Below, one piece after another: positions 1 through 64,000 of a DNA stretch of 64,000 bases. The position numbers were made by a program, and so were the translations under genes. The notes beneath the pieces are model-generated. The model saw only the letters and a program-made list of their open reading frames with translations, was not told where the DNA came from and searched no databases. The DNA is from Chloroflexota bacterium (GTDB taxonomy: Bacteria > Chloroflexota > Dehalococcoidia > UBA2247 > JAXHVC01): positions 281-64,280 of the forward strand of contig JAXHVC010000224.1 in the NCBI GenBank assembly GCA_034189315.1, in the 5' to 3' direction. The number at the start of each line of letters is the position of its first letter. The first letter of the stretch is position 1.

Positions 1-185
1 ACTCCTCTCCCAAGAAACTGGGGGTTGCTTTTACTAATAATCCGTGTTCTTCACGAGTCCCATGCTCGCAATGGCAGTCGAGGTTTGCTCGATAAACAAT
101 GTGTTTCGGAGCTACGGTAATAATCATTATCTATAAGTTTCTTGACACGCAAAAGTGCACGGTCAAGGTAAAGTCCACAACGAGG

Positions 186-1361
186 CTATAACGGCTTTAT
201 TCTCCTCATTCGCTCACCAGCATCAAGAAGGGTTTCCACCTTCTTGGAAAAGGAAAACCGCATACAATGTTCCCCATATCCCGGTAGCGAATAGAAAACG
301 GAACCAGGAACAACAGCAACACGATACTCTCTGACCATCCATTCAGCAAAACTCCTTGAATCCCATTGAGCCTGAGGAATCTCCATTCGACTGTAATCGG
401 CCAGAATATAGTAGGCCCCTTCCGGTACTGTCATCGTAAATCCTAAGTCCTTAAGGATCTCAACCATAACATCCCTTCTCTGGTGATAGTCTGATAGTAT
501 TCCATCGTAATAGTCCTGAGGAAAACTAAGCGCCATCACAGCCGCTATCTGAAGAGGGGTAGGAGCACAAATAGTGAGGAAATCATGTACAGGCCGAATG
601 GCTCGCATCAATTGTGTGGGGGCAACCATATAACCCAAGCGCCAACCTGTGATTGCATAGGTTTTACTAAATCCCCCTATCGTTATGGTACGCTCCCTTA
701 ATTGTTCAAAACCACCCGGGGATAAATGGTGTCGTCCATCATAGAGAATACGATCATAAATCTCATCCGTTATGAGTACAATATCATGTTGCTGTGCTAG
801 ATTGGCCACGATATCTATTTCTTTGGCATCAAAGACACGACCAGTGGGATTATGTGGAGTGTTAAGTAATAAGGCACAGGTCCGAGGAGTAATACAAGCA
901 CTCAGGCGTTCGAAATCCAACCTATACTCTGGATGTTCCAGGGGAACTGCAACTGGTCTTGCTCCGGCAAGTATAATGGCAGGAATGAAATTCTCATGAC
1001 CAGGCTCAATCAGCAACACATCATCACCTGGATTAGATACGGCCAGCATAGCCACATTAATAGCTTCCGTGACACCACAAGTGACCGTGACATGTTCTGC
1101 CGGATCCACAGTCCAGCCTAGTAACGATGTATATCGTTCTGCTAATTTCTCACGCAGCGGTAGATATCCCCAAGTGAAAGAGTATTGGTTATTACCTTCT
1201 CTAATAGCATTGACAGCAGCCTCTTTCAAAGGCAGTGGCGTATCAAAATCTGGGTATCCCTGGCTTAGATTAATGGCATCATAATCCATAGCCAATCGAG
1301 TCATCTCTCGAATTACAGACTCCCTGAAATACGTAACACGTTGGGCTGTATGCATGGCCAA
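186..1361 (-). CDS. PLP-dependent class I/II aminotransferase (aspartate/methionine/kynurenine aminotransferase-like)
   Basis: 391-aa ORF. N-terminal FRESVIREMTRLA...INLSQGYPDF and a later GFSKTYAITGWRLGY (lysine-containing PLP segment) are typical of fold-type I aminotransferases. Confidence 0.8.
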   Translation of the reverse strand: MAMHTAQRVTYFRESVIREMTRLAMDYDAINLSQGYPDFDTPLPLKEAAVNAIREGNNQYSFTWGYLPLREKLAERYTSLLGWTVDPAEHVTVTCGVTEAINVAMLAVSNPGDDVLLIEPGHENFIPAIILAGARPVAVPLEHPEYRLDFERLSACITPRTCALLLNTPHNPTGRVFDAKEIDIVANLAQQHDIVLITDEIYDRILYDGRHHLSPGGFEQLRERTITIGGFSKTYAITGWRLGYMVAPTQLMRAIRPVHDFLTICAPTPLQIAAVMALSFPQDYYDGILSDYHQRRDVMVEILKDLGFTMTVPEGAYYILADYSRMEIPQAQWDSRSFAEWMVREYRVAVVPGSVFYSLPGYGEHCMRFSFSKKVETLLDAGERMRRIKPL

Positions 1362-1589
1362 TCCATCCTAATAGGGCTGCTGTGTAGATATTATAACATC
1401 GGAAGTAATGATTAATACATAAATCTAGAGGATTATTGAATCGTTATGTAAAATACTAATCGGTCACGGTCTCCAGATCGTCATGACGTCAGGTTTCAGA
1501 CTCTATAGTCGAACAAAATGGATGGACCAATAGTATCTGCACATCACAGGGGGTAAACAGTGTTATTGATAGAACAACACATTCTCACC

Positions 1590-2093
1590 CTAGAATTCAA
1601 CCTCCAACGGATCATCCGCGGTTGAGATCACCTTCCAAAGCAAATTAACATCCAAGCTGATTATTCTATTTAGTGAAGATTTTAAATATCTACCGCAACC
1701 TTCAACCGCAATGCTCCCGTCACTCAATAAGATTTCTCCTGTCCCCTCAAAGAATCTCTTAGAATCCTTTGTAATTCGGGCAACAGCTCGTATATCTTCA
1801 TCAAGCGGTATTGGTTTCCGAAATCTGGTGGTTAGTTTCACCGACACACCCCAAATGTCACCCTCATTTATGACACTGATAGCGCGTCCCATTGTTTCAT
1901 CGAGAATAGCTGCAGCTAAGCCACCATGGAGACGACCAGGGTATCCTTGATGCTCCTGCGCAGGATGAAATATGCCAAGTAACTCATCGTTGTCCAACTC
2001 GTAGAAAGACGCCCCCAGTCCAAATGGGTTTTCAATACCGCATACCATACACATTTCAGAGTTTGGCTGCTTTGCTCTAACATGATGATGCAA
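1590..2093 (-). CDS. PaaI/4HBT-family hotdog-fold thioesterase
   Basis: 167-aa ORF with the GRLHGGLAAAILDETMG motif (HGG...D) characteristic of PaaI-type acyl-CoA thioesterases. N-terminal CxxC. The true start may be internal. Confidence 0.65.
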   Translation of the reverse strand: MHHHVRAKQPNSEMCMVCGIENPFGLGASFYELDNDELLGIFHPAQEHQGYPGRLHGGLAAAILDETMGRAISVINEGDIWGVSVKLTTRFRKPIPLDEDIRAVARITKDSKRFFEGTGEILLSDGSIAVEGCGRYLKSSLNRIISLDVNLLWKVISTADDPLEVEF

Positions 2094-2448
2094 CGTTGCT
2101 CCTTATTCATGGGTGTAATAATCAACATAGAATCTGAATGGGCTAATAATACCCCCGTTTCAGCCTCTAAGAAAGACCATCCCTATACTAAGCATAATCG
2201 GAGGAATGCAACTCCGAATATAAAGAAGCAGGATCGATAAATAAAGATGGCCTCAAGGGTATCAATCGACATGTATATAGGTCACAACACTTGTAAACCA
2301 TCTCAGTAACGAGATTACAGAGCAACGTTCTGAATTTCCATGCCCTTGACCTTGAATTAATGGTTAAGTAAGGAAAATCTACCTTCCCTAGTGATGAAAT
2401 GTAATTACCTAATCTTCCATAGAGAAGATATGTCGGTGGCACAAGGGA

Positions 2449-3636
2449 CTAACCACAGGTCTTTCTTAGCTTTCCTCCAATTTGACCCTGCATAACCATA
2501 TAGAGGTATCTCATTGTCGAAACCGTTTTAGAAACCTGACCGTCCATATCCGCTGCTACTGTTCCAGGTCGGGGAGAGAATATATACACCTCGGCAAAAT
2601 CAAACCTAGTCTCATCCAACAACTTTATTGAATCATAGAAATCCCGCCTGGTTTCTGTTGGGAATCCAACCATCATTTGAGTACGTAGCAAAACATTAGG
2701 GGCCACTCCCCTTATAGTGGAAACACAATCCTTAAGATCCTCTGAAGTATGGTGACGCCCCATCAGCTTTAGTATTCTGTTGCTTCCAGATTGGGCAGGA
2801 ATCCCGAGGAAACGAATTTTGCCACCCGAGAATACCGGTGCAATCTCCTTGAGCATATTCTTGAGATAATAAGGATGTGTATTTCGAATCGAAATATCAA
2901 AGTCACCTTCTTCCTTAACCATTTCAGCTAATAGGTCTTTTAGGTTGTATCCCAGATCCATTCCTTGCACACCCAAATCAGTCCCCATGAGACTGAATTT
3001 CCCAAACCCCCTATTTAAACCCGATCTAAACTCTTTCATTATCTGTTCAATGGGCTTGCTACGCAGCTTACCCCTTGACAAGCAAATCGCGCAGTAGCTA
3101 CATCGGTCAAGACACCCTGTTGAAGTCTTGATATAGTAAATTGAGGAATCACCCTCCCTAGATAGATTAACCTTCATATCCAACTCACGATATGAGCGAG
3201 TAACTAAATCGGGCAAGAAGTACTTAATACTCTCCCATCTACTAGTTTTGCCTAGGTATCTGGCAATAATCTCATTACAGACAACATCACTTATTGGACG
3301 GTCGGCACCAATAATCTCACCAAGAGTGTTTAATTCTGCTTCGCCAAATGAGGGACCACTATAAACTGTAGCTAATGCTTGTGGATCGATTTTCGGTAAG
3401 CACCCCCACACCAGTAATTGTGAGTCGCTTTTCGCCTTTTCTTTCAGCTCAGAAATAATACTCAGCGAACGATTAGTTGATGCATTGAGAATCCCACATG
3501 CGTTAAACAAGATTAGATCAGCTTCAGTAGGATCTTGCACAATGTGCCAATCATTATATTCCAGATAATCACGAACCCGAGCTGTATCCATCTGATTCTC
3601 GGGACAGCCATTCGATGTAATATAGGCAGTTTTCAC
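2449..3636 (-). CDS. MiaB/RimO-family methylthiotransferase-like radical SAM protein (paralog of miaB at 25.6 kb)
   Basis: N-terminal MTTase domain with three conserved Cys (NGCPENQ, FNACGI, VWGCLP), then a radical SAM CxxxCxxC (GCLDRCSYCAI). No obvious C-terminal TRAM domain. GTG start with a GGGGGAGG Shine-Dalgarno. Confidence 0.7.
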   Translation of the reverse strand: MKTAYITSNGCPENQMDTARVRDYLEYNDWHIVQDPTEADLILFNACGILNASTNRSLSIISELKEKAKSDSQLLVWGCLPKIDPQALATVYSGPSFGEAELNTLGEIIGADRPISDVVCNEIIARYLGKTSRWESIKYFLPDLVTRSYRELDMKVNLSREGDSSIYYIKTSTGCLDRCSYCAICLSRGKLRSKPIEQIMKEFRSGLNRGFGKFSLMGTDLGVQGMDLGYNLKDLLAEMVKEEGDFDISIRNTHPYYLKNMLKEIAPVFSGGKIRFLGIPAQSGSNRILKLMGRHHTSEDLKDCVSTIRGVAPNVLLRTQMMVGFPTETRRDFYDSIKLLDETRFDFAEVYIFSPRPGTVAADMDGQVSKTVSTMRYLYMVMQGQIGGKLRKTCG

Positions 3637-3680
3637 AAGATGCCTCCCCCACTGGCTAAATCATGCTACTTGTAAATATT

Positions 3681-3838
3681 ATTAACGATTAGATCCTTAG
3701 CTCCGAAAGAGTTTATTCCGTAACAGACTTTTCTGAAACTCGATGAGTTTTATCGATCCTTGCATCATCCCCTTCACTCCCTGTGTAGTGCATTCCCTAC
3801 ATTCTATTGTGTCTCGGAGCTAAGGGCCTAATCGTTAT
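3681..3838. repeat. Imperfect inverted repeat: ~25-nt arms (3681-3706 and 3814-3838) around a ~107-nt spacer
   Basis: Arm 1 is attaacgattagatccttagctccga. The reverse complement of arm 2 is ataacgattaggcccttagctccga. About 22 of 25 positions match. It lies in the 5' leader of the minus-strand MTTase gene. Confidence 0.6.
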
Positions 3839-4435
3839 ATTATTTATTACTTCACGCACCTGTTTACTTATAGACATGACAAGTATAACTATCGTGATAT
3901 CATATAACCTTGCTAAGCCAAGGTTTAACCTTTGTAATTATTCCTCACAATAACGCCAGCTAACTAATTATCCCTGAGCACTTGAATGGTATACGATTAT
4001 GGAACCAGTGGCTTATCAACCAATATTGCTCCCAACCGGGTCTCTTCATAAGCATGTAGTCATTAAACACACTACATTCATCTTTTGAAGACATAACAGT
4101 ACACTATTCACTCAAATGAATTTATTACTAGACTTCACTTCAAACGTACACTCATCAATAACGCAAAGCTAGATTTAAAAGGGTATCGTGTGTAACTATG
4201 GCATGCAAGTCGGAATGTTAATGCAAACCACGTTGGAATAACCTCTTAATGCTAGCTGTTGTGCAAGAAAAAAGTAGCGGAAAGACAGAGTTTGCTGAAC
4301 TAAAGATAATAAAAAGCATAAGCCCTCGTTTATTAGGTAAGGGAACAATGAAACGGGAGCACTAATTGCTTAGTGCTCCCGTTTGTCCCGTCTCTATTAT
4401 ATCTAGTGCAGCTTTCCAGCCGCTAGACATATTTG

Positions 4436-5380
4436 TTACGAGCCAAAATCAAGCATCGCAGTCAAATCAAGTACATCATCACCCTGAGCTGCCTCAGGTA
4501 ATTCTACCGTAATCTCCTCATTCACATCGTATATAGTCATATCAAAGGACATCTCCCCAGTCTGACCTTCAGCCTCAATAGACATAGTCCCTTCCACTTT
4601 TACAAGCATACCTGTCTCAACAGCTAGATACACACTTGCTGAGAGGTCTCCCATATAAGAAGCCATCTCTTCTGCAAAGGCATCATACTTGTGATCAATA
4701 TCAGCACCATTATCTATTAAATCCGTCGGGAGAGTAACACCCATAGACTCGGAGTATTCCGTGAAATCCATATCACTATCGTCCATAAGTATCATCATTT
4801 TCTCTATGAATTGAGCCATATTCGGTACAACCGTCACCTTGTAGCACTCCACCCCCTTCACGATTTGTGTGCCCTCTATTGTTAAATCACATGTCGATTG
4901 TAGTACACCCAATATATCAATAAAGCTCTCATCCATAGCTAGAGAACTTGGATCTGGTATTTCCTGTCCTGTCTGGCCAGAAGCAAACTGATTGGCTGCA
5001 CCAATGAGGTCTACCCTTATCTTGATCCAAGATGTATCACCAGTATCTGTATTTGGAATACCCGCATACAGCACATTATCAACAACGTACATCTGCACCA
5101 ACTGTGATTCAGAAGACTCGGGAACCGACATTTCCATTACCATACTCATGTCCCCGCTCTCCGAATTCATAGCCATTTCCATACTCACAGAACCATCGTC
5201 ACTATCATCCCCAGAAGCACTGAATTCCATATTCATATCCATGCGATACGACTGCATTTCTTGAGGGTTGGTCTGGGCTTGTTCTATAAGATCATCAATG
5301 GCTGTTGATCCAGAGCCTCCGCAGCCACTGAGGGCCACTACTAGTATAAGAATACAAGCTATTGGCAAAAACCTTTTCAC
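4436..5380 (-). CDS. Secreted lipoprotein, acidic and Met-rich
   Basis: Signal peptide plus lipobox (LILVVALSGCGG). The N-terminal third is rich in MxM/MxxM motifs and Asp/Glu (MDMNMEF...SMEMAMNSESGDMSMVMEMS). Confidence 0.6.
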   Translation of the reverse strand: MKRFLPIACILILVVALSGCGGSGSTAIDDLIEQAQTNPQEMQSYRMDMNMEFSASGDDSDDGSVSMEMAMNSESGDMSMVMEMSVPESSESQLVQMYVVDNVLYAGIPNTDTGDTSWIKIRVDLIGAANQFASGQTGQEIPDPSSLAMDESFIDILGVLQSTCDLTIEGTQIVKGVECYKVTVVPNMAQFIEKMMILMDDSDMDFTEYSESMGVTLPTDLIDNGADIDHKYDAFAEEMASYMGDLSASVYLAVETGMLVKVEGTMSIEAEGQTGEMSFDMTIYDVNEEITVELPEAAQGDDVLDLTAMLDFGS

Positions 5381-5693
5381 GTACCTACCTCCTAATATAT
5401 TGATACCCGATCTGTCTTTGTGCAGAGTCTACTCCACTTGAGTAAATACGTTAGTTTACGAAGTCAATAACTATGTAAAAGCCAAATGAATTTAAAGTAA
5501 CAAATATCAGTCAAATTTAATCTTTACCATCTTCACTATAGCCTTGATCTTCCCCATAATAACTAATACTCCATAACAATCAGTCAGTTAGCCCATCAGG
5601 AATGTAGTGTAACCTTCAGTAGTCCGATGAATATCGAAATCCAGGAGACCTAGAGGCTGTATTCCATGTCAACGGACCCTATCGCAATGTTAT

Positions 5694-5806
5694 TGAGAGC
5701 ACGGGACCAGTGAGTAACACGGGTTATTAGTAAAAGAAACATCCCGTTTCTCAGGAGGATCGGAAGCGACGAGGCAATCTCTCCTCTGGAATGAGATTGC
5801 TTCACC
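5694..5806. repeat. Copy 1 of a duplicated ~120-nt element (partner at 8224-8351)
   Basis: About 65 nt at roughly 80% identity to 8224-8288 (gagcacg...gtgagNNacacggNttattagNaaaagaaacNtccNgtttctNaggag), plus a shared gattgcttcacc 37-52 nt downstream. It contains the agaaac/gtttct hairpin. Confidence 0.55.
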
Positions 5807-6654
5807 TTTGGTTCGCAAAGATGTGACAAACTCGGATTGTTCATCACATAATGTAGTCTAATGTGCAGGGGAAGTTCTGACCTTCCTGGGAAGGGCGAAT
5901 GAATACACCCATACTATCTTATGGGTAATTAAACTAGGTTAAGTGATGTTATAGGACACACGGAACTCATATATGTGATAGTTAGTAGATATTAATAACA
6001 ACCATTGACATACAACTAGCTATTATCACCCGATAACGGATTAGCAGAGATTACGATGATTTTTACGAGGAAGTCACGGACCTAATCATTCATTCCATCA
6101 AGAGAAAAGCCTGATACATTGTATTAACATATCAGTGCAGCAGAAAAATCAAGAAAACACGAAGATTAGGGGCTTGAGTACAGAGCTGGTATATGGTATA
6201 TTCAATCTAGTTACTAACCCACACATCCCCAGAATAAAGATTTAGCGGTTTAACTGGTTAGAAAATGGAATGTATTGAGTTCTTCAAATACACCTATACC
6301 TATAGTCAATAAGTAATGTTACTAAACCTGATATCTACTCGTACTTGAGGCACATGAATCCTGCGAGGTTAGAATTGCCATACCCTATGATTAGGAGGAA
6401 GGTGTTTTCAGTTTCTATCCAAAAACATGACATAGCAAGTAGCACCCCTAGGATCATTCTCCTATCAGCACTCGTACTTCTGACCTATACAAGTGGATGT
6501 GTATTATTCTAATAAGCATTAGATAGGGAAGACATATTACTTTATGACTAATCTGCACATTAAAAACCGAATGGCGTAGCTTTCTATATATCCTAAATAG
6601 TTATTGTTAACTGAGCTTGATATTGGTTTTGGGTTGCACTAAGGGGTCAGAATA

Positions 6655-7827
6655 TTGAGAATAGCCCTTATTTCTACTTATGGCGTTCGGTGTGGTATAG
6701 CAACCTACTCATCTCACTTGGTCAAACAGCTAAGCAAGAACCATGAAGTGACTGTATTTGCAGAAGACTATATAGACAACAAGCAACATGGTTTCCAGCC
6801 GGATGTGCAGGTGATCCGATGTTACAATAGGAAATCTCCATCCGATAGGTTGGTACGTTGTCTCCGAAGGAATCACTTCGATGTCATTCACATCCAGCAT
6901 GAGTATGGCATATTTCGCAATATGTATCTACAGCTATTGAATATCACCAATAACAACCTTGGAACGACATTCATGACCTCACATACTGTGAACGCCTTAG
7001 ACACTCAATTCACCCTTAGACGGTGTGCAGACCATATCATCGTACACAACGAGGCGAGTAAGCGACACCTGACTCAGGAGTGCGGATTACGCGGTGATAC
7101 TACACAAGTGATTCCTCATGGAACATTGTTACTCCCATCAATTTCTAAGGAAGTCTCAAGGCTAAGACTTGGGCTTCCTACCAAAGATAGAATCGTTCTC
7201 ACACATTCCTTTATTGAGAGACGAAAGAATCTGGATATAGTGATGAGCGCTGTAGCAGAATTACAGGGAGAGACGCCAACCCACTATGTCCACGCTGGAG
7301 GGCTTCATCCCTATGCAGACATTGAAGAATATGCGTATGCAGAGTCACTAAAAATGCAGCCTAAGGCGCTTGGAATTGAACCTGTAGTTCATATAATAGA
7401 TAGGTTTATACCTGATGATGAGTTAGCATACTACTTGTCAGCAGCGGATATTATTGTGGTCCTGGAGAAAACATCATATCCAGAGCTTCGTGCTTCAGGC
7501 ATCATGCATACTATCGTTCCAGGATCAGTGATAGTGGCGTCCAACATAACGGAGTTCGATGAATTTCCAGATGATACGGTTTATAAAGTAGGAATCAACA
7601 CAGAGGCACTGGCTCATGCAATGCAACAAGTTTTTACCGACCCCAAACTAAAACATATCCTGTCAAACAACCTTCTGCAATATGCCAAAGCTTCATCATG
7701 GGAAAACGTTGCTGAATATCATATAGCTGCCTATCAGAACTCACTAGATCTCAAAGTCAACAAGCACAACGAGAGACAATGTCCTCATCCAAATAGACAC
7801 AACAAGCAGCTGTCCTCAGACAGATGA
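6655..7827 (+). CDS. Glycosyltransferase family 4 (GT-B, group 1)
   Basis: 390-aa ORF. The N-terminus MRIALISTYGVRCGIATYSSHL is typical of GT4 enzymes, with a C-terminal retaining-GT-B-like region. Confidence 0.7.
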   Translation: MRIALISTYGVRCGIATYSSHLVKQLSKNHEVTVFAEDYIDNKQHGFQPDVQVIRCYNRKSPSDRLVRCLRRNHFDVIHIQHEYGIFRNMYLQLLNITNNNLGTTFMTSHTVNALDTQFTLRRCADHIIVHNEASKRHLTQECGLRGDTTQVIPHGTLLLPSISKEVSRLRLGLPTKDRIVLTHSFIERRKNLDIVMSAVAELQGETPTHYVHAGGLHPYADIEEYAYAESLKMQPKALGIEPVVHIIDRFIPDDELAYYLSAADIIVVLEKTSYPELRASGIMHTIVPGSVIVASNITEFDEFPDDTVYKVGINTEALAHAMQQVFTDPKLKHILSNNLLQYAKASSWENVAEYHIAAYQNSLDLKVNKHNERQCPHPNRHNKQLSSDR

Positions 7828-7851
7828 CTATTTCTTCAAACTAATGGGAAT

Positions 7852-7917
7852 GGCGTTCAGCCATGGGTGGTCAGCATTCGGTTTAGACTGAGTGCTGATA
7901 GCCGATGGCTGAACGCC
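7852..7917 (+). terminator. Long hairpin 24 nt downstream of the GT4 stop (13-bp outer stem ggcgttcagccat/atggctgaacgcc)
   Basis: A perfect 13-bp inverted repeat encloses a ~40-nt inner structured region. A terminator role is inferred only from its position after the GT4 stop; the tail after it (ttacttcc) is weakly T-rich. Confidence 0.4.
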
Positions 7918-8223
7918 TTACTTCCTACCTTTCGTACCTAAGTTATAGCATACTCAATTCCAATTATGTAATGATTAGTTTATTTACTAATGGTCTCATA
8001 ATTAAATGGACGCACTCTTTAGCTTTGAAATGAGTCATTTCAAGTATGCGAGATACCCACATAAAGCTAATTTGTTGGTTCAGATTATTATGAGACTATT
8101 AGTACTATATGCTACTGGTATAGTGTTCAAGACAAAGCCCCGAAATTACATCCCCCCGTCAGGAAATTAGTTCACGTTCACCATGCCCCCCAAGTGATCG
8201 TGATTTGAGACAATTCGTTCGTT

Positions 8224-8351
8224 GCGAGCACGAAATCCGTGAGGGACACGGTTTATTAGGAAAAGAAACCTCCAGTTTCTTAGGAGAGATTTCCCTACAA
8301 ATGTATTAAAAGAATGCCAGACTAAGGACTAGTCGGCATGATTGCTTCACC
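8224..8351. repeat. Copy 2 of the duplicated ~120-nt element, spanning the stop codon and 3'UTR of the GH130 fusion gene
   Basis: Homologous to 5694-5806. In minus orientation it forms the hairpin AGAAAC-UGGAG-GUUUCU followed by UUUUCC, a weak intrinsic-terminator-like structure just after the stop at 8322. Confidence 0.55.
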
Positions 8352-11300
8352 GATGATATCCACTCCCGTCTTCATTCTTATTTCTTCTGGAATCAAGTCA
8401 CCCACTTTTGCCGTGGCTGCACAGATAACAGTGTCGGCTGCTCCATAATAGACTATGATCTCGTCCCCCACATCCAATAATTCCTTATCTTGCCGCGCTA
8501 CTGCACCACAAGTAAACACCACATTGGGGATCCAGGACTTGCCATGCTCACCAACTTCATAGGTCGCTAACGGTTCTAATATAGCATTAGGTGAACGATA
8601 GATAATCTTTGCTGGATCATTAAGATCCACCACCATGACCCCCAACCGATAGACATGTGCGAAATCTACACCGTGATAAATCAATAACCACCCATACTTT
8701 GTCTTAAGTGGTTGGGCACCAGCCCCCACCTTCACTCCATCCCAGGTTACACCTGAACGCGGTCCTGTCAATATTTTGTGGCCTTTCCTCGACCAAGGTG
8801 CATCTATGGTTTCAGAGTAGGATATCCATACACTAGGTTCAATGCGATGATACATGACGTATTTCCCATTGAACTTCTCAGGGAAAAGCACAGCATCTTT
8901 ATCAGCATACCCAGGAAAAGGTTGTCCATGCCTCTCCCATCTATCCCAACGATGATTCAGAAAATCCCCTATATCAATTGAAGCAATGGCGATTTGTGCT
9001 GCTATATGACTAAAGGCAGTGTATAGCATGTATACCCGGTTATCGATCACCACAATCCTAGGATCTTCACATCCTTTGCTCTCCTCCTCAACAGCTGGCC
9101 CATACACCGGATAAGGGAGTCGTTCACTTATGTGGATACCATCAGAGCTCTCGGCAAGACCTATCCTGGATATAGAATCCTCCCCATAGGCACGATATAG
9201 GAGATATGTAATCCCCTTTATAATCACTGCTCCACAATTAAGTACATATTTAGACTCCCAGGTATGATCTGATATCGGTTGAAGTATTGGATTCTCTTTC
9301 ACCCTACTAAGCACACCAGCTTCGGGTTGTTCCATAGCTAAAGGCTGTGCAGGTAATACCTTTGTCGTTTCTCTCCCTAGCGGCAATACTATATATGAGA
9401 GATCCTCCGATTCCCGGCCTTGCCCCATAAGCTCCACGATCTTTCCATCCAAGCGATTCTCATCACCACCAATCACCTCAAACAAGCGCAAGAGAAATTC
9501 ACGTGATGCCCAGTCTCTCTCCACATGCACAGATAAAGGCGTTGGGACACCCCTCCCCCCCCTGGCACTGTAACTCGACCAACTCCAACAAGAGCATGGA
9601 ATGAACTTACCTCCCGTTGTAGTCCAGGCAATATGGTAACAATCAGTGGCATGTTTAAGCATGCTTGCCAAATGTTTAAACTTTTCATGATGCACCATAT
9701 CTTGCACCATCATTCTTAGCCGCTCGACAAGAATTCTCTGATTCTTATCCTCAAATATGTTATGAGCAGATAGTGGCTCCCTTCCCCAATGCCCTTCGAT
9801 AGAATTAATCACTTTTCTGCCGAACTCCTTCTTTTCTTCGGCAAATATACGCCACATCTCGCCAAACCGCTCACCTTCGACAATATTCTTACAGACAAGT
9901 GTTAGATAACGCGTCTTAGGAAATTCGCCTCCCACTCCCTTGGGAAGGTTTGTAACCATAATCCGACCACTCAGCATATCTACTTCCGAAACACCTCTCG
10001 ACTCAAGTAACAAAGGAAATCTATCGTAATCTACCACCAAAGGCTTTAGTGAATCTAAAGTAAAATGATCTGGTCGCGCGTTACTCCTAATCCACGCCCA
10101 TATCCTTGCCCGATGCTCCATTTCTTCAGAAAGTCCAGCCAGAGCTAGGATGTCATTCGGAGCATATACCTTCTCAAGTTTTGACAGTGTGATCGGTCCC
10201 AATTTGAGCAGTAGATTAGAAGGTGGATACCGTCTAAGAAGCCAGGAAATAACATCAGGTTGAAGCATATATCCTTGCTCATAAGGCAATCTACTAAAAA
10301 CGGCATCTACAATCGAATCAACTCCATCCTGCATAGTGACATCTCCAGAAAGTAATGCCTCATCAAGATCTACTTCAAGATCCCTCATGAAATGCTTTAC
10401 TTCATAGACGACCTCTCGTGTATCAGCTCCATACGGTACACCCAGCGTACCATGGACAAAATGCTCAAATCCTTCCTTCAGATGCCCCACGATTTCCCGA
10501 TGAACAACATCTACTCGAGCTATCTCTCCATTCGGAGCAGTGATTTCATGCGGCATTATTAGTGCCACACCTGGGACAAACTCCCTACATGTTACATTGG
10601 GAAGCATGGGAAGAAAGGCTTCCTCCTTCTCTGTCCACCTGGTCATGAATTCAGACCGTTGTCTCACAAACTCACTGACCTGATCTTCAATCCACCCCTC
10701 AGCCTGCGATTGCACAATAGGTTTGGCCTCATCATGAGGAATCCTCGATAAACGGCTCTCGAGAAATCGGACCTGGTTTGCGAAACTAGCGAGTCTACCA
10801 TCATAAATTGGCACGAACGCGCTAAGTAAATCCTCTTTGTCGATATCACTAGCAAAGTTAAACGCACAGGCAAAATGATAGACTGTACGAGCCCATGTCT
10901 CAGTATTAAGAGAGAACTTCTCATCATCAGTCTCGGCCAGAGCTTCTAGTGTCTTGCATAGGTCTGGAGGCAAGATCCTTTCACATACGGTATGGTCATA
11001 ACGATTAAAGCCTTTTCTATACCTTGCCATCAGCCATATAGAATTCAACCGACTTTCAATAGGCCCCCGTCTCTCAGTATCCACAATCTCATCAACAGTA
11101 CGAAGTATATGCCCTCTCTCCTGCCACCAGTCACTATGCAATACAATACATTCAAACAAGGTTTTTGCCACTTCCCTTAGAGATACTTCCATCTTCCCGG
11201 GGGACGACTTGTGTAACCTGACACCCATATCAACTTCACATATCTTGACGTCACCAGTGATCGCACAAGTGACCATCCACAGATCCGTACCAAGTCCTCT

Positions 11301-11966
11301 GGTCTCGCTGAACCAGGCACCCGGGCTATTTAGGCAAAGATCCAGACTTGACCTGGACATGGCAAATTCTATTCCAAGAGGATCATGTATCTTCACTCCA
11401 TAGACACCTGCAATTAAAGGGTAAGCTAGATGTCTAGCAGTTGGCACCTCAAAGGAATGCCTATTGAATCTCGATACAGCAAGTCCATAATCATCATTGC
11501 GTATTGGAGATAGAATTCGATGGACCCAATCAGGGCTCATTCCCTTGTTTCCAGAGTTTGAGCTCTTCCTGCTTATCAGGTCAGCCTCAAATATGGCAAT
11601 ATCGGAACGTAGCAAGCTTGCTATCTCCATAATGGCTCGCAGACTCCACCCCTTACCACTCACCTTCTTACTGTTCATCAGGAATGAAATCCGCGATATA
11701 TTTCCTTCACGAGGAAGACCTCGTATCACCTCCAAGGTCGTACTTCCAGCTGCATCTCCAACACATACCACCACACACTTGTTGTCTGGATAGTACTTCC
11801 TTAGTCCATCCTCCACAGTAAGCAGTAAACCTGCAATAGTATCCATCTCTTTCCAAAATGGGATACCCACTACAATGTCTGCAGTTCCAATTGCTTCTAT
11901 CTCTTTTAATGCATTTCGCAAGGATTCGCGATATTCCTCCTCAACAGGGGAACTCTTACTTGTCAT
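8322..11966 (-). CDS. Multidomain protein: N-terminal nucleotide-sugar glycosyltransferase-like (GT-A) region, central unknown region, C-terminal GH130 (beta-mannoside phosphorylase/DUF377) domain
   Basis: The C-terminal ~330 aa carry GH130 hallmarks (GWLLIYHGVD, VVFTCGAV, IIVYYGAADTVICAA). The N-terminus (DIVVGIPFWKEMDTIA...CVGDAAGSTT) resembles GpgS/MGS-type GT-A synthases. The start is trimmed to the Met at 11966, which has a GGGGGTGA Shine-Dalgarno; the six-frame ORF extends to 12065. Confidence 0.7.
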   Translation of the reverse strand: MTSKSSPVEEEYRESLRNALKEIEAIGTADIVVGIPFWKEMDTIAGLLLTVEDGLRKYYPDNKCVVVCVGDAAGSTTLEVIRGLPREGNISRISFLMNSKKVSGKGWSLRAIMEIASLLRSDIAIFEADLISRKSSNSGNKGMSPDWVHRILSPIRNDDYGLAVSRFNRHSFEVPTARHLAYPLIAGVYGVKIHDPLGIEFAMSRSSLDLCLNSPGAWFSETRGLGTDLWMVTCAITGDVKICEVDMGVRLHKSSPGKMEVSLREVAKTLFECIVLHSDWWQERGHILRTVDEIVDTERRGPIESRLNSIWLMARYRKGFNRYDHTVCERILPPDLCKTLEALAETDDEKFSLNTETWARTVYHFACAFNFASDIDKEDLLSAFVPIYDGRLASFANQVRFLESRLSRIPHDEAKPIVQSQAEGWIEDQVSEFVRQRSEFMTRWTEKEEAFLPMLPNVTCREFVPGVALIMPHEITAPNGEIARVDVVHREIVGHLKEGFEHFVHGTLGVPYGADTREVVYEVKHFMRDLEVDLDEALLSGDVTMQDGVDSIVDAVFSRLPYEQGYMLQPDVISWLLRRYPPSNLLLKLGPITLSKLEKVYAPNDILALAGLSEEMEHRARIWAWIRSNARPDHFTLDSLKPLVVDYDRFPLLLESRGVSEVDMLSGRIMVTNLPKGVGGEFPKTRYLTLVCKNIVEGERFGEMWRIFAEEKKEFGRKVINSIEGHWGREPLSAHNIFEDKNQRILVERLRMMVQDMVHHEKFKHLASMLKHATDCYHIAWTTTGGKFIPCSCWSWSSYSARGGRGVPTPLSVHVERDWASREFLLRLFEVIGGDENRLDGKIVELMGQGRESEDLSYIVLPLGRETTKVLPAQPLAMEQPEAGVLSRVKENPILQPISDHTWESKYVLNCGAVIIKGITYLLYRAYGEDSISRIGLAESSDGIHISERLPYPVYGPAVEEESKGCEDPRIVVIDNRVYMLYTAFSHIAAQIAIASIDIGDFLNHRWDRWERHGQPFPGYADKDAVLFPEKFNGKYVMYHRIEPSVWISYSETIDAPWSRKGHKILTGPRSGVTWDGVKVGAGAQPLKTKYGWLLIYHGVDFAHVYRLGVMVVDLNDPAKIIYRSPNAILEPLATYEVGEHGKSWIPNVVFTCGAVARQDKELLDVGDEIIVYYGAADTVICAATAKVGDLIPEEIRMKTGVDIIGEAIMPTSP

Positions 11967-12190
11967 CCATATCACCCCCAATGTACATAGTAGACTTCTT
12001 TGCTGTATTATCAGGGTTGAGTCACGCCAATAAAAAGGGGGGCAAGTTAAGAAACAAGCCCCCACACGCCTATATATCTAAGTTTATACTATAAGAATAT
12101 GCGAAAATAGACTTAAGAAAACGCTTAGCTATGAGACCCACCACTGGGAGTCACATTACTGATATATTTAAAACAAACGATAGAATAGAA

Positions 12191-12955
12191 TCATATTACC
12201 TGCCTAAGCCCTGTCACGAACGATTTTACATTTGATATTGGATTATCCCCCGCGAGTAATTGAATAATGCGGCTACCCACTATAACACCATCCGCGATAG
12301 ATGCCACATGCCTTGCTTGTTCGGTTGTCGATATACCAAAACCTACGCACAGTGGCAGAGTAGTCTTTTGCCTAACCCTATAGACAAACGCATCTAGATC
12401 GGATGAGAGTTTTTGCCTGGCACCAGTTACTCCAGCCAAGGAAACAAGATAGACAAAACCACTAGATCTCCTTGTGACAAGATCGATCCGCTCCTCTGTA
12501 CTTGTGGGTGCAAGCAAATATGAGAGATGCAACCCATACTTACGACTGAGCTGTTCCAACTCGTTTCCCTCCTCTGGGGGTAAATCAGGGATGATGAATC
12601 CGTCAACTCCCGCTTCGTTTGCCGTACAACAGAACGAATCCAGCCCAAACCTGAGTATCGGATTGTAATAGCTCATAAACACTATGGGCACTTTGGTACG
12701 AGTTCGTAGTTTAGCCGCTACTTCAAGGCAGACCTCCGGTGTGACACCATTGAGTAAAGCCCGATAGCTAGCTTCTTGAATAGTCGCTCCATCGGCTAAT
12801 GGGTCGGAGAAAGGAATACCAAGCTCGATGATATCACAACCACAATCCGCTAGAAGCGGCACAGCTTCTAACGTCGTCTCTACGGACGGATAGCCCACCG
12901 TAAGATAAGCTATAAGGGCTTTATGCGTAAACGCAGATGCAATACGATCTATCAT
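12191..12955 (-). CDS. trpA: Tryptophan synthase alpha subunit
   Basis: 254-aa ORF with [10 protein letters not shown]...[17 protein letters not shown], a canonical TrpA. It overlaps trpB by 4 nt. Confidence 0.93.
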
Positions 12956-14139
12956 CCTAATTCCAATTCCTGTAATACAATATGAAGGTCTTTATCCCCA
13001 CGTCCCGATAGATTCACTACTATGAGTGTATCACTAGGCAAATCACCCGCAAGCTTCATCGCGTAATAGACTGCATGCGACGACTCTAATGCAGGAATTA
13101 TGCCTTCGGTTTCCGAGAGAGTCTGGAAAGCCCCTAGCGCTTGACCATCATTAACAACTACATATTCCGCCCTGCCGATATCTTTATAGTAGCTATGTTC
13201 AGGGCCAACTCCAGGATAGTCCAAGCCAGGGGCAATACTATGAGTGCACATTATCTGACCATGCTCATCTTGCAGCAGATAGGTCTTAGTGCCATGTAAC
13301 ACGCCAGTACTTCCTTTAGCTAGACTGGCAGAATGCTGCCCATGAGAGAGAGATTTCCCCGCAGCCTCTACACCCACCATTTTTACTTCCATTGAATCTT
13401 CAAAGGGATAGAATATCCCCATAGCATTACTCCCCCCACCAACACAGGCAACCACATAGTCAGGCAGACGATGATACCTCGACATCATTTGCCTTTTTGC
13501 CTCCTTACCAATCACAGATTGGAAATCACGGACAATCTTAGGATATGGGTGAGGACCAACTACGGATCCAAGAAGAAAATACGTGTTGGTGACATTGGTC
13601 ACCCAATCACGAATAGCTTCGTTGATCGCATCTTTGAGAGTACGGCTACCCGCATCGACCGCACACACCTCAGCACCAAGCAGTTTCATTCTAGCCACAT
13701 TCTCAGACTGACGTTCTACATCTTCCTGTCCCATATAGACTACACACTCCAAACACAGGAGAGCACATGCTGTAGCCGTTGCTACTCCATGCTGCCCAGC
13801 TCCGGTCTCTGCCACAATACGGGTCTTCCCCATATATTTGGCTAGTAATGCCTGTCCCAAGGCATTGTTAATCTTGTGTGCACCAGTATGTGCTAGGTCT
13901 TCACGTTTGAGAATTATGGTTGCTCCACCAACCTTCGCTGTCAGTTGATTGGCCTGGTACAAAGGTGTAGGACGTCCAACATAATCGCACTGTAATGACT
14001 TAAGTTCTGCTTTGAACGAGGGCATAGAGGTAGTCTCTTGGTAACATTGCTCCAATTGGCTTAGAGCGCTCATCAGCGTCTCTGGAACAAACCTTCCCCC
14101 GTAGGGACCAAAATACCCTCGTCGATCTGGCGATTTCAA
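12952..14139 (-). CDS. trpB: Tryptophan synthase beta subunit
   Basis: 395-aa ORF with [19 protein letters not shown] and GGGSNAMG motifs. Confidence 0.95.
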
Positions 14140-14351
14140 TATCGCGTCTCCTTAAATCTAATCCTTAATAAAGGTGATCCACCTCAACTATGTTCTGATT
14201 TGCGTTACGAATAATACCTCATACCATAAAAATTGTCCTTAAGACTCGGGGAATGGTCCACTTCTTTACATCATTACGATTTCCACAATCATGCTCATCT
14301 TAATAATCCTCTATGGTGTCTACAAATTGTCAATATGAATAACCGAAATAG

Positions 14352-14957
14352 CTACGCATTTCTTGCAGCTTCTAGAAATGCACGGAGTTTGACGTGATCT
14401 TTCTTGCCGGGCTCACTCTCCACCCCACTGGAGACATCTACAGCATATGGGCCAACAGTCTTTATGGCAAGTTGCACGTTTTCAGGAGTCAACCCACCAG
14501 AAAGGATAATACGACCATAAGGCACAGCCTTTTTCGCAATACCCCAATCAAACACCTGGCCTGTGCCCCCCTGTCTCTCTGGGCTATACGCATCCAAGAG
14601 ATATGCTACAACCTTATAATTAGTTAGGGAATTCAATACAGAATCATCCTTCACTCTAAAAGCCTTTATCACCCTCGGTGATAGCTCACGGCAAAGCTCT
14701 GAGCTCTCTGAACCATGCAGCTGTACCAAATCCAATCCACATAAAGATATTGAATCTCTGATAATATCCAAATCCTCATCAACAAAGATACCAACCTTGG
14801 AAACAAACGGAGGTAACTCCTTCACTATACGGAGAGCATCTTGTATAGCTACCTGCCTTGGGCTTGGTGCAAAGACAAACCCTAAAGCCTCCGCTCCCAA
14901 TTCGATAGCAGCCAAGGCATCATCAACATTCGTTATACCACATACTTTAACCTTCAA
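14352..14957 (-). CDS. trpF: Phosphoribosylanthranilate isomerase
   Basis: 201-aa ORF starting MKVKVCGIT...ALGFVF. Its position in the trp operon and its 4-nt overlap with trpC support the call. Confidence 0.85.
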   Translation of the reverse strand: MKVKVCGITNVDDALAAIELGAEALGFVFAPSPRQVAIQDALRIVKELPPFVSKVGIFVDEDLDIIRDSISLCGLDLVQLHGSESSELCRELSPRVIKAFRVKDDSVLNSLTNYKVVAYLLDAYSPERQGGTGQVFDWGIAKKAVPYGRIILSGGLTPENVQLAIKTVGPYAVDVSSGVESEPGKKDHVKLRAFLEAARNA

Positions 14958-15736
14958 TTCACCGCGCTCCCCATCAACTCCTCGATCTTGGCACCAGGGT
15001 CTGAACTTGTCACTAGAGATTCACCTACCAACACCGCATGAACACCAGCCAGCCTTAATTGTTCAATATCTTTATGTGTCTTGATGCCACTCTCACTGAC
15101 TACGGTAACTGTAGATGGTAGCAGTGGAAGAAGGTCAAATGTAGTCTGCAGATCAACAGTAAAATCTGCCAGGTTCCGGTTGTTGATTCCAACCAGCTCG
15201 GCACCTGAAGCCAGTGCCACCTCTAATTCAGCTCGATTGTGTATCTCTACTATAGCAGCCATACCCAAGCTGTGAGCCAAATCCCGCAGCATTTCGATCT
15301 TATCAGGTTGCAGAATAGCGGCAATTAGAAGTATGGCATCAGCTCCATAGAGCCTAGCCTCATATACTTGATAGGGATCGATGATAAAATCCTTACGCAG
15401 CATTGGGAGTTCAACAACCCTACGTGCAATAGCCAAGTCATCCAGGCTACCCTTGAAGAATGTTGGCTCTGTTAGAACTGATATGGCACTGACCCTTGCC
15501 CTAGCATAACACACAGCAATATGTGCCACATCGAGGCCGGGACAAATCTCCCCCTTAGAAGGGGAGGCCTTCTTTATCTCAGCAATAAGATCAATCCCCT
15601 CACCCTGTAGTGACTGGGTGAAATTATTAGTACAACAACACCCGCTTAGAGATTCTTTGATACTGGAAAGTGGGGCTCTTTGTTTGTGTTTGGCTACCCG
15701 TTGTCGAGTGTCCTCCACTATACGGTCTAAAATCAA
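14954..15736 (-). CDS. trpC: Indole-3-glycerol phosphate synthase
   Basis: 260-aa ORF with ILDRIV...EIKKASPSKG...LRKDFII...VGINNRNL motifs. Confidence 0.9.
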   Translation of the reverse strand: MILDRIVEDTRQRVAKHKQRAPLSSIKESLSGCCCTNNFTQSLQGEGIDLIAEIKKASPSKGEICPGLDVAHIAVCYARARVSAISVLTEPTFFKGSLDDLAIARRVVELPMLRKDFIIDPYQVYEARLYGADAILLIAAILQPDKIEMLRDLAHSLGMAAIVEIHNRAELEVALASGAELVGINNRNLADFTVDLQTTFDLLPLLPSTVTVVSESGIKTHKDIEQLRLAGVHAVLVGESLVTSSDPGAKIEELMGSAVN

Positions 15737-15894
15737 TTTACACTCCGACGTATGACTAAATCACACAATCCCTTGTTACTCCATCGTCATACCAAATCAC
15801 CCACATCATTACATACCTAATACAGCATGAAATCACCTATACCCCCAAGGGATCTCTAAAGTAAAGGTTGTACATATTCTGTTTTGTATCCACT

Positions 15895-16908
15895 TTAGAA
15901 ACTATTGGTAAGCCTAACAAGGCTTTCAAGTTTCTCAGCCGCTTGTCCCGAATCGATCGCTCGAGCCGCAGCATGGAATCCTTCTTTTATGTCAGATACA
16001 TGACCAGCGATTGCCAGTGCTGCAGCAGCATTAAGTAGCACGATATCACGCTGCGGCCCTGGTTTGCCTTGCAACACATCCTTGGCTATTTGAACATTCT
16101 CCTCAATGCACCCCCCCTTAAGCTGCTCCATATCAGGAACCACAATTCCCATTTGTGCCGGATCAAAATAGAATGTTCTTTGCTCTCCATTACGTAGGCA
16201 AGTGACCTTATTCACACCTGTTGTCGACAGTTCATCTAATCCATCCGCACCATTCACAACAAGTACACGATGCGATCCCAACCGATTAAGCACTTCGCAC
16301 ATAACTTCAGTCAGTTTAGGATCATACACTCCAAGCAACTGAATGGGAGCAGAGGCGGGATTGGATAATGGCCCGAGTATGTTGAAGATAGTCCTGATAC
16401 CCATCTCTTTTCTTGTAGGTGCAGCGTGTTTCATAGCTGGATGCAAACTTTGTGCAAACAGAAATCCAATACCCACTTCATCAATACATCTGCCCATTTG
16501 TTCTGGGGTAATATCGATCCTCACAGACAACGCATCAAGCAGATCAGCACTGCCACATTTACTGGATACGGCACGATTACCATGCTTGGCAACAGGTAGA
16601 CCAGCGCCATCCACAACAAAAGCCGCGATCGTAGATATATTGAATGTGCCAACCCCATCCCCACCAGTACCACATGTATCCACTAGAGGTGACCTATTAG
16701 ACTTCACCTTAATGGAATGTGCACGCATAGCTCTGGCACACCCTGCTATCTCATCAATCGTCTCGCCCTTTAATCTTAAAGCAGTAAGGAAGCTTCCCAT
16801 CTGGCTGGGAGTGGCTTCTCCCTCCATTATCTCTCTCATCACCATCTCAGATTCTTGCTCACTGAGATCTTCTCTAGTTACAACCTTAGCTATAGCTTCA
16901 CGTATCAT
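15895..16908 (-). CDS. trpD: Anthranilate phosphoribosyltransferase
   Basis: 337-aa ORF with the GTGGDG motif and the NGAD...LDE region. Confidence 0.9.
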   Translation of the reverse strand: MIREAIAKVVTREDLSEQESEMVMREIMEGEATPSQMGSFLTALRLKGETIDEIAGCARAMRAHSIKVKSNRSPLVDTCGTGGDGVGTFNISTIAAFVVDGAGLPVAKHGNRAVSSKCGSADLLDALSVRIDITPEQMGRCIDEVGIGFLFAQSLHPAMKHAAPTRKEMGIRTIFNILGPLSNPASAPIQLLGVYDPKLTEVMCEVLNRLGSHRVLVVNGADGLDELSTTGVNKVTCLRNGEQRTFYFDPAQMGIVVPDMEQLKGGCIEENVQIAKDVLQGKPGPQRDIVLLNAAAALAIAGHVSDIKEGFHAAARAIDSGQAAEKLESLVRLTNSF

Positions 16909-16920
16909 AAGTTTTACCTT

Positions 16921-18492
16921 TCACGCTATCCGGTTTTCTGCCATACGAATTGCGGCCTCCGCAGCCTTAACTTTGTTCAAAGTCTCGTGATATTCAAGCA
17001 GCGGATCGGAATCGGCAACCACACCAGCCCCCCCTTGAAGATAGACAGTGTCACCAATCATAACAATGGTCCGGATAGTGATGCAGGTATCCATATTACC
17101 ACTGAACCCAAAGTATCCTACAGCACCAGCATAGGGTCCCCGCTTAATCCCTTCCAATTCAGTAATGATGTCCATAGCTCGAATCTTGGGTGCACCAGTG
17201 ACCGTGCCAGCAGGAAAGCATGCCCTAAGCAAACTAAAAGCATCGTACCCACCCCGTAGGTCTCCCTTTACCGAAGACACTATGTGCATTACATGTGAGT
17301 ACCGCTCAATGCCCATATACAAAGGCAAGGTAACGCTACCATAATTGCATACCCTACCGATGTCATTTCGACCAAGATCCACCAACATAACATGCTCTGC
17401 TAGCTCCTTGGGATCGGACAGGAGACTTTCACACAAAGCACTATCCTCTTCATCATCCTTCCCCCTAGGTCTCGTACCTGCTATTGGTCTGGTCTCCGCC
17501 TTGCCATCTTCAAGTTTCACAAGCGTCTCAGGCGAAGAACCTATTAGTTGGAAATCACCAAAATTCAGGTAAAACATATATGGGGATGGATTCAATCTTC
17601 GCAAGGATCGATATATGTCGAAGGGATTCGCCCAAGTCTGGCGATACAGACGCTGTGAGGGTACAACCTGAAGTATATCCCCCGCATATATATACTCCTT
17701 CCCAGCTTTCACCATATCCATAAACTGGGTTTGCGAAAAATTGGATGTTAGCTCAGGAGTTGTTTTCGGGGAAACCAAATGGTTCAATTGCAGCTTCGAA
17801 GATAGGCCATGGCCAAGGACCTCAACCAGCGAATCAATTCTATCTATAGCCTCATTATAGGTCATAGCCCCAGGAAGCACATTGCAGACTATCTTCATAC
17901 AATGCTGTAAATGGTCAAAAATCACTAATGTATCTGTGAATAAGAAAACACTATCGGGTAGGGCAAGGTTATCTCTTGTGCATGCATCCAATCCTTCAAA
18001 AAAATGTACGACGTCGTACGAGATATACCCAACAGCTCCCCCAAAGAATCTAGGGAGACCGGGAATCCTTGCCACTGGAGGCCTTATTAATAGTTGCTGA
18101 ATTAGATGAAGAGGATCAGGGCCTTCGGATGAATCCGCTAAGGTCACTCTTTGCTCCGAACCATTTCGACAAATAAATCCCTCATTACCTGATGTCTTTA
18201 CAACAAGATATGGATCAAATCCTATAAAAGAATATCTACCAATACTCTCCCCTCTCTCTATACTCTCCAATAAAAAACAAGGGGGGTTCTTACGCAGCTT
18301 GAGGAATACAGATATCGGAGTTTCCAGGTCCGCAGGAAGTTCACGTAATACTGGCACAAGACAACCAGCGTCTGCAAGACGTTCAAAAGTATCCTTATCT
18401 GGTATATACATAAAAAGAAACTCCTCAAGCAACCTAGGAAAGTAGCAAACCAACCAATCATAAAAAACTGAGGGATCTACTGTTAATAACAT
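16921..18492 (-). CDS. trpE: Anthranilate synthase component I
   Basis: 523-aa ORF with the chorismate-binding C-terminus (GYFGFSGNMDTCITIRT...GGAGVVADSDP). No trpG/pabA-type amidotransferase is nearby. Confidence 0.9.
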   Translation of the reverse strand: MLLTVDPSVFYDWLVCYFPRLLEEFLFMYIPDKDTFERLADAGCLVPVLRELPADLETPISVFLKLRKNPPCFLLESIERGESIGRYSFIGFDPYLVVKTSGNEGFICRNGSEQRVTLADSSEGPDPLHLIQQLLIRPPVARIPGLPRFFGGAVGYISYDVVHFFEGLDACTRDNLALPDSVFLFTDTLVIFDHLQHCMKIVCNVLPGAMTYNEAIDRIDSLVEVLGHGLSSKLQLNHLVSPKTTPELTSNFSQTQFMDMVKAGKEYIYAGDILQVVPSQRLYRQTWANPFDIYRSLRRLNPSPYMFYLNFGDFQLIGSSPETLVKLEDGKAETRPIAGTRPRGKDDEEDSALCESLLSDPKELAEHVMLVDLGRNDIGRVCNYGSVTLPLYMGIERYSHVMHIVSSVKGDLRGGYDAFSLLRACFPAGTVTGAPKIRAMDIITELEGIKRGPYAGAVGYFGFSGNMDTCITIRTIVMIGDTVYLQGGAGVVADSDPLLEYHETLNKVKAAEAAIRMAENRIA

Positions 18493-18719
18493 GCGGAAAA
18501 TATCACTTCAGAAGACCCTTGTCAAACAAGAATAGTTGATATCGTTGATTTTGGCACCTTAAAGTATTAGAATGCCTGGTATCATTCTCTAGGGCTATTA
18601 TATTCTACATATATGCTCTCACCCATTTAAGCCTCTGTATCAAATGCGGACAGACCAAGGGAGCGATGAATTCCAAAATGTATCGAATCTGATTCTAATA
18701 GAATTCCACGAAAGAGGAG

Positions 18720-20078
18720 ATGATCATGGGGACAGAAAAAGTATCCCAGTATATCACTAATACCACTTACGATAAAATCCCCCCAGATGCGTTAGCTAGT
18801 GCAAAGCAAGCAATACTAGACTGCCTCGGAGTTACATTAGCAGGGTGCGATGATCCTGGTAGTAAGATCGTCACTGAATTCGCAAAAGAACAAGGTGGCA
18901 TAGCTGAAGCAGGTGTCATAGGGGGTGGTTTCAAAGTCCCAGCAGTAGAGGCTGCATGGGTAAACGGAACAATCGCCCATGCACTGGATTATGACGACTA
19001 TTCCACAGCATTCATGGCACACCCTACTGTCGCACTTCTCCCTGCAGCACTGGCTGTATCAGAGAAATCCCATCTATCAGGAAAAGACGTATTGCTTGCA
19101 TATATCGTGGGATTCGAAGTGGGGGCTGCTGTAGCACCCATTTGTGTTATGCAAAGCTATCTGCTGGGATGGCATTCGACTTCGGTAATGGGAACAATCG
19201 GTGCCGTCGCATCTTGTGCAAAACTGCTGAACCTTAGCGTTGAACAGACAAGCATGGCACTAGGAATTGCTTCATCCATGGCCAATGGTATGAAGGAAAA
19301 CTTTGGGACAATGACCAAACCACTACATGCTGGTAATGCCGCACGTAATGGTGTATTGGCAGCACAGCTTTCACAAAAGGGATTCACTGCATCCGAGAAC
19401 ATACTAGAAGGGCAACAAGGATTTTGTAGAATATTCGCTGGTGGAGCGGAGATCGATGGAGCAAAGATTGGAGAGTCAATAGGTCAACAATACACTATCA
19501 TTGGTGGTCTATCTATGAAACCCTATCCATCTTGTGCAGGTACGCATGCTACTATAGATAGTGCCGTTTATCTTCATGGACAACGAGAGATTAGAGCTGA
19601 GGATATCGAAGAGATCGAGATGAGGACAAGCCCAGGTGTGGCCACCGCATGCATTCACTCCAATCCTCAGACTGGATTGGAAGGTAAGTTCAGCAATCAG
19701 TATTGTGTGGCAAGGGGGCTTCTGGACGGAGAAGTTGGGCTCAGACATTTCACCGATGATATGGTGAAAGACCCCGTAATACAATCCCTAGTCCAAAAGG
19801 CAAAATATGCACATACCCCAGAGATGGGAGCATCCTTCGGTTCAGAAGTGGTTGTGAAATTCCGTGACGGTTCTACGGTATCCTATAAAGTCGATAGCCC
19901 AAAAGGTTTTATTACTAATCCAGTAACCATCGACGACACTATTGTCAAGTATAAGGATTGTGCTTCGTTAGCCCTTTCGAGTGATGACGCACAACGTTCT
20001 TTAGACCTTATCATGAACCTAGAGGACCTAGCAGACATAGGCACCTTGATGGATATTCTTGCTAAAAAGGCTAAGTAG
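18720..20078 (+). CDS. MmgE/PrpD-family protein (2-methylcitrate dehydratase-like)
   Basis: 452-aa ORF. The N-terminus ...YDKIPPDALASAKQAILDCLGVTLAG matches the PrpD fold. Confidence 0.85.
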   Translation: MIMGTEKVSQYITNTTYDKIPPDALASAKQAILDCLGVTLAGCDDPGSKIVTEFAKEQGGIAEAGVIGGGFKVPAVEAAWVNGTIAHALDYDDYSTAFMAHPTVALLPAALAVSEKSHLSGKDVLLAYIVGFEVGAAVAPICVMQSYLLGWHSTSVMGTIGAVASCAKLLNLSVEQTSMALGIASSMANGMKENFGTMTKPLHAGNAARNGVLAAQLSQKGFTASENILEGQQGFCRIFAGGAEIDGAKIGESIGQQYTIIGGLSMKPYPSCAGTHATIDSAVYLHGQREIRAEDIEEIEMRTSPGVATACIHSNPQTGLEGKFSNQYCVARGLLDGEVGLRHFTDDMVKDPVIQSLVQKAKYAHTPEMGASFGSEVVVKFRDGSTVSYKVDSPKGFITNPVTIDDTIVKYKDCASLALSSDDAQRSLDLIMNLEDLADIGTLMDILAKKAK

Positions 20079-20151
20079 CCTGCCACCTAGACCTAATGGC
20101 CAGGCTGACGTTCAGAGTATCTAGCAACGCTTGATGGAGGGGAGATAGAAA

Positions 20152-21747
20152 ATGGATGAAATAATGGAACAGAGAATCGCGGAGCTTAGGCGAGTCAAAG
20201 AAAGTGCCCTTCAGGGTGGTGGGCCAGCAAAAATCGCACGTCAAAAAGAACGCGGTAAGCTTCTTGCTCGTGAAAGACTTGAGATGCTTCTAGACCCAGG
20301 AAGCTTCAATGAATCGCTAATGCTCACAGGGCACATCCAGGGAGACGCAGGTGATGGCATTGTAGCTGGGTATGGGACAATTAATGGCAGACAGGTCTGC
20401 GTCTTTTCTCAGGATGCGACGATCCAGGGAGGATCAATTGGTAACCTCCATGGCTTTAAAATGACCAGAACCATTGAGAGAGCGTTAGAAATGAGAGTCC
20501 CTCTCATTTCACTAGGTGATTCACCTGGCTATCGAAATCCCAAAATGTCTCAACTACTTAGCAGTCAAGGGGCCGGGGGAATGGATGTCGGTGAAGAAAT
20601 GACTATGGCTACAGCTATAGGCGAAAAGAACATGTTCTTTGCCAACGTTCAAGCATCTGGCGTGATACCTCAAATCTCAGCTGTTCTCGGTAGTTGTGGT
20701 GGAGTATCTGTATACTCACCAGCACTCATGGATTTTATATTCATGGTAGATAGTATTAGCCATATGTTTATCACGGGACCTCGGATTGTTAAATCTGTAA
20801 TGGCAGAAGACCTCACTATGGAAGAGCTCGGTGGAACAAAGATACATTCCAAGCTCTCAGGTGTTTGTGATCGCAGGTTTAAAACCGAAGAAGAATGCTT
20901 CGCGAACATAAAGAAACTCTTGTCCTACCTCCCATCCAATTGTGATGAATCTCCTCCATGGGTTAACACAGGTGATGATCCCAATAGGGTTGACGAAACG
21001 ATCCAAGACATCATGCCTGCCGACGCTAACAAACCCTTTGATATGCACCTCATAATTAAACGTATAGTAGATAATGGCGATTTCTATGAAATCAAGCCAG
21101 AGTTTGCAGGGGAGATGATAGTAGGTTTGGGCAGGCTAAATGGCCATGTCGTCGGAATCATTGCAAACCAACCTATGGTACGAGCAGGCAGCTTGACAGT
21201 AGATAGTTCGACCAAAGAAGCTCGGTTTATGAGGTTCTGTGATTGCTTCAACATCCCACTTGTGATGTTGGTTGATACTCCAGCCTACCAACCCGGATCT
21301 CAGCAAGAACAAGCAGGAATTATTCGACATGGAGCAAAGGTGCTCTATGCCCTCTGCGAAGCCACCGTTCCCAGAATCAGCGTAATATTACGCAAAGCCT
21401 ATGGAGGAGGCAACTTAGGAATGGGCTCTATACCAGGCATGGGAACCGACTTCATGTATTCATGGCCAACAGCGGAGATGGGCGTTATGGGAGCAGAACA
21501 AAGCGTAGACCTGTTCTTTGGCCCACAAATTGCCGCAGCACCAGATCCCGTTGCATTCAAACAGCAAATGGTAGATATGTATAAAGGCGTGATGGGTAAT
21601 CCCATATTTATGGCATCCTTCAACCCCTTCACCGAGGATGTTATCGAGCCTAAGGACACCAGAAGGATCTTGATAAGATCATTAGAGATCCTAAAGTCAA
21701 AAAAGATCTCTCGCCAACCCAAACGCCATGGCAATATACCCCTATAA
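20152..21747 (+). CDS. Acyl-CoA carboxyltransferase subunit (propionyl-CoA carboxylase beta / methylmalonyl-CoA decarboxylase alpha family)
   Basis: 531-aa ORF with two carboxyltransferase crotonase-like halves (ERLEMLLDPGSF...; ...ANQPMVRAGSL...AKVLYA). Confidence 0.85.
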   Translation: MDEIMEQRIAELRRVKESALQGGGPAKIARQKERGKLLARERLEMLLDPGSFNESLMLTGHIQGDAGDGIVAGYGTINGRQVCVFSQDATIQGGSIGNLHGFKMTRTIERALEMRVPLISLGDSPGYRNPKMSQLLSSQGAGGMDVGEEMTMATAIGEKNMFFANVQASGVIPQISAVLGSCGGVSVYSPALMDFIFMVDSISHMFITGPRIVKSVMAEDLTMEELGGTKIHSKLSGVCDRRFKTEEECFANIKKLLSYLPSNCDESPPWVNTGDDPNRVDETIQDIMPADANKPFDMHLIIKRIVDNGDFYEIKPEFAGEMIVGLGRLNGHVVGIIANQPMVRAGSLTVDSSTKEARFMRFCDCFNIPLVMLVDTPAYQPGSQQEQAGIIRHGAKVLYALCEATVPRISVILRKAYGGGNLGMGSIPGMGTDFMYSWPTAEMGVMGAEQSVDLFFGPQIAAAPDPVAFKQQMVDMYKGVMGNPIFMASFNPFTEDVIEPKDTRRILIRSLEILKSKKISRQPKRHGNIPL

Positions 21748-21805
21748 TTGGTGGACATCCTAGGAGCAATTTCCATCTAGTGACTTTGGCTGAAAGAAGA
21801 GAGCT

Positions 21806-22615
21806 TTGACTATGGATTTTGAGACTTTGTTCCTTAAGAAGGAAAATCATATTGCGACAATTACGTTGAATCGTCCTGCAAGACGGAATGCTCTTAATCT
21901 CCAGATGATCCAAGATGTTGTGGCAGCCTTAGATGATGTTCAGGCAGACGACAGCCTGAGAGTTCTAATAATAACCGGAGCGGGGAAAGGATTCTGCTCC
22001 GGTGCAGACATAGATCCTGCATCTATGGGTAGCGGGACCCCAGGACAAATGAACATTGAGACAATGCGTAGATCACCTATGATTCAATCTATGCATAAAC
22101 TCATTCTTGGTTTATACAAAGTGAAGATACCTACTATAGCCATGGTGAACGGATCCTGTGTTGGAGCTGGTTTCGAGATTGCACTCTTATGCGATATGAG
22201 GGTGGGATCAGAACATTCCAAGTTCATGTGTGGATTCGTCAAATTAGGGTTATATCCATTCTCAGGCACATGGTTATACCCTAGAGTCATGGGGCTAGCC
22301 AAAGCATACGAAATACTCTATACAGGTGATACTCTTGATTCCCAAGAGGCTTTCCGGATTGGTGTTCTTAACAAACTAGTCCCTGCCGATAGGTTAGAAG
22401 AAGAGACTATGACTCTTGCCAATAAGATAGCTAAAGGTCCACCTATAGTTATCCGGTTTATGAAGTCTCAAATACGACAGGCCGTTACCATGGACCTTGA
22501 GACAACCCTAGATGTAGCAGCTACCTATGAAGGGGTTATTTCCACTACAAGCGATCTTATAGAAGGCATCAGCGCACGCTTCGAAAATAGGGAACCGCAT
22601 TTCCAGGATATGTAG
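21806..22615 (+). CDS. Enoyl-CoA hydratase/isomerase (crotonase) family protein
   Basis: 269-aa ORF with ATITLNRPARRNAL and ITGAGKGFCSGADI (oxyanion-hole region). Confidence 0.85.
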   Translation: MTMDFETLFLKKENHIATITLNRPARRNALNLQMIQDVVAALDDVQADDSLRVLIITGAGKGFCSGADIDPASMGSGTPGQMNIETMRRSPMIQSMHKLILGLYKVKIPTIAMVNGSCVGAGFEIALLCDMRVGSEHSKFMCGFVKLGLYPFSGTWLYPRVMGLAKAYEILYTGDTLDSQEAFRIGVLNKLVPADRLEEETMTLANKIAKGPPIVIRFMKSQIRQAVTMDLETTLDVAATYEGVISTTSDLIEGISARFENREPHFQDM

Positions 22616-22636
22616 AAGGGCCTTTTTAAAATAAAA

Positions 22637-22666
22637 AGAGCCAACCCTAGGGTTGGCTCTTTTCTT
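22637..22666. terminator. Intrinsic terminator hairpin, bidirectional (A-run, stem, T-run)
   Basis: aaaaagAGAGCCAACCCtaGGGTTGGCTCTtttctt lies directly after the crotonase stop. Confidence 0.65.
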
Positions 22667-22906
22667 ATATCAAGCAGGTAATATAGGTAAGCGCTCAGGT
22701 TACTAAGGGAAGAAGCTTTGTTTCTCTTTGTAAACAACAACAACAACCGGGCGGTGTCGCCCGACCTGCGAAAAGCACAAAAAGCCCCCCATTGGTAAAT
22801 ACAAGATAGAAAAAAACCCGCTTAATCTCAACCCACAGTATATCTTAGAGATTATTCTCTCGTATCACTCAGTGAAAAATATGAGCCTATAGTTTGTGCG
22901 ATTTAC

Positions 22907-23140
22907 TCAGGGAACAGTCTTTCTATCAACTATAGGAGGTTTCTGTCCCGATAATTCCTGTACTTGCCGAGGATCTCCCTTGCCTATATATCGAGGGCAA
23001 TCACCAACATCCATCGATGACTGGGTTGGCCGAGACATCCAATATTCGCATCTCTCATCCTTCTCCCTCGTGACACAATCCCCCTTTGTAGGATCGTCTG
23101 GCAGAGGAAAGAAACTCTTACATTCTTCACAAGTTGCCAT
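22907..23140 (-). CDS. Small Cys-rich protein (77 aa), last gene of the radical SAM operon
   Basis: MATCEECKSF...GDCVTREKDERCEYW...GDCPRY with 5 Cys. AAGGGGA Shine-Dalgarno upstream. The start lies 6 nt after the preceding ORF's stop. Confidence 0.4.
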   Translation of the reverse strand: MATCEECKSFFPLPDDPTKGDCVTREKDERCEYWMSRPTQSSMDVGDCPRYIGKGDPRQVQELSGQKPPIVDRKTVP

Positions 23141-23146
23141 TATCTA

Positions 23147-23356
23147 TCATTCCCCTTTCTTTATTTTTTTTCCTAAGGCTTTCAAGCCCCAGGCACCTGC
23201 ATCGCCAACCTTCTCGTCCTCGGCAAATTCATCACACTCTGTCAGCTTCTCACACTTTGGACACTTCCGATAGCTCCTACGGAAGCCCGCTTCTACAGGT
23301 CCAATATACTTGAACTCTGCTCGAGATGCTTCATGGCCACACATAGCACATTTCAT
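23147..23356 (-). CDS. Small zinc-ribbon protein (69 aa)
   Basis: MKCAMCGH...RKCPKCEKLTEC: two CxxC pairs and a Lys-rich tail. A strong RBS (GGAGTTGAGGAAAG-ATG) sits 54 nt after the rSAM stop. Confidence 0.45.
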   Translation of the reverse strand: MKCAMCGHEASRAEFKYIGPVEAGFRRSYRKCPKCEKLTECDEFAEDEKVGDAGAWGLKALGKKIKKGE

Positions 23357-23410
23357 CTTTCCTCAACTCCCACACATGCTCTCTTAACAGAATACAAGCC
23401 AGCTCCCATC

Positions 23411-24370
23411 CTAGCCTCCCACAGTAACTTCTGCGGCATAGGGTTCAAATATCCCAAGTAGTTCAAGTAGCCGTTCCTCGTTATAACCTTCTCCTGCAGG
23501 GAATGGATAGTCTATACCAAACAACCTGTACTTAGCTCCAGCCCAAGGATGATATGGTAATAAATCAACACCTTGTATACTTTCGCCCAATGATTGCACA
23601 AATTGTGCTGTTGCAAGCAGGTTTTCATTAGTATCATTGATACCCGTAATGATCGGCACACGTATCCTGATCTTCTTCTTTCTCTCCGCCACTTTCTTAA
23701 GATTGTCCAGAATCAACTCATTACCTACCCCTGACCAATCTTTATGAGCAGCTGAATCCATATGCTTAATATCCCATAGGAAAAAGTCAATATAATCGAT
23801 CATTTTTTCCAAGGTTTCCCAAGGAGCATAACCACTAGTGTCTAAACAAGTATTGATTTCCCTTGCTTGGGCCGCTTGCAGCAAGCTCAACGTGAAATCT
23901 GGCTGAGCTAACGGATCTCCACCAGAAAGTGTCATCCCCCCACCAGAGTTCTTATAGAAAGGCTTATCCTTTTCTACCTCAGTAATTACTTCCCCCACCG
24001 TTACATATCTACCGTAAACCACCAGAGCCCTATAACGGCAAAAATCCGTACACTGTAAACAATACGTACAACGCCCCTTGTCCACACTTGGCTTGGTTGG
24101 TTCAGGTAGAGTAATCGCACCGGACGGACACTTTTCTATACAATCTCCACAACCAATGCAATTTGGATGGTATGGAAATACCTCTGGATTACGCCTAACA
24201 CCTTCCGGATTGTGACACCACCGGCAGTTCAGTACACATCCCTTGAGAAATACATTTGTTCGAATCCCAGGACCATCACAAAGAGAATAGAACTGTATAT
24301 TGGTTATTATCCCTATTTTGTTGTCTAGTTCATCAATTCTCGATGCCACGAGGATGCACCTCCATAGCAA
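23411..24370 (-). CDS. Glycyl-radical-enzyme-activase-like radical SAM protein (PFL-AE family with two [4Fe-4S] ferredoxin inserts)
   Basis: CDGPGIRTNVFLKGCVLNCRWCHNPEG (GPG.R plus CxxxCxxC), then CIGCGDCIEKCP and CTYCLQCTDFC ferredoxin motifs. 319 aa. The N-terminal 18 aa may not be translated. Confidence 0.8.
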   Translation of the reverse strand: MLWRCILVASRIDELDNKIGIITNIQFYSLCDGPGIRTNVFLKGCVLNCRWCHNPEGVRRNPEVFPYHPNCIGCGDCIEKCPSGAITLPEPTKPSVDKGRCTYCLQCTDFCRYRALVVYGRYVTVGEVITEVEKDKPFYKNSGGGMTLSGGDPLAQPDFTLSLLQAAQAREINTCLDTSGYAPWETLEKMIDYIDFFLWDIKHMDSAAHKDWSGVGNELILDNLKKVAERKKKIRIRVPIITGINDTNENLLATAQFVQSLGESIQGVDLLPYHPWAGAKYRLFGIDYPFPAGEGYNEERLLELLGIFEPYAAEVTVGG

Positions 24371-24513
24371 TCACCATAACTCCAATAGTCATGATAATAC
24401 AAACAACTCAGTCAAATGACAATAGAACTAGCCTTTGTAATAAAGTGTATCGGATATTACAAACCTAAAATCAGCCTAACGACTTTTATAAGGAGTTGAA
24501 TTCGTGAGGGTAT

Positions 24514-25458
24514 TTAGCCGCCTATAGTAGTCTCAATGCCATAAGATTGGAGGATTTCTACCACCGGGCCAACATCTTCTTTGGCCATACTCTTGATATC
24601 AGCATACTGCCAATCCAAACCCAACTGTTCATACTTGGATGCACAGTAATTATGGAACGGCAACACATCAACCGCCTCAACACTGGAACCCAACTCTTGG
24701 GCAAACTCCCCTAGGGCTTCAATATTTTCATCCGAATCATTAAACCCTGGAACAAGTGGCAATCGTAATCGCAATGTTGCGCCCTTAGCCGCAAGCCTTC
24801 TGGCATTTTCTAGTACTAGATCATTCGGCACGCCAGTTGCCTGGCGATGCATTTCAGAGTTCATGTGTTTGATGTCATAGAGGAATAGATCAACGTATTC
24901 CGAAAGTTTTTCAAGGTCTTCCCACTTACAATAACCACAGGTATCAACACATGTGTTAATACCATACTGTCTCACGCCCTTTAGTATCTCGATAACATCA
25001 TCTAGCCGTGTCGTAGGCTCCCCTCCTGATATCGTCACACCACCACCGGAATTAATATAGAAACTAAAGTCCTTTGCTGCTTCCTTTACTAATTCCTCCA
25101 CACTCCAAGGCTGACTTGCAGGAACAAGAGCATCATAAATACAAGCATCAACACACTTCATACACCGAGTGCAACGATCTCTATCAATCTTCTGATAATT
25201 ACTGCCCTCTTGTTGTGACTCTTCCGGGGGTATGGGTGCATATACCGCTTGCTCATCGCAAACCTCATAACAACGCCCACACTGAACGCACTTCATCCTC
25301 TTATAATATATTTCTTGGTAGGAATGAATACACTCTGGGTTATGACACCACCAACACCTTAGGGGACAACCCTTGATGAATACCGTAGTCCGTATTCCAG
25401 GGCCATCCTGAATCGACCACCCTTGAACATTGGTAATTAACATCGAGTGTTCGGACAT
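24514..25458 (-). CDS. Second glycyl-radical-enzyme-activase-like radical SAM protein (paralog)
   Basis: QDGPGIRTTVFIKGCPLRCWWCHNPEC, then CVQCGRCYEVCD and CTRCMKCVDACIYDA. 314 aa. Confidence 0.8.
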   Translation of the reverse strand: MSEHSMLITNVQGWSIQDGPGIRTTVFIKGCPLRCWWCHNPECIHSYQEIYYKRMKCVQCGRCYEVCDEQAVYAPIPPEESQQEGSNYQKIDRDRCTRCMKCVDACIYDALVPASQPWSVEELVKEAAKDFSFYINSGGGVTISGGEPTTRLDDVIEILKGVRQYGINTCVDTCGYCKWEDLEKLSEYVDLFLYDIKHMNSEMHRQATGVPNDLVLENARRLAAKGATLRLRLPLVPGFNDSDENIEALGEFAQELGSSVEAVDVLPFHNYCASKYEQLGLDWQYADIKSMAKEDVGPVVEILQSYGIETTIGG

Positions 25459-25631
25459 ATCTACCCCATCCCCTTCACACCATCAACTCAACTAAACGAT
25501 GTAGCATGTAGCTAAAGATACCATAATCCTAATTGCATGTCAAACTTATCCATCGTAGATTATGCTATTCTACCCTGTCTCAATTTGCTTCAGCAAATGA
25601 TACCTTATGTCATCACCAGTCTAGTCATTAT

Positions 25632-26927
25632 TTATAGATTCAACCTTCCTTGTAGCGACCATGGTCCTGTTCGATCAATTCTGATCCTTAGAATTTTCCC
25701 TAGACATTCATCTGGGGAAGAAAAGAACACAGGCTTATCGGATCGGCTTCTCCCATGCCATTTCCCCCCCTTAATTCCTTCTACCAGAACCTCTATTATG
25801 CTTCCATTTAGGAGATCGTTTAGTTCTTTAGCAATACCCGCTTGAATATCTTCCAACTCCTGCGTCCGTCGTTTCTTTTCATCAGGAGTAATGTCATCTT
25901 CCAACAAACTAGAGGCACTTGTGCCAGGTCTGGGTGAATAGGCTGCAATATGCACCATATCGAACCGGACCTCTTCTAGCAGCTCTCGCGTCCGTTCGAA
26001 CTGAATAATGCTCTCGCCAGGAAAACCAACAATTACATCCGTACTAAGAGCCACCCCAGGAATAACATCCCGGATCTCCTGTACGAGCCTACGATACTCC
26101 CTTACAGTGTAACCCCTGCGCATTCTATGAAGGATATCATCATCACCAGACTGACAAGGTAAATTGATGTGCTCACAGACCTTGTCAAGACGATTGATTG
26201 CCGTGATCAGTTTGTGACTCATATCCTTTGGATGGTTGGTAAGAAACCGTATTCGAGCGATACCCTCTATACCATTCAATTCACTCAGTAATCCTGCCAG
26301 GTCTGTACCAGATTCCAGATCATGCCCATAGGAATCAACGTTCTGCCCCAATAAAATGATCTCCATCGTCCCTTTCTGGACGAGATCATTAACCTCATAC
26401 AATATCTCACTCATTGGTCGGCTGATCTCGCTTCCTCTCCGATATGGAACAACGCAGTAGGAACAGAAGTTGTTGCAGCCTTGGATTATAGGTACGTAGG
26501 CACTCACCTGAGGGGATGATATGATACGAGAACCATCCGATGAAGGGAGGCATTGATCACATCCCCAATCATAGAGAGTCTGCCAATCCTGAGGTCGGAA
26601 GAAGAGATCCACATAAGGAAACCGTCGTTCTAAATCATCTACATCGGATCCAACGAGACAGCCTGTAACGAGTATTCTCGTACTGGGCCTCTTTTTCTTA
26701 AGCCCTCGCAGATAACCGATCCTATTTATGGCTTTATTCTCTGCACTTAGCCGTACAACACATGAATTTACAATGATTATGTCAGCTTCATCAATCCGTA
26801 ACGAAGGTTTGCACCCAGCTCCTTCAAAGTAACTGGCGATATAATTGGAATCTGCCTTATTCATCTGACAACCAATTGTCCAGATATGATAATATATCAC
26901 AGGATAGCCTTCACCCCTATAAAACAA
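25632..26927 (-). CDS. miaB: tRNA-i6A37 methylthiotransferase
   Basis: 431-aa ORF with the MTTase N-domain (HIWTIGCQMNKAD...), a radical SAM core (GCNNFCSYCVVP) and a C-terminal TRAM domain. Confidence 0.88.
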   Translation of the reverse strand: MFYRGEGYPVIYYHIWTIGCQMNKADSNYIASYFEGAGCKPSLRIDEADIIIVNSCVVRLSAENKAINRIGYLRGLKKKRPSTRILVTGCLVGSDVDDLERRFPYVDLFFRPQDWQTLYDWGCDQCLPSSDGSRIISSPQVSAYVPIIQGCNNFCSYCVVPYRRGSEISRPMSEILYEVNDLVQKGTMEIILLGQNVDSYGHDLESGTDLAGLLSELNGIEGIARIRFLTNHPKDMSHKLITAINRLDKVCEHINLPCQSGDDDILHRMRRGYTVREYRRLVQEIRDVIPGVALSTDVIVGFPGESIIQFERTRELLEEVRFDMVHIAAYSPRPGTSASSLLEDDITPDEKKRRTQELEDIQAGIAKELNDLLNGSIIEVLVEGIKGGKWHGRSRSDKPVFFSSPDECLGKILRIRIDRTGPWSLQGRLNL

Positions 26928-27133
26928 ATTGATTATTACACCGTAACTCCAGAACTCATTGTTTGTCAGGCAAACCCCGCCTGTCGTTGTGAGCGGAGCG
27001 AAGCAATCTCGCGTATTTCGTCACTTCGCCCTTCTGAGATTCCTTTGTCACTGGCGTTCCTCGCAACAATTTAAACAAGTTTGTTTTTACACAGCATCAT
27101 GCGAACGGAGCTAAGGGTATAATCGTATAAAAC

Positions 27134-27163
27134 AAAAAAGCCCCTATCGGTAGGGGCATTTTA
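27134..27163. terminator. Intrinsic terminator downstream of tRNA-Ser, bidirectional
   Basis: aacaaaaaaGCCCCTAtcggTAGGGGCatttt; in minus orientation the hairpin is followed by UUUUUUGUUUU. Confidence 0.65.
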
Positions 27164-27193
27164 GCATTATTATGAAACTAATAACGACCAAAG

Positions 27194-27283
27194 CGGAGGG
27201 AGTGGGATTCGAACCCACGACCCCGGATCAACGGGGTAACCGCTTAGCAGGCGGCCGCACTAGACCAACTATGCGATCCCTCC
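27194..27283 (-). tRNA. tRNA-Ser (anticodon GCU), class II with a long variable arm
   Basis: Reverse complement reads GGAGGGA-tc-GCAT...; anticodon stem-loop GCCGC-CUGCUAA-GCGGU. Long variable arm, GGTTCGAATCC T-loop, and a 7-bp acceptor stem pairing with TCCCTCC. CCA is not encoded. Confidence 0.85.
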
Positions 27284-27405
27284 TAATAGTTTGCTAATAT
27301 ATCATAGAATCACGGTACCTTCAAGATTCGTTAGCTCATTTTGAAATATTACCCCGATATAGGGTTATATATTTCCAATACTATAAGTAAGGATGGTTAT
27401 CGCCT

Positions 27406-28383
27406 ATGCATAAGACTGTCATGATAGGATTAGGTGCACTGAACGTAGACCATTTGTATAGAGTAGATCAGATTGTAACAGACGGGGAAACGGCCATACA
27501 AGAATACACCAAGTCCCCAGGTGGATCGGCAGCAAATACTACATATGGCCTTGCAAAGCTCGGCATTAGTAGTGGTTTCATAGGTGCGGTGGGGGATGAT
27601 GAAATGGGACATATGATCAAGGAAGATCTTGTTACCATAGGGATTGACACCAGTAGGATTATTACCAAACAGGGAGAACAGACTGGAATGGTTTTATGTC
27701 TCACTGATGGTAAAGGGAGACGTGCGCTCTATGCCTCACCGGGTAGCAATGGTCTACTCCAATGGAACGATATAGATATCACATATCTAAATCAGGCAGA
27801 CCTCATTCACATGTCATCATTCGTTGATGAGACACAGCTAGAGGTCCAAAAGCGATTAGCCAGCAGACTTACCCATAATACAAAGCTTAGCTTCGCACCT
27901 GGAGCCATGTATGTATCCCGAGGAATGGATAACCTTCTTCCAATTATGAGAAGAACCGATATCCTGTTCATCAACGAGGCCGAACTCAGGGATCTCACGG
28001 CATACGATATATTCGATGGTGCCAAGGCCTGCGCTAAAATAGGTTGTAATATCATTGTCATCACCCTCGGCGCAGGAAAGTTACTAGCAGATGATAAGTA
28101 CTATACCTGCTATATATATACCAAGGATCAGGATTTTTTCATAGAGGGTTTGGCTATACATAATGACAATGTTGTTGATACCACAGGAGCTGGGGATGCA
28201 TTTGCAGCGGGTTTTCTCTACGGCTTCATCCTACAACACGGTCTAAAATCATGCGGACAGTTTGGGAACATTGTAGCAGCTTCCTCGATTATGCAAATGG
28301 GAGGTAGGGCAGGTCTCCCATCACTACCTAGCTTCCATGAAGAATACACCTGTTACTACGGCCAACCACCTGAACAACACTGA
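27406..28383 (+). CDS. PfkB-family carbohydrate kinase (ribokinase-like)
   Basis: 325-aa ORF with MIGLGALNVDHLY...GGSAANT...DTTGAGDAFAAGF (PfkB signature). Confidence 0.8.
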   Translation: MHKTVMIGLGALNVDHLYRVDQIVTDGETAIQEYTKSPGGSAANTTYGLAKLGISSGFIGAVGDDEMGHMIKEDLVTIGIDTSRIITKQGEQTGMVLCLTDGKGRRALYASPGSNGLLQWNDIDITYLNQADLIHMSSFVDETQLEVQKRLASRLTHNTKLSFAPGAMYVSRGMDNLLPIMRRTDILFINEAELRDLTAYDIFDGAKACAKIGCNIIVITLGAGKLLADDKYYTCYIYTKDQDFFIEGLAIHNDNVVDTTGAGDAFAAGFLYGFILQHGLKSCGQFGNIVAASSIMQMGGRAGLPSLPSFHEEYTCYYGQPPEQH

Positions 28384-28510
28384 TCAGTATTATCCAATTG
28401 TTAGCATACTAGAATTGGCTATGTACACTGATAGTGTCCATCATGTACAAATTAGGGGACAACAACATTGTTGTCCCCCGTACAAAGGTCGTATTTCTTG
28501 GTAATAGCAG

Positions 28511-29308
28511 CTATTCAGCTTTGTACTCTGGTTTCCTCTTCATACCGAATGCCATTAGACCTTCCATGGCATCTTTAGTTCCCATCAGTTTGCCCGCTAG
28601 ATCTGCCTCCAGATTCATCCCATCTTGCAGAGACATCTCTAAACCCCTATACGCAGCCTCTTTAACAGCCCTTACCGCCAAAGGACCATTCTCACATATG
28701 TGATTTGCCAAATCCTCACATGACTGCATCAACTCCGCTGCAGGAACAACCTTATTGACCAGACCTATACGATATGCCTCATCGGCTTCTATGAAATCGG
28801 CGGTAAAGAGTATTTCCAAAGCCCTTCCCATAGGTACAAGCCGAGGTAATCTTTGAGTCCCGCCACCTGCAGGCATCAATCCCTGTCTCACCTCACGCAA
28901 ACCCAAACGAGCATTGTCACCTGCTATCCGGATATCACAGAGCATGGCTAATTCTAGGCCACCACCGGTTGCCATACCATTAATTGCAGCGATAATAGGC
29001 TTCCAAACGCCCATTCCTCTAAAGAACGTACCAATATCTTCAAGTGATGCGCTTTCGCCAGAGGCACCACCACCACCAGCCATTCCCCCAGCCTCCTTCA
29101 GGTCCATCCCAACACAGAAGGCCTTCTTCTCTGTACCGGTATCAGCACCTGTTACAATTGCAGCCCAAACATCATTGTCATCCCTGACATCTTTGAACGC
29201 TTTGGCCAGACCTCCCCACCCTGCCATATTCATTGCATTTAGCACTTCTGGACGATTTAAGGTAATGTATGCGATTTTCCCTTTTTTCTCATATAGTACT
29301 GGTGGCAC
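28511..29308 (-). CDS. Enoyl-CoA hydratase/isomerase (crotonase) family protein
   Basis: ...KIAYITLNRPEVLNAMN...FCVGMDLKE. The start is placed at a GTG 8 nt after an AAGGAGG Shine-Dalgarno; the six-frame ORF extends to 29380. Confidence 0.8.
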   Translation of the reverse strand: MPPVLYEKKGKIAYITLNRPEVLNAMNMAGWGGLAKAFKDVRDDNDVWAAIVTGADTGTEKKAFCVGMDLKEAGGMAGGGGASGESASLEDIGTFFRGMGVWKPIIAAINGMATGGGLELAMLCDIRIAGDNARLGLREVRQGLMPAGGGTQRLPRLVPMGRALEILFTADFIEADEAYRIGLVNKVVPAAELMQSCEDLANHICENGPLAVRAVKEAAYRGLEMSLQDGMNLEADLAGKLMGTKDAMEGLMAFGMKRKPEYKAE

Positions 29309-29436
29309 GTTGATAACCTCCTTATTTCTTGTTTTTGCCAGCCGCTTCCCTTCCCCCCAAAAGGCCAGACAGCAGAGCACAGATATTTACTCAGTAGGTT
29401 CTCACTCCCTTGAGGTTCTTAACAAACAACAGGGAC

Positions 29437-30039
29437 CTATTTGTCCGGTTTGGTCAGAACCTCATCAACCAGACCATACTCCACTGCTTGATCAGCACTA
29501 AGATAGAAATCGCGATCTGTATCTTGAATAATCTTTTCCATAGGTTGTTCAGTATGATATGAAAGGATTTTGCGTATAGACTCCTGCACACGCATGATTT
29601 CCCTGGCAGCAATCTCAATATCGGCAGCTTGCCCTTGCGCTCCACCCATGGCCTGATGCATATGAATCGTAGCGTTAGGCAGAGAATAACGCTTTCCCTT
29701 AGTCCCTGCACTCAATAATACCGTTCCCATGCTAGCAGCCAGGCCAACACATATAGTAGCAACATCCGGTTTTATTAACTGAAATGTATCGTATATGGCC
29801 AACCCAGCACTAATCACACCACCGGGACAGTTTATATACACACTCACATCTTTGTCCGGATCTTCTCTCTCCAGAAATAACAACTGCGCAACTATGAGAT
29901 TAGCTATCTGATCATTAATCGGTGTACCCAGAAATACAATCCGTTCCTTGAGCAATAGCGAATATATATCAAAGGCTCGCTCACCACGCGAACCACTTTC
30001 TATAACCATCGGGATTATGGCACTAGGCAATTGAGTCAT
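29437..30039 (-). CDS. clpP: ATP-dependent Clp protease proteolytic subunit
   Basis: 200-aa ORF with ERIVFLG...INSPGG and Ser/His/Asp triad context. Confidence 0.95.
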
Positions 30040-30061
30040 TTAAGCTTCCTCCCTCAATCAA

Positions 30062-31411
30062 CTAATCTGAAGTTTCCTGGGCGGAATCGTCTTCTTCTTG
30101 CGTCGCGGAATCACCCTGACTCTCGTCAGCTAATCCTGAGGCTATCTCTACAAGACGCTGCATTGTCTTGCTCATGAGAATCGACTCGCGAATTTGTCTG
30201 CGCCCCGCCTCACTATTCAGAACCTTCGCTAATTCAGGATTCCTTTCTTGCCCACCCTGTAGTATCACCTCAATCTCCGCATCTATCTCAGATGGTTCAA
30301 CCACTATACTCTCTTCTTTGGCTAGCTTAGCTAGTACAAGAGACCTACTGACACGCTCAGCAGCTAATGGGCGAAGCTCATCACTCACCTCTTCCTTGCT
30401 CTTTCCAATGGATTCGAGGTACTGATCAACACCACTCCGTCCCCCAGAAGTCCTTGCTGCCTGCCCTCTCAGGAACTCTTCGATCTCCCATTCCAACATC
30501 ACTGGAGGGAACGAAACAGTGGCCCCCTCTAGAACAGCTCCCAGAGCTTTTTCTTCGAAGCGTTTCTTGGCCTCATGCTCCGCCATACTCTCCAGATTCT
30601 TTGTAATACGATCCCGGAGTTCCTCCACCGTGCTGAGACCTTGCCCAATACTCCTAGCAAACTCGTCATCAATATCCGGGAGATGTTTCTCCTTGACCTC
30701 AAGAAGATTGACCATAAAGTGGAACTGTTGACCAGCTAGCTCCTGAATGTCCTCATAGTCCTCCGGATATGAAATATCAAATTCCCGCTCGTCGCCCTTA
30801 TTCATTCCTACAAGATGTTCACAGAATCCAGGTAATGGAGACGTAGATTCCTTGTCTATAAGACATTCATATCCCGTATGGCGAGTTGGAGGTTCTCCCT
30901 CAGCCCCACCATCCACATCGATAATAGCCAGGTCGCCATACTCCACGAACCGGTCTACAGATTCCCACTCCACATGCTGTTCCCGAAGCCTCTCTATTGT
31001 GTCCTCGACACGAGATGGATCGAACTCAGGAACTTCAGGAGGTACCCTTACATTGATGTAATCACCAAGCTCAACTTCGGGACGTAGAGGAACCCTAGCC
31101 TCGAAGGTTACAGGATCTATGTTTTTTAACTCAACATGAGGTTCTGCTATAGCCTCAACATTGGTTTTACTAATTGCCAGGTTATAGAGACGAGGAACCA
31201 AGTCTTTTAGCGCTTCCTCCATAAGGGCTTCTCTACCCACATAGCGCTCCAATATATCGCGTGGAACCTTACCCTTTCGAAAACCTGGTGTCTTTACCCT
31301 CTTAGACAAATCCCTATATGCGACATTCATCGATTGTTCTAACTCTTGCGGTTCGGCTTCGATGGTAAAGATGGCTTCCTGCGTTTCAGTCCATTGAGGT
31401 GATAATTTCAT
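30062..31411 (-). CDS. tig: Trigger factor
   Basis: 449-aa ORF with an N-terminal ribosome-binding region (GFRKGKVP), a PPIase domain and an acidic C-terminus. It sits immediately upstream of clpP. Confidence 0.9.
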   Translation of the reverse strand: MKLSPQWTETQEAIFTIEAEPQELEQSMNVAYRDLSKRVKTPGFRKGKVPRDILERYVGREALMEEALKDLVPRLYNLAISKTNVEAIAEPHVELKNIDPVTFEARVPLRPEVELGDYINVRVPPEVPEFDPSRVEDTIERLREQHVEWESVDRFVEYGDLAIIDVDGGAEGEPPTRHTGYECLIDKESTSPLPGFCEHLVGMNKGDEREFDISYPEDYEDIQELAGQQFHFMVNLLEVKEKHLPDIDDEFARSIGQGLSTVEELRDRITKNLESMAEHEAKKRFEEKALGAVLEGATVSFPPVMLEWEIEEFLRGQAARTSGGRSGVDQYLESIGKSKEEVSDELRPLAAERVSRSLVLAKLAKEESIVVEPSEIDAEIEVILQGGQERNPELAKVLNSEAGRRQIRESILMSKTMQRLVEIASGLADESQGDSATQEEDDSAQETSD

Positions 31412-31610
31412 ACTTGTTTCTCTCCCAATAAGTCACTCATTATAGCATATGGAAACATTGGCACGAAACAGATGTCATCTGTAGTGCAGGCAACAAAACG
31501 AGATACTATATCGTATTCTATCCACCAATTCCAAATTGTGATGCCACAAAACTGTAAGTATGTGATACTCTTAATCCTGTTACATAGCACTTGATAAGAG
31601 GCCGTTTTTC

Positions 31611-31698
31611 ATTACTAATCGTCTCATAATAGAGTGCTCCTGCTGCGTCGCAGTACAGATGGCTGCTTGATCTGGACTTTTATGAGACGATTAGTAAT
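31611..31698. repeat. Perfect 19-bp inverted repeat (attactaatcgtctcataa / ttatgagacgattagtaat) with a 50-nt spacer that holds an inner ctgcgtcgcag palindrome
   Basis: Read directly. It lies in the divergent tig/dnaE intergenic region. Confidence 0.7.
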
Positions 31699-32007
31699 AA
31701 TTGACTGATATTGAGTTATAGGTACCCACTTTAATTCCACCTAGTGTGTAAGCATCATAATCATATGTAATAGTATCCTATGTATAGTATCAGTTATACT
31801 GCTCTCGTCCAGGTCATATATGAGCTACGGTTCCTTCCGGACGGTTTGTTATCCAGCTTATATCTATGCAAGATGGGGTCATTATTGGGGATGATACCAA
31901 GCTGTTTTTCGCCCTTCGTTTGACAGATAGACACAAGGTTGAATACACATAAACAAGAAACCGTTCAATGATCTTCACGATGATAAAATCATTAGGTTAG
32001 AGAGACT

Positions 32008-35000
32008 ATGTTCAATCATCTTCATGTGCATACTGAGTTCAGCCTATTAGATGGCATGTGTCGTATAAATGAGCTGGTCGCCAGGGCCAAGGAACTCGAG
32101 ATGCCTTGTCTGGCTATCACTGATCATGGTTCGATGTATGGAACAATCGATTTCTATTTGAACGCCAAGAAAGCAGACATAAAGCCCATCTTGGGGTGCG
32201 AATTCTATGTGGCACCATCTAGTAGACACAGCAAGACACAATCCGATAAGAATCCATCACATCTAGTACTGTTAGCTAGAAATGCGACAGGGTATAGAAA
32301 TCTATTACAACTAGCCACTAGAGCTCATACTGAGGGATTCTACTACAAACCAAGAATAGATAAAGAGCTTCTGGCCAACCACTGTGAAGGACTTATTGCC
32401 CTTTCCGCATGTGCTCAGGGGGAAATAGCGCGGTTGATCAGAGACAATATGCATGATCAAGCTGTTGCCGCAGCACTATCTTACAAAGAGCTATTTGGGG
32501 ACAAATACTTCATAGAGATACAGCACCATGATATACCGGAATTAGACCAGGTCAATCCGGAATTGATCAACCTCAGTAAAGAGTTGAACATAGGCCTAGT
32601 AGCTACTAATGATACCCACTACCTGCACAAAGATGACGCCCCCTACCACGATCTACTGCTGTGCATCCAAACAAATGCAATTGTTGCCGACGAACGTCGC
32701 ATGCGAATGACAGGGGATTCGTTCTACTTAAAGAGTCCCGAAGAAATGGCATTGCTTTTCCCTATGGTTCCTCAAGCCCTGGAGAACACTCAACGCATTG
32801 CCGACATGTGCAACGTTGATTTAGAGTTCGGGCGTCTCCATCTGCCTGAAATAGATATGCCTGAAGGCAAGAGTGCTGACGAGTACTTGGAGGAGCTATG
32901 CTGGGAGGGCCTACGAAAACGCTATCCTCAGGGATCCTCCGAAGTAGAGGATCGATTGAGATATGAGCTCGATGTTATTAAGAAGACAGAATTCGCTGCA
33001 TATTTCCTCGTAGTATGGGATATTGTCTACTATGTGAGACAGCAAAACATCTATTTTGGAGTGCGCGGTAGTGCTGCCGCTAGCATAGTCCTCTACTGTT
33101 TGGGAATAACTGATGCAGACCCTCTCCAACACAAGCTCGTTTTTGAACGCTTTCTTAATATCGAACGAAAAGAGATGCCAGATATTGACCTAGATTTTCA
33201 AGATGACCGCAGAGAAGAGGTCATCGCTTATGTCACTAAGAAATATGGACAGGATCATGTAGCACAGATCATCACATTTGGGACACTTGGAGCAAAAGCT
33301 GCCATACGTGACGTTGGGCGGGCACTCGGTATGGCATATCCTCAGGTCGATCGAGTAGCCAAGCTAATACCTGCAACACTTGGTATATCACTGGAAAGAG
33401 CTCTTGCAGAGAGCGAAGAGCTAAAACAGGTTTACGATGCCGATGCTTCGGTTAAGAGGCTTGTGGATTCTGCAATTCGATTGGAAGGCATTGCAAGACA
33501 TGCTAGCACTCATGCTGCTGGAGTGGTGATATCCCGAGAACCATTAATCGAGCATGTCCCCCTACAGCAAGCCACAAAGGATTCCACTGGAGGCATGCTT
33601 ATCACACAACTCGGGATGGAGAATATAGCCAAAGTTGGCCTACTCAAGATGGACTTCCTGGGTCTGGCCAATCTATCAACCTTAGCAAGGGCTAAGGAAA
33701 TAGTATATCAGAACTCAGGATTGCAGATAGACCTCCACAAGATCCCTATGGACGATACAAAGACTTTCGAGCTACTCTCATCAGGTGAAACAACCGGTAT
33801 ATTCCAGTTGGAGGGTGGGGGCATGAGACGCTACCTTAAAGAACTACGTCCCACCACCTTCAGCGATCTAGCTGCAATGGTAGCACTTTACCGACCAGGA
33901 CCAAAGGATCATATTCCAACATTCATCAGTTCCAAGCATGGCCTTTCTCCAATTCACTACCCACATCCAGCGCTCTCGGAGATCCTTGGGGAGACCTACG
34001 GTATAATCGTTTATCAAGATCAGGTGCTCCGCATTGTTCAAACCTTTGCTGGATACTCTCTGGGAGAGGCAGATATCGTCCGCAAGGCAATGGGTAAGAA
34101 AATCGCCTCCATCATGGCAGCCGAGAAGGAAAAATTCATTACAGGGGCACAGAATAAGGGGTTCTCTCAATCAACAGCCGAGGACATATTCAGTCTCATC
34201 GAGCCCTTTGCAGGATATGCATTCAACAAAGCACATAGTGTTAGCTACGCGACAATTGCCTATCAGACTGCATATCTGAAGGCAAATTACCCAATAGAAT
34301 ACTTTACCGCCTTCTTAGCCACAAACGCAGATCAACAAGCGAAGATCGCCACCGCCGTAGCAGAGTGTCAACGGTTGGGCATCAATATACTACCTCCGGA
34401 CATCAACAAGAGCAAAGCCACTTTCTCTATAGATGATCAACCACAGTCAATACGATTTGGGCTAGCTAATATAAAGAATGTTGGCATAGCCGCAATAGAA
34501 CCTATCATCATGGCTCACAGACAGGGTGGTATCTTCAAGTCTCTGGAGGACTTTTGTCAACGTACCAATCTACGTGGTGTGAACAGAAAAGTGTTAGAGA
34601 GCCTGATCAAGGTAGGAGTGTTCGATAGTTATGGTGAAAGAGCAGCATTGCTGAACAATATTGACCGCATCATAACCCTATCCTCTCAGGAACAGTCTCG
34701 GCAAGAGACAGGACAATCGACAATGTTCGATTTATGGACCGAGAATGAACCTGGGATACAACCCACCATCGAGCTAGGTAATGAGACATCAACACTAACT
34801 GAAAAGCTGAGCTGGGAAAAGGAATTGACAGGTATATATCTCTCAGGACATCCCTTCAGCCAGGCAGCCGCTGATCTGGCCTCTAGTGTGATTAGCTGTG
34901 ATCAAATCGATCCTGAGATGGCAGGCCAGACTATCACAGTAGGTGGGGTGGTAACATCTCCAAGGATATTACTAACCAAGAACAAACAGAAGCCCTTCGT

Positions 35001-35448
35001 TACCGCTGTACTAGAGGACCTTATAGGTAGCATCACTGTTACCTGTTGGACCAATGTGTTTGAACAAACAAAGGAAGTCTGGGAAGAAGGCAAGATAGTA
35101 CTCGCCACTGGCAAGGTGAGGGCCCGAGATAATGAAGTAGACCTTATTTGCGATGATGCCAGGGAATACGCTCCCAAGCAGTCGAAAGACGTATCATCAC
35201 AACAGCAACCAAGGCGCCTAATGATTACACTCCCTCAAACAGATGACATCGAAGGAGATATTAAGCAGCTACATCAGGTAGTAGATACCATAGAGAATTA
35301 CCCAGGGCAAGACGAAGTACTTTTAGCTATTGCCACCTCAGATGGAACAGTCACCCTCACGATGCCTAGCATAACCGTACGCTGCTGTTATCAGCTTCAG
35401 CAACGGCTGATCTCTATTCTACCCCAAGGTGAAATAGTGGAAGCCTAA
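32008..35448 (+). CDS. dnaE: DNA polymerase III alpha subunit
   Basis: 1146-aa ORF with an N-terminal PHP domain (HLHVHTEFSLLDG), a pol-beta-like core and a C-terminal OB fold. Confidence 0.95.
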   Translation: MFNHLHVHTEFSLLDGMCRINELVARAKELEMPCLAITDHGSMYGTIDFYLNAKKADIKPILGCEFYVAPSSRHSKTQSDKNPSHLVLLARNATGYRNLLQLATRAHTEGFYYKPRIDKELLANHCEGLIALSACAQGEIARLIRDNMHDQAVAAALSYKELFGDKYFIEIQHHDIPELDQVNPELINLSKELNIGLVATNDTHYLHKDDAPYHDLLLCIQTNAIVADERRMRMTGDSFYLKSPEEMALLFPMVPQALENTQRIADMCNVDLEFGRLHLPEIDMPEGKSADEYLEELCWEGLRKRYPQGSSEVEDRLRYELDVIKKTEFAAYFLVVWDIVYYVRQQNIYFGVRGSAAASIVLYCLGITDADPLQHKLVFERFLNIERKEMPDIDLDFQDDRREEVIAYVTKKYGQDHVAQIITFGTLGAKAAIRDVGRALGMAYPQVDRVAKLIPATLGISLERALAESEELKQVYDADASVKRLVDSAIRLEGIARHASTHAAGVVISREPLIEHVPLQQATKDSTGGMLITQLGMENIAKVGLLKMDFLGLANLSTLARAKEIVYQNSGLQIDLHKIPMDDTKTFELLSSGETTGIFQLEGGGMRRYLKELRPTTFSDLAAMVALYRPGPKDHIPTFISSKHGLSPIHYPHPALSEILGETYGIIVYQDQVLRIVQTFAGYSLGEADIVRKAMGKKIASIMAAEKEKFITGAQNKGFSQSTAEDIFSLIEPFAGYAFNKAHSVSYATIAYQTAYLKANYPIEYFTAFLATNADQQAKIATAVAECQRLGINILPPDINKSKATFSIDDQPQSIRFGLANIKNVGIAAIEPIIMAHRQGGIFKSLEDFCQRTNLRGVNRKVLESLIKVGVFDSYGERAALLNNIDRIITLSSQEQSRQETGQSTMFDLWTENEPGIQPTIELGNETSTLTEKLSWEKELTGIYLSGHPFSQAAADLASSVISCDQIDPEMAGQTITVGGVVTSPRILLTKNKQKPFVTAVLEDLIGSITVTCWTNVFEQTKEVWEEGKIVLATGKVRARDNEVDLICDDAREYAPKQSKDVSSQQQPRRLMITLPQTDDIEGDIKQLHQVVDTIENYPGQDEVLLAIATSDGTVTLTMPSITVRCCYQLQQRLISILPQGEIVEA

Positions 35449-35941
35449 AACAGAACCCCTCCATCTCCAACAACCGTGTCTTTACCTCTAATCCTGCACT
35501 AAAGCCGCCCATTGTTCCATCTGCACAAACCACGCGATGACAAGGTACTATGATAGGAAAAGGGTTCACCGCTAATGCCCTTCCAACCGCTCTTACCGAA
35601 CCTGGACTCCCAATTTGCTTAGATATCCAAGAATAGCTCCGAGTCTCTCCATACGGAATGCTTTGAGTGGTCCTCCATACACTAGTTTGGAAGGGTGTAA
35701 ATCCATTCAAATCTAGATCGCAAGTAAAGGTAATCGGGTGCCCCGTCAAGTAATCCACTAACCTATCCGCAAGATTCGGTAAGAAGCCTTCATCATATAT
35801 AAACTCTATGTTGCCGCAGATTACACTACTAATGGCTTGCTCTGCAGTTGGTAATGCTATCGCTATCCTTCTGACCCCTAAACAAGTAGCAGACAATCCA
35901 ATCCAGCCCAAGCAAGTGTCTCTCACAGTAACAATCAACAT
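35414..35941 (-). CDS. ogt: Methylated-DNA--protein-cysteine methyltransferase
   Basis: C-terminal active site VPCHRVVCADGTMGGFSAG. It overlaps the dnaE 3' end convergently by 35 nt. Confidence 0.85.
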   Translation of the reverse strand: MLIVTVRDTCLGWIGLSATCLGVRRIAIALPTAEQAISSVICGNIEFIYDEGFLPNLADRLVDYLTGHPITFTCDLDLNGFTPFQTSVWRTTQSIPYGETRSYSWISKQIGSPGSVRAVGRALAVNPFPIIVPCHRVVCADGTMGGFSAGLEVKTRLLEMEGFCFRLPLFHLGVE

Positions 35942-36166
35942 CTATTTCACCCGTTGCCACCAATCATCAATCAGCAGTCTAAAACGTGACTCCGATCAGC
36001 AGCCCTTTCTATTTTAACCATCAACAATTGGAACCCAAACGTTTTTATGGTATAATTCACATATTAATTATAGTATACTTACTCACTCGAAAGCATATCT
36101 ATTTTATTGTAAACTTTATTTATGCAAACTTGGGATATGAGTAGGTTGGTAAAAGGCAGTTAAGTT

Positions 36167-37816
36167 ATGGCAGGTGAACAGAAGCTTACCTCCGACACTA
36201 CAAAAGACCTATACGGAAGCTACTCTGAATACTGGCGCAGAAACAAATCAGCCCTTGAGCCATTGGAATTAGCTAATGCATTGAAGGCCTTGCGAAAAGT
36301 CGTGGGGTACGTTGGAGCCAACTGTAAGACGGTGGAATGGGCTGGTATGTCCGAACCAGGGGAAGGCAAGATTCTGATCGACGTCAGTCCTTCCGAAGGC
36401 AAGGTTCCTATTCCAGGGGACAGGATGGATGTCATGGTGGGACAAGCCATCCACGAGGCTCTACATTGCCGTGAATGGAGCGATTGGATTTGGTTAGATG
36501 TCGAGAGTAAGAAGAAAGAACTTTTTCCCAGATACAAGAGTTATCTAAAACTATTAGTAGACGCAGGGGAAGATGTTTATGTTGACCACATAGCTAAGGA
36601 TAATGTACTGGGGAACTATGTCACTGTCACCAGAGCATGGTACAAACCCAAAGGGTCCTTAGATAACTCCTCCTATCCAAATACAGATGGATTGATTCGC
36701 CTATGGAGAAGAATCGCTCTATACAAAGAAGCACCGGAAGAGTATCTTCCTGAATATGAAGAGCCATTGAAAATCCTGATCGATGCAGGGAACCAACTCA
36801 TCGAAGGCGGTCAAGGTATCAGCTCCGTAGCCGAACGTGCAAGTTGTAGGAGTGAGGTATACGTTAGCACATGGGATAAGATCAGCCCATTTCTAACATT
36901 ATGGGATCGGCAGGAAACCGAAAGAATTATGGCCACTCGCAAGGCGAAGAGAGCCGAGCGCTCATTAGTGTACGAAGGTTACACCGAAGATAGTCTATCA
37001 CCCCAGCTTGCACAAGAGGTGGCAGAGATTCTAGCTGCCACTGGGGAAGATATGACCCCTTTGCTGGAAAGCGAGTTGACCAAACCGGAGGACAAAGCCC
37101 TAAGAACCATATTCAAAGATGCAACCATACCATATACACCAAATCTAGACTATACTCTAGTAGCACGGCTGCGGCGTATTTTCCAGGCCCAATGGGAAAG
37201 GACAGTACGCACCGATCGAGGACTAATCAGCGGTAGAGTTGATGGAAGAAGGCTCTACCGAGTAAGTACCACTGGAAGGGTGTTCCGCAATAAAGCCCAC
37301 CCCTTGGTGAACGTTTGGAGTATAACAGTTCTTCTTGACGCATCCATATCAATGGGGATGGCAGGAACAGACTGGCTACATGCGCAGAATACCTGCGCCG
37401 CACTTTGGAAGGCTCTTCAAGGTTATAGAAACAAACTCGATATATTGGCCTATCACGAAGACCACGATGTGTGCCGTGTATCCAAGCTATTCCACCATAG
37501 GCAGTTTTTTACAGTGACCCCTTGCGGTAGAACACCATCAGGACAGGCAGTAATGATTGCCGCAATGAGAATGTCCGAGGCAAAAAGGAAGCTATTGATT
37601 CATATAACCGATGGTGAGTGTAACTGTGGGAGTAGTGTACAGGAAGCATTAAATTACTGCCAAAGGAACTCTATTGAACTTGTGACACTAGGATTCGGCC
37701 TCGACAAGGAACTCGTCAAGGAACAATATGGAGAAAGCAGTCAATTGGTTGACTCAATAAAACAAGTACCTGAAGCACTAGAAATCGTTCTAAAGAAAAA
37801 GCTGTTGAGGGAGTGA
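36167..37816 (+). CDS. vWA-domain protein with an N-terminal HExxH (zincin-like) region, paralog 1
   Basis: C-terminal vWA with a MIDAS motif (LLDASISMG...ITDGECN). N-region has AIHEALH and a downstream AGEDVYVD. The same motifs are conserved in the 38906-40606 paralog. Confidence 0.7.
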   Translation: MAGEQKLTSDTTKDLYGSYSEYWRRNKSALEPLELANALKALRKVVGYVGANCKTVEWAGMSEPGEGKILIDVSPSEGKVPIPGDRMDVMVGQAIHEALHCREWSDWIWLDVESKKKELFPRYKSYLKLLVDAGEDVYVDHIAKDNVLGNYVTVTRAWYKPKGSLDNSSYPNTDGLIRLWRRIALYKEAPEEYLPEYEEPLKILIDAGNQLIEGGQGISSVAERASCRSEVYVSTWDKISPFLTLWDRQETERIMATRKAKRAERSLVYEGYTEDSLSPQLAQEVAEILAATGEDMTPLLESELTKPEDKALRTIFKDATIPYTPNLDYTLVARLRRIFQAQWERTVRTDRGLISGRVDGRRLYRVSTTGRVFRNKAHPLVNVWSITVLLDASISMGMAGTDWLHAQNTCAALWKALQGYRNKLDILAYHEDHDVCRVSKLFHHRQFFTVTPCGRTPSGQAVMIAAMRMSEAKRKLLIHITDGECNCGSSVQEALNYCQRNSIELVTLGFGLDKELVKEQYGESSQLVDSIKQVPEALEIVLKKKLLRE

Positions 37817-37827
37817 GGTAAATAAGC

Positions 37828-38673
37828 ATGATAAAGCACAGCAAAGAGATACAAGTTCCGCAGGCAGATCCCTATTTCTTCCTGCCTGAGGAGATCATTG
37901 GGGTGCTTGATAAACTAGAGAAGCTCTCAAAAAAACACCCTGTTAATATTCTGGTTACCGGCAAACAAGGCTGTGGGAAGTCCTCTCTCGTAAGACAGTT
38001 TTCCGCGCGGTACGAACATCCAATGTCCTCCTTCCAAATCGGATTATTATCCGAGCCAGGGCAGCTATTTGGAGAACAGAGGTTAAAAGAAGGAGAGACC
38101 TATTATCAACAATTCCTATTTCCTCAAGCCATCTCTACTCCTGGCTGTGTTCTGCACCTTGAGGAATTGAACCGTCCAGAACATCCAAAAGCGCTCAACG
38201 AGCTGTTCTCTGTATTATCCGAAGATAGATGTATCTGGGTGGATGAACTTGGGCTAGTATCTGTAGCAGAAAGAGTGCTTTTCTTTGCCACTCTGAATGA
38301 GGGAGAGGAATTCACTGGGATTGATCAGCTTGACGCCGCATTAAGAGACAGATTCTATGTTATTCAGATGGATTACCTTCCTTGGGATGTAGAACAGCAA
38401 GTGCTAATGCTCAAAACAGGCGTTGAGGAGGAGCAAGCAGTCAATATCCTAAGGGTGATAAACAAACTAAGAAGCAATACACAGGTTCCAATTGCAGTCT
38501 CAACAAGACATAGCCTAATGATTGCGGAATTGGTAGTCTTAGGAGCCTCTATTCGAGAAGCAATTATTTTCAGCCTGCAGCTAGATAAGGATATGCTCGA
38601 ATCACTCCTTCTATCCCTCCATCTGGAAACAGGAGATACTAGGGTCGCTAAGAGCGCTTATCGCATTTTCTAG
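37828..38673 (+). CDS. MoxR/CbbQ-class AAA+ ATPase
   Basis: Walker A ILVTGKQGCGKSSL, a Walker B-like VLHLEELNR and an arginine-finger region RDRFYV. 281 aa. Confidence 0.75.
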   Translation: MIKHSKEIQVPQADPYFFLPEEIIGVLDKLEKLSKKHPVNILVTGKQGCGKSSLVRQFSARYEHPMSSFQIGLLSEPGQLFGEQRLKEGETYYQQFLFPQAISTPGCVLHLEELNRPEHPKALNELFSVLSEDRCIWVDELGLVSVAERVLFFATLNEGEEFTGIDQLDAALRDRFYVIQMDYLPWDVEQQVLMLKTGVEEEQAVNILRVINKLRSNTQVPIAVSTRHSLMIAELVVLGASIREAIIFSLQLDKDMLESLLLSLHLETGDTRVAKSAYRIF

Positions 38674-38905
38674 TCTTGTTCCTACGTTCAATCATCATAT
38701 AGGCCTGCCAGAATAGTCATCTGCCAGGGAGAGGGGGATGGTCACACTGTAAGATCTAACGCTCGGTCCCTGGCAGTTGTTGTTTTTTCAAATCTCTTCT
38801 GTACCGAATACAATCATATGAGTACTGTTATCATTGTTGTGCTCATTAGATAAAGCCAACTTCTCGACCGTTTCCCCCTACGCATTCTACAGGAAAAAAG
38901 GAGCC

Positions 38906-40606
38906 ATGAATTATTCAGAATACTGGAGAGTCAACAAGTCATGCGTTGACCACACAGAACTAGCCAATGCCCTAAGAAGTCTTCGTAAAGTCGTAGGTGA
39001 GGTTGGTGTAGATGCCGATGCTGTATGGTCAGGGGTTCCTATTGACGATAACCCAAGAATCGAATTGCCATTGCTTCTAGCAATGGGGGACTACCCTATA
39101 CCACCAGAAAGGATGGATGTTCTAACGGGAACTGCTATTCATGAAGCACTACATATTAGAGAGAATACACAAAGGGCAGTTGGCTACCTTTCTCAGCTGT
39201 TCCCACGGATGAAGGATAAAACTCCTCTAATGAGGCTGGCACAAGCAGGGGAAGATGTACATGTGAATGGTGTGGCTCTCCAGACAGGACTACTCGGGTG
39301 TTATGTACAAAAGTCAAGACAATGGTGGAGAGATAATCTTAGCTGGGACTTCACAGCAGGACGTCCTAATCTAGAAGGATTACTAGGGATATGGACAGAC
39401 ATTGTATTGGATGTTGTATTCTCGATCATTCCCGCAAATGAATTGCCAGGAATCAAGGACATATTTGCAGAGAGAGAACCAGGAGACCTGCAGTCTACGT
39501 TAGACATTCTCTGTTTATATAACTCAACTGCTCTATTCACTATCTATGGTATCCTCTTACGCATGCCACAAAGTTACGAAGAACCCTTGGAGCACCTTTT
39601 GCTCAACACACCTCAAATTATAGATTCGGATGCAGAAATACGGGCCATATTCTATATGGAGTTCTGGAACAGATGGGAAAAGACCTTCAATGATTGGCAA
39701 TTGGCCATAGAACAGGCAGGACTATCCGAATCCAGCAGCATGTTATCCTCAAGTTCACTTATGGATGATGAGCAAGTACCTCCCGAGATAACAGCCGCGG
39801 TTGCAGCGGCACTCACGGGAGAATCCAAAACCATCACCAGACAGATCGAAGCAACACTGAAAGCGTTAGGAGGTGAACATCAGCGATACAGGCTATTTCC
39901 AACCCTATTCGAGGATGCCACTATGGCATGCAAGGCTGTGCCTCATCAGAGGTTGGTTCGGCGATTAAGCGAGGTGTTTCATCTGCAACAAGAACAGGCA
40001 GCTAGGATCAATCGAGGTCTTCGCAGCGGCAAGTTGGATAAAAGAAGGATGTATAGGGTTCATACGAACGGCCTTATATTTAAGAAGAAAGAGTACTTCC
40101 CGGAGAACAACCGATGGGATATTACTTTGCTTATCGATGCTTCTAGTTCAGTGATATGGCATTGGCAGTTGATCGAAAGCGTTTATGTGGCGATGGCAGA
40201 AGCACTGAAAAGAAACAATAGCAGGTTGGAGATATTGGCATATAAGGAAGCTGCTGGCAACTGTCTAGTGAGTCGTCTCTTCTACGGTAACAGTCTCTTC
40301 ACTACAACAACCGGTGGCAGTACACCCTCCGGCGAAGCTATTATGGCAGCAGCATTGTCCATGCCTCGCAGTCAGAGGCGATTCGTTGTTCATGTGACTG
40401 ATGGTCTTTGGAATTCTGGTATTGATGTATGGTATGCAATAGAGCACTGTAAGAGAGAAGGTATTGATTTAGTTACACTTGGTTGTGGCGATGCCATTAG
40501 AGCTTTGGAATTGCAGTATGGAAAGAGCTTCGAAGTTATCGAATACATTGAGCAACTCCCCAAAGCTATGGAAGATCTATTCCGTAAGAAAATGTTGGGT
40601 CGATAG
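38906..40606 (+). CDS. vWA-domain protein with an N-terminal HExxH (zincin-like) region, paralog 2
   Basis: Aligns with paralog 1 (YSEYWRVNKS...ELANALRSLRKVVG; TAIHEALH; AGEDVHVN; RRMYRV; LLIDASSSV...VTDGLWN). The start is set at the Met aligning with paralog 1; the six-frame ORF begins at 38834. Confidence 0.68.
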   Translation: MNYSEYWRVNKSCVDHTELANALRSLRKVVGEVGVDADAVWSGVPIDDNPRIELPLLLAMGDYPIPPERMDVLTGTAIHEALHIRENTQRAVGYLSQLFPRMKDKTPLMRLAQAGEDVHVNGVALQTGLLGCYVQKSRQWWRDNLSWDFTAGRPNLEGLLGIWTDIVLDVVFSIIPANELPGIKDIFAEREPGDLQSTLDILCLYNSTALFTIYGILLRMPQSYEEPLEHLLLNTPQIIDSDAEIRAIFYMEFWNRWEKTFNDWQLAIEQAGLSESSSMLSSSSLMDDEQVPPEITAAVAAALTGESKTITRQIEATLKALGGEHQRYRLFPTLFEDATMACKAVPHQRLVRRLSEVFHLQQEQAARINRGLRSGKLDKRRMYRVHTNGLIFKKKEYFPENNRWDITLLIDASSSVIWHWQLIESVYVAMAEALKRNNSRLEILAYKEAAGNCLVSRLFYGNSLFTTTTGGSTPSGEAIMAAALSMPRSQRRFVVHVTDGLWNSGIDVWYAIEHCKREGIDLVTLGCGDAIRALELQYGKSFEVIEYIEQLPKAMEDLFRKKMLGR

Positions 40607-40738
40607 TAGTTAAAGGCGACATCTCATAATATAACGAAGTTTTATGGTTCAAGATCAGCATTTCCAAAAGCATGCATGTAGTATAGGGAATAGTTTTCAT
40701 ATTATGGCTATTACACAAAACAACGAGGGGGTTGAATA

Positions 40739-41014
40739 GTGTCAGTTACGGTCCATATTTCAGCGCCTCTTCGGCGATTTACATCGGGTGAATCAGAGGT
40801 AGAAATGACAGCCAACAATGTATTGGATTGTATTGATGAGCTAGAAGCTCGATTCCCTGGAATAAGAGGGAATATCTTAAATGAACATAGCCAACGCCAT
40901 AAGTTCGTGAATATATATTTAAATGGTGACGATGTCCGTTCACTCCAGGGTCTTTCTACAACCATTCGTCCTGGTGATGAAATCAGTATTGTGCCTGCTA
41001 TTGCTGGAGGTTAG
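40739..41014 (+). CDS. MoaD/ThiS/CysO-family ubiquitin-like sulfur-carrier protein (C-terminal Gly-Gly)
   Basis: 91-aa ORF ending ...GDEISIVPAIAGG*. GTG start after a GAGGGGG Shine-Dalgarno. Confidence 0.7.
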   Translation: MSVTVHISAPLRRFTSGESEVEMTANNVLDCIDELEARFPGIRGNILNEHSQRHKFVNIYLNGDDVRSLQGLSTTIRPGDEISIVPAIAGG

Positions 41015-41089
41015 TGCTATCGTAATAGATCTGCTCTGCATGATTATTGAGTCTAAATTTACTATATTTATGCAAAGGAGGTGGACAAC

Positions 41090-41626
41090 ATGATCATTGA
41101 TGACCCTCAATCATTCTTTATCTACGTTTTCCACCCAGACTCCCTGTCCGATTCCGGTGCTTATATCGCCTATCAAGGTAATAGGTTAACAAACAAAGAG
41201 TACATGGAACACTGGGGCAAATGGATTGTTATGGATGAACGTGAGAATCTTGATGCCCTAGCAAAAAAGCTCAATCCATATGTAGAAAGTAGACACATCC
41301 CTTGTATTAAATACGATCGTTATCCACCACCCATGTTCGAATTGGGAGTTTGTGTCATGAGTGTCTTCTGCGATGACAGGGCTCGTGATGAGGTTTGGGA
41401 GATCCTATCCCAGCATGGAGTCAAAATGCAGGTATGGATATACGATAAGTTTACTATAGAAATGTGGCAACCTGGCGGCGCTCTTCTTGAGACTTGGATA
41501 TCCTCTCATGATCTTGATGAACATCAAGCAGAAGAAATCAGATCAGATGTTCAAATGAGGATGAATCAGACATACGGTTCTGAGGATGACACATGCACTG
41601 GATGGACGCAGTGTTATCTTCCTTAG
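41090..41626 (+). CDS. Hypothetical protein (178 aa) downstream of the ThiS-like gene
   Basis: ORF with an AAAGGAGGTG Shine-Dalgarno 6 nt before the second ATG. No recognisable motif (FHPDSLSDSGAYIAYQGN...). Confidence 0.5.
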   Translation: MIIDDPQSFFIYVFHPDSLSDSGAYIAYQGNRLTNKEYMEHWGKWIVMDERENLDALAKKLNPYVESRHIPCIKYDRYPPPMFELGVCVMSVFCDDRARDEVWEILSQHGVKMQVWIYDKFTIEMWQPGGALLETWISSHDLDEHQAEEIRSDVQMRMNQTYGSEDDTCTGWTQCYLP

Positions 41627-41783
41627 TTTATGTTAAGACCTCAGACTCCTTATGAATACAACCTCTTCAATATATTTTGTTAGAAGTTGATTGTTTTACA
41701 GATTCTTGCTTGGCCTGCTACGAGTATATCACAGTAGGCCTCCCGCAGAGTCTATTTTAACCCTCTTTATAACTATTAATAAC

Positions 41784-41813
41784 AAGGGTTCCGAGTAAGA
41801 TCTCGGAACCCTT
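41784..41813. terminator. Perfect 12-bp stem hairpin (aagggttccgag-taagat-ctcggaaccctt) downstream of rpsI
   Basis: In minus orientation it is followed by an AU-rich tract. It lies in a convergent intergenic region. Confidence 0.5.
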
Positions 41814-41889
41814 ACTTATCTGAATCCCTATTAACAGTGCCAACCAACACACACAAATGGCACCTACTACCGCTTTCCCTAAATCAATA

Positions 41890-42291
41890 CTAACGCTTGG
41901 TGTACTGAGGCGCTTTACGAGCACCCTTCAATCCATACTTCTTTCGTTCCTTAACTCTAGGATCACGAGTTAGTAATCCTTCTTTTCTGAGCACAGACTT
42001 GTTTTCTTCATCCTCTCTTACCAGAGCTCGTGCAATACCATGTCTAATAGCTTCCGCCTGCCCCGTAACTCCTCCACCAGTCACTTTTACCACAGCGTTG
42101 TATTTACCTATTGCTCCTACTGCTTGAAGCGGACTGAATACTCTACTTCGTAATGCCATCGAAGGTACGTACTCGTCCAACAGCTTGTCATTCACAACTA
42201 TATTTCCTTTTCCGGGAAACAGCTTGACTTGAGCAACAGCTGTCTTTCTTCTCCCAGTACCATGCCAATATGCTTGGTCAGACATTATCAC
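41890..42291 (-). CDS. rpsI: 30S ribosomal protein S9
   Basis: C-terminal ...[25 protein letters not shown]. Confidence 0.95.
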
Positions 42292-42718
42292 TCCTTGCGC
42301 TCTGGGCCGCTATCTGTGACTGATGAGGATGGCTTTCTCCTGCATATACTTTTAACCTTCTCGCCACCGTTCGTCCCAGCCTATTATGAGGAAGCATACC
42401 CTTTACAGCAATCTCGATAGGACGTATAGGATGTACCTCTGCTAATCTACCAAAGGTAGTCCTTTTCAGCCCACCGGGATACCCCGAATGTCTATAATAT
42501 ATCTTGTCTTCTCTCTTTTTCCCTGTTACATGAACCCTAGATGCATTTATAACTATAACAAAGTCGCCAGTATCGAAGTGGGGTGAAAACATGGTTTTAT
42601 GTTTACCCCTCAACAGCCTAGCTACTTCCACAGCAAGCTTTCCTAATGTCATTCCTGATGCATCTATCACATGCCATTCACGTTTTACTTCTGAAGCCTT
42701 GGGACTATATGTTTTCAT
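42278..42718 (-). CDS. rplM: 50S ribosomal protein L13
   Basis: [22 protein letters not shown]... Confidence 0.95.
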
Positions 42719-42728
42719 ATCTCGCCTA

Positions 42729-43508
42729 CTACGGTAAATTGGAATACCTTATTTTCGTAAGACACAATCCTTTTGCTGGGACCGCAGGACCGACAACACC
42801 AGCACATCCTGATTTGGCTAATTCCTCAAATTCATTTTTAGTCATCTTACCTAATCCCACTTTGATCAATCCACCAACAATATTTCTTACCTGATGTAAA
42901 AGGTAAGCATTTGCGCGAATGCTAAACACCAACAAATCTTGCCACTCGGTGAATCTTGCGGCATATACGGTTCTCGTAGTATTCCGATTAGTTGGAGGAC
43001 TAAATGGGGCAAAATCACGATTACCTAGAATTGATTCACATGCCAAATTCATTGAACTGATATCCAGAGTATGTGGTATTAAATGAGCAAACCTTGATCT
43101 TAAAGGTGATCGAGTTGCGCGATTCACAATAGTATAAGAATAACATCTCTCAACTGCATCACGCCGCACATCTAACTCTTCAGATACCTCATAAGCAAAC
43201 CTCACACTGATATCTGATGGTAGATATGCATTAATTGCTTTTACCCAGGTTTCACTTTCTAGCCTCTTCTCACTTATAAAGGAGACAACCTGCCATTTAG
43301 CATGAACCCCGGCATCGGTTCGACTTGCCCCTTTAATCCGTACATCTTGCTCATTAATTATACTAAGCGCTGACTCCACTTCGTATTGTATAGTACGGGC
43401 ATTTGCCTGCCGTTGAAATCCGTGATACCTGGTACCATCGTACTCTAAAACTAAAACTGTCTGACGTCCCACTTTTCGGTCAACAACGCACTTACTCCAG
43501 CAATTCAA
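42729..43508 (-). CDS. truA: tRNA pseudouridine(38-40) synthase
   Basis: ...[14 protein letters not shown]... with a catalytic Asp context. It sits between rplQ and rplM. Confidence 0.85.
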
Positions 43509-43845
43509 TCCTTGCTATTGGTGCGCCATCTCCTCTTCGCTGGCCCATCTTGACAATACGGGTGTATCCACCCTCCCTATCAGAATACCTTGGGCCAAGC
43601 TCGTCAAATACCTTTTTTACAGTGTTGGTATTATTTACCAGCTTTATAGCTTCGCGCCTCGCTTGAAGGCTCTGTTTTTTCCCTAAGGTAATTAGCCTTT
43701 CGATCATACCTCGTACTTCTTTAGCTTTTGGCTCCGTAGTGCATATAGCTTCATGTTCTACGAGGTCTTTCATCAGATTACGATACATCGCCAGTCGATG
43801 ATCAGTAGGTCTAGAGAATGTTCTTCCTGACACCCTGTGACGCAT
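43492..43845 (-). CDS. rplQ: 50S ribosomal protein L17
   Basis: MRHRVSGRTFSRPTDHR... Confidence 0.95.
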   Translation of the reverse strand: MRHRVSGRTFSRPTDHRLAMYRNLMKDLVEHEAICTTEPKAKEVRGMIERLITLGKKQSLQARREAIKLVNNTNTVKKVFDELGPRYSDREGGYTRIVKMGQRRGDGAPIARIELLE

Positions 43846-43851
43846 AGGTAG

Positions 43852-44889
43852 CTACTCCTCTTCTTCGTCTCCCTCACGCATCACTTTAGATGCGTCCTCC
43901 TCGGGTTCTATTTCCAGTTCCTCCACCGTTTCTTTGTCATCCTTTTCCTTCTTCTCACTACCTCTCAGGGCAAATCCTCTCTCCTGTACACATTTCTCAA
44001 CCTCTTCAGCAGATCTGGCTCCAAACTTCTCTAAAGCTAATAGCTCTTCTCTGCTCTTCTCCAATAACTCACCTAGTTTGGTGATTTTGTTTCTTCTCAA
44101 TCTCCTAATAATCGACTGAGATAATCCTATCTGGTCTATTCCCATTTCATAAAGTGCTGAAGGAATCGATGGAGTTGCCTGACTTTTTTCCTCTTCATCC
44201 GCAGCAACAGCAGTAACAGTTAATGCTGATAATTGATCCATTAATATCTGGGCAGCCTTGTTCATTGCATCAGCAGGTTGTACCGTAGAGTCTGTCCATA
44301 TTTCCATGGTGAGTTTTTCATACCCAGTTTGCTGACCAAGACGTGTCTGTTCCACAGTATAACTAACCCTGGTCACAGGCGTAAAAATAGCGTCGATAGG
44401 AATGACTCCTCTTGGTACACCATCACCATGACTTGCCGGTAGATATCCCTTTCCCAATTCCACCGTCAGCTCCACATCTAGCTTTGCTTCATCAGAATCA
44501 AGTGTAGCTAGATGCAGCTCTGGATTAGCAATCTCAAAATCAGCAGAGGGCATAATATCTGCTGCGCATACATAACCCTCACCCTCCACATTTAGAGACA
44601 ATGTTCCTTCTCGATTACCCAAGGGTCGTATCCTCAGTCCCTTTAAGTTCAATATGAAATCGATTGCATCTTCTCTCATGTGAGGGACTACTGAAAATTC
44701 ATGAGGCACCCCATTTATCCTTACCTGAGTAACTGCTGCACCAGGCAAAGCAGCTAACAGGACACGCCTCAACGAATTCCCTAATGTAGTCCCAAATCCT
44801 CGCTCAAGGGGCTGAATGACAAAACATCCATGATTTCCTTCAACTTCTCCGCGCTCTATCTTTGGCTTCACTACCTGGTACAAGGGCAA
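43852..44889 (-). CDS. rpoA: DNA-directed RNA polymerase alpha subunit
   Basis: 345-aa ORF with N-terminal and C-terminal alpha domains and an acidic C-terminal tail (EEDASKVMREGDEEEE). Confidence 0.95.
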   Translation of the reverse strand: MPLYQVVKPKIERGEVEGNHGCFVIQPLERGFGTTLGNSLRRVLLAALPGAAVTQVRINGVPHEFSVVPHMREDAIDFILNLKGLRIRPLGNREGTLSLNVEGEGYVCAADIMPSADFEIANPELHLATLDSDEAKLDVELTVELGKGYLPASHGDGVPRGVIPIDAIFTPVTRVSYTVEQTRLGQQTGYEKLTMEIWTDSTVQPADAMNKAAQILMDQLSALTVTAVAADEEEKSQATPSIPSALYEMGIDQIGLSQSIIRRLRRNKITKLGELLEKSREELLALEKFGARSAEEVEKCVQERGFALRGSEKKEKDDKETVEELEIEPEEDASKVMREGDEEEE

Positions 44890-44905
44890 CTTCCTCCAAC
44901 CGATA

Positions 44906-45541
44906 CTACCTGGAATAGTATTCCACTATCGCTTTTTCGTTGAATCTGGCATCAACCTGTTCTCTAGTAGGTTGACCCACTACCTGCCCAGACATTGTCT
45001 GTGTGTCCAAGCTAAGCCAATCGGGTACTATCCGGTCTCCTATACCCTCTACCACCACACGGTAGAGTTCCGTTTTGGCTGCTTTCTCTCCCCAGCTAAT
45101 AACATCCCCTGCTCTTACACAATACGATGGCACATTCACCCTTCTGCCATTCACCTTAATATGACCGTGTAAGACCACCTGCCTAGCCTGACTCCTAGAC
45201 TTGCCAAAACCCAGCCGAAATACCACATTATCTAGTCGCGCTTCGAGCACCTGAACCAGATTCTCTCCAGTTACTCCCTCTGCTTTCTTCTTTGCTTGCG
45301 CGAAATAACGTCTGAACTGTCTCTCAAGTACACCATATGTGTATCTAGCCTTTTGTTTTTCTCGCAGCTGCAATCCTCTCTCCGATACTTTAGGCCTACG
45401 TGCAGCACTACGTGCAGAACCACGCGATGTTGCTCTTCTATCAACAACACAATGAGGGCCGACGCACCTATCTCCCTTTAGAAACAGCTTTTCTCCCGAA
45501 CGGCGACAAATCTTACATACAGGTCCTCTATATCGAGCCAT
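44906..45541 (-). CDS. rpsD: 30S ribosomal protein S4
   Basis: MARYRGPVCKICRRSGEKLFLKGDRC... Confidence 0.95.
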   Translation of the reverse strand: MARYRGPVCKICRRSGEKLFLKGDRCVGPHCVVDRRATSRGSARSAARRPKVSERGLQLREKQKARYTYGVLERQFRRYFAQAKKKAEGVTGENLVQVLEARLDNVVFRLGFGKSRSQARQVVLHGHIKVNGRRVNVPSYCVRAGDVISWGEKAAKTELYRVVVEGIGDRIVPDWLSLDTQTMSGQVVGQPTREQVDARFNEKAIVEYYSR

Positions 45542-45547
45542 TTCCTC

Positions 45548-45934
45548 CTACACTCTCCTTCGCTTGCGAGCCCGACACCCATTATGAGGTACAGGAGTCA
45601 CATCGGTGATACTCGTAATCACCAATCCGCCTGCTTGTATGGATCGTATGGCAGCCTCTCTTCCGCTACCTGGCCCCTTAACATAGGTTTCAACCTGCTT
45701 CATCCCATGTTCTGTCGCTCTTCGTGCTGCCCCTTCAGCAGCCAGTTGCGCAGCAAATGGAGTTCCTTTTCTTGACCCCTTGAATCCGGCAGTTCCCGAG
45801 CTTCCCCAGCTAATTACATTCCCTACCGGATCGGTTATTGTAATTAATGTGTTATTAAATGTCGAATGGATAAACACCTTACCTTGAGGAACAGACTTCC
45901 TCTCACGTCTTGGCCTTCCTCGCTTCCTCGGCAT
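45548..45934 (-). CDS. rpsK: 30S ribosomal protein S11
   Basis: ...[30 protein letters not shown]... Confidence 0.95.
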
Positions 45935-46009
45935 AGATCACTCTCTCCCTAGCTTGACTAACTCTTGCCAAGCACTCACAGTACCCTTATCACCACACAT
46001 CAATACACC

Positions 46010-46399
46010 CTACTTCTTAGCCATACCTCGACGCCTACCTCTTCCTGCTATGGTCTGGCGTGCACCGCGTTTGGTTCGTGCATTTGTGCGTGTCCTTTGC
46101 CCATGTAGCGGTAGACGCCGGCGATGCCTTAGCCCCCGATAACAACCAATCTCAACCAACCGGTTTATATCGAGAGATGTTTCTTTTCTAAGTTCGCCCT
46201 CAACACGACAATCGCGATCAATAACTTCACGAAGACGACTCACATCCTCTTCCGTTAAATCCCTCACCCTTATATCAGGATCCACTCCAGATTCATGCAG
46301 TATCCTTCGAGACACTGCAGGCCCTATCCCATAGATGTATCTCAAGCCAATTTCTACTCTTTTTTCTTTTGGAATATCAACACCGGCTATGCGCGCCAC
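46010..46399 (-). CDS. rpsM: 30S ribosomal protein S13
   Basis: [26 protein letters not shown]... Confidence 0.95.
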
Positions 46400-46476
46400 T
46401 TGGTCTCCTTCAATACAAATCAGGAATGAGAATGATTCATTAAAATCCTATTTTTCATACCCCAATTCCCTTTGTA

Positions 46477-46590
46477 CTAACCTTGTCTTTGTTTATGTCT
46501 CGCATTAGAGCATATGACCCTATTCACACCCTTACGCTTGACTATCTTACACTTATTACATCTGGGTTTTATTGATGATTGTACTTTCAC
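46477..46590 (-). CDS. rpmJ: 50S ribosomal protein L36
   Basis: Translated by hand (below the 60-aa ORF cutoff): (M)[36 protein letters not shown], with a GTG start. Confidence 0.85.
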
Positions 46591-46618
46591 TCTATCTATT
46601 CCCACAAGAAAATACTAA

Positions 46619-46837
46619 CTACTTGAACCGATAGGTTAACCTACCCCTGCTCAAATCATATGGCGATAACTCTACAAGCACTGTATCGCCAGGTATAATG
46701 CGAATAAAGTGCCGCCTCATCTTTCCTGAAATATGAGCCAATACCTTATGCCCATTTGGCAGCTCCACGCGAAACATCGCATTGGGCAAGCACTCGACTA
46801 CTTTCCCTTCTACCTCAATTCTCTCTGTCTTGGGCAT
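46619..46837 (-). CDS. infA: Translation initiation factor IF-1
   Basis: 72-aa [29 protein letters not shown]... Confidence 0.95.
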
Positions 46838-46862
46838 AAGCTATTCTACCTTATCCTATCAA

Positions 46863-47612
46863 CTACAGTCTAGTTAGGATTTCAGGCACACCATCGGTTA
46901 TGGCTATGGTATGCTCAAAGTGAGCGGATAAACTACCGTCAGCCGTCACTACTGTCCAGCAATTGTCTAACACTCTTGTCTGCCACCCACCAATATTCAC
47001 CATTGGTTCAATAGCAAACGTCATACCCCTTTTTAGTAAAGGGCCATCACCCTCCCTACCAAAGTTTGGGATCTGCGGCTCTTCGTGCATTTTGTATCCA
47101 ATGCCATGTCCGGTATATTCTCGCACCACAGAAAACCCCTTTTCCTCCACATATGACTGCACTGCTGACGAAATATCTCCTAAATGAGAACCTTCCCGAG
47201 CTGCATCGATACCCACATATAGAGCTTGTTCAGTCACCTTCATCAGCTCCTCTGCTTTAGAACTAATCCTACCTACTCCGACCGTGAGTGCAGCATCCCC
47301 GTGAAGGCCATTTACTATTGCACCAAAATCAAGTGAAACAATATCTCCATTCTTTAAAACACGATCCCCGGCTATCCCATGAACCACTTCTTCGTTCACC
47401 GAAACACACAAATATCCGGGAAACCCATGATAACCCTTGAAAGACGGCTGAGCATCATACTCAGCCAGTTCCTTTATGCAAACCGCCTCGAGGTCTCGAG
47501 TTCTAATTCCAACTCTTACCTCTCCAGCTACCTTTTTCAAAACTAAGGCTACAACTTTACCTGCTTGCTTCATCGCAGCAATTTCGCGCTGCGACTTCCT
47601 AAGTACTCCCAT
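46863..47612 (-). CDS. map: Type I methionine aminopeptidase
   Basis: ...KSQREIAAMKQAG...FGAIVNGLHGD...HFEHTIAITDG. The start is trimmed to the internal Met (47612), giving a 14-nt overlap with the adk stop. Confidence 0.88.
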   Translation of the reverse strand: MGVLRKSQREIAAMKQAGKVVALVLKKVAGEVRVGIRTRDLEAVCIKELAEYDAQPSFKGYHGFPGYLCVSVNEEVVHGIAGDRVLKNGDIVSLDFGAIVNGLHGDAALTVGVGRISSKAEELMKVTEQALYVGIDAAREGSHLGDISSAVQSYVEEKGFSVVREYTGHGIGYKMHEEPQIPNFGREGDGPLLKRGMTFAIEPMVNIGGWQTRVLDNCWTVVTADGSLSAHFEHTIAITDGVPEILTRL

Positions 47613-48258
47613 TCCCCTTAAGAACCCTAAGTAGCTCCTCAGACACACCTTGAATGCTCTGCTCGCCATCCACTTCCACCAGCTGCCCATTCTCCCTATA
47701 GTACTCAACTAGAGGCATTGTCTGTGAAAGATACACCTCTAGACGTTTCTTCACCGTTTCTACTGTATCGTCTGCCCTCTGATATAGCTTACCTCCACAC
47801 TTATCACACTTACCCTCAATGCGAGGTCGAGACGTTACCTCATGGTAGGGAGCTTGACATTCCTGACATATCCACCGTCCACTTAATCTACTAAGTAATT
47901 CGCTCTCTGAGACCTTGATATAGATCACATTATCGATAATCATATTCTTCCCGCCTAGAGCAGACCTTAATACCTCTGCTTGGTCTACATTCCTCGGGAA
48001 ACCATCCAATATGAATCCCTTATCACAATCTGGTTCAGCGATCCGCTCAAGAATCAAACCAGCTACTGTTTCATCCGGAACTAGCTGACCTTTCTCCATA
48101 TATGATTTCGCTAAAAGGCCTAATTCACTACCTTTACTCTGAGCATCTCTTAATAGATCTCCAGAGGCGATGTGTGCCAAATCCAATTCTCTTCTGATTA
48201 AATCAGCCTGAGTTCCTTTTCCTGCCCCTGGAGCCCCTAAAAGAACAAGCCTCAACAA
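47599..48258 (-). CDS. adk: Adenylate kinase (zinc-lid type)
   Basis: MLRLVLLGAPGAGKGTQ... with lid CQECQAPY...CDKCGG. Confidence 0.95.
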   Translation of the reverse strand: MLRLVLLGAPGAGKGTQADLIRRELDLAHIASGDLLRDAQSKGSELGLLAKSYMEKGQLVPDETVAGLILERIAEPDCDKGFILDGFPRNVDQAEVLRSALGGKNMIIDNVIYIKVSESELLSRLSGRWICQECQAPYHEVTSRPRIEGKCDKCGGKLYQRADDTVETVKKRLEVYLSQTMPLVEYYRENGQLVEVDGEQSIQGVSEELLRVLKGNGST

Positions 48259-48314
48259 ATTCCCCCAAATTTAATATTATTCACTCTCTGTCAATCTGCT
48301 AGGTCATTTGTTTT

Positions 48315-49667
48315 CTATCGCAAGAATCCCTCATAACGCCTCATTAACAACTGTGCCTCAATCTGACGCATAGTGTCTAATGCCACGCCTACTACTATCA
48401 ATGCACCAGCACTACTTAGTATCATAAAACCAGTTTGTTCGACTTCTGGGGCAATCCACTGTGTGAAAAATGGAGCGATTGCCACCATCCCCAGGAATAT
48501 CGCCCCTCCCCAGGTGATTCGATATACAACCTGATCCAAGTATTCCGAAGTGTGTTTTCCAGGCCTTATACCTGGAATAAATCCCCCCTGCCTCTGCAGA
48601 TTTTCGGCAAGATTTTGCTGTTCAAATGTCACCATTGTATAGAAGAAAGCAAAACCAATAACTAACGCGAAATATATTAGCCAATACGGATAGCTAGAAA
48701 TTTCAAATCCATCGGTGATGTTAATTACTGGTCCATTACTAGGATCGAAGAATCTAGCTATAGATTCAGCTGTAGAATTATCTCCAAAATATGAGGCTAT
48801 GGTCCCTGGTAGCATCACTAAAGCCATGGCAAAGATCAAAGGAATCATTCCCGCCATATTAACCCTTAAGGGTATATGGCTAGATCCCGCTTGCCGATAC
48901 ATCCTTCTTCCCCTAAACACGCTTCGTGAATACTGTACAGGGATTCTCCGGTATGCCTCAGTGACATATACGACAAGTACAACGATAGCTAGCGAGAATA
49001 TGCCTAGCTTCATCAAAGTCCACCAACCACCAGCTTCTTGTGTCTTCCACATCATCTCAGGGACCGTAACAATAATACCAGAGAATATTATCAAGGATAT
49101 CCCATTCCCAATACCCCTCTCAGTTATACGCTCTCCCAACCATACTAGGAATAGGCTACCACATGTCATCACCACTATGGTAGTTGCTATCATCATTGGA
49201 TCCCATTGTTCAGCTGTAATCAATCCTTGGTTGCGCATCATAGCAACCAAACCATAACCCTGCAGTGCAGCTAATGGCACCATTAGCCAATGCGTATACA
49301 TATTTATCTTTTCTCTTCCACTCTCACCTTCTTTGGCTAATGACTGCAATCTGGGTATAACAGGTACAAGCAACTGCATGATAATCGATGCTGTTATGTA
49401 AGGATATACACCCATGGCTACTATGCTAAAATCTCTCATAGCTCCGCCGCTAAAAAGATCAAGCATTCCAAAAAGTGCATTTTCTTCGTAGAACGTCATG
49501 AGCCGGTCCAGCATATCAGCGGTTACAATTGGTGCTGGAACTTGAGCAATGAAGCGGAATAGAATTAGTATGGCCAAAGTAAATAGAAGCCTGACCCTCA
49601 GATCAGGCAAACTAAAGGCATCTACCATTGCCTGCAGAAGACGTGGTCTTGATTCCCTAGCCCTCAT
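48315..49667 (-). CDS. secY: Preprotein translocase subunit SecY
   Basis: 450-aa ORF with 10 transmembrane segments. It lies between rplO and adk. Confidence 0.95.
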   Translation of the reverse strand: MRARESRPRLLQAMVDAFSLPDLRVRLLFTLAILILFRFIAQVPAPIVTADMLDRLMTFYEENALFGMLDLFSGGAMRDFSIVAMGVYPYITASIIMQLLVPVIPRLQSLAKEGESGREKINMYTHWLMVPLAALQGYGLVAMMRNQGLITAEQWDPMMIATTIVVMTCGSLFLVWLGERITERGIGNGISLIIFSGIIVTVPEMMWKTQEAGGWWTLMKLGIFSLAIVVLVVYVTEAYRRIPVQYSRSVFRGRRMYRQAGSSHIPLRVNMAGMIPLIFAMALVMLPGTIASYFGDNSTAESIARFFDPSNGPVINITDGFEISSYPYWLIYFALVIGFAFFYTMVTFEQQNLAENLQRQGGFIPGIRPGKHTSEYLDQVVYRITWGGAIFLGMVAIAPFFTQWIAPEVEQTGFMILSSAGALIVVGVALDTMRQIEAQLLMRRYEGFLR

Positions 49668-50113
49668 ACTTGCTCTGCCTTACCACCTGCATTTATTATT
49701 TTTTCTCTGGCCGTATTGGAAAACATATTGGCCCTGACAACCAGAGGATGTCTTAATTCACCTTCTCCAAGTACCTTTACTCGGTTCCTACTTGTCCTTA
49801 TAAGCCTCGCGGACTCGAGGTCTTCAACACCTACTGTTGTTTCTGGTTGAAACCGGTTAAGGTCACCTACATTAATCACCTGATACTTTACAGTAAACGG
49901 GTTTGTGAATCCACGCTTATGAGGAAGTCTTTTTACTAGTGGTAGCTGCCCTCCCTCAAAGTATGGCGATACTCCCCCTCCGCTACGGGATTTCTGTCCT
50001 TTACAACCTCGCCCTGAATAACGCCCCCTCCCACTACCTGCACCTCTACCTACACGCCTTACTGCTTTCTTGGCTCCAGGAGCATATGTTAATTCATGCT
50101 GACCTGACATCAT
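49664..50113 (-). CDS. rplO: 50S ribosomal protein L15
   Basis: ...[18 protein letters not shown]... Confidence 0.93.
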
Positions 50114-50306
50114 CCCCCTCTTCGACCTGAACCAAATGTCTTACCTTTAATATCATGCCTCTTATCGTCGGATTATCGTCATGGATAACCTTTTGATTCA
50201 AACGTCTCAATCCCAGTGCCTTTATTGTATCTCGCTGGTCTTGAGCGTATCCGATATAGCTCTTCGTCCAGGTTATAGTCAATTTGCTCACTTGTTTTAT
50301 CCCCAC
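50094..50306 (-). CDS. rpmD: 50S ribosomal protein L30
   Basis: 70-aa [22 protein letters not shown]... Confidence 0.9.
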
Positions 50307-50377
50307 GCTATTGCCAAACTACCCTATGGTCGATAGTCTTTTAATTTATCTGGGTACTCTCCGAACTTGTTCGTATA

Positions 50378-50908
50378 TTAATTACGTTTATCTCCCTCGA
50401 TTGAGGCTTTACGTTTAGCAACTACTTCTTCCGGTATCCTCAAAGCCGTCAAACCCTCCATCGTAGCTTTAACTACGTTTATAGGATTCGAGCTACCTAA
50501 TGATTTTGTTAAAATATCTTTAACACCAACAGCTTCTAGCACTGCACGCGCCGCTCCACCGGCAATAACACCCGTCCCCGGAACCGCAGGTTTAAGTAAT
50601 ACTCTAGATGCTGCATACTTTGCTTCAATCTCGTGAGGAACAGTTCCCTCTCTTAAAGCAACCGTCCTTGTATTCTTTCTTGCTACAACTCCAGCCTTTT
50701 GTATCGCCTGGGCAACCTCACCAGCTTTGGCCATTCCTATACCAACGGTACCATTGCCATCTCCAACAACTACCAAGGCGCTGAACCTAAGCCGTCTACC
50801 ACCTTTTACTACCTTTGCTATACGCCTAACCTTTATTAGTCGTTCTGTCAATACAATTTCTCGCTCTTCTTCCATTGACACAGTTCCCCCGGCAAACTCA
50901 CGGCTCAA
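50378..50908 (-). CDS. rpsE: 30S ribosomal protein S5
   Basis: ...[25 protein letters not shown]... Confidence 0.95.
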
Positions 50909-51273
50909 AATACTAGCCCGCCTTCTCTGGCAGCCTCCGCTAGTGCCTTTACACGTCCATGGTACTTGTATCCGCCTCTATCGAAGGCAACCTGCGATAT
51001 TCCTTTTTCGGTTGCCCGTTTGGCTATCGAAGCTCCAACCATTTGTGCACATGCGACCTTGGTCTTTCCTTCAACCTCATCTCTGATTTCGAGATCAAGT
51101 GTTGAACTGGCAACCATGGTTATGCCCTGACTATCATCTATGATCTGAGCATACACATGATTAGCACTTCTGAATACATCTAGCCTTGGTCTATCGGCAC
51201 TGCCTTTTACTTTATTTCGGACACGCATATGCCTTCTTACACGCGCCGCTCTAGAATCAACTCTCTTCCCCAT
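50905..51273 (-). CDS. rplR: 50S ribosomal protein L18
   Basis: ...[20 protein letters not shown]...GGYKYHGRV... Confidence 0.95.
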
Positions 51274-51391
51274 ATTCCTTCTCGTCCTAAGATCCTACCT
51301 TCTTTAACCCATTCCGCGACTTAGTTTTTGATCCTTTTTTTTATTTGATATAGAAGATAATTCTAAACCTATATAGGCTAATTTTCTATCC

Positions 51392-51940
51392 CTACTTCTT
51401 CTTGCCAACAGCTTTCTTTCCGGGTTTAAGGTGTATTTTCTCGTTGGCATATCTCACACCCTTACCTTTATAGGGATCTGGTGGTCGTACCGACCTAACC
51501 TCAGCTGCTACCTGTCCAACAGATTCTTTATCAATCCCCATAACTTTTATACGATTTGTGCCTTCAACAACAAAGCTCACTCCTCTTGATGGAGTGAGCT
51601 CCACGGGATGGCTATGTCCTACCTGCAGTACAAGATTATCGCCGGACATACGAGCACGATATCCGGCTCCAACCACATCCAGATCTCTCACAAACCCTTC
51701 AGACACACCCTCTACCATGTTCGCTACAAGACTACGAACAAGACCGTGCTGTGCTCGGTGAGGCTTTGCATCTGATGGACGTGATACCGTGAGTGTATCT
51801 CCATTCATTTCTATGGAAATATCTGGTACGAACGTCCTGCTCAGTTGCCCTTTTGGTCCAGTTACACTAACAGTGCTACCCGATATATCAACCTTCACAC
51901 CTGATGGTACAGGTATGGGATTACGTCCTATTCTTGACAT
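51392..51940 (-). CDS. rplF: 50S ribosomal protein L6
   Basis: MSRIGRNPIPVPSGVKVDISG... Confidence 0.95.
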   Translation of the reverse strand: MSRIGRNPIPVPSGVKVDISGSTVSVTGPKGQLSRTFVPDISIEMNGDTLTVSRPSDAKPHRAQHGLVRSLVANMVEGVSEGFVRDLDVVGAGYRARMSGDNLVLQVGHSHPVELTPSRGVSFVVEGTNRIKVMGIDKESVGQVAAEVRSVRPPDPYKGKGVRYANEKIHLKPGKKAVGKKK

Positions 51941-51961
51941 TATGTCCTTCCAAACAGATGT

Positions 51962-52360
51962 TCACCACACGTAACAGAGAAGTTCTCCACCTAGATTCTG
52001 TCGCCATGCCTGCTGTCCAGTCATCAGCCCTCGAGATGTCGATAAAACCGCAATCCCTAGACCACCATATACACGAGGTATTTCTTTCCTCTGAACATAC
52101 ACTCTTAGCCCTGGCTTACTAACTCTTTTTAACCCAGTTATGAAAGGTTGTTTAGCTTCATCGTACTTTAGATGAAGCTTGATGGTACGTTGTCCTCGAC
52201 CTCGCAATATCTCGTAGTCTCTGACAAACCCCTCTTCCTTGAGAATGGTAGCCATTGCAGTTTTTGTCTTCGAGGCAGGAACCATCACTACATCCTGCCT
52301 AACCATGATGGCATTCCTCATCCTCGTGAGCATATCAGCTATAGGATCACTAGTGCTCAC
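51962..52360 (-). CDS. rpsH: 30S ribosomal protein S8
   Basis: [17 protein letters not shown]... Confidence 0.95.
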
Positions 52361-52370
52361 AACATCCCCT

Positions 52371-52556
52371 TTACCAACTTGATTTCCTTACGCCGGGAAT
52401 CTCGCCTCTCAATGCAAGTTCTCTGAAACATATCCTACATAGGCCGAACTTACGCATATATGCTCGCGGACGACCGCATAGGACGCAACGATTACGGTGC
52501 TGCACTTTAAACTTGGGAGACTTTTGCCACTTTGCTACTTTTGAAGCCTTGGCCAT
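52371..52556 (-). CDS. rpsZ: 30S ribosomal protein S14 type Z (zinc-binding, 61 aa)
   Basis: [61 protein letters not shown]. Trimmed to the second Met; the six-frame ORF extends to 52577. Confidence 0.9.
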
Positions 52557-52563
52557 AACCCAT

Positions 52564-53154
52564 TTACCCTCGCTCAAACGGCATCCCCATCAACTCAAGG
52601 AGACACCTAGCTTCTTCATCGGTACGAGCAGTGGTCACAATAGTAATTTCCATCCCTCGAACCTTATCTACCTTATCGTATTCGATCTCTGGGAACATGA
52701 TCTGTTCCTTAAGCCCTAAAGAATAGTTCCCTCCTCGATCGAAAGAATTTCTTGGCACACCTCTGAAGTCACGAATTCGTGCCAAAGAAACATTCAATAG
52801 CTTATCTAGGAAGTCATACATTCTCTTTCCACGAAGCGTAGTCATCATGCCAATCGGCATGCCTGTCCTCAATCTGAAAGATGCGACAGACTTCTTGGCC
52901 CTAGTAGTTACTGGTTTCTGGCCACAAATGGCCGAAATATCCTTCTCTACAGCTTCAAGACTCTTGGGATTCTGAATAGCCTCTCCCAAACCAACATTGA
53001 TTACTACCTTCTGCACTTTGGGTACCTGCATCACATTGCTGTAGTTATATTGCTTTAGCATAGCAGGTACAACTTCTTGTTTATACTTTACTTTTAATCT
53101 TGAACTATCGTCTTCTTTATACAAAGCTCTTGCCTTCCTTAAGCTACTCAACAA
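52564..53154 (-). CDS. rplE: 50S ribosomal protein L5
   Basis: ...[31 protein letters not shown]... Confidence 0.95.
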
Positions 53155-53455
53155 CTTCGTTACATCGATGACAATACCGGATCTTCTTTCCGTCCGCCAA
53201 GAAGCGAAATCCTATACGTGTGGGTTTGTTACATTTTTCACATATCAACTTTACACTGGATACATCTATAGGGGATTCTCTCTGGATGATTCCTGCTTGG
53301 CGAGCTACACCTCGCGCCCTAGCATGCCGTTTTATCATGTTCATACCTTCAACAAGTACTGAATCATCTTTAGGGTATGCATGACGGACTTTACCCTTTT
53401 TCCCCTTGTCTTTACCTGCAATAATTAAAACCGTATCATTCTTGCGAATCTTCAT
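53144..53455 (-). CDS. rplX: 50S ribosomal protein L24
   Basis: [23 protein letters not shown]... Confidence 0.95.
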
Positions 53456-53472
53456 TGTATCTCAACCGTATC

Positions 53473-53841
53473 CTAAATTACTTCCGGTGCTAAAGATATG
53501 ATTTTAGCAAAGTTCTTTTCTCTTAATTCCCTTGCAACAGGTCCAAAGATCCGCGTTCCCTTAGGATTGTTCTGATCGGTCAATATTACTGCAGCATTAT
53601 CATCAAATCTGACATATGTACCATCGCGCCGACCATAACAATTTGTAGTTCTTACCACAACGGCTTTAACTACATCTCCCTTTTTCACTGCGCCGCCTGG
53701 AACAGCTTGTTTAACCGAAGCGACTATAATATCACCCACACCAGCATATCTCCGCCTGGAGCTCCCTGGTATGTTAATACACATTATCTTCTTTGCCCCA
53801 GTATTGTCTGCCACGTTCAATCTACTATAAGACTGTATCAT
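53473..53841 (-). CDS. rplN: 50S ribosomal protein L14
   Basis: [22 protein letters not shown]... Confidence 0.95.
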
Positions 53842-53883
53842 CCTTATCGTTCCTTAGAATCCTGCGCTTAGCAGTTACCCAGC

Positions 53884-54129
53884 CTATTGATTAACCAGTT
53901 CCTCAACACACCACCTCTTTGTTCTTGATAAAGGTCGTGTTTCCTTAACCCTTACGGTATCTCCGATTCTGCATCGGTTTTCCTCATCATGAGCCTTTAG
54001 CTTTGTCCTATATTTGACCGTCTTCTTATACAAGGGATGTCTTCTAGGGTATTCAACCAAAACTACCACAGTCTTATCCATCTTATCGCTTACTACTTTA
54101 CCAGTCTTCTGTTTATATTTTCTTTCCAC
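53884..54129 (-). CDS. rpsQ: 30S ribosomal protein S17
   Basis: ...[17 protein letters not shown]... Confidence 0.93.
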
Positions 54130-54137
54130 TTAACCCC

Positions 54138-54335
54138 CTAGCTTATCCCCAGCTCTCTCTCCCTGATAACAGTATTAATTCTGGCTATATTCTTCTTCAC
54201 AGCCCTTACTTCACGATGATTCTTTAGCTGCATTGTAGAAAGGCGAATCCTTAGATTGAAAAGATCTCTATGCGCCTCATCTAGTTGAACTATAAGATCG
54301 CGGTCGCTGAACCCTCTCACATCAGAAACCTTCAA
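54138..54335 (-). CDS. rpmC: 50S ribosomal protein L29
   Basis: 65-aa [32 protein letters not shown]... Confidence 0.9.
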
Positions 54336-54763
54336 CTACCTTCATTCCTTTCAGTTTCTCTAGCCACAAACTTGGTATCTATAGGAAGCTTATAGGAGGC
54401 GAGACGCATAGCCTCCTTGGCCGTACTTTCATTAATACCGCTTATCTCGAACATCATCCTTCCAGGTTTCACCACAGCCACCCAATGATCAGGATCTCCC
54501 TTACCACTACCCATACGAGTTTCCCCCGGTTTCTTTGTAACTGGCTTGTCGGGGAATACACGTATCCAAAGCTTTCCACCCCTGCGTAAATATCTAACCA
54601 TCACACGACGTGCAGCTTCTATCTGGCGTGCCGTTATCCACGCCCTATCTGCTGCTTGTAGGCCAAATTCACCAAATGCCACAGTATTACCTACCTGGGC
54701 ATTACCTCTTCTCCGACCTCTATGTACTTTCCGTCGCTTTACTCTCTTCGGTTGTAACATCAT
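54332..54763 (-). CDS. rplP: 50S ribosomal protein L16
   Basis: [20 protein letters not shown]... Confidence 0.95.
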
Positions 54764-55544
54764 CCACCTGCTCTTCTATACCTACCGCTTCATCCTCAAC
54801 ACCATTGGTTTTCCTCAATTCTTTTTTATCCTTTTCTTGTTCATTGCTCAATTCATTTTTTTCTTCACTGACTACTTCTTCCGCTGCCTCGGTTTCCTCT
54901 TCTCGATCCTTCAACTCCGGAAGAATATCGCCTTTGTAGATCCATACTTTTATTCCAATACGTCCTAGCAGCGTTTTAGCTTCCGTCACCCCATAATCAA
55001 TATCTGCTCTTAGAGTATGAAGTGGTACGCGCCCTTCTCTCATAGTTACGGTTCGCGCTATTTCCCCTCCACCTAACCTACCAGAACAGGTTATCTTTAT
55101 CCCTTGTGCCCCAGCCTCCATGGTGCGCCCAATAGTACGCTTCATGATACGTCTATAGGGAACTCTTCTCTGTATTTGCTCTGCAATTTCTTGGGCTACC
55201 AGAGTGGCATCCAAACTTGGTTGTCTTATCTCGCAAATATTAATTTGGACCTTTTTTCCAACTAATTTTTCCAGTCTTTGTCTCAACTCATCAACTTGCT
55301 GCCCTCCTCGCCCAATCACAATACCAGGCCTAGCAGCATGTACATCTACTGTAACTTCTTTAGCTTGCCTACCGATTTCAATTAACGATATACCCGCACC
55401 GACGTACTTCGAGCGAATAGCTTTTCGTATACTAACATCTTCATATAATAACTGTGCATAATCCCGATCAGCGTACCATTTCGATCGCCAATCCTTTACA
55501 ATCCCAATTCTCAGGCCTATCGGATGAACCTTTTGCCCCATCAA
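54720..55544 (-). CDS. rpsC: 30S ribosomal protein S3 with an acidic C-terminal extension
   Basis: [14 protein letters not shown]... with a KH domain and a ~60-aa Glu-rich tail. It overlaps rplV by ATGA. Confidence 0.95.
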
Positions 55545-55876
55545 GCCTCCTCTTCAACCACAACAGTAATATGGGATGAGTGTCTACGTATTGGATTAAC
55601 TCTACCCCTTGCTTGAGGACGCACCCTCTTCATAATAGCCCCCGAATCAATAAGTATCCTTGTTATCCTTTGATCAGACGGAGAGATCTGAAAATTGTTC
55701 TCCGCATTTGCCGCGGCTGCCCTTATAACCTTAGCCACTGCTCTAGCTGATGGGCTTGGAGCCAAGTCTAGTAATGCTGTAGCATCCTCTACTTTTCTTC
55801 CCTTCATCGAGTCGGCCACCGGACGCAGTTTTTTGGGGGATATGCCTATATGTCTTGCTACCGCTCTAGCTTCCAT
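55541..55876 (-). CDS. rplV: 50S ribosomal protein L22
   Basis: MEARAVARHIGISPKKLRPVAD... Confidence 0.95.
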   Translation of the reverse strand: MEARAVARHIGISPKKLRPVADSMKGRKVEDATALLDLAPSPSARAVAKVIRAAAANAENNFQISPSDQRITRILIDSGAIMKRVRPQARGRVNPIRRHSSHITVVVEEEA

Positions 55877-55878
55877 TT

Positions 55879-56175
55879 CTATTTCTTTCCACCCTTACCG
55901 CCTGGACCTTTTCCCGACTTTCCAACATGTCCTCTGAAGGTCCGTGTTGGGGCAAATTCTCCAAGCTTATGCCCCACCATATTCTCACTAACTAATACAG
56001 GTACATGTCTTCTTCCATCATGCACTGCAAATGTTAGCCCGATCATCTCTGGTATTATCGTGGAAGCTCTTGACCATGTTTTGATAACACTCTTCTCTTT
56101 TGTGCGGCTAGCCGCCTCCACTTTTTTCATTAACTTCGCGTCTATAAATGGGCCCTTCTTAGTTGACCTTCCCAT
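55879..56175 (-). CDS. rpsS: 30S ribosomal protein S19
   Basis: [20 protein letters not shown]... Confidence 0.95.
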
Positions 56176-56191
56176 ATCCGCACCCCAAGCT

Positions 56192-57013
56192 TTACTTTCT
56201 CCGCTTTACAATCAGCCTATCGCTCCGCTTCTTGCCCCTAGTCCTAGGCCCAAGCGCTGGCTTTCCCCATGGTGTTTTCGGTGGCATCCCTCTAGGAGCC
56301 CTACCCTCACCACCCCCATGAGGATGATCTCGCGGTGTCATTGCAGAACCTCTGACTGTAGGCCTCCACCCCATCTGCCTCTTACGTCCGGCCTTCCCAA
56401 TGTTTATACTCTGGTGTTCTACATTCCCTACTTGACCAATTGTGACCCGACAGTGATTTAGTATCTTGCGGATTTCACCTGAAGGCATACGTATCATTGT
56501 ATACCTATCTTCTCTCGCCACTACCTGAGCAGCACTACCCGCAGTTCTTACAGCCTGAGCCCCTTTACCAGGATAGAGCTCTACATTGTGAATCATTATA
56601 CCCACAGGAATACGCCTCACGGGCATCGCATTCCCTGAACGTATTTCCGCATCATCATCTGAGATTACGCTGCTTCCCACCGTCAATCCAAGAGGTGCAA
56701 GGATATACCTTTTCTCACCATCGGCGTATTCCAGCAAAGCGATACGGGCAGACCTATTAGGATCATACTCAATAGCAATGACTTCCGCCGTAACCCCGAT
56801 TTTATCTCTCTTAAAGTCAATAATACGGAGTCTTCTCTTTGCCCCTCCCCCTCGATGACGTACTGTAATCCTCCCCTGATTGTTCCTCCCCCCTTTTTTA
56901 CGCAATGGAGCCAGGAGAGATTTTTCAGGCTTCTTCCTCGTAATCTCTTCGAAAGTTGCCCCTGTCATACCCCTCCTGCCAGGAGAGGTGGGTTTAAATA
57001 CCTTAATCCCCAT
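56192..57013 (-). CDS. rplB: 50S ribosomal protein L2
   Basis: [18 protein letters not shown]... with a C-terminal [10 protein letters not shown]. Confidence 0.95.
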
Positions 57014-57027
57014 GATGCCCTTCTTGT

Positions 57028-57312
57028 CTACACACCCTCAAAGAGTTCTATCTTTTGTCCCGTTTTCAGGCTTACTACTGCCTTTTTCCAAGGCGATGAC
57101 TGGATTCGACGCCTACCTACACGTCTACTCTTCCCTGGAACCCAGATGATATTCACATCTGTAACATTAACCTTGAATGCCTTCTCCACCGCTAGTTTGA
57201 CTTGCCACTTATTGGCATTCTTAGCTACCTCGAAGGTATATTTACCCTGTTCCGAGAGTAGTGTGTTTTTCTCAGTGACTACCGGACGCCGCAACACCTC
57301 ATACAGATCCAT
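57028..57312 (-). CDS. rplW: 50S ribosomal protein L23
   Basis: [19 protein letters not shown]... Trimmed to the internal Met; the six-frame ORF extends to 57333. Confidence 0.9.
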
Positions 57313-57973
57313 GTTTCCCCCACCTAATCTCAACCTCCCGAGCTGCTGGCACTGTCATAACTAGATATTTGTGAGAGATAATATCTGCAACATTCAGCAC
57401 AGGAGCAGGCAAGGTCTTTACTCTGTGCAGATTGTTACACGCACGAATAACAGCTTCCTCTGGTTCCAGTGTCACAACCAGAAAAGAGGATTTCTCCCTA
57501 CCAGACTCGCTCTGCGCCTTACTCAAGAAGATATCTTTTACTGCTTCGAGTATATTAGCCATCTCTTTGGTCTTAGCTTGACCAAGCGTCAATTCGTCTA
57601 TCAAGACCAGTCTATCTTCGCGAGCTTTATCTGAGAGTACACATCTCAAAGCCAACTGCCGCATCTTTTTGGGCATTTTCTGATTAAATACCCTCGGGTG
57701 TGGTCCAAATATCACACCACCCCCTCTTAGTAAAGGAGATTTCACCGTACCACGACGTGCCCATCCTGTATGCTTCTGACGAAATGGTTTCCGAGTGCTA
57801 CCCCTAACATTCCCTCTTGTTTTGGTAGAAGCTGTTCCCGCACGGGCATTCGTTAATTGCCTCACTACGGCCTGATGCACCACCGGTTTATTGAATGGTA
57901 TGTTGAACACACTATCATCTATATCGATGGTATCAACAGCTTTTCCCGACGTATCGTAAACCGAAACTTCCAT
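57299..57973 (-). CDS. rplD: 50S ribosomal protein L4
   Basis: MEVSVYDTSGKAVDTIDIDDSVF... Confidence 0.95.
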   Translation of the reverse strand: MEVSVYDTSGKAVDTIDIDDSVFNIPFNKPVVHQAVVRQLTNARAGTASTKTRGNVRGSTRKPFRQKHTGWARRGTVKSPLLRGGGVIFGPHPRVFNQKMPKKMRQLALRCVLSDKAREDRLVLIDELTLGQAKTKEMANILEAVKDIFLSKAQSESGREKSSFLVVTLEPEEAVIRACNNLHRVKTLPAPVLNVADIISHKYLVMTVPAAREVEIRWGKHGSV

Positions 57974-57982
57974 TGCGTTCGT

Positions 57983-58603
57983 CTACCTAACTCTCGACTT
58001 CCTTACCATTACAAGCTGCCCAACTGCTCCTACCACTCCCCCTCTAACAAACAACAAGCTACTATCTGGCTCAACTTTAACTACTTTCAAATTCTTTATG
58101 GTTACCCTCTCGCTACCCATATGTCCAGCCATACGTGTACCCTTAAACACCCTACCAGGATAAGTAGTGCCTCCAATCGACCCAGGCGCCCTTCCCCTAT
58201 CCGACTGTCCATGAGTTTTGGGACCACCCCCAAAATTATGTCGTTTCATCCCACCAGCAAAACCTTTCCCCTTTGAGATTCCAACGACATCCACCAAATC
58301 ACCTGGAGCAAACATGCTAACATCCACTTTTTGCCCTATTTGCACTTCTGCCAGATTATCATCATCCCTAAACTCACGCAGGTGTTCAAGATAGTGCTGT
58401 ACTGGCTTTAGATGCCCCTTCTCTGGAGAATTAAGCTTTGCGCCATCTCCAAAACCAAGTTGTATCGCCCGATAGCCATCATTCTCCACAGTTTTGATCT
58501 GGGTAACGAAGCACGGTCCAACTTCTAACGCAGTGACTGAGACGGCGAATCCATTCTCATCAAAGAAGGTAGCCATACCTAATTTTTTTCCCAAGCATCC
58601 CAA
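57983..58603 (-). CDS. rplC: 50S ribosomal protein L3
   Basis: ...GKKLGMATFFDENG... Confidence 0.95.
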   Translation of the reverse strand: MGCLGKKLGMATFFDENGFAVSVTALEVGPCFVTQIKTVENDGYRAIQLGFGDGAKLNSPEKGHLKPVQHYLEHLREFRDDDNLAEVQIGQKVDVSMFAPGDLVDVVGISKGKGFAGGMKRHNFGGGPKTHGQSDRGRAPGSIGGTTYPGRVFKGTRMAGHMGSERVTIKNLKVVKVEPDSSLLFVRGGVVGAVGQLVMVRKSRVR

Positions 58604-58618
58604 CTTCTTGATACTCTC

Positions 58619-58927
58619 CTACAGCTTCATCTCTATATCCACGCCTGACGGCAAATTCAAGCGAGTAAGGGCCTCAATGGTCTTCGACGTAGGATCCAGT
58701 ATATCAATAAGACGCTTATGCGTACGTATCTCAAACTGCTCCCGCGAATCCTTATCAATAAAAGGGGATCGTACAACACAGAATTTCTCAATACGGGTAG
58801 GTAAAGGGATCGGCCCTGCAATCTGTGCCCCAGTTCTTTCTACAGTCTCGATGATCTGCAAAACAGATTCATCAAGAATTCTGTGATCAAATGATTTCAA
58901 TCTGACACGGATCTTTCTTTTCGCCAT
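58619..58927 (-). CDS. rpsJ: 30S ribosomal protein S10
   Basis: [19 protein letters not shown]... Confidence 0.95.
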
Positions 58928-58935
58928 TTCTTACC

Positions 58936-61101
58936 TTATCTCGACATTCCACCATGATGCAGCTGATCTGCTAGTGAAGATGGAACCTGTTCATACTCAT
59001 AAAATTCCATTGAATAGGTTGCTCGACCCTGACTCAAAGACCTTACGCTAGTCGCATACCCGAACACCTCTCCAAGAGGCACATAACTAGTTACAACCCA
59101 ATACCCATTTTGAGGATCTGTGCTTTCGATACGAGCTCGGCGCATTTTTAAATCGCCCAGTATATCGCCTAAGAACTCTTCAGGAGTAATAACATCTAGC
59201 CTCATAATGGGCTCAAGCATTACCGGGCCTGCTTTACGCATGCCTTCCTTAACTGCAATAGAACCAGCCATCCGGAATGCGACTTCTGAAGAATCGACTT
59301 GATGGTAACTTCCATCATATACCGAAACCTTTATATCCACAACAGGATATCCCCCCAAAACACCTGTGTCTAGAGCTTCTCTTATCCCGGACTCTACAGC
59401 CGGGATAAATGCCTTAGGAATTGCCCCTTCTTTAATACGATCTACAAACTGAAATCCGCTCCCCTTCTCTCCTGGTTCTAATTCCAACCAAACATGACCA
59501 TATTGTCCTCGTCCACCATATTGCTTGATGAACCTACCTTCAGACTTAACACGTTGAGTAATTGCTTCCTTGTACGCTACTTGTGGCTTACCCAGCTTGG
59601 CTTCTACTTTAAAATCGCGTTTAAGCCGCTCCGTCAACACATCAATATGTAATTCACCCATCCCCGAGATTATTGTCTGCCCTGTTTCTGTATCATAGCG
59701 TACCTTAAAGGTCGGATCCTCCTCAGCTAACTTCGTCAGAGCATCTGTTATCTTATCCTGATCCGCCTTAGTCCTCGGTTCAATGGCAGCTGAAATAACA
59801 GTTTGAGGAAACTTAATAGCTTCCAGCAGTATCTGATGTGCAGGATCACACAATGTATCCCCTGTATAAGAGTTCTTTAAGCCAAGCGCTGCTACAATAC
59901 CACCCGCATTAACTTCGGTAATCTCCTCACGACGATTGGCATGCATCAAAAGGAGCCTACCCAATCTTTCTTTCTGTGTTTTGGTTGAATTGAAGACTCC
60001 CGCACCAGCTTTGGCATTTCCCGAATATACCCGCAGGTAAACCAACCTACCAACGAATACATCAGTTACCACTTTAAACACTAACGCAGAGAAAGGTTCT
60101 CTTGGATCTGTCAAGCGCGAAGCATTTTGGTTTGTCTTTGGATCGATCCCCTCAATCGGAGGCACATCCAAGGGAGATGGTAGGTAACGAATAATGGCAT
60201 CAATCAATTGCTGAACACCAATATTCCTTAGCGCACTCCCACACAACACGGGTACAACCTTTCGCGCAAGAGTTGCGCGACGCAGCGCACTAATAATCTC
60301 CAAAGGAGTAGGAACTCTATCTTCCAGATAGACTTCCATCAACTCTTCATCGTTTTCTGCTAGATTTTCAATCAAACTCTGCTGATACCGCTTGGCCTCA
60401 CCGACATATTCATCAGGTATTTCAGATACGATCGGCGGAGCACTTAAATCACCAGGGAATTCCAACGCCTTATTATCCACGAGATCTATAACACCTCTCA
60501 TGGTCTTGGCTTCTCCCCATGGACACTGAAGTATAACTGGTTTACAGCATAACCTACTTTCTATCATTGATACAGTACGATTCAAATCGGCCCCTGGTCT
60601 ATCCATCTTATTAACGAAGCATATCCGGGGCACATTGTATTTATCCGCTTGACGCCAAACTGTTTCAGATTGAGGTTCCACACCAGCCACCCCATCAAAC
60701 ACTACCACTCCCCCATCAAGCACTCTGAGACTACGTTCTACTTCAGCAGTAAAATCCACATGTCCTGGTGTATCTATCAAGTTCAGCCAATATCCATCCC
60801 ATGAGCAACGTGTAGCTGCTGCTGTGATGGTGATACCTCTCTCTTGTTCCAATTCCATCCAATCCATCACAGTGGTGCCATCATCCACCTCACCCACTCG
60901 ATGTGTACGGCCTGTCAGATAGAGAATTCTCTCCGTAACAGTAGTTTTTCCAGCGTCTATATGGGCAATAATCCCAATATTACGCAGAAGGTCTAGTCGA
61001 ACTGACTCAGACATAGAATCAACTTTCTGTGCCGCCTTTGCTGGCACAGAGCCATCGTGCACAGGGGCCGCCTTTATGTTTGTCGTAGAACCCATCACCA
61101 T
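58936..61101 (-). CDS. fusA: Elongation factor G
   Basis: ...RNIGIIAHIDAGKTT... GTPase plus domains II-V. The true start may be the internal Met near 61014, since the ORF overlaps the rpsG stop by 7 nt. Confidence 0.92.
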   Translation of the reverse strand: MVMGSTTNIKAAPVHDGSVPAKAAQKVDSMSESVRLDLLRNIGIIAHIDAGKTTVTERILYLTGRTHRVGEVDDGTTVMDWMELEQERGITITAAATRCSWDGYWLNLIDTPGHVDFTAEVERSLRVLDGGVVVFDGVAGVEPQSETVWRQADKYNVPRICFVNKMDRPGADLNRTVSMIESRLCCKPVILQCPWGEAKTMRGVIDLVDNKALEFPGDLSAPPIVSEIPDEYVGEAKRYQQSLIENLAENDEELMEVYLEDRVPTPLEIISALRRATLARKVVPVLCGSALRNIGVQQLIDAIIRYLPSPLDVPPIEGIDPKTNQNASRLTDPREPFSALVFKVVTDVFVGRLVYLRVYSGNAKAGAGVFNSTKTQKERLGRLLLMHANRREEITEVNAGGIVAALGLKNSYTGDTLCDPAHQILLEAIKFPQTVISAAIEPRTKADQDKITDALTKLAEEDPTFKVRYDTETGQTIISGMGELHIDVLTERLKRDFKVEAKLGKPQVAYKEAITQRVKSEGRFIKQYGGRGQYGHVWLELEPGEKGSGFQFVDRIKEGAIPKAFIPAVESGIREALDTGVLGGYPVVDIKVSVYDGSYHQVDSSEVAFRMAGSIAVKEGMRKAGPVMLEPIMRLDVITPEEFLGDILGDLKMRRARIESTDPQNGYWVVTSYVPLGEVFGYATSVRSLSQGRATYSMEFYEYEQVPSSLADQLHHGGMSR

Positions 61102-61571
61102 CTGAAATGAACAAAAGCACGATTTGCATGAGCCATTTTATGGAGCTCTTCACGCTTCTTGATAGCAGCTCCTTGACCCTGGGAAGCTTCAAGTATTTCA
61201 GCAGCTAGTCTATCAGCCATTGGCTTTCCTTCACGCCCTCTGGCAGAATTGATCATCCATTTAATAGCCAAAAACAAGCCTCGATCCCCTTTTACCTCCA
61301 CAGGAACCTGATATGTTGCGCCAGCCACACGCCTTGGTCTCACTTGTACTAATGGAGTTGCGTTGGTAACGGCTTGTTCAAATGTCTCTGCAGGATTACC
61401 CTTAGTTTGCTTCTCTACAATATCAAGTGCAGAGTATACAATATGTTCAGCTTTCCTTTTGTTACCAGACTGCATCAACCTATTAATAAGGATGGCTATC
61501 ATTCTACTATCATATTTAGCATCCGGCGCCGCAGTCCTCTTCGCAACCTTTCCACGTCTTGGCATATCCAT
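61095..61571 (-). CDS. rpsG: 30S ribosomal protein S7
   Basis: (MD)MPRRGKVAKR... Confidence 0.95.
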   Translation of the reverse strand: MDMPRRGKVAKRTAAPDAKYDSRMIAILINRLMQSGNKRKAEHIVYSALDIVEKQTKGNPAETFEQAVTNATPLVQVRPRRVAGATYQVPVEVKGDRGLFLAIKWMINSARGREGKPMADRLAAEILEASQGQGAAIKKREELHKMAHANRAFVHFRW

Positions 61572-61651
61572 CCCCTTTGGGCAAAAAATAAGAACTCAGG
61601 TCCCTACCCCTCATCACTAACAAACAGTAAGCCCCATCCTAAGGAAATAGT

Positions 61652-62077
61652 CTAGGCACCCGAGCCCTTGAGCCGTTTGGCTCCATATCTACTACGAGCT
61701 TGTTTTCGGTTTGTTACACCACCTGCATCAAGAGCACCTCGAATAATGTGATATCGTACTCCTGGCAAATCTTTTACCCTTCCTCCACGAATCAACACAA
61801 CAGAGTGTTCCTGGAGATTATGTGCTTCTCCCGGAATATATGCTGTTACTTCCATACCATTTGTTAAACGAACACGAGCAATTTTCCTTAAAGCAGAATT
61901 AGGCTTTTTGGGTGTCATGGTCTTGACCTGAATACAGACACCCCGCTTCTGAGGGGCTCCTGCACCCTGTGTCATTTTGTTCTTAAGAGCATTGTAACGA
62001 AAACTCAAGGCCGGAGCCTTGGATTTCCCCACCACCCTCTTTCGCCCTTTTCTGACCAACTGATTGATTGTAGGCAC
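61652..62077 (-). CDS. rpsL: 30S ribosomal protein S12
   Basis: [13 protein letters not shown]... Confidence 0.95.
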
Positions 62078-62344
62078 ATCTCCTCCTGAAACAAGGTCCT
62101 AATCTACCATCAATGTAGTCACGTGTCAAGAGCTACGACATCCCAAGTGCAACTACATTGAGCCCCATAGGAGTAAGATACCAAATCTCCTCCTACGTAA
62201 ACAGATTGATCAGAACTGTTCTAACTATTAAAGTATCTACTCAAGAGTCTTTTAGAATACAGCAAAACTAATTTTTTCAACCAAGTTAACTGAGAAGGAA
62301 GTGTCCTGATAGAAATCTTATGCATAACAGCATATGTGGACAAA

Positions 62345-64000
62345 TCAATCGTAATTCCCAAGAGATTTGCGTAGTTCAACAATACGATCCCTTAACAATG
62401 CAGCTTTTTCGAACTGCAATTCCTTGGCGGCTTTTTTCATCTCCGATTCAAGCTGCTTCACAACTCGAGCGATTTCAGCTTTTGGTATCTCTTCCTCAGC
62501 AAAATATGTAGCACGAGGCTCTGCCACCACCTTAACTCGCTGTGTGATATCCTTGATATCCTTTGTGATACCACGTGGTGTGATACCATGTTCCTGATTG
62601 TATTCTTGTTGTACTTTACGCCGACGAGACGTTTCCTCTATAGCTGCCTTCATCGACTTGGTGATAGAATCAGCATACATGACTACGTGGCCATCCACAT
62701 GTCGAGCAGCCCTGCCCATTGTTTGAATGATTGAATCTCTCGAGCGAAGATAACCTTCCTTGTCTGCATCTAGAATAGCTACCATACTAACCTCCGGCAG
62801 ATCCAATCCCTCTCTAAGCAGATTAATACCAACAATTACATCATAGGTCCCCAAACGAAGGTCACGTAGTATTTCGACACGCTGCAGGGTATCGATCTCA
62901 GAATGCAGATAATGGACGCTTATCCCCTCCTCCCTCATATATTCAGCAAGTTCCTCTGCCATTCTCTTGGTCAGAGTTGTCACCAGGCAGCGTTCTTTAC
63001 GATCCACTCTAGCCCTTATTCGTGAAAGCAGATCATCAATTTGCCCTTCCGTTTGACAAACCTCAACCACCGGCTCAACCAGTCCGGTAGGACGAATCAA
63101 CTGCTCAACTAATTGCTGGCAATGTTCATACTCATAAGGTCCAGGAGTAGCCGAAAAGTATATAGCCTGATGAACATTCTGTTCGAATTCATCGAAGTTC
63201 AATGGGCGGTTATCGAGGGCAGATGGAAGCCGGAATCCGAATTCTACAAGAGTTTCCTTCCTAGAACGGTCTCCATGATACATGCCACGAATCTGAGGTA
63301 GCGTCATATGAGATTCATCGACCAGGAGTAGAAAGTCATCTGGAAAGTAATCTATCAAAGTCCATGGGGTACTTCCCTTATGCCTACGAGCGAGATGCCG
63401 AGAGTAGTTTTCCACACCATTGCAATAACCAGCTTCCTGAAGCATATCAATATCATAGTTAGTACGGGCATCAAGTCTCGCAGCCTCCACTACACGACCT
63501 TGACTGCGAAGCTCATCAACACGATTCATTAGCTCAGACTTAATATCTTCGATAGCAGCTAGGAGTTTCTCCCTAGAGGTGACAAAATGCTTAGCAGGAT
63601 ATACTTCAACGGAGTCTCGCTCTGAAAGTATCTCACCAGTAAGCGTATCGATTTCCACAATCCTTTCAACTTCATCTCCCCACAGCTCAACACGCAGCGC
63701 TATTTCCTCATATGCTGGATAGATCTCTAGGGTATCACCACGAATACGGAATCTACCGCGCGCGAAGTCTAAGTCGTTCCGTTCATACTGCATGTCCACT
63801 AACTGACGAATTAACTTCCTGCGATTACATGTCTCACCCTTCTTTATCGATGCCACAAAGCTATAATACTCCTCTGGCGAACCCAATCCATATATGCAGG
63901 AAACTGAAGCAACCACCACCACATCCCTACGCTCTAAGAGGGCACGCGTTGCTGAATGACGTAGCTTATCAATCTCCTCATTAATATCCGTATCCTTTTC
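62345..64000 (-). CDS. uvrB: Excinuclease ABC subunit B (3' portion; the gene continues past the window edge)
   Basis: Helicase motifs (...[14 protein letters not shown]...) and the C-terminal UVR domain ([19 protein letters not shown]). The reading frame is open to position 64000. Confidence 0.9.

Follow-up and report, generated by a model that had tools for sequence, protein, structure and literature searches.

The 64-kb stretch of Chloroflexota DNA analysed here, in the following referred to as the window, contains two similar segments, one in a gene-free gap and the other at the end of a gene coding for a GH130 protein, which raises the question of whether they are relics of a lost gene or copies of a repeated element. 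The sequence-only reading had favoured a former GH130 paralogue, whose 3' end and terminator would persist in decayed form, and had named the copying of a small structured element as alternative. We find that the element is a repeat and not the remnant of a lost gene, with at least three copies and an unusual two-hairpin module residing in its loop. REP-type repeats are common and poorly understood, and the duplicated element probably (with an estimated likelihood of about 60%) represents a small family of such non-coding, hairpin-forming dispersed repeats.

A conserved core is present in three copies

A comparison of the window with itself by blastn detected extended similarity between positions 5693-5757 and 8222-8286, which align without gaps over 65 nt at 81.5% identity (E=1.6e-9). 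The described duplication of ~65 nt at ~80% identity is thus borne out and beyond chance, and a degenerate 35-nt pattern of this core matches the window three times compared to 0.00 matches expected from 100 shuffles. Both copies described before (C1 and C2) are real, but they are accompanied by a third core copy on the minus strand (C3, running from 72 to 5), with pairwise identities between the three of 80-82%. C1 and C2 also share the noted AGAAAC-N5-GTTTCT hairpin, located at 5735-5751 and 8264-8280 and followed by TTTT on the minus strand, and a 12-mer (gattgcttcacc) at 5795-5806 and 8340-8351, which starts 38 nt past the core in C1 and 54 nt in C2. This 12-mer had been assigned to the last residues of the GH130 protein. 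The ORF has its stop at 8322-8324 and ends in ...IIGEAIMPTSP*. Within the last codons, the 12-mer thus encodes the residues G-E-A-I (ggt gaa gca atc on the minus strand), nine to six residues before the end.

The core fills the loop of a palindromic repeat unit

Instead of being free-standing, the core occupies the loop of a repeat unit with the family format (C/T)GTC-ATTGCGAG-[loop]-GAAGCAAT-CYN. Both arms, ATTGCGAG and GAAGCAAT, are 8 nt long with A,T as first bases and are complementary at five positions only (ATTGC/GCAAT), with G.A, A.A and G.G juxtaposed at the inner three positions. C1 constitutes a complete inverted dimer of the repeat on the plus strand (5688-5824), with arm motifs placed by local alignment to the family consensus. 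Its left unit carries a TGTT tag and the stem ATTGAGAG (5692-5699), a loop consisting of the core (part 5700-5761) plus GGAAGCGAC, and the return stem GAGGCAAT (5771-5778) with the tail CTC; a spacer (5782-5792) separates it from the inverted right unit GAG-ATTGCTTC (5796-5803) ... TCGCAAAG (5813-5820). In its RNA fold, GCAATCTC and GAGATTGC form a hairpin. Within the C1 core (5693-5757; 80.3% identical to C3 by blastn, 74.9 bits by nhmmer), the pair table defines a hairpin termed hp2 (5705-5712/5718-5725, loop AGTAA), the conserved linker ATTAGTAAA (5726-5734) and a hairpin termed hp3 (5735-5740/5746-5751, loop ATCCC). The entire element is sited between divergent genes, 850 nt 5' of a GT4 gene.

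C2 (8221-8289, plus strand), as delineated by blastn, nhmmer and the pair table, comprises the left stem GTTGCGAG (8221-8228) and the core, with hp2 at 8234-8241/8247-8254 (loop AGGGA), the linker at 8255-8263 and hp3 at 8264-8269/8275-8280 (loop CTCCA). It is positioned between the convergent GT4 (plus strand) and GH130 (minus strand) genes, 400 nt 3' of the former and 34 nt past the stop of the latter. This copy had been viewed as stop codon and 3' untranslated region of the GH130 gene; the core itself spans 34-100 nt past the stop, outside the ORF. A hairpin with a T-run that belongs to the GH130 gene itself (8313-8338, minus strand) is located between stop and core. The 12-mer at the end of the ORF includes the standard arm motif of the family, GATTGCTTC (reverse complement GAAGCAATC), which is frequent in the family, and the coding tail is kept in a relative at 86%, with synonymous changes. 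The repeat at the 3' end of the GH130 gene is old enough for its arm to supply codons of the protein tail, and annotators should be warned that this tail and several small 'ORFs' in the region are repeat-derived.

C3 (5-72, minus strand; left stem CATTGCGAG) was identified by blastn and scores 76.6 bits in nhmmer. Its 3' part extends off the start of the window, and it is located ~115 nt downstream of an aminotransferase gene with the same orientation (186-1355, minus strand). Directly upstream of C3, blastn and alignment define a module of ~55-60 nt (73-126, minus strand), which at 78% identity is common to the sequence upstream (26930-26981) of a core-less element termed E4, with 64-126 matching 26994-26930 in blastn at E=1.5e-9. 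E4 (26982-27069, plus strand), which matches the short-unit profile of the family in nhmmer (E=9e-6), is a dimer of the repeat with the layout TGTC-GTTGTGAG-CGGAGC-GAAGCAAT-CTC, a spacer and GAG-ATTCCTTT...CTCGCAAC, located between miaB and tRNA-Ser, both on the minus strand. Within the same genome, E4 and C3 form a pair that follows a shared upstream module, with E4 lacking the core and C3 containing it.

A fourth, diverged core copy with the same arms, hp2 and linker was found on an unrelated metagenome contig (L013), where hp3 is replaced by a longer and still complementary stem (GAGCGCAGC/GCTGCGTTC). Like C1 and E4, L013 is a dimer. The tags of C1 (TGTT), C2 (GTTC or TTCG) and C3 (TGCC) deviate from TGTC/CGTC and are thus called degenerate, E4 and L013 carry TGTC, and the tails of the window copies read CTC. 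All three window copies are contained in the first 8.3 kb of the 64 kb, a clustering for which the scarcity of intergenic sequence in the rest of the window accounts only in part.

Structure and constraint of the module

The module consists of two hairpins joined by the conserved linker (A)TTAGNAAA(A)G and extends over 61-69 nt in this Chloroflexota genome, with slot lengths of 61-90 nt in the four core copies. Variable columns are distributed unevenly, with 6 of 28 in the stems, 1 of 9 in the linker, 7 of 10 in the loops, 3 of 4 in the junction and 5 of 9 in the tail. Stems plus linker are less variable than the rest (Fisher p=0.0007), which, in light of the varying loops, suggests that the module is under some constraint. 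Among the changes in the stems, two keep G.U pairs and three break pairs, and with a total of only four known core copies the structural support is thin. In every copy, L013 among them, the left boundary of the core falls exactly where the stem ends.

Distribution of the core and of the wider repeat family

The claim that the segment is rearranged or accessory applies to its intergenic spacers, which differ by indels from those of a syntenic relative with ~82% nucleotide identity (L030), but not to the genes, which are syntenic. The core was not detected by nhmmer --max in the syntenic 16 kb of L030 and it was not found in the outgroup L166; at the orthologous C2 site it is missing in both genomes. 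Its absence at both sites in relative and outgroup indicates that its presence is lineage-specific. At C2, the difference to L030 amounts to a net ~58 nt at the same spot, where the ambiguous alignment is compatible with either insertion or deletion. C1 is contained in a ~530-nt stretch (5560-6091, as defined by blastn blocks and alignment) that has no counterpart in L030, with 14 nt in its place, and is thus part of a larger indel and not a clean 140-nt insertion. Neither a target-site duplication nor a clean empty site was definable by comparison with L030.

In searches beyond these relatives, an 18-base pattern of the core retrieved five matches from 185,579 representative genomes, none of them a true copy (all at 15-19 bits by nhmmer; the two that were inspected, L002 and L004, are chance matches), which characterizes the module as rare. 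The 18-base pattern matched JGI metagenomes 17 times, with one real copy (L013), and a 17-base pattern matched IMG/VR five times, in all cases by chance. A protein profile built from the core translated in reverse frame, employed as proxy for a DNA search, retrieved nothing from 5.8 billion proteins, and blastn searches of phages with C1 and of plasmids with L013 yielded nothing or fragments of the arms only. Literature searches with DNA and pseudo-peptide strings returned unrelated papers only. At the gathering threshold, Rfam gave no match overlapping the elements in the whole window and none in eight related loci, and at E<=10 none in 5400-8500 (covering C1 and C2, not C3) or in 26850-27200. 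No transposase domain was detected in 39 larger ORFs of the window (29 scanned against Pfam and 10 against NCBIfam).

The arms are far more widespread than the core. In IMG/VR, at least 120 stretches match CATTGCGAG-N(0-30)-GACGAAGCAATC, and the fetched loci contain 347 units and 106 dimers among the matches listed, with both strands counted. Among these matches, dimers typically pair a 12-nt slot with a 6-nt slot, and slot lengths peak at 6 and 12 nt within a range of 4-48 nt. A TGTC/CGTC tag is found in 247 of the 272 units (91%) and the tails read CTC in 108 (40%), CCA in 78 (29%) and CCC in 39 of them, again among the matches listed. Inserts in the loop slot of other family members are mostly hairpin-forming. 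Family copies were found in Novosphingobium, Methylosinus, Methylocystis, Aulosira and Legionella plasmids.

As a separate observation, the window also harbours a MITE-like family (7985-8104 and 31611-31698) with 19-nt terminal inverted repeats, whose sequence is unrelated to the core; the copy at 7985-8104 is missing in L030 and the family looks active. In the Logan assemblies, the contig with the aminotransferase gene ends ~87 nt past the gene, short of C3, and contigs end inside C2 (~8257), in the MITE (~8013) and in the upstream module (~99). Such ends are suggestive of repeats, but they carry little weight since C1 did not break its contig.

Competing explanations

The copying of a small structured element to several places, previously offered as the alternative, is supported by the three copies in the window and the one on an unrelated contig, by the absence of the core from the orthologous sites of the close relative, and by its embedding in a known type of palindromic repeat. 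The same copies speak against a lost GH130 paralogue as origin of C1, since C3 follows an unrelated gene and the fourth copy is located on an unrelated contig. A tblastn search of the gaps with all 99 window ORFs of >=100 aa detected no GH130 or glycosyltransferase remnants (the best non-trivial match, with E=0.015, is on the wrong strand), which leaves the decayed gene unsupported, and the 65 nt of similarity are outside of the GH130 ORF. The 12-mer common to C1 and the end of the GH130 ORF would be expected from such an origin, but it includes the standard arm motif of a family of repeats that counts hundreds of members. We regard a lost paralogue as extremely improbable. It is also very unlikely that the elements chiefly serve to terminate transcription or to insulate convergent or tandem genes from each other. 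While C2 is located between convergent genes and C3 after the end of a gene, C1 resides between divergent ones. The T-run following hp3 on the minus strand and the flagging of C2 hp2 (plus strand) and of a C1 site (minus strand) in a terminator scan would fit this role, but hp3 is A+T-rich with only six pairs, four of them A-T, where an intrinsic terminator has a G+C-rich stem followed directly by a T-run, the GH130 gene has a better hairpin with a T-run of its own, and predicted sites are not enriched in the window (5, two of them in cores, vs 2.8 +/- 1.9 in shuffles).

Two further explanations concern the core itself, and we consider both to be unlikely. It could be a separate tiny mobile element, such as a MITE or an insertion-sequence remnant, with the loops of resident REP units as its specific insertion site; some insertion sequences are known to target REPs. 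The E4/C3 pair, sharing upstream module and arms and differing by the core, the net ~58-nt difference to L030 at C2 and the presence of another active-looking MITE in the genome are in line with such an insertion. By eye, however, the core shows no terminal inverted repeats and no target duplication, a parent insertion sequence is not known, and the coincidence of the left boundary with the stem end is equally expected of an inherited loop variant. Alternatively, the module could be a functional structured RNA of the forward strand, acting as cis-regulatory element, small RNA or protein-binding motif and merely closed by the REP arms. This would account for the conservation of the stems and the single-stranded 9-nt linker next to variable loops, for the two one-sided stem changes, which pair on the forward strand only (G.U/A-U at 13:33 and C-G/U.G at 16:30), for the common orientation of C1-C3 like a neighbouring gene, and for the swapped hp3 of L013, whose element folds far better than shuffled sequences (z=-5.6). 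Yet the reverse strand of L013 scores similarly (z=-5.4), the window copies are unremarkable (z of -2.1 to +0.3), and wobble pairs in the arms of the wider family are not biased towards one strand (68 G.T vs 78 A.C). The copies have no consistent placement with respect to genes (3' of the aminotransferase, 850 nt 5' and 400 nt 3' of GT4), the module is missing in close relatives with the same genes and Rfam provides no match even at E<=10 (5400-8500). In a related scenario, which we likewise regard as unlikely, the 61-69-nt module with its linker UUAGNAAAAG could be a self-contained functional motif of RNA or single-stranded DNA, with protein binding or catalysis as conceivable roles, that propagates by riding in REP loops. 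If true, a Chloroflexota MAG and an unrelated organism would both have conserved it, and REP loops would act as carriers of structured cargo.

Several known element types were considered and rejected. A diversity-generating retroelement does not agree with the location of the core outside the ORF, the lack of a reverse transcriptase among the scanned ORFs and mismatches that, by eye, are not confined to adenines. In integron attC sites the arms follow the order ...AAC...GTT... instead of the GTTG...CAAC found here. Hammerhead and other small ribozymes were considered in view of GA-rich junctions, but their core motifs do not fit and Rfam gave no match, and the topology of ykkC-type riboswitches differs in a hand alignment.

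Proposed mechanism and relation to known repeats

In the favoured interpretation as REP-type repeat, each unit comprises an unpaired YGTC tag and a stem starting from ATTGC, whose return strand GCAAT follows after the loop and is itself followed by a tail of 3 nt. Units usually occur as inverted pairs that may fold into one long hairpin, and the loop of one unit here holds the 61-69-nt module instead of the usual 6-12 nt. Copies may have spread in the way REPs do or, alternatively, loop content could have moved between resident units by gene conversion, for which the arms, being conserved, would provide the path. If the host is affected, this would be by RNA hairpins in 3' untranslated regions that act on transcript ends or stability. 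To our knowledge, neither a spreading mechanism nor a mobilising enzyme is known for CGTC REPs and no dedicated transposase has been described. The locus reveals no new biological system. It displays a conserved module of two hairpins, present or absent among close relatives in one lineage, and offers a handle on how repeats change and spread, be it by loop conversion, nested insertion or transposition.

MITEs are small, non-coding elements with inverted ends, a target-site duplication and a related autonomous element. The family described here resembles them in its small size, its non-coding nature, its inverted arms and its presence/absence differences between related genomes, but neither target-site duplication nor related autonomous element was found for it. 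REPINs consist of two inverted REP units with a short spacer, have many intergenic copies and the potential to form a long hairpin, and they are characterized by GTAG-type heads and by their link to a RAYT gene that has the repeats on its flanks. Bertels and Rainey are said to have described their mobilisation by RAYT transposases in 2011. Our family shares the inverted pair of units with a short spacer, the possible single long hairpin and the many intergenic copies, whereas its tag is YGTC and not GTAG, and no Y1 transposase or RAYT was seen among the scanned ORFs of the 64-kb window.

The closest resemblance is to the CGTC-tagged REPs, which contain an unpaired CGTC (or TGTC/CCTC) tag, an A/T-first stem of 8-9 bp, a loop of 4-5 nt and a 3-nt unpaired tail near CCA, form mostly inverted dimers and often heterodimers, and are located after ORFs or between convergent ORFs, whose ends they can overlap, with no linked transposase (PMC3733652). 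Novosphingobium is listed among the genera with CGTC repeats and Chloroflexota are not (Di Nocera, De Gregorio and Rocco 2013, BMC Genomics 14:522; PMC3733652), and the strings CGTCATTGC and ATTGCGAG appear in neither the text nor five supplements of that paper. The present family differs in its host, a Chloroflexota MAG, in its stem of five Watson-Crick pairs (ATTGC/GCAAT) followed by purine-purine juxtapositions and in its loop of 6-12 nt in general and 61-90 nt in the core copies, and thus falls outside the strict definition with its 8-9 bp stem and 4-5 nt loop. Conversely, it has in common with these REPs the A,T-first stem, the prevalence of inverted dimers with unequal partners, the intergenic location past ORFs or in between convergent ones, where ORF ends are occasionally overlapped, the lack of a transposase among the scanned ORFs of the 64-kb window and the presence in Novosphingobium. 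The YGTC tag is shared by most units of the wider family but degenerate in C1-C3, and the 3-nt tail reads CCA in 29% of the units listed but CTC in the window copies. The CGTC/TGTC-tagged class would extend to uncultured Chloroflexota and many viral contigs, and the loop of its units constitutes a slot in which hairpins of widely differing size are tolerated.

Copies of the core inside and outside the window

The sequence-only reading had proposed a duplicated element of about 120 nt with one copy at the 3' end of the GH130 gene, preferably explained by a lost paralogue. The homology of its two segments is borne out by MAFFT and blastn, which give an ungapped 65-nt alignment of positions 5693-5757 (C1) and 8222-8286 (C2) with 81.5% identity; E is 1.6e-9 when the whole 64-kb window is compared with itself. 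This core consists of two hairpins, hp2 and hp3, separated by a 9-nt linker. The AGAAAC-N5-GTTTCT hairpin is equally confirmed in both copies, as is the 12-mer gattgcttcacc at 5795-5806 and 8340-8351. A 35-nt degenerate core pattern, with 0 matches in 100 shuffled windows, locates a third copy (C3) on the minus strand from 72 to 5, which is truncated by the window edge and follows an aminotransferase gene unrelated to glycans. Pairwise identities among the three copies are 80-82%, and an unfiltered nhmmer profile matches no other positions of the window than these. An 18-base pattern taken from the core where conservation is highest has no real match in 185,579 representative genomes and a single one in JGI metagenome contigs, which is a diverged fourth copy on contig L013. 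With no real match of the core pattern in IMG/VR and nothing found in a protein-space proxy search, the core is thus rare and lineage-restricted.

The repeat unit surrounding the core

C1 is an imperfect inverted dimer with the layout ATTGAGAG-[core]-GGAAGCGAC-GAGGCAAT-CTC, an 11-nt spacer and GAG-ATTGCTTC-ACC...TCGCAAAG. This layout recurs in the copy on L013, the arms being near-perfect there (TGTC-ATTGCGAG-[core variant]-GAC-GAAGCAAT-CTT ... GGATTGCTGCGCTCTG-CTCGCAAT-GACA), and a core-less dimer of the same repeat (E4, 26982-27069) is located between miaB and tRNA-Ser (TGTC-GTTGTGAG-CGGAGC-GAAGCAAT-CTC ... CTCGCAAC). A scan of IMG/VR with CATTGCGAG-N(0-30)-GACGAAGCAATC matches at least 120 stretches, and the fetched loci contain, among the matches listed and with both strands counted, 347 units and 106 dimers, the canonical form being CGTCATTGCGAG-GAGCGAAGCGAC-GAAGCAATCCAG-[20-30 nt]-CTGGATTGCTTC-GCTTCG-CTCGCAATGACG. 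Among these listed matches, the tag is TGTC or CGTC in 91% of units, unit tails are CTC, CCA or CCC, and the slot between the two stems is variable, mostly 6 or 12 nt and up to 48 nt, the longer inserts being hairpins. It is exactly this slot that is filled by the core, which begins directly after ...GCGAG in 4/4 copies. The same dimer is found in plasmids of Novosphingobium, Methylosinus, Methylocystis, Aulosira and Legionella, in case of Novosphingobium at 40 or more places in one replicon. Rfam contains no family for the core, E4 or typical members of the repeat family. Since the 12-mer includes the family arm motif GATTGCTTC, its recurrence is a family signature and provides no evidence for a duplication of 120 nt.

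Some viral contigs in IMG/VR (e.g. L036, L047, L142 and L160) contain half-units of the family in tandem arrays, such as three copies of the 24-nt GTCATTGCGAGGCATCTCCCCTCT, which adjoin, on the upstream side, the Shine-Dalgarno sequence and start of a small conserved gene (MSKVKES...).

The 3' end of the GH130 gene and comparison with relatives

The GH130 ORF (8322-12065 on the minus strand, publicly annotated as 1,214 aa) does include the 12-mer, as had been described, but since the protein ends in ...IIGEAIMPTSP*, the 12-mer encodes G-E-A-I slightly upstream of the C-terminus and not the last residues. The 65-nt core is located entirely outside of the ORF, 34-100 nt past the stop. The tail of the gene is repeat-like in all three genomes compared (GAAGCAATC in the window, GAAGCAATA in the syntenic relative L030 and CCCGCAATGTCA...CGAAGC in the outgroup L166), which indicates that, to judge from these sequences, the repeat arm is old and now coding, and that only the core would be recent.

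Protein searches assign the window to a Chloroflexota MAG. L030, a contig of a related organism identified in the same way, shares 83% (GT4) and 86% (GH130) protein identity with the window and about 80-83% in coding DNA. The core is absent from it (nhmmer --max): at the C2 site, the distance between the conserved anchors GATTTGAGA ... ATTA-N-GGCATACTAGG is smaller by a net ~58 nt in L030, and the ~530-nt stretch 5560-6091 containing C1 is replaced by 14 nt. These differences may reflect insertion in the window genome or deletion in L030 alike. In L166, whose GH130 is 56% identical, a 155-nt spacer is devoid of the core. In the window itself, E4 and C3 have in common an upstream module of about 55-60 nt at 78% identity (TGATTATTAC..CCGTARCTCC..CATTGTTT..GCAAACC..; 26930-26981 on the plus strand before E4, 73-126 on the minus strand before C3) and the left arm, the core being present in C3 only. 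The two are a pair of one composite element, which lacks the core in E4 and includes it in C3.

The upstream module contains a small hairpin in each copy, with differing sequences (TCGAG/CTCGA and CAGGC/GCCTG). The edges of 5560-6091 display, by eye, an imperfect direct repeat (AATCAGTCAGTTAGCCCATCAGGA near 5577, AATCATTCATTCCATCAAGA near 6084), and besides C1 the stretch holds about 260 nt of non-coding DNA without explanation. Among Logan short-read contigs of the same sample, L006 ends in C2 (~8257), L031 in a MITE-like element (~8013) and L032 in the upstream module (~99); the contig spanning C1 is unbroken.

Other repeats and genes

The MITE-like family, separate from the core, comprises 31611-31698, whose 19-nt terminal inverted repeats (ATTACTAATCGTCTCATAA / TTATGAGACGATTAGTAAT) are perfect and enclose ~50 nt, and 7985-8104, with 42-nt arms of 76% complementarity, which is missing from L030. 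A 31-bp hairpin (GGCGTTCAGCCATGGGTGGTCAGCATTCGG...CTGAGTGCTGATAGCCGATGGCTGAACGCC; window 7852-7917, L030 5938-6003) begins 25 nt past the stop of GT4. In L030, its arms are unchanged and the loop alone differs, although the flanking spacer is unalignable; it has only weak miRNA-like matches in Rfam. A 58-nt imperfect palindrome (22621-22678, 80% self-complementary) directly follows an enoyl-CoA hydratase gene. GT4 (6655-7827, plus strand) has two close relatives (100% and 83% identical) and other matches at 44-50% identity, the few named ones being archaeal (Archaeoglobaceae, Halobacteriota; 46-47%). Pfam matches only the last ~280 residues of the GH130 protein, whose N-terminal part of ~900 aa lacks a match yet is conserved across Dehalococcoidia-like metagenome proteins. 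The paralogous ORFs 36167-37816 (549 aa) and 38834-40606 (590 aa), without Pfam or NCBIfam match, have a DNA stretch of 61% identity in common (36221-36466 versus 38912-39154), and an AAA_5 ATPase gene is located between them.

Constraint on the core and alternative explanations

Counted over C1-C3 throughout, with L013 added for the first 45 columns, variable columns make up 6/28 in stems and 1/9 in the linker, versus 7/10 in hairpin loops, 3/4 in the junction and 5/9 in the tail (stems and linker versus rest, Fisher p=0.0007). In hp2, two one-sided changes (G.U/A-U, C-G/U.G) retain pairing on the forward strand only, and three other changes break pairs. In place of hp3, L013 carries a longer complementary stem, although this replacement sequence is also able to pair with the arm opposite. 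L013 folds with strong energies on either strand (z=-5.6 and -5.4), and the energies of the window copies are ordinary. Together, these data place the module under some constraint, which may reflect either RNA function or recognition during spread. Arm mismatches in the wider family are without strand bias (68 G.T versus 78 A.C), which suits a DNA-level palindrome as well as RNA. That the core is a functional RNA appears unlikely to us, and a role as terminator considerably more so.

The best-supported reading, with a probability of about 0.6, is that of a dispersed repeat of the REP type, with a lineage-specific two-hairpin module in its loop slot. We infer that the module would travel either together with its unit or from one unit to another by conversion via the conserved arms, and that its effect, if any, would be exerted as RNA hairpins in untranslated regions. 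A separate mini-element that targets REPs is as unlikely as a functional RNA. The 39 larger window ORFs scanned include no transposase, and the rest of the window is core chromosome (trp operon, dnaE, tig, clpP, ribosomal protein operon, fusA, uvrB). The decayed GH130 paralogue is the least probable explanation: no GH130 or glycosyltransferase remnant is detected in the four gaps (tblastn with each of the 99 window ORFs of 100 aa or more), and the contexts of the third and fourth core copies are unrelated, so that this reading can be dropped.

Relationship to CGTC-tagged REPs

The format of the repeat family is that described for CGTC-tagged REPs (Di Nocera, De Gregorio and Rocco, 2013; PMC3733652), of which four families were published and which were found mostly in alpha-proteobacteria, Novosphingobium included. 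These contain an unpaired CGTC/TGTC tag, a stem starting with A and T and a short tail near CCA, frequently form inverted heterodimers, reside after ORFs or between convergent ORFs, whose ends they sometimes overlap, and lack a linked transposase (PMC3733652). Conversely, the stem of the present family contains only five Watson-Crick pairs followed by three purine-purine juxtapositions, and its loop exceeds 4-5 nt. In light of these departures, and as its exact strings are absent from the text and supplements, figures apart, of PMC3733652, the family resembles REPs in format and behaviour and represents a new variant, rather than a proven member of one of the four CGTC families. The core-bearing repeat does not constitute a new system; it helps annotation and provides a lead on the variation of CGTC-type REPs.

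Follow-up and report, generated by a model that had tools for sequence, protein, structure and literature searches.

A conserved fusion of a predicted GT-A glycosyltransferase, an unassigned middle domain and a GH130 phosphorylase in bacteria and archaea

Cyclic beta-1,2-glucan synthase (Cgs) unites a GT84 glycosyltransferase, a cyclisation domain and a GH94 phosphorylase in one polypeptide. The protein described here, which is encoded in a 64,000-nucleotide stretch of contig JAXHVC010000224.1 from a Chloroflexota bacterium (the window), appears to follow the same design logic, with a Leloir glycosyltransferase (module N), a middle domain (module M) and a beta-1,2-specific phosphorylase (module C) in one chain, and no homology was found between it and the GT84, cyclisation or GH94 modules of Cgs. 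GH130 beta-1,2-mannoside phosphorylases are already known biochemically, and the closest solved relatives of module C are Teth514_1788 and Teth514_1789 (beta-1,2-oligomannan and beta-1,2-mannobiose phosphorylases; PDB 9fj8, 7fip). Their catalytic Asp, phosphate-binding site and beta-1,2 determinants recur in module C, which like them has no long GH130_4 lid, but they are single-domain proteins of ~300 aa, whereas module C is tethered to N and M.

Two further systems bear on function. The Leishmania mannogen mannosyltransferase/phosphorylases (MTPs; GT108, with a GH130-like fold) build and phosphorolyse a beta-1,2-mannan reserve in the cytoplasm (PMC4264767; PMC10913872) and offer a physiological model for the reading proposed below, although they differ from the fusion in being eukaryotic and single-module, in using a different primer and in lacking a GT-A domain or M. 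The mannosylglucosylglycerate (MGG) pathway of Petrotoga and Rhodopirellula (GpgS/GgS, MggA and MggS) yields a glycerate-primed, mannose-containing solute (PMC3736172), as is proposed here, but its mannose is alpha-linked and added by GT-B enzymes, and neither GH130 nor M is known from that pathway. According to one report, CAZy already contains modular "GH130-GT81" proteins, none of them characterised (PMC7660257), which may correspond to the present family.

A single gene for three modules

The preliminary description, made from the sequence alone, had proposed an ORF for a 1214-aa fusion (Table 1), and this ORF is real: an identical protein of 1214 aa, annotated as "glycosidase", is present at NCBI from a Chloroflexota MAG (P0001). 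Because both P0001 and P0002 (84% identity to the window protein) are 1214 aa long and a Shine-Dalgarno-like sequence precedes the ATG, this start codon is accepted and the GTG of a longer ORF reaching to 12065 is rejected. All five motifs quoted in support of the fusion were located in the translation (DIVVGIPFWKEMDTIA at aa 30, VCVGDAAGSTT at aa 67, IYHGVD at aa 1096, VFTCGAV at aa 1150 and YYGAADTVICAA at aa 1173). With neither a signal peptide nor a TM segment, and a maximum Kyte-Doolittle 19-residue mean of 1.36, the protein is predicted to be soluble and cytoplasmic. The locus had been called AT-rich, which holds for the flanking gaps (GC 0.381 at 5381-6654 and 0.401 at 7828-8321) but not for the gene itself (0.455 vs a window mean of 0.447). 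Promoter, terminator and Rfam scans of the flanks of the gene returned nothing informative.

Table 1. Positions of the fusion gene, its modules and neighbouring features in the window
Feature	Position	Strand	Remarks
Fusion ORF	8322..11966	-	complete, 1214 aa plus stop codon, read from sequence; ATG 11966-11964, stop codon 8322-8324
Shine-Dalgarno-like GGGGGTGA	11972..11979	-	5 nt upstream of fusion ATG; direct sequence reading
Module N, predicted GT-A catalytic subdomain	11067..11885	-	aa ~28-300
Module N, predicted helical subdomain	10614..11066	-	aa ~301-451; equivalent to C-terminal helical domain of mannosylglycerate synthase
Module M	9381..10604	-	aa ~455-862; conserved domain
Linker between M and GH130	9315..9380	-	aa ~863-884; low confidence
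Module C, GH130 five-bladed propeller	8382..9314	-	aa ~885-1195; PF04041, PDB matches
GT4 (GT-B) glycosyltransferase	6655..7827	+	Pfam Glyco_transf_4 + Glycos_transf_1; convergent, 495 bp from fusion stop
Lipoprotein	4436..5380	-	lipobox LSGC

Module N is predicted, from a structural model and a family profile, to adopt the GT-A plus helical-domain fold of mannosylglycerate synthase (MGS; GT78, Rhodothermus marinus, PDB 2bo4/2y4k), to which it is 16% identical; the window protein differs from MGS in being fused to two further modules. The N-terminal GT-A domain proposed earlier is supported in its identity but not in its extent of ~330 aa, since the MGS-type helical subdomain belongs to the module and brings it to ~450 aa. 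Sequence searches of Pfam, NCBIfam and the PDB with N and M of the window protein, either entire or cut into fragments, gave no significant match; Pfam MGS_GT (PF21969) was unmatched at E<=1 with the full-length protein and at E<=10 with N-terminal pieces, as were the NCBIfam GpgS models with the window protein. Standalone N homologues form an abundant family of ~400 aa that matches GT2, MGS_GT and GpgS models, scoring 21-33 bits against PF21969 (around its cut-off of 27) and 44-87 bits against the GpgS models (below their cut-off of 262). The profile of the N family matches both GpgS and MGS, and its best sequence-profile match is to GpgS structures (GT81; PDB 7p5l/4y6n) at E 9e-17, which at the level of profiles shows homology and not membership of GT81 GpgS.

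The active site predicted for module N comprises GIPFWKE (E40), GKG (K105), E127-A-D129, R169, PLGIE (195-201), GTD228 and H252, the same catalytic constellation as in GpgS. Residues K76, D100, D102, R131, L163, D192 and H217 of MGS map to K105, E127, D129, R169, L197, D228 and H252, respectively, so that the DXD equivalent has Glu in place of its first Asp; this mapping gave no obvious equivalent of the guanine-specificity residue Gln66. Among 47 fusion proteins, E40, K/R105 and D228 are conserved in 47/47 and D129 in 46/47, and 33 (70%) retain His252, the second metal ligand. The E166 equivalent is mostly Gln in these proteins, and the acceptor residue Thr139 of MGS falls at T176/A177 in the window protein; 34/47 relatives have Ser as its equivalent, against Ala in the window protein. 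PLGIE of the window protein and PLGGE of MGS share a Gly where GpgS has Ser (PLSGE), and the Ser210 region of GpgS has been linked to discrimination against mannose (PMC2581804). Relatives of N also occur joined to glycerate-2-kinase domains (P0111) or a HAD phosphatase (P0127).

With the helical subdomain counted in N, the ~500 unassigned residues first noted between the two catalytic domains shrink to ~410 (455-862), ~150 of them having passed to the MGS-like module. The remainder, module M, is a distinct and highly conserved domain and not a linker: it contains GGEFPK (679-684), EGHWGREPLSAHNIFE (724-739), FIPCSxWxWxSYS (788-800) and HVERDW (814-819), 25 of its positions are invariant, and its conservation matches that of the catalytic modules. 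Such conservation would be more in keeping with a part in catalysis or substrate binding than with a spacer. The pLDDT falls below 50 in the linker that follows (aa 865-880) and in the last 15 residues of the M model. For M, neither Pfam nor PDB sequences nor fold comparison gave a relative, which makes it a candidate new carbohydrate-active domain. A search for M alone returned only M or M+GH130 proteins, mostly fragments. M occurs with GH130 in the absence of N as M-C in P0099 and as GH130-GH130-M in P0100, and in P0075 and P0092 a TreT-like GT4 takes the place of GH130; the GT4 encoded in the window has no detectable similarity to that fused in P0075.

The C-terminal GH130 phosphorylase domain of the preliminary description is confirmed by a PF04041 match at aa 908-1190 (E 5.9e-50; 170.4 bits vs a cut-off of 26; profile positions 35-313 of 320) and by full-length alignment to 9fj8 (E 5e-59) and 7fip (E 2e-56). 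Its key residues, with roles taken from PMC12814180, are R925 (LLYRAY), E967-D968 (CEDPR, with the catalytic Asp), K1023, H1040-R1041, K1079 and H1098. D968, K1023, H1040-R1041 and K1079 align with D137, K184, H201-R202 and R242 of Uhgb_MS, and E967 with E136, a beta-1,2 determinant of the +1 subsite; the alignment is weak towards its N-terminal end, and R925 is therefore matched to R47 only by where its motif lies. The Arg and Glu predicted to determine beta-1,2 specificity (GH130_4/_6) are thus present, and the phosphorylase-type residues (catalytic Asp and basic phosphate site) are near-invariant among 47 family members. By these residues module C is predicted to be an intact phosphorylase rather than a hydrolase, and in sequence it is closest to beta-1,2-mannoside phosphorylases; a score of 252.2 bits against the beta-1,2-mannobiose phosphorylase equivalog model NF052550 (cut-off 450) marks it as related to, but not an equivalog of, that enzyme.

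Distribution and gene neighbourhood

The N-M-C architecture is common to 83 of the 84 related loci fetched, is kept in 73 protein clusters of ~1200 aa and occurs in 189 species-level genomes, spanning Dehalococcoidia, Firmicutes, Desulfobacterota, Bipolaricaulota and methanogen/ANME archaea. An assembly or frameshift fusion is therefore ruled out. A fragmented copy is seen at one locus only, L094, whose contig has many broken genes, and one relative has a natural split into an N-M gene (887 aa) and a separate GH130 gene 20 bp further on. The coupling of a synthase-type glycosyltransferase to a phosphorylase had been thought unusual, a view that does not survive these counts and the CAZy entries mentioned above. 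Most carrier genomes are from uncultured anaerobes; cultured carriers are Thermoanaerobacterium sp. DL9XJH110 and Tepidanaerobacter sp. GT38.

The fusion does lie next to a GT4 gene and a secreted lipoprotein, as described earlier, but the lipoprotein is an incidental neighbour and the GT4 family is the only widely conserved one among the 84 loci. The cluster of the neighbouring GT4 is present at 52 of these, within 3 kb at 51, and 32 copies directly precede the fusion in the same orientation; of the loci whose flanks are complete, ~18 are without it. In some relatives two GT4 genes share an operon with the fusion, and some loci carry extra GH130 genes nearby. A mannosylglucosylglycerate synthase homologue (NF041101, E 2e-71) directly precedes the fusion at 7 loci. 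The NCBIfam MggS model matches this GT-B-like neighbour gene and not the GH130 module, and an identification of MggS with GH130 was rejected. The GT4 of the window belongs to a different, not MggS-like subfamily. The surroundings of the fusion include PMI and/or PMM genes at 6 loci and ManC at 3, and such genes are likewise found at L092 and L094; mannose-pathway, MggS-like and glycerate-linked genes are confined to a minority of loci. In one lineage the fusion gene lies inside a T2SS/type IV pilus cluster, and at L003 SLH and cadherin-like proteins are encoded near it.

Possible functions

We tentatively favour, at somewhat less than even confidence, the synthesis and turnover of a glycerate-primed beta-1,2-mannoside by a cytoplasmic three-module enzyme together with the adjacent GT4. 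Module N (aa 28-451), as a retaining GT-A enzyme of the MGS/GpgS type, would take a hexose (most likely mannose) from an NDP-sugar donor and link it to a hydroxyl group of glycerate or of a comparable small hydroxy-acid, giving an alpha-glycosyl "primer". Module C (aa 885-1195), as an inverting beta-1,2-mannoside phosphorylase, would reversibly add beta-1,2-mannose from mannose-1-phosphate to the primer or growing chain and remove it with the aid of phosphate, with GDP-mannose as a possible second donor. Module M, which travels with both GH130 and N, may contribute catalysis or substrate binding. Acting together, fusion and GT4 would synthesise and recycle a mannose-containing oligosaccharide or compatible solute inside the cell. 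This proposal of donor, acceptor, product, direction of flux and role for M builds on the observed domain identities, intact active-site residues, conservation of the fusion and gene neighbourhood. The fused or neighbouring glycerate kinase, HAD phosphatase, MggS-like, PMI/PMM and ManC partners in relatives are consistent with the mannosyl/glucosyl solute or head-group pathway suggested earlier.

Salvage is an unlikely alternative, in which GH130 phosphorolyses beta-1,2-mannosides that are imported or shed by other organisms, and the glycosyltransferase modules reuse the mannose from the resulting Man1P for housekeeping glycoconjugates. The Thermoanaerobacter cluster of Teth514_1788/1789, with a Man1P guanylyltransferase and a GT4, has been interpreted as such a salvage route to GDP-mannose (PMC4264767), and ManC and PMM genes adjoin the fusion at some loci. 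However, the neighbours conserved across the 84 loci are transferases and do not include an ABC transporter, secreted glycosidase or binding protein, and the attached primer-type GT-A, with its relatives fused to glycerate kinase and HAD phosphatase, suits synthesis better. Protein or envelope glycosylation, to which we give a low probability, would have the GT4(s), GT-A and GH130 (the last using GDP-Man/Man1P as a beta-mannosyltransferase) assemble a defined glycan on an acceptor such as a protein, pilin, S-layer or lipid, in place of a free solute; the operons with two GT4 genes imply at least four glycosidic bonds, the pilus-cluster and SLH/cadherin contexts would fit, and weak glycosyltransferase activity has been found in some beta-1,2-acting GH130 enzymes (PMC12814180). 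That only GH130 is catalytic, with N a degenerate GT-A fold and M a scaffold for oligomerisation or regulation of the phosphorylase, is improbable: the ExD motif, the variable His252, the Gln at E166 and the sub-threshold Pfam scores for a glycosyltransferase would agree with it, but all mapped catalytic residues are present in the window protein, near-complete conservation of E40, K105, D129 and D228 (46-47 of 47) and 25 invariant M positions are hard to explain without ligand binding or catalysis, and standalone N homologues are abundant and match glycosyltransferase models.

Glycerate-primed mannoside synthesis and turnover, our preferred reading, admits a bolder form that we regard as doubtful: N-M-C as a self-contained prokaryotic "mannogen-like" machine, in which N would make a mannosylglycerate primer, GH130 would polymerise and depolymerise beta-1,2-mannan on this primer with Man1P and Pi, and M would be a new enzyme fold for a further step, for example the control of chain length, a dephosphorylation or a transglycosylation. 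The cultured carriers make the function hypothesis directly testable, and phosphorylase-glycosyltransferase fusions are attractive for nucleotide-sparing beta-mannoside synthesis. The authors of the Thermoanaerobacter study knew of no source of beta-1,2-oligomannan in that genus (PMC4264767); a mannogen-like machine, if true, would reveal how beta-1,2-mannosides arise endogenously in anaerobic bacteria and archaea, together with a new family of carbohydrate-active domains. The fusion of a primer-type glycosyltransferase to a phosphorylase in 189 genomes points to an unrecognised intracellular mannose glycoside, which could serve as a carbon reserve or a stress solute.

The fusion gene and its distribution

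The fusion consists of three modules, an N-terminal one (N, aa ~28-451), a middle domain (M) and a C-terminal GH130 module (C, aa ~885-1195), two of which have, as judged from their residues, intact active sites of known chemistry. All five motifs quoted in the preliminary description lie at the expected places, and GGGGGTGA sits 5 bases upstream of the ATG. A longer ORF from a GTG at 12065 is mechanically possible but finds no support in the 1214-aa lengths of P0001, an NCBI Chloroflexota MAG "glycosidase" identical to the window fusion, and of P0002, a relative with 84% identity. The gene had been placed in an AT-rich, gene-sparse segment; the higher AT content is confined to two flanking ORF-free gaps, and the GC content of the gene itself (0.455) is at the window mean.

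Searching with fusion residues 1-880 returned 73 protein clusters, nearly all of ~1200 aa and all with a C-terminal GH130 domain, and relatives are encoded in 189 genomes of a scan that took one genome per GTDB species. Most of these are Dehalococcoidia; other carriers are Desulfobacterota, Bipolaricaulota, archaea (Methanomicrobia, Methanophagales) and many Firmicutes, two of them the isolates Thermoanaerobacterium sp. DL9XJH110 and Tepidanaerobacter sp. GT38. The N-M-C order is identical in 83 of 84 target genes from fetched loci, the remaining gene carrying an insertion inside N. The fusion is thus genuine and not an assembly or frameshift product. A natural split form exists in which P0086 (N-M, 887 aa) is followed after 20 bp by a separate 333-aa GH130 gene. 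The N module also occurs in giant proteins of 3140 (P0085), 3487 (P0122), 3517 (P0198), 2720 (P0170), 1901 (P0168) and 1807 aa (P0128); in P0085, aa 266-1534 make up an entire N-M-C unit.

Features of the window around the fusion gene
Feature	Position	Strand	Remarks
Lipoprotein	4436-5380	minus	lipobox LSGC; DUF6612 match
ORF-free region	5381-6654		1.27 kb without an ORF of at least 80 aa, upstream of the GT4 gene; GC 0.381 vs 0.447 for the window
GT4 gene	6655-7827		converges on the fusion gene, 495 bp apart
Fusion ORF (3645 nt)	stop 8322-8324, ATG 11966-11964	minus	1214 aa
Putative trp operon (trpE, trpD, trpC, trpF, trpB, trpA)	12191-18492	minus	sequence inspection
tRNA (90 nt)	27194-27283	minus	only Rfam match within the window

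The N- and C-terminal modules

The window N module has no significant Pfam or NCBIfam match. An exhaustive profile search recovered 2149 relatives of N, mostly standalone proteins of ~390-435 aa that cover N alone. These match Pfam Glycos_transf_2, score close to the threshold of Pfam MGS_GT, and match the NCBIfam GpgS model with sub-threshold scores. When the window N was combined with these relatives, the resulting profile matched GpgS structures (E 9e-17) and MGS (E 5e-15), the latter over MGS residues 37-356 including the helical subdomain, which supports the proposed GpgS/MGS-type glycosyltransferase. Using published residue roles for MGS and GpgS (PMC2581804), MGS K76 maps to K105, D100-x-D102 to E127-A-D129, R131 to R169, L163 in PLGGE to L197 in PLGIE, D192 to D228 and H217 to H252. 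E40, K/R105, D129 and D228 are kept in 46-47 of 47 fusion proteins and H252 in only 33; the equivalent of the MGS acceptor residue Thr139 is Ser in 34 of the 47 and Ala in the window. A rival reading is that N is non-catalytic. N is thus an MGS/GpgS-group homologue whose active site is, by its residues, essentially intact, and its sequence reaches neither family's curated cut-off. Like MGS, N has Gly in PLG-x-E where GpgS has Ser, a slight indication that a mannose donor would be accepted. Elsewhere, N relatives are fused to glycerate-2-kinase domains (DUF4147+MOFRL; P0111, where ~350 residues without an assigned domain separate N from the kinase), to a HAD phosphatase (P0127) or to a TrkA_N domain (P0133), and P0106 is a triple tandem repeat, N-N-N.

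The C-terminal GH130 assignment also held: Pfam GH130 matches aa 908-1190 (E 5.9e-50), and the best solved relatives, the beta-1,2-oligomannan phosphorylase Teth514_1788 (9fj8, E 5e-59) and the beta-1,2-mannobiose phosphorylase Teth514_1789 (7fip, E 2e-56), align over their entire ~300 aa. Following the roles given for Uhgb_MS and Teth514_1788 (PMC12814180), alignment to GH130 references places the catalytic Asp at D968 in CEDPR, preceded by the beta-1,2 specificity determinant E967, with the phosphate ligands K1023, H1040-R1041 and K1079 all present; these positions are nearly invariant across the family. The +1-site Arg is R925 by motif position only, the N-terminal part of the alignment being weak. 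Because these catalytic, specificity and phosphate residues are conserved, C looks like an active phosphorylase acting on beta-1,2-mannosides, and it misses the NCBIfam beta-1,2-mannobiose phosphorylase equivalog cut-off (252 vs 450 bits).

The middle module

Roughly 500 residues had been left unassigned between the two ends. About 150 of these belong to the MGS-type helical subdomain, while the remainder (aa ~455-862) folds as a separate domain, M, in a model of its own (pLDDT 87.8, pTM 0.88). For aa 1-880, AlphaFold2 with 47 homologues gave a structure of mean pLDDT 85.5. M has no Pfam or NCBIfam match and no hit in a PDB sequence search. Even so, it is conserved more strongly than any other part, with 25 invariant positions among 47 sequences and 36 polar residues that are at least 90% conserved, including six invariant Glu (E462, E531, E614, E699, E739 and E816); C791, W794 and W796 are also conserved. 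M is found as N-M-C, N-M, M-C (P0099), GH130-GH130-M (P0100) and N-M-GT4 with a TreT-like GT4 (P0075, P0092), and the M homologue search found no M without a glycosyl-transferring partner, fragments aside. In one locus (L094) many genes lie in short pieces (PMM, ManC, GT4, N, M and GH130), which looks like assembly indel errors, and apparent "standalone M" proteins on contigs of this kind are therefore artefacts. M is concluded to be a functional domain, probably with a catalytic or substrate-binding role. An 8-kb contig (L092) encodes PMI, GH130 and a GH130-GH130-M protein in one operon (2759-7680), with three GH130 modules and M and no N nearby.

Gene neighbourhood and proposed pathway

When neighbouring ORFs were clustered over the 84 loci, the sole widely conserved neighbour was the family of the window GT4 gene, present in 52 loci and no more than 3 kb away in 51 of them; 32 copies lie directly upstream of the fusion gene and share its strand. 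In Firmicutes two GT4 paralogues precede the fusion gene in an operon, and in some Dehalococcoidia both are joined as one ~770-aa protein. Less common neighbours are also telling. In 7 loci the gene directly upstream is a mannosylglucosylglycerate synthase homologue (NF041101, E 2e-71, a score under the cut-off); PMI and/or PMM lie nearby in 6 loci and ManC in 3 (such genes also occur in L092 and L094), and standalone GH130 genes in 4 of these loci, and additionally in L091 and L092. The lipoprotein, noted earlier together with the GT4 enzyme, is beside the fusion in no other locus; its sequence is strongly acidic, with an abundance of Met, Ser, Asp and Glu.

The putative trp operon leads straight into the fusion gene across a 225-bp gap. 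Pfam-confirmed trp genes lie a few kb from the fusion gene in one further locus (L008) and trpB/trpA homologues downstream of it in another (L036); this proximity may be a matter of local synteny and not of joint function. In three loci of one uncultured lineage (L005-L007), which have no GT4 neighbour, the N-M-C gene (8001-11654) sits amid a type II secretion/type IV pilus cluster (T2SSE/F/G/J/K, PilM, PilS-like kinase). The ORF-free region upstream of the GT4 gene, where no Rfam family reached the gathering threshold, may represent an extended 5' region, the remnant of a gene or an RNA not yet characterized. The length of the tRNA suggests a long variable arm.

Both catalytic modules belong to known superfamilies. 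Li et al. (PMC7660257) mention a few "GH130-GT81" modular proteins in CAZy in 2018, which may be the N-M-C family; with such proteins listed, the co-occurrence of GT and GH130 was already catalogued. In the literature we found no characterized N-M-C member, no description of M, and no account of the breadth of the family or its GT4 partnership.

Less likely readings are that the fusion salvages external beta-1,2-mannosides, or that it glycosylates a protein or envelope acceptor. The protein has neither a signal peptide nor a hydrophobic segment (no 19-residue stretch exceeds a Kyte-Doolittle mean of 1.36) and is therefore cytoplasmic, with its modules in obligatory association and GT4 as partner. 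A pathway is proposed where N would use an NDP-sugar to make an alpha-glycosyl, probably mannosyl, glycerate-type primer, which C would extend with beta-1,2-mannose, and could also shorten, via Man1P and Pi; use of GDP-Man is possible in this GH130 clade (PMC12814180). The GT4 enzyme or enzymes would attach additional residues and M would contribute one further, unspecified step. Inside the cell, the resulting glycerate-primed mannoside would act as a reserve or compatible solute.

What the first reader, a model, noticed from the sequence alone, without database searches (positions are those of the whole stretch)
36167..40606. MoxR-like AAA+ ATPase sandwiched between two paralogous vWA proteins whose N-domains share an HExxH...E zincin-like motif
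MoxR/vWA pairs (CobS/T, NorQ/D, CbbQ/O, RavA/ViaA) normally contain one vWA partner. Here two ~550-590-aa paralogs flank the ATPase. The paralogs are collinear over their whole length: YSEYWR(R/V)NKS, ANAL(K/R)(A/S)LRKVVG, R(R/K)(L/M)YRV, and MIDAS LLDAS(I/S)S. Both keep AIHEALH followed ~35 aa later by AGEDV(Y/H)V. This spacing is typical of gluzincin metallopeptidases (HExxH plus a downstream Glu). A vWA/AAA+ chaperone-like module coupled to a possible metalloprotease domain is not a described housekeeping system. It sits between ogt and a ThiS-like gene, away from any cobalamin, nitric-oxide reductase or RuBisCO genes.
Basis: partly seen in the sequence, partly recalled or inferred. Interest (0 to 1): 0.72.

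Follow-up and report, generated by a model that had tools for sequence, protein, structure and literature searches.

The report
BssE/BssF-type chaperone genes, two adaptors
These genes are a compact version of the poorly understood ATPase-plus-adaptor "chaperone" set that accompanies the oxygen-sensitive enzymes anaerobic bacteria use to attack hydrocarbons; the protease-like motif is real and ancient, but no fold match supports a protease and many relatives have lost part of it.

Summary
A MoxR (AAA_5/CbbQ_C) ATPase lies between two full-length paralogous vWA proteins (33% identity, E 4e-86). Both carry HEALH, a downstream invariant Glu and a MIDAS motif.

The genes belong to the BssE/BssF (AssE/AssF)-type pair found in fumarate-adding glycyl-radical-enzyme (benzyl-/alkylsuccinate synthase) clusters. 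60 of 78 related genome loci carry such markers. The window itself encodes two activases, beta- and gamma-like small subunits and alkane-pathway genes 11-17 kb upstream.

The downstream ThiS-like gene and a 181-aa orphan (DUF181) are conserved partners. In relatives they come with a ThiF-like E1 and SPASM radical-SAM genes.

The C-terminal half is a NorD-type finger plus MIDAS vWA (Foldseek E 6e-11). The N-domain models confidently but matches no solved fold, zincin or otherwise. HExxH...E is invariant in a phage-associated outer shell. It is incomplete in 31-36% of the core family, which always keeps D88, E97 and E135.

Most likely this is a NorQD-like ATP-driven remodeller of the hydrocarbon-activating enzyme, with an ancestral metal or acidic site of unproven function. 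I rate it a new variant of a known kind, of moderate interest.

The parts
36167..37816 (+). vWA-1 (549 aa). It has an N-terminal helical domain with D88, HEALH 96-100 (nt 36452-36466) and E135 (in AGEDV, nt 36563-36577). A linker follows, then a NorD-type finger RGLISGRVDGRRLYRV (nt 37217-37264) and a MIDAS vWA domain (DASIS, nt 37337-37351).
37828..38673 (+). MoxR-class AAA+ ATPase (281 aa), AAA_5 plus CbbQ_C. Walker A is GKQGCGKS (nt 37960-37983). Walker B is HLEELNR (nt 38155-38175). It is 60-71% identical to the BssE/AssE-position ATPases in relatives.
38903..40606 (+). vWA-2 (567 aa from the ATG at 38903; the ORF is open from the TTG at 38834). It has the same architecture as vWA-1: HEALH at nt 39140-39154, AGEDV at 39245-39259, finger at 40013-40060, MIDAS DASSS at 40136-40150.
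40739..41014 (+). ThiS/MoaD/SAMP1-like ubiquitin-fold protein (91 aa) with a C-terminal Gly-Gly. It is a conserved neighbour of MoxR-vWA pairs in relatives.
41081..41626 (+). DUF181: a 181-aa orphan protein with no Pfam, NCBIfam or PADLOC match. It belongs to a small, tightly conserved family (45 clusters, 44-69% identity). In the 13 loci here that show both genes it lies immediately downstream of the ThiS-like gene.
24514..25458 (-). Glycyl-radical-enzyme activase (radical SAM), 45% identical to a Desulfatibacillum AssD-type activase.
23411..24370 (-). Second glycyl-radical-enzyme activase, 53% identical to the second Desulfatibacillum activase.
23147..23356 (-). Cys-rich 69-aa ORF similar to the 73-aa small (beta-type) subunit of alkylsuccinate synthase clusters.
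22907..23140 (-). Cys-rich 77-aa ORF similar to BssC/TutF (gamma-type small subunit); 48% identity over 48 aa, E 1.7e-10.
18720..22615 (+). MmgE/PrpD, carboxyltransferase and enoyl-CoA hydratase genes. The same accessory families occur in alkylsuccinate clusters of relatives (L003, L033).

Best explanation
The cassette is a compact, lineage-specific version of the BssE/BssF (AssE/AssF)-type MoxR AAA+ / vWA accessory system of fumarate-adding glycyl-radical enzymes (benzyl-, alkyl- and related succinate synthases). The host is a Chloroflexota MAG.

Shown here:
- Family membership by sequence and synteny.
- A NorD-type finger and MIDAS vWA domain in both paralogs.
- A CbbQ/NorQ-type ATPase.
- Fumarate-addition genes in the same window.
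- Conserved linkage to a ThiS-like Ubl and DUF181.

Inferred by analogy with the NorQ-NorD cryo-EM mechanism (PMC13036017): the ATPase forms a hexamer that grips the vWA finger in its pore and the vWA C-terminus on its rim. The adaptor holds a client through its MIDAS site and its N-terminal domain. ATP-driven twisting pries the client open.

The most likely client is the hydrocarbon-activating enzyme or its small Fe-S subunits. Remodelling would allow assembly, activase access or cofactor insertion. Two adaptors sharing one motor would give two attachment points or two clients. One of them is probably tied to the Ubl/DUF181 (E1 and SPASM radical-SAM in relatives) branch.

The HExxH...E site, with the more strictly conserved D88/E97/E135 acidic triad, is an ancestral N-domain site. 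It is more likely to bind a metal or ligand than to be an obligatory peptidase centre.
For: Sequence family: 172 homologs, annotated only as VWA or hypothetical, mostly from anaerobic hydrocarbon degraders.

Synteny: in Desulfatibacillum the homolog follows the activases, PFL-like Gly_radical, BssC_TutF, small ORFs and MoxR. 60 of 78 genome loci carry fumarate-addition markers, and 39 of 49 loci of at least 12 kb do. MoxR is directly upstream of the vWA gene in 73 of 81 cases.

The window itself: two activases, beta- and gamma-like ORFs, PrpD, carboxyltransferase and ECH.

Structure: the full model has pLDDT 89.3. Its best PDB matches are the NorD vWA domain in NorQD complexes (E 6e-11), then the Rea1/MDN1 MIDAS domain. 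The pre-vWA finger and vWA start match CobT. Plasmid NorD genes match the same half.

ATPase: AAA_5 plus CbbQ_C, with conserved Walker A and B across 86 family members.

MIDAS DxSxS is essentially invariant.

Two vWA clades, A (GRE-adjacent) and B (ThiS/DUF181-adjacent), separate in 39 of 40 bootstraps. ThiS and DUF181 are conserved next to the pair, with ThiF and SPASM radical-SAM genes in relatives.

Literature: bssE and bssF are conserved and required but of unknown function; BssE is AAA+ and BssF is in the vWA superfamily (PMC5874301, PMC7285207).
Against: No catalytic alpha subunit (AssA/BssA) is encoded in the 64-kb window. The cassette is separated from the activase and small-subunit genes by housekeeping genes (miaB-like, pfkB, clpP, tig, dnaE, ogt).

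Some members, for example Actinomycetota L005, L061 and L067, show no fumarate-addition genes within 10 kb. The client therefore need not be the same everywhere.

Direct sequence comparison with experimentally studied BssF or BssE from Thauera, Azoarcus or Aromatoleum could not be made.

The window's two paralogs do not map onto clades A and B. They form their own small clade with L008 (31 of 40 bootstraps).

The remodelling mechanism is transferred from NorQD. The N-domain shows no fold similarity to the NorD N-domain.
Confidence: 0.68

Rival explanations
1. The N-domains are active gluzincin-type metallopeptidases. The AAA+/vWA module delivers or unfolds a substrate, for example an oxygen-damaged or misassembled glycyl-radical enzyme, for cleavage.
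For: HExxH lies on a long helix and an invariant Glu on a later helix, with a preceding helix and beta-hairpin. That order is typical of zincins. H, E, H and E are invariant in 77 outer-shell relatives at 19% mean identity. The motif Glu (E97), which is the catalytic base in zincins, is kept in 118 of 121 core members. Both window copies are intact. Peptidase domains fused to vWA partners of MoxR are known from conflict systems (PMC7159879).
Confidence: 0.15
2. The cassette is primarily the motor and adaptor arm of a ubiquitin-like or sulfur-carrier maturation pathway (ThiS-like Ubl, MoeB/UbaA-like E1, DUF181, SPASM radical-SAM enzymes). The vWA MIDAS site binds the Ubl, as Rea1/MDN1-MIDAS binds UBL domains. 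The pathway installs or repairs a sulfur-containing or radical-SAM-made modification or cofactor in a client.
For: The ThiS-like gene and DUF181 are adjacent to the vWA gene in the window and in 15 of 78 loci. Units such as ThiS-DUF181-MoxR-vWA-rSAM-ThiF or MoxR-vWA-ThiF-ThiS-DUF181-rSAM-rSAM recur. L009 interleaves three SPASM rSAM paralogs with one MoxR and two vWA genes. L086 links DUF181 with rSAM genes and a cysteine-desulfurase-like gene. The E1 and Ubl resemble the SAMP/UbaA and MoaD/MoeB families. Rea1/MDN1 MIDAS-UBL complexes are among the best structural matches for the vWA half.
Against: The window itself has no ThiF or SPASM rSAM homolog. Most clade-A pairs have no Ubl or DUF181 nearby. 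The MIDAS-UBL similarity is generic to vWA domains. No interaction or chemistry has been shown. This reading is compatible with the best explanation rather than exclusive of it.
Confidence: 0.2
3. A known MoxR-vWA function under another name: cobaltochelatase (CobS/CobT), NO-reductase activation (NorQ/NorD), Rubisco activase (CbbQ/CbbO), or a mobile or phage-derived conflict system.
For: The finger and vWA match CobT and NorD. PHROG hits are to phage 'CobT' and 'porphyrin biosynthesis' families. Outer-shell relatives lie in phage-like contigs.
Against: All NCBIfam scores are far below the cut-offs for CobS, CobT and GvpN. There is no match to CobT-type or NorD N-domain folds. No cobN, norB or cbbL appears in any Pfam-annotated context. 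PADLOC gives no hit for either vWA protein. The setting is a chromosomal catabolic and housekeeping one.
Confidence: 0.03

Closest known systems
BssE/BssF of benzylsuccinate synthase operons (AssE/AssF in alkylsuccinate synthase clusters)
   Same: A MoxR-type AAA+ gene directly followed by a ~550-590-aa vWA-superfamily gene inside fumarate-adding glycyl-radical-enzyme clusters. The window family occupies exactly this position in Desulfatibacillum, Desulfosarcina alkanivorans, Smithella and Peptococcaceae loci. The literature describes both as conserved, required and of unknown function (PMC5874301, PMC7285207).
   Different: In the window one ATPase is flanked by two vWA paralogs and fused to a ThiS-like/DUF181 pair. 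The cassette lies 11 kb from the activase and small-subunit genes, with no alpha subunit on the contig. No direct alignment to the experimentally studied proteobacterial BssF/BssE was possible.
NorQ/NorD (Fe_B insertion into cNOR; cryo-EM structures 9qh6, 9qhd-9qhg)
   Same: A CbbQ/NorQ-type ATPase (AAA_5 plus CbbQ_C, GCGK[ST] P-loop). The vWA domain with its preceding finger is the best structural match (Foldseek E 6e-11, about 240-276 aligned columns). The overall layout is N-domain, linker, finger, MIDAS vWA.
   Different: No norCB genes are present. The N-domain shows no fold similarity to anything solved, including the NorD N-domain. This family carries the HExxH...E signature.
CobS/CobT cobaltochelatase motor, and phage 'CobS/CobT-like' pairs
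   Same: Sequence similarity over the finger motif (RGLxSGKxDxRRLYR versus LEEGYLDSARLVR) and the vWA start. Outer-shell relatives share an acidic linker. PHROG hits point to the same families.
   Different: There is no cobN and no CobT Pfam N-domain. The cultured phage ICP2 gp41 'CobT' aligns only over the finger and vWA. The HExxH shell occurs in uncultured phage-like contigs.
Rea1/MDN1 MIDAS domain bound to UBL domains (6qtb, 8ql1)
   Same: An AAA_5-family motor plus a MIDAS domain. These are structural matches for the vWA half (E 3e-6 to 1e-5). A ubiquitin-fold protein is encoded next door.
   Different: In Rea1/MDN1 the motor and the MIDAS domain are one giant polypeptide, and the UBL is a domain of a ribosome-assembly factor. 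Here the Ubl is a free ThiS/MoaD-like protein ending in GG, and no interaction has been shown.
Zincin-vWA proteins paired with MoxR (Pfam DUF2201_N + DUF2201; recalled from memory) and peptidase-vWA effectors of vWA-MoxR conflict systems (PMC7159879)
   Same: The theme of a peptidase-like N-terminal domain fused to a vWA partner of a MoxR ATPase, often with degenerate catalytic residues.
   Different: No DUF2201_N match was found. Only 4 of 77 shell proteins touch the DUF2201 vWA model, at E about 0.01. The genomic context is also different.

Membership tests
BssE/BssF (AssE/AssF)-type accessory pair | A MoxR AAA+ gene immediately upstream of a ~550-590-aa vWA gene | tested here: met
   In the window MoxR lies 230 nt upstream of vWA-2 and 12 nt downstream of vWA-1. 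In relatives MoxR is directly upstream in 73 of 81 cases.
BssE/BssF (AssE/AssF)-type accessory pair | Location in a fumarate-adding glycyl-radical-enzyme cluster (alpha, beta, gamma subunits and activase) | tested here: inconclusive
   Relatives: 60 of 78 loci carry such markers. Window: two activases and beta/gamma-like ORFs lie 11-13 kb away, but there is no alpha subunit in 64 kb.
BssE/BssF (AssE/AssF)-type accessory pair | Sequence orthology to the experimentally studied BssE/BssF of Thauera, Azoarcus or Aromatoleum | not tested
   Those sequences were not retrievable with the tools. The link rests on synteny in ass-type clusters and on published descriptions (PMC5874301, PMC7285207).
BssE/BssF (AssE/AssF)-type accessory pair | Genetic requirement for active enzyme | not testable with these tools
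   Needs genetics in a cultured degrader.
NorQ/NorD-type MoxR-vWA chaperone | vWA domain with a complete MIDAS (DxSxS...T...D) preceded by a pore-inserting finger | tested here: met
   D391, S395, T456 and D482 are invariant and S393 nearly so. Foldseek to the NorD vWA-plus-finger chain gives E 6e-11.
NorQ/NorD-type MoxR-vWA chaperone | CbbQ/NorQ-class ATPase (AAA_5 plus CbbQ_C) | tested here: met
   AAA_5 E 1.4e-16. CbbQ_C scores 22.8 bits against a cut-off of 20.6.
NorQ/NorD-type MoxR-vWA chaperone | Linkage to norCB, and a NorD-type N-domain | tested here: not met
   No nor genes appear in any context. The N-domain has no PDB fold match.
Gluzincin metallopeptidase (Peptidase_MA clan) | HExxH on a helix plus a downstream Glu ligand on a later helix | tested here: met
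   HEALH 96-100 lies in helix 84-102 and E135 in helix 121-143. The downstream Glu is present in 121 of 121 members.
Gluzincin metallopeptidase (Peptidase_MA clan) | Zincin fold recognisable by structure comparison | tested here: not met
Gluzincin metallopeptidase (Peptidase_MA clan) | Metal ligands invariant across the family | tested here: inconclusive
   Invariant in the 77 outer-shell proteins. Incomplete in 33 of 92 and 37 of 121 core members.
Gluzincin metallopeptidase (Peptidase_MA clan) | Ligands converge on one metal site; Zn is bound; peptidase activity | not testable with these tools
CobS/CobT cobaltochelatase | CobT/CobS family models above cut-off, and cobN linkage | tested here: not met
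   TIGR01650 CobS scores 17.9 bits against a cut-off of 558. TIGR02442 scores 11.9 against 779. No cobN appears in any context.
Anti-phage defence vWA-MoxR systems | Match to known defence-system models, or a defence-island context | tested here: not met
   PADLOC gives no hit for either vWA protein and only P-loop-level hits for the ATPase.

The most novel reading that the evidence does not exclude
The HExxH-N-domain/vWA adaptors, their MoxR motor, the ThiS-like Ubl, its E1, DUF181 and the SPASM radical-SAM enzymes together form a previously undescribed maturation or repair machine for fumarate-adding glycyl-radical enzymes. The motor and adaptors pry the enzyme or its Fe-S subunits open. The Ubl/thiocarboxylate and radical-SAM branch then installs or restores a cofactor or modification. 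The conserved D88/HExxH/E135 site would act as a metal-handling (or proteolytic) centre.
Probability: 0.2. Interest if true: 0.8.

Novelty: new variant of a known kind. Interest (0 to 1): 0.55.

Why it matters
Fumarate-adding glycyl-radical enzymes start anaerobic degradation of toluene, alkanes and other hydrocarbons. Their accessory genes bssE and bssF are required, but their function has stayed unknown (PMC5874301, PMC7285207).

This analysis gives BssF-type proteins a concrete domain model: an orphan N-domain with a conserved acidic/HExxH site, a NorD-like finger and a MIDAS vWA domain. It also provides a testable NorQD-like mechanism.

Two further results follow. Clusters often carry two adaptor lineages, and one of them is tied to a Ubl/E1/DUF181/SPASM radical-SAM set that is itself undescribed. 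The same N-domain signature is invariant in a large shell of relatives, and the two shell contexts examined are phage-like contigs. That points to an ancestral activity worth testing biochemically.

For the window itself, the result is mainly a correct annotation rather than a new kind of system.

Tried and rejected
- **Family libraries:** Pfam, NCBIfam, PADLOC and PHROGs on the vWA proteins gave only weak vWA or CobT-like C-terminal hits and nothing for the N-domain.
- **PDB profile search, core family:** only the CobT finger/vWA and generic vWA domains.
- **PDB profile search, outer shell:** the CobT hit extends to position 136, but that stretch is carried by the low-complexity acidic linker (bias 18.5). 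I did not accept it as N-domain homology.
- **N-domain alignment from locus DNA:** rejected by the structure server. I solved this by using the window N-domain with full-length database rows.
- **AFDB50 fold search:** the library was unavailable.
- **Search for annotated bssF in plasmids:** only NorD-type C-terminal matches.
- **Phage records:** the shell protein P0199 had no match. The window protein hits Vibrio phage ICP2 'CobT' only over the finger and vWA.
- **Coordinated RExxR:** I first read the His substitutions as a coordinated RExxR. The census shows simultaneous RR in only 3-5 sequences, so I dropped that argument.
- **Clade assignment:** I tried to assign vWA-1 and vWA-2 to clades A and B. 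They instead group with each other and with L008.
- **Promoter/terminator scan:** at chance level overall. Only one good promoter-like site lies upstream of vWA-1, at 36028-36056.
- **Cobaltochelatase, NorD, CbbO and defence-system readings:** rejected for lack of family scores and linked genes.

Full report
**1. Observation.**

The three ORFs exist as described. vWA-1 runs 36167-37816 (549 aa) and the ATPase 37828-38673 (281 aa). vWA-2 is open from a TTG at 38834 to 40606. An ATG at 38903 preceded by AAGGAG is the more likely start, giving 567 aa.

The two vWA proteins align over their whole length at 33% identity, E 4e-86. The ATPase is AAA_5 (E 1.4e-16) with a CbbQ_C tail. The upstream gene is ogt. 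The downstream gene is a ThiS/MoaD/SAMP1-like protein ending in Gly-Gly.

An identical protein in the database is annotated as a hypothetical protein of a Chloroflexota MAG.

**2. What family is it?**

Pfam, NCBIfam, PADLOC and PHROGs give nothing for the N-terminal 300 residues and only weak vWA or CobT-like hits for the C-terminal half.

A database search found 172 homologs, nearly all unannotated. They come mainly from Desulfobacterota, Syntrophales/Smithella, Peptococcaceae, Dehalococcoidia/Chloroflexota and Actinomycetota.

Genomic context was decisive. In Desulfatibacillum aliphaticivorans the homolog follows two radical-SAM activases, a PFL-like glycyl-radical enzyme, a BssC/TutF small subunit, small ORFs and a MoxR ATPase. 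A second locus shows the same neighbourhood.

A scan of species-representative genomes returned 78 loci. They include Desulfosarcina alkanivorans, Desulfatibacillum alkenivorans, Smithella and Peptococcaceae SCADC. tblastn profiling gave these counts:
- 60 of 78 loci carry at least one fumarate-addition marker.
- 39 of the 49 loci of at least 12 kb do.
- MoxR lies directly upstream of the vWA gene in 73 of 81 cases.

This is the position of bssE/bssF (assE/assF). The literature describes BssE as AAA+ and BssF (580 aa) as a vWA-superfamily protein. [quoted passage not shown] Their function is unknown (PMC5874301, PMC7285207; see also PMC7180275, PMC12583861).

**3. The window has its own fumarate-addition genes.**

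The minus strand at 22.9-25.5 kb encodes two activases, 45% and 53% identical to the Desulfatibacillum pair. It also encodes a Cys-rich beta-like ORF and a BssC-like gamma ORF.

Next to them on the plus strand are MmgE/PrpD, a carboxyltransferase and an enoyl-CoA hydratase. The same families occur in alkylsuccinate clusters of relatives.

No catalytic alpha subunit is present in the 64 kb. The cassette is separated from these genes by housekeeping genes.

**4.

The ThiS-like gene and the following 181-aa ORF (DUF181) are 42% and 47% identical to an adjacent gene pair in L003. They recur next to MoxR-vWA pairs in many loci.

DUF181 is a small, tightly conserved orphan family of 45 clusters at 44-69% identity. 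Looking outward from DUF181 homologs gave three layouts:
- L088: MoxR-vWA-ThiF-ThiS-DUF181-rSAM-rSAM. This is a close relative, with MoxR 89%, vWA-2 60% and DUF181 69% identical to the window.
- L087: ThiS-DUF181-MoxR-vWA-rSAM-ThiF.
- L086: DUF181-rSAM-rSAM-cysteine-desulfurase-like.

The radical-SAM proteins are SPASM-type (AhbD/NirJ/TIGR04053-like). The E1 is MoeB/UbaA-like. All score far below family cut-offs. The window has no ThiF or SPASM rSAM homolog.

**5. Two adaptor lineages.**

A tree of 92 vWA copies rooted with outer-shell sequences separates two clades in 39 of 40 bootstraps.
- Clade A sits after the enzyme subunits, a 112-aa ORF and MoxR.
- Clade B is linked to ThiS/DUF181, ThiF and rSAM.

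Many clusters carry one pair of each. The window's vWA-1 and vWA-2 group with each other and with another Chloroflexota copy, L008, in 31 of 40 bootstraps. That small clade sits ambiguously between A and B. They therefore look like a lineage-specific duplication sharing a single ATPase. L009 is a second example of one MoxR with two vWA genes.

**6. Structure.**

The full-length model is confident (pLDDT 89.3). Its best PDB matches are the NorD vWA-plus-finger chain in the 2026 NorQ-NorD complexes (E 6e-11 to 9e-7). The Rea1/MDN1 MIDAS domain follows, and then generic vWA domains.

Profile searches link the finger motif (RGLxSGKxDxRRLYR) and the vWA start to CobT. Plasmid-borne NorD genes match the same half.

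The N-domain alone (residues 1-272) models at pLDDT 91.7 and pTM 0.87. Its elements in order are:
- helix 31-49
- a beta-hairpin, 55-58 and 68-71
- helix 84-102, carrying HEALH
- helix 105-115
- helix 121-143, carrying E135
- four more helices

**7. The motif.**

In 121 core homologs the columns read H 99, E 118, H 92 and downstream E 121.

An exhaustive profile search found 4,874 relatives, 213 of them below 1e-30. The outer shell of 550-770-aa proteins keeps H, E, H, the downstream E and the MIDAS residues invariant across 77 sequences at 19% mean identity. The two shell members whose contexts I examined lie in phage-like contigs, each directly after an AAA_5 gene.

In the core family 33 of 92 and 37 of 121 members lack one or both His, mostly as single losses. 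Clade B is the most degenerate. D88 and E135 are retained in all of these members and E97 in nearly all (33/33 and 35/37).

The site is therefore ancestral and functional somewhere. In the fumarate-addition clade, however, the acidic triad is constrained more strongly than the His pair. That argues against an obligatory zincin peptidase activity there. No Peptidase_MA-clan Pfam signal was found, even at E <= 1.

**8. Mechanism.**

Shown: a CbbQ/NorQ-type ATPase with conserved Walker A (GxQGCGKS) and a family-specific Walker B (hLEEINR). Also shown: NorD-type finger and MIDAS adaptors, and conserved linkage to fumarate-adding enzymes and to a Ubl/DUF181 set.

Inferred from NorQD (PMC13036017): the finger inserts into the hexamer pore and the adaptor C-terminus docks on the ring. 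The client is held by the MIDAS site and the N-domain, and ATP-driven twisting opens it. The likely client is the hydrocarbon-activating enzyme or its Fe-S subunits.

What the N-domain site does remains open. It could bind a metal, hand a metal over, or carry out proteolysis. So does the role of the Ubl/E1/DUF181/rSAM branch.

**9. Verdict.**

The cassette is a new variant of a known but uncharacterised kind, the BssE/BssF-type MoxR-vWA accessory system. It is not a new class of protease-chaperone. Interest is moderate. The value lies in a concrete domain model and testable mechanism for BssF-type proteins. It also lies in the undescribed Ubl/DUF181/SPASM radical-SAM linkage and in an invariant HExxH...E signature in a large outer shell of relatives, the two examined members of which lie in phage-like contigs.

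Noticed in passing
window 22907-25458 (- strand): Two glycyl-radical activase genes plus beta- and gamma-like small-subunit ORFs of a fumarate-adding enzyme stand without any catalytic alpha subunit in the whole 64-kb window.
   Followed up: partly
L088:218-7401, compared with window 37828-41900: A close relative (MoxR 89% identical) has a ThiF-like E1 between vWA-2 and ThiS, and two SPASM radical-SAM genes after DUF181. The window lacks all three and runs straight into rpsI, which suggests loss or relocation.
   Followed up: partly
L009:6874-14788: Three paralogous SPASM radical-SAM genes are interleaved with one MoxR and two vWA genes, in the order rSAM-MoxR-vWA-rSAM-vWA-rSAM.
   Followed up: no
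L003:9052-11728; also L033 and L063: A MeaB-like GTPase gene, not a MoxR gene, sits directly upstream of a clade-A vWA gene and overlaps it, next to methylmalonyl-CoA mutase genes.
   Followed up: no
L089:7012-9923 and L090:6872-10262: Outer-shell relatives with an invariant HExxH...E N-domain and a MIDAS vWA lie in phage-like contigs, directly after an AAA_5 ATPase. The cultured phage ICP2 'CobT' (L091) shares only the finger and vWA.
   Followed up: partly
window 38155-38175 (MoxR Walker B): The whole ATPase family has hLEEINR, with Glu in place of the usual Walker B Asp, and a Cys in the P-loop (GxQGCGKS).
   Followed up: partly
window 8322-12065 (- strand): In a 1247-aa ORF, only the C-terminal ~290 residues match a known family (GH130 mannooligosaccharide phosphorylase). 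The first ~940 residues are unannotated.
   Followed up: no
L040, L049, L064, L076, L079, L082 (downstream of the vWA gene): An enoyl-CoA hydratase and a SIR2-family gene repeatedly follow the clade-A vWA gene. Conserved unannotated small ORFs of 112, 119 and 136 aa also recur in these clusters.
   Followed up: no
window 38674-38902: There is a 230-nt gap between the ATPase gene and vWA-2, with a weak promoter-like site (38785-38814). vWA-1 and MoxR are only 12 nt apart. The cassette may therefore be two transcription units, vWA-1-MoxR and vWA-2-ThiS-DUF181.
   Followed up: partly

Follow-up and report, generated by a model that had tools for sequence, protein, structure and literature searches.

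Anaerobic hydrocarbon degradation is initiated by benzyl- and alkylsuccinate synthases, oxygen-sensitive glycyl-radical enzymes whose assembly and activation outside the native hosts, to our knowledge, is still difficult. Two conserved genes of their clusters, bssE and bssF, encode AAA+ and vWA proteins (PMC7285207) whose roles are described as uncertain or unknown (PMC7285207, PMC5874301). The bssE gene is reported to be essential for toluene degradation, and disruption of bssF abolishes growth on toluene (PMC5874301). In Azoarcus sp. CIB, bssG and bssI are separated by two more genes, orfX and orfY, published with neither an assigned function nor a family name; a single RT-PCR amplicon covering bssG-orfX-orfY-bssI was obtained from toluene- or m-xylene-grown cells (PMC5874301).

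The locus described here, taken together with its relatives in other genomes, shares three features with the sulfur-carrier trios MoaD-MoaE-MoeB, ThiS-ThiG-ThiF and CysO-CysM-MoeZ: the carrier is a beta-grasp protein ending with small residues, the adenylating E1 is of the MoeB type, and the carrier gene is always adjoined by the gene of a dedicated partner. It differs from them in the partner, which is neither MoaE, ThiG nor a PLP enzyme, in having no rhodanese or JAMM gene among the recurrent neighbours, and in being embedded in an AAA+/vWA remodelling cassette. Among the MoxR-vWA pairs NorQ-NorD, CbbQ-CbbO and CoxD-CoxE, we know of none that uses a ThiS-like protein. The SAMP/UbaA and Urm1/Uba4 systems, which need no E2 or E3 and in which conjugation is linked to sulfur transfer (PMC9574740), are similar in that the carrier falls just under the SAMP1 model and the E1s match the UbaA model; the scores below equivalog cut-offs and the lack of a JAMM desampylase among the recurrent neighbours set the present system apart. 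A precedent for a small dedicated helper releasing thiocarboxylate sulfur for insertion into a protein is offered by ThiS, TfuA and YcaO: the ThiS thiocarboxylate and the TfuA hydrolase supply sulfide for protein thioamidation (PMC13063428, citing Liu et al. 2021).

The cassette and its surroundings

The window, that is, the whole stretch of 64,000 nucleotides of a Chloroflexota genome that was analysed, carries on its forward strand a vWA-MoxR-vWA cassette. The first gene (36167..37816) was recognised from its ORF and by clustering as encoding a BssF-like protein of 549 aa, vWA protein 1, with a helical N-domain and a C-terminal vWA domain. An HEALH motif is found in the N-domain (nt 36452-36466) and the MIDAS motif reads DASIS (nt 37337-37351). 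The match of this protein to Pfam VWA is sub-threshold (18.6 bits), and it clusters with BssF of Aromatoleum and with 55 other loci. The next gene (37828..38673) encodes a BssE-like MoxR AAA+ ATPase of 281 aa, with Walker A GKQGCGKS, which matches Pfam AAA_5 (1.4e-16) and CbbQ_C (22.8 bits, cut-off 20.6) and is 57 to 70% identical to the MoxR genes of bss/ass-type loci. It is followed by a second BssF-like gene (38906..40606; 566 aa by NCBI's start, the ORF opening at 38834), in which HEALH is found at nt 39140-39154 and the MIDAS motif DASSS at nt 40136-40150. Both vWA proteins are 28 to 43% identical to their counterparts in loci with a glycyl-radical enzyme or activase. The BssE/BssF architecture, MoxR (AAA_5 + CbbQ_C) followed by a protein of about 570 aa with a C-terminal vWA/MIDAS domain, is present in the window. 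We conclude that the whole cassette is a BssE/BssF-type accessory set of fumarate-adding glycyl-radical enzyme clusters, an identity that an earlier sequence-only reading of this DNA had missed.

Downstream of the vWA protein 2 stop (40606), a spacer of 132 nt leads to a ThiS-like carrier gene, and its stop (41014) is followed after 75 nt by the ATG of the gene that we call X178; the ORFs lie where the sequence-only reading had placed them, with the spacings it had given (about 130 and 75 nt). Between X178 and the convergent rpsI, a perfect 12-bp hairpin (41784..41813; fold dG -21.8 kcal/mol, z -5.1) may act as a two-way terminator closing the cassette; it was not called by a consensus terminator scan. 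A promoter scan performed no better than on shuffles. In a sister genome (L088), the genes follow one another in exactly this arrangement, ogt - vWA - MoxR - vWA - ThiS - X178 - rpsI, with about 88% conservation of coding DNA and about 60 to 65% of spacers, and its alignment to the cassette spacers revealed ordinary intergenic divergence only, with no sign of a conserved regulatory element. The cassette sits between ogt/dnaE and a ribosomal-protein operon. A foreign origin was rejected on the basis of its uniform GC (0.41-0.49).

The only glycyl-radical component in the window is a tandem of two activating enzymes of 319 and 314 aa (23411..25458, reverse strand), 15 to 17 kb upstream of the carrier gene. 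They score 340 and 347 bits against NCBIfam TIGR02494 (cut-off 174) and 255 and 288 bits against the BssD model, below its cut-off of 496, and are 39 to 54% identical to the activases that flank X178 in other genomes. This Chloroflexota bacterium, which probably stems from a biofilm on tar or hydrocarbons, is likely to be a user of glycyl-radical chemistry. A tblastn search of the 64-kb window detected no ThiF, glycyl-radical enzyme, DUF4125 or radical-SAM/SPASM protein, none of its ORFs contained RVxG[YFW], and no GrcA-like ORF is present. JAMM, MoaE, ThiG and CysM were not seen on reading the translations of the window's ORFs, and no known acceptor enzyme (MoaE, ThiG, CysM/PALP) was found beside the carrier. 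The absence of an adjacent E1-like, JAMM, MoaE, ThiG or CysM partner, pointed out earlier, holds for the window as a whole (by tblastn for ThiF, by reading of the ORF translations for the others). Compared with a bss operon, the window has two vWA genes, no DUF4125 and no bssDCAB, and belongs to another phylum.

The carrier and its 178-residue partner

The carrier gene (40739..41014, forward strand) starts at a GTG preceded by a ribosome-binding site, GAGGGGG. Its 91-aa translation ends with EISIVPAIAGG, directly followed by a TAG stop, which leaves a free C-terminal Gly-Gly. It exceeds the cut-offs of Pfam ThiS PF02597 (E = 5.2e-17; 62.6 bits, cut-off 22.5) and of NCBIfam TIGR01687, 'MoaD family protein' (55.1 bits, cut-off 49.5). 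Against the SAMP1 model NF041918 it scores 57.3 bits, just under the equivalog cut-off of 60; the carriers of related loci score 36 to 48 bits. The nearest non-syntenic relatives, at 52 to 58% identity, are sulfur carriers of the CysO/SAMP1/MoaD type in PALP/ThiF/NIL contexts. At the level of sequence, the gene is shown to encode an archaeal-MoaD/SAMP1/CysO-type beta-grasp protein, and the earlier assignment to the MoaD/ThiS Gly-Gly proteins is borne out. In a neighbour-joining tree of these 90-aa proteins, too weak for further reading, the X178-linked carriers were diverse and paraphyletic, with CysO-like proteins nested inside, which lends no support to their monophyly.

X178 (41090..41626, forward strand), characterised by alignment, AlphaFold (AF2) modelling and synteny, is a 178-aa protein of an unnamed family with the motifs HWGKW, IKYDR, CDDR and WxPGG. 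The mechanical ORF opens at GTG 41081; the true start is ATG 41090, on the basis that MI[IV].. opens all homologues and that NCBI's own call is of 178 aa. A Shine-Dalgarno-like AAAGGAGGTG (41074..41083, forward strand), read from the sequence and kept in the sister genome, ends at 41083, with 6 nt between it and this ATG. No family match was found for X178 in Pfam or NCBIfam, and a profile of its family matched none of the PDB sequences. Database relatives number 22, at 40 to 100% identity, and 83 loci were confirmed by tblastn; relatives occur in at least 80 species-level genomes, mostly of anaerobic hydrocarbon degraders. About 20 residues are invariant among 60 aligned sequences. None of these is a cysteine, C94 being present in 59 of the 60 and C88 in 54. 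These relatives and invariant residues, the mean pLDDT of the AF2 model (92.7) and the gene order of the sister genome confirm that X178 is a real conserved protein, more than a chance ORF, in agreement with its first description as conserved-looking.

The predicted fold of X178 matches the alpha/beta fold of BLES03 (C11orf68, PF08939), eIF4E and the phosphothreonine lyases (SpvC, OspF, LanL lyase domains). Pfam gave no match of X178 to BLES03/UPF0696 PF08939, sub-threshold matches being limited to two distant relatives (19.3 and 14.9 bits, cut-off 23.1). Neither the fold matches nor the PDB sequence profile revealed similarity to MoaE, ThiG, PLP enzymes or TtuA. On this model, X178 is predicted to take a BLES03/eIF4E/phosphothreonine-lyase-like fold; as the first protein of its unnamed family to be described, it ties an uncharacterised family of about 80 species-level occurrences to the little-understood BLES03 fold. 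The predicted fold is not that of an E2 (UBC), JAB/MPN or MoaE protein; the E2-like or JAB-like identity that had been suggested for the 178-aa protein is not supported.

Linkage across genomes

In 52 of 69 loci, X178 has a ThiS gene no more than 500 nt away; in six further Aromatoleum loci, a divergent ThiS beside X178 was missed by BLAST and seen directly. When loci with complete flanks were considered, a BssE-type MoxR or BssF-type vWA gene was found within 9 kb of X178 in 26 of 27, and a glycyl-radical enzyme or activase in 21 of 27. A MoeB/UbaA-type E1 (ThiF) is present within 5 kb in 16 of 39 loci. Pfam matches bore out the identification of the glycyl-radical enzymes, ThiF and DUF4125. 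The carrier had been called 'stand-alone', which does not fit a gene with a constant partner, X178, and with its own adjoining E1 in about 40% of related loci; these E1s match the MoeB and UbaA models best. Of 14 loci in which the carrier ends with AAG, AGA or AAA, 13 include a ThiF of their own, compared to 15 of 43 for carriers ending with GG (Fisher P = 1.6e-4). A GG carrier lacking a local E1, as in the window, is therefore the common state. Glycyl-radical enzymes were absent from the flanks of the Chloroflexota-type loci L005, L006, L010 and L024. No E2, JAMM/MPN or DUB family recurs in X178 neighbourhoods, nor does a rhodanese or cysteine desulfurase that could act as sulfur donor, and no YcaO or TfuA gene was seen in X178 loci.

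X178 is also found in natural fusions, with a BssF-like vWA protein (P0034, 754 aa) and with DUF4125, the BssG-like protein (L084, P0028). In the fusion locus L092, the order is a small Gly_radical protein (RVAGYS), a 64-aa ORF, X178::vWA and MoxR. The sequence-only reading had proposed a functional tie to the upstream vWA-MoxR-vWA system, and had named loss of this linkage among relatives as a possible refutation; the linkage turned out to be conserved across phyla, and the fusions to BssF-type vWA and DUF4125 point the same way. Its other proposal, an orphan cofactor-biosynthesis carrier, is unlikely because of this synteny. As judged from gene neighbourhoods, ThiS and X178 are a pair that recurs across bacterial phyla beside the MoxR/vWA helper genes of glycyl-radical enzymes. 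The same comparisons show the pair as an apparently optional add-on to the BssE/BssF machinery accompanying benzyl- and alkylsuccinate synthases, and it points to a putative, so far undescribed, accessory step in the making or repair of glycyl-radical enzymes. The ThiS-like carrier, the MoeB/UbaA-type E1 and X178 are thereby placed in the same accessory set as bssE/bssF, and testable hypotheses are gained for what the MoxR-vWA pair acts on.

Aromatoleum toluclasticum MF63 (L059) and A. toluvorans (L047) share the arrangement BssA ... BssE(MoxR) - BssF(vWA) - DUF4125 - ThiS-like - X178. The ThiS-like protein has 93 aa and ends with IPAIAGG, and the X178 homologue shows 45 to 47% identity. As in the CIB report, exactly two genes, here ThiS-like and X178, are found between bssG and the next bss genes. 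From gene order, the CIB sequence itself not being part of the comparison, the pair is most probably orfX-orfY. In Aromatoleum aromaticum EbN1, bssH occupies the place between bssG and bssI where CIB has orfX-orfY (PMC5874301); should EbN1 lack a further copy, benzylsuccinate synthase would not need the pair in that strain.

Proposed function and competing explanations

The best overall explanation, to which we give a probability of about 0.45, is that the pair is a BssE/BssF add-on in which E1, carrier, X178 and MoxR-vWA would deliver to a client. We infer that the carrier, once activated by an E1, is probably passed on by X178 to the vWA-MoxR remodeller. The E1, which in this genome would act in trans, would adenylate the carrier C-terminus, most likely leading to a thiocarboxylate. 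The activated tail may then be bound in an X178 pocket formed by the invariant Lys44, Lys74, Tyr75, Arg77, Arg97, Arg151 and five Trp, and by the nearly invariant Cys94. X178 would be docked on the vWA protein, to which it is fused in some genomes, while MoxR-vWA would hold or remodel a protein client, mostly a glycyl-radical enzyme complex with Fe-S subunits. In maturation or repair, the client would receive either sulfur from the carrier or the whole carrier; for this Chloroflexota bacterium, the client would be encoded outside the window. We lean towards a sulfur carrier because the nearest non-syntenic relatives are CysO/MoaD-type carriers beside PLP enzymes and ThiF, and because the E1s match MoeB/UbaA models and no E2, JAMM or DUB recurs. 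Against this explanation, the fold relatives of X178 are ligand binders or lyases, not sulfurtransferases. The missing E1, glycyl-radical enzyme and GrcA-like ORF of the window, the flanks of the Chloroflexota-type loci, the EbN1 operon, the lack of a recurring sulfur donor and the lack of a strictly invariant cysteine count against it too. We know of no ThiS thiocarboxylate that serves glycyl-radical enzymes or Fe-S assembly. A literature search for bss/ass or glycyl-radical enzymes with ThiS, ThiF or MoaD returned nothing relevant.

A bolder version, which we consider decidedly unlikely, is that X178 would be a new enzyme of the BLES03/phosphothreonine-lyase fold that, with the ThiS thiocarboxylate, installs or restores a sulfur-containing residue in the glycyl-radical enzyme complex while MoxR-vWA holds the client open. 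Candidate chemistries would be cysteine persulfidation or protection, conversion of Ser/pSer through dehydroalanine to Cys, and backbone thio-modification, with a radical-SAM/SPASM enzyme contributing in some genomes. If true, it would represent a ubiquitin-like, AAA+-coupled repair or maturation pathway for oxygen-sensitive radical enzymes; we know of no thio-modification in glycyl-radical enzymes.

The carrier might serve instead as a ubiquitin-like handle. Free, or conjugated to lysine by the E1 without E2/E3 as are SAMPs and Urm1, it would be gripped by the vWA MIDAS, and the MoxR ring would pull and remodel or extract a subunit, such as a glycyl-radical domain cleaved by oxygen, with X178 being a receptor or specificity factor. 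The cassette may add a bacterial example to the AAA+/MIDAS machines that work with ubiquitin-like proteins: in the AAA+ protein Rea1, the MIDAS domain holds the UBL domains of Rsa4 and Ytm1 and displaces them when ATP is hydrolysed (PMC6624252), with the difference that the UBL of the Rea1/Midasin system belongs to the substrate as one of its domains and is not a free protein activated by an E1. The near-threshold SAMP1 score and the X178::vWA fusions, one of them adjoined by a GrcA-like spare glycyl-radical protein, are consistent with a handle, as is the thiocarboxylate of Urm1, which needs no E2/E3 for conjugation and which, under oxidative stress, persulfidates cysteines of its targets (PMC9574740). 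A peptidase could be provided by the HExxH that both window vWA proteins carry in their N-domain, but this motif is limited to 17 of 59 BssF-family members. Since, in addition, no deconjugating enzyme recurs in X178 neighbourhoods and the nearest relatives of the carrier are sulfur carriers, we regard a handle as rather unlikely. A self-contained ThiS-X178-ThiF pathway, inserting sulfur into a thio-metabolite or cofactor as do MoaD-MoaE, ThiS-ThiG and CysO-CysM, is unlikely. X178 would then be a new acceptor enzyme and MoxR-vWA merely co-located, and the core does exist without MoxR, vWA or glycyl-radical enzyme (ThiS-X178-ThiF in L001, X178-ThiS-ThiF in L005, also L008, L036, L044 and L045). 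Carrier and partner are tightly adjacent, as in every classical carrier/acceptor pair, the carrier has relatives of the CysO type, and the many invariant charged and aromatic residues of X178 look like an active site. However, X178 occurs covalently fused with the vWA protein and with DUF4125, which speaks for a physical coupling and against mere co-location, all but one of the 27 fully flanked loci have MoxR or vWA nearby, and X178 shows no resemblance to MoaE, ThiG, PLP enzymes or TtuA.

We consider it very unlikely that MoxR-vWA, the ubiquitin-like protein, E1 and X178 form an immunity-type conflict module on mobile islands that also carry hydrocarbon genes. The window MoxR weakly matches the bpMoxR model of MoxR-vWA ternary systems (24.9 bits, cut-off 27), the E1 partners match the E1 part of CBASS E1-E2 models, and distant relatives of the X178 core, of about 135 aa, are fused to TIR, Macro, Pol-beta nucleotidyltransferase and Cas4-like nuclease domains. 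These effector fusions are, however, confined to distant relatives outside the X178 clade, one of which has no ThiS nearby, and PADLOC models match neither X178, the carrier nor either vWA protein. The position of the cassette between ogt/dnaE and the ribosomal-protein operon, its uniform GC and its identical place in the sister genome also argue against such a module, as does the reported requirement for bssE and bssF in toluene degradation and growth (PMC5874301).

The cassette and its carrier

As the sequence-only reading had noted, a 91-aa ORF whose translation ends in IVPAIAGG-stop (40739-41014, +) is followed by a 178-aa ORF (41090-41626, +); the observation is confirmed and the coordinates hold. 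The first product is a MoaD/ThiS-like protein (ThiS), designated the 'carrier', and the second, of an unnamed family, is designated 'X178'. Upstream of the carrier, on the same strand, lie a vWA protein of 549 aa (36167-37816, +), a MoxR-type ATPase of 281 aa (37828-38673, +; AAA_5 at 1.4e-16, CbbQ_C over its cut-off) and a second vWA protein (38906-40606, +). The mechanical ORF of X178 opens at a GTG (41081); its start was placed at the ATG at 41090 because all homologues begin MI[IV].. and the NCBI call is 178 aa long. The stretch AAAGGAGGTG (41074-41083) is found upstream of this ATG. The contig comes from a Chloroflexota MAG, and its GC content is even throughout the cassette region. X178 and rpsI converge, and the gap between them carries a perfect 12-bp hairpin (41784-41813; dG -21.8 kcal/mol, z -5.1), which parts the cassette from the rpsI-rplM...secY ribosomal operon and is likely a two-way terminator; a consensus terminator scan made no call at this hairpin.

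Both vWA proteins keep the MIDAS motif DxSxS and carry HEALH in their helical N-domain (36452-36466 and 39140-39154). Of 59 proteins in the BssF-type family, 17 have the HExxH motif, whereas Aromatoleum BssF has a degenerate form of it (QEAYK). The N-domain may be a zincin-like peptidase domain active in some lineages only. In translations read by eye, the Walker-B position of the MoxR protein (37828-38673) and of its BssE relatives seems to be hhhLEE[LI]NR, with Glu-Glu rather than the usual Asp-Glu; a Walker-B regular expression had no match.

The carrier scored 62.6 bits against Pfam ThiS, 55.1 against the NCBIfam 'MoaD family protein' TIGR01687 (cut-off 49.5) and 57.3 against the SAMP1 model, slightly under the cut-off of 60. 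Among 2079 database relatives, one was 85% identical, and all others, at 58% or less, were annotated as MoaD, CysO or SAMP1-type carriers. The 85% relative belongs to a sister genome where gene order is identical (tig - dnaE - ogt - vWA - MoxR - vWA - ThiS - 178 aa - rpsI), and this stretch holds no E1 either. The next-closest relatives sit in classical sulfur-carrier contexts (PALP-NIL-ThiS; ThiF-PALP-ThiS-PALP-NIL). By its sequence, the carrier thus falls within the sulfur-carrier/SAMP radiation and is ordinary there.

Association with glycyl-radical accessory genes

When one genome was scanned for each species, 83 X178 relatives were obtained, and 80 loci were kept. These came mainly from anaerobic hydrocarbon degraders, including several toluene-degrading Aromatoleum species, Desulfosarcina widdelii and D. 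alkanivorans, Smithella, Desulfosporosinus Tol-M ('Contig_bssA'), Desulfobacula and tar-biofilm MAGs. All locus genes were clustered and the families confirmed with Pfam. The recurrent neighbours were ThiS (55 loci), BssF-type vWA (55), BssE-type MoxR (52), the E1 ThiF (36), glycyl-radical activase (32), glycyl-radical enzyme large subunit (24-29), the BssG-like DUF4125 (21) and an AhbD/NirJ-like radical-SAM/SPASM protein (12).

Distances were counted only for loci with enough flank for the given distance. ThiS lay within 500 nt of X178 in 52 of 69 loci, a count that leaves out six Aromatoleum loci with a divergent ThiS missed by BLAST (seen directly in loci L047 and L059). ThiF lay within 5 kb in 16 of 39 loci, MoxR or vWA within 9 kb in 26 of 27, and an activase or glycyl-radical enzyme within 9 kb in 21 of 27. 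The usual order was activase - enzyme subunits - MoxR - vWA - ThiS - X178 (- ThiF); in Smithella it was ThiS - X178 - MoxR - vWA - rSAM/SPASM - ThiF. Contexts of database homologues included ThiS - X178 - ThiF (L001-3), ThiS - X178 - MoxR - MFS (L004), X178 - ThiS - ThiF (L005) and, for the nearest relatives at 69% identity (L006/7), MoxR - vWA - ThiF - ThiS - X178 followed by two radical-SAM/SPASM genes. The radical-SAM/SPASM enzyme, which scores under all equivalog cut-offs, lies within the module in 12 loci (e.g. L038:1542-6978; L039:9717-15210; L048:4779-10302; also L006:5067-7401). In a Dehalococcoidia MAG (L010:1370-3249), ThiS-ThiF is followed by three tandem X178 paralogues.

That X178 acts in physical contact with the vWA protein, and close to the glycyl-radical domain, is most strongly supported by fusions. 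X178 is fused to DUF4125 in L084 and protein P0028, and to a full BssF-like vWA protein in P0034. At the P0034 locus, a 105-aa stand-alone Gly_radical protein (RVAGYS; a 'spare part' resembling GrcA) precedes a 64-aa ORF, X178::vWA and MoxR (L092:4124-8144; same genes in L093). We conclude that the carrier and X178 form a conserved pair, frequently accompanied by an E1. This pair nearly always occurs with MoxR-vWA genes of the BssE/BssF type and, in most cases, also with fumarate-adding glycyl-radical enzymes. The tie to the upstream ATPase system suspected by the sequence-only reading is thus supported, while its view of the carrier as a stand-alone or orphan gene is not.

The genes bssE and bssF, whose AAA+ and vWA products are described as uncertain in function, are shared by every anaerobic toluene degrader (PMC7285207). 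An essential role is reported for bssE, and cells with a disrupted bssF no longer grow on toluene, although polar effects on bssG, orfXY and bssI may be the cause (PMC5874301). In strain MF63 (L059), as in A. toluvorans (L047), the DUF4125 gene is separated from the next bss genes by exactly two others; one encodes a ThiS-like protein of 93 aa with the C-terminus IPAIAGG, the other an X178 homologue. We therefore infer that orfX and orfY of Azoarcus sp. CIB are ThiS-like and X178, respectively. Against an essential role of the pair, strain EbN1 has bssH in the place taken by orfX-orfY in CIB (PMC5874301). Our literature search found no paper joining ThiS, ThiF or MoaD to bss/ass clusters, and as far as could be found, neither the X178 family nor a ThiS/E1 module coupled to the MoxR-vWA glycyl-radical accessory cassette has been described before.

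The 64-kb window itself contains no glycyl-radical enzyme, GrcA-like or RVxG[YFW] ORF, ThiF, DUF4125 or SPASM enzyme, so that the reported lack of an E1 beside the carrier holds throughout; other Chloroflexota-type loci likewise have no glycyl-radical enzyme within their flanks. Two tandem glycyl-radical activases are present (23411-24370 and 24514-25458, -), over the TIGR02494 cut-off (340 and 347 bits) and under that of BssD. Beside them, PrpD/MmgE-like, carboxyltransferase and enoyl-CoA hydratase genes (18720-22615) belong to families that other genomes have in their alkyl- and benzylsuccinate loci; they may thus be part of a hydrocarbon or organic-acid pathway that has been dispersed or survives as a remnant.

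Carrier tails and a possible sulfur relay

The E1s adjoining the pair are about 245 aa long, MoeB/UbaA-like, under all equivalog cut-offs and devoid of a rhodanese domain. Most X178-linked carriers end in GG, and some in AAG, AGA or AAA (ThiS of L005, L010, L012, L013, L024, L033, L036, L045, L074, L076-L078 and L085). ThiF was present in 13 of 14 loci with non-GG carriers, compared to 15 of 43 with GG (Fisher P = 1.6e-4, phylogeny ignored). This suggests that the tail is the feature recognised by the E1, and that housekeeping MoeB/ThiF can serve a GG carrier which, like that of the window, has no E1 of its own nearby.

In the mechanism we propose, the carrier would be activated by an E1 and probably thiocarboxylated, X178 would hold the activated tail while docked on the vWA protein, and the MoxR-vWA pair would offer a client protein, which would then receive either sulfur or a tag. 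To our knowledge, every known sulfur-carrier system has a dedicated neighbour beside the carrier. A sulfur relay is slightly preferred over use of the carrier as a Ubl-handle, because its relatives are sulfur carriers, no deconjugase recurs in the loci and it always has a dedicated neighbour. Each step has a precedent elsewhere: ThiS-COSH with the TfuA hydrolase in protein thioamidation (PMC13063428); Urm1-COSH, which needs no E2/E3 for conjugation and for the persulfidation of cysteines during oxidative stress (PMC9574740); and the Rea1 MIDAS, which grips UBL domains (PMC6624252).

The X178 family

X178 had no match in Pfam, NCBIfam or PADLOC, and its family profile found nothing among PDB sequences. 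A word-indexed search gave 22 relatives, and an exhaustive profile search 170 cluster representatives, 18 with E < 1e-30. In a comparison of 60 full-length sequences, I2, D4, W42, G43, K44, W45, I70, K74, R77, C94 (59/60), D95, R97, G110, W116, W126, P128, G129, E134, W136 and R151 proved invariant or nearly so. The AlphaFold model (pLDDT 92.7, pTM 0.87) gave weak yet mutually consistent matches to BLES03, eIF4E and phosphothreonine lyases, and the E2- or JAB-like fold raised by the sequence-only reading was rejected, as was a MoaE-like one. Pfam Bles03 matched two distant relatives below threshold. The link between these three folds, and a Lys/Lys/Tyr/Arg site in BLES03, had been proposed earlier in silico only (PMC4159009). 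Conserved Lys, Tyr, Arg and Trp of X178 fall on neighbouring strands in the secondary structure of the model, compatible with a predicted phosphate- or nucleotide-binding or lyase-type pocket.

Distant relatives of the core, about 135 aa (GKW...K...VYxDD...WxPGG; P0063, P0157, P0055, P0045, P0100; also L091:1461-1877), include one stand-alone protein with no ThiS nearby. Others are fused to Macro, TIR, Cas4-like PD-(D/E)XK and Pol-beta nucleotidyltransferase domains, which suggests that the core is part of a larger superfamily with ligand-sensing or catalytic roles in conflict systems.
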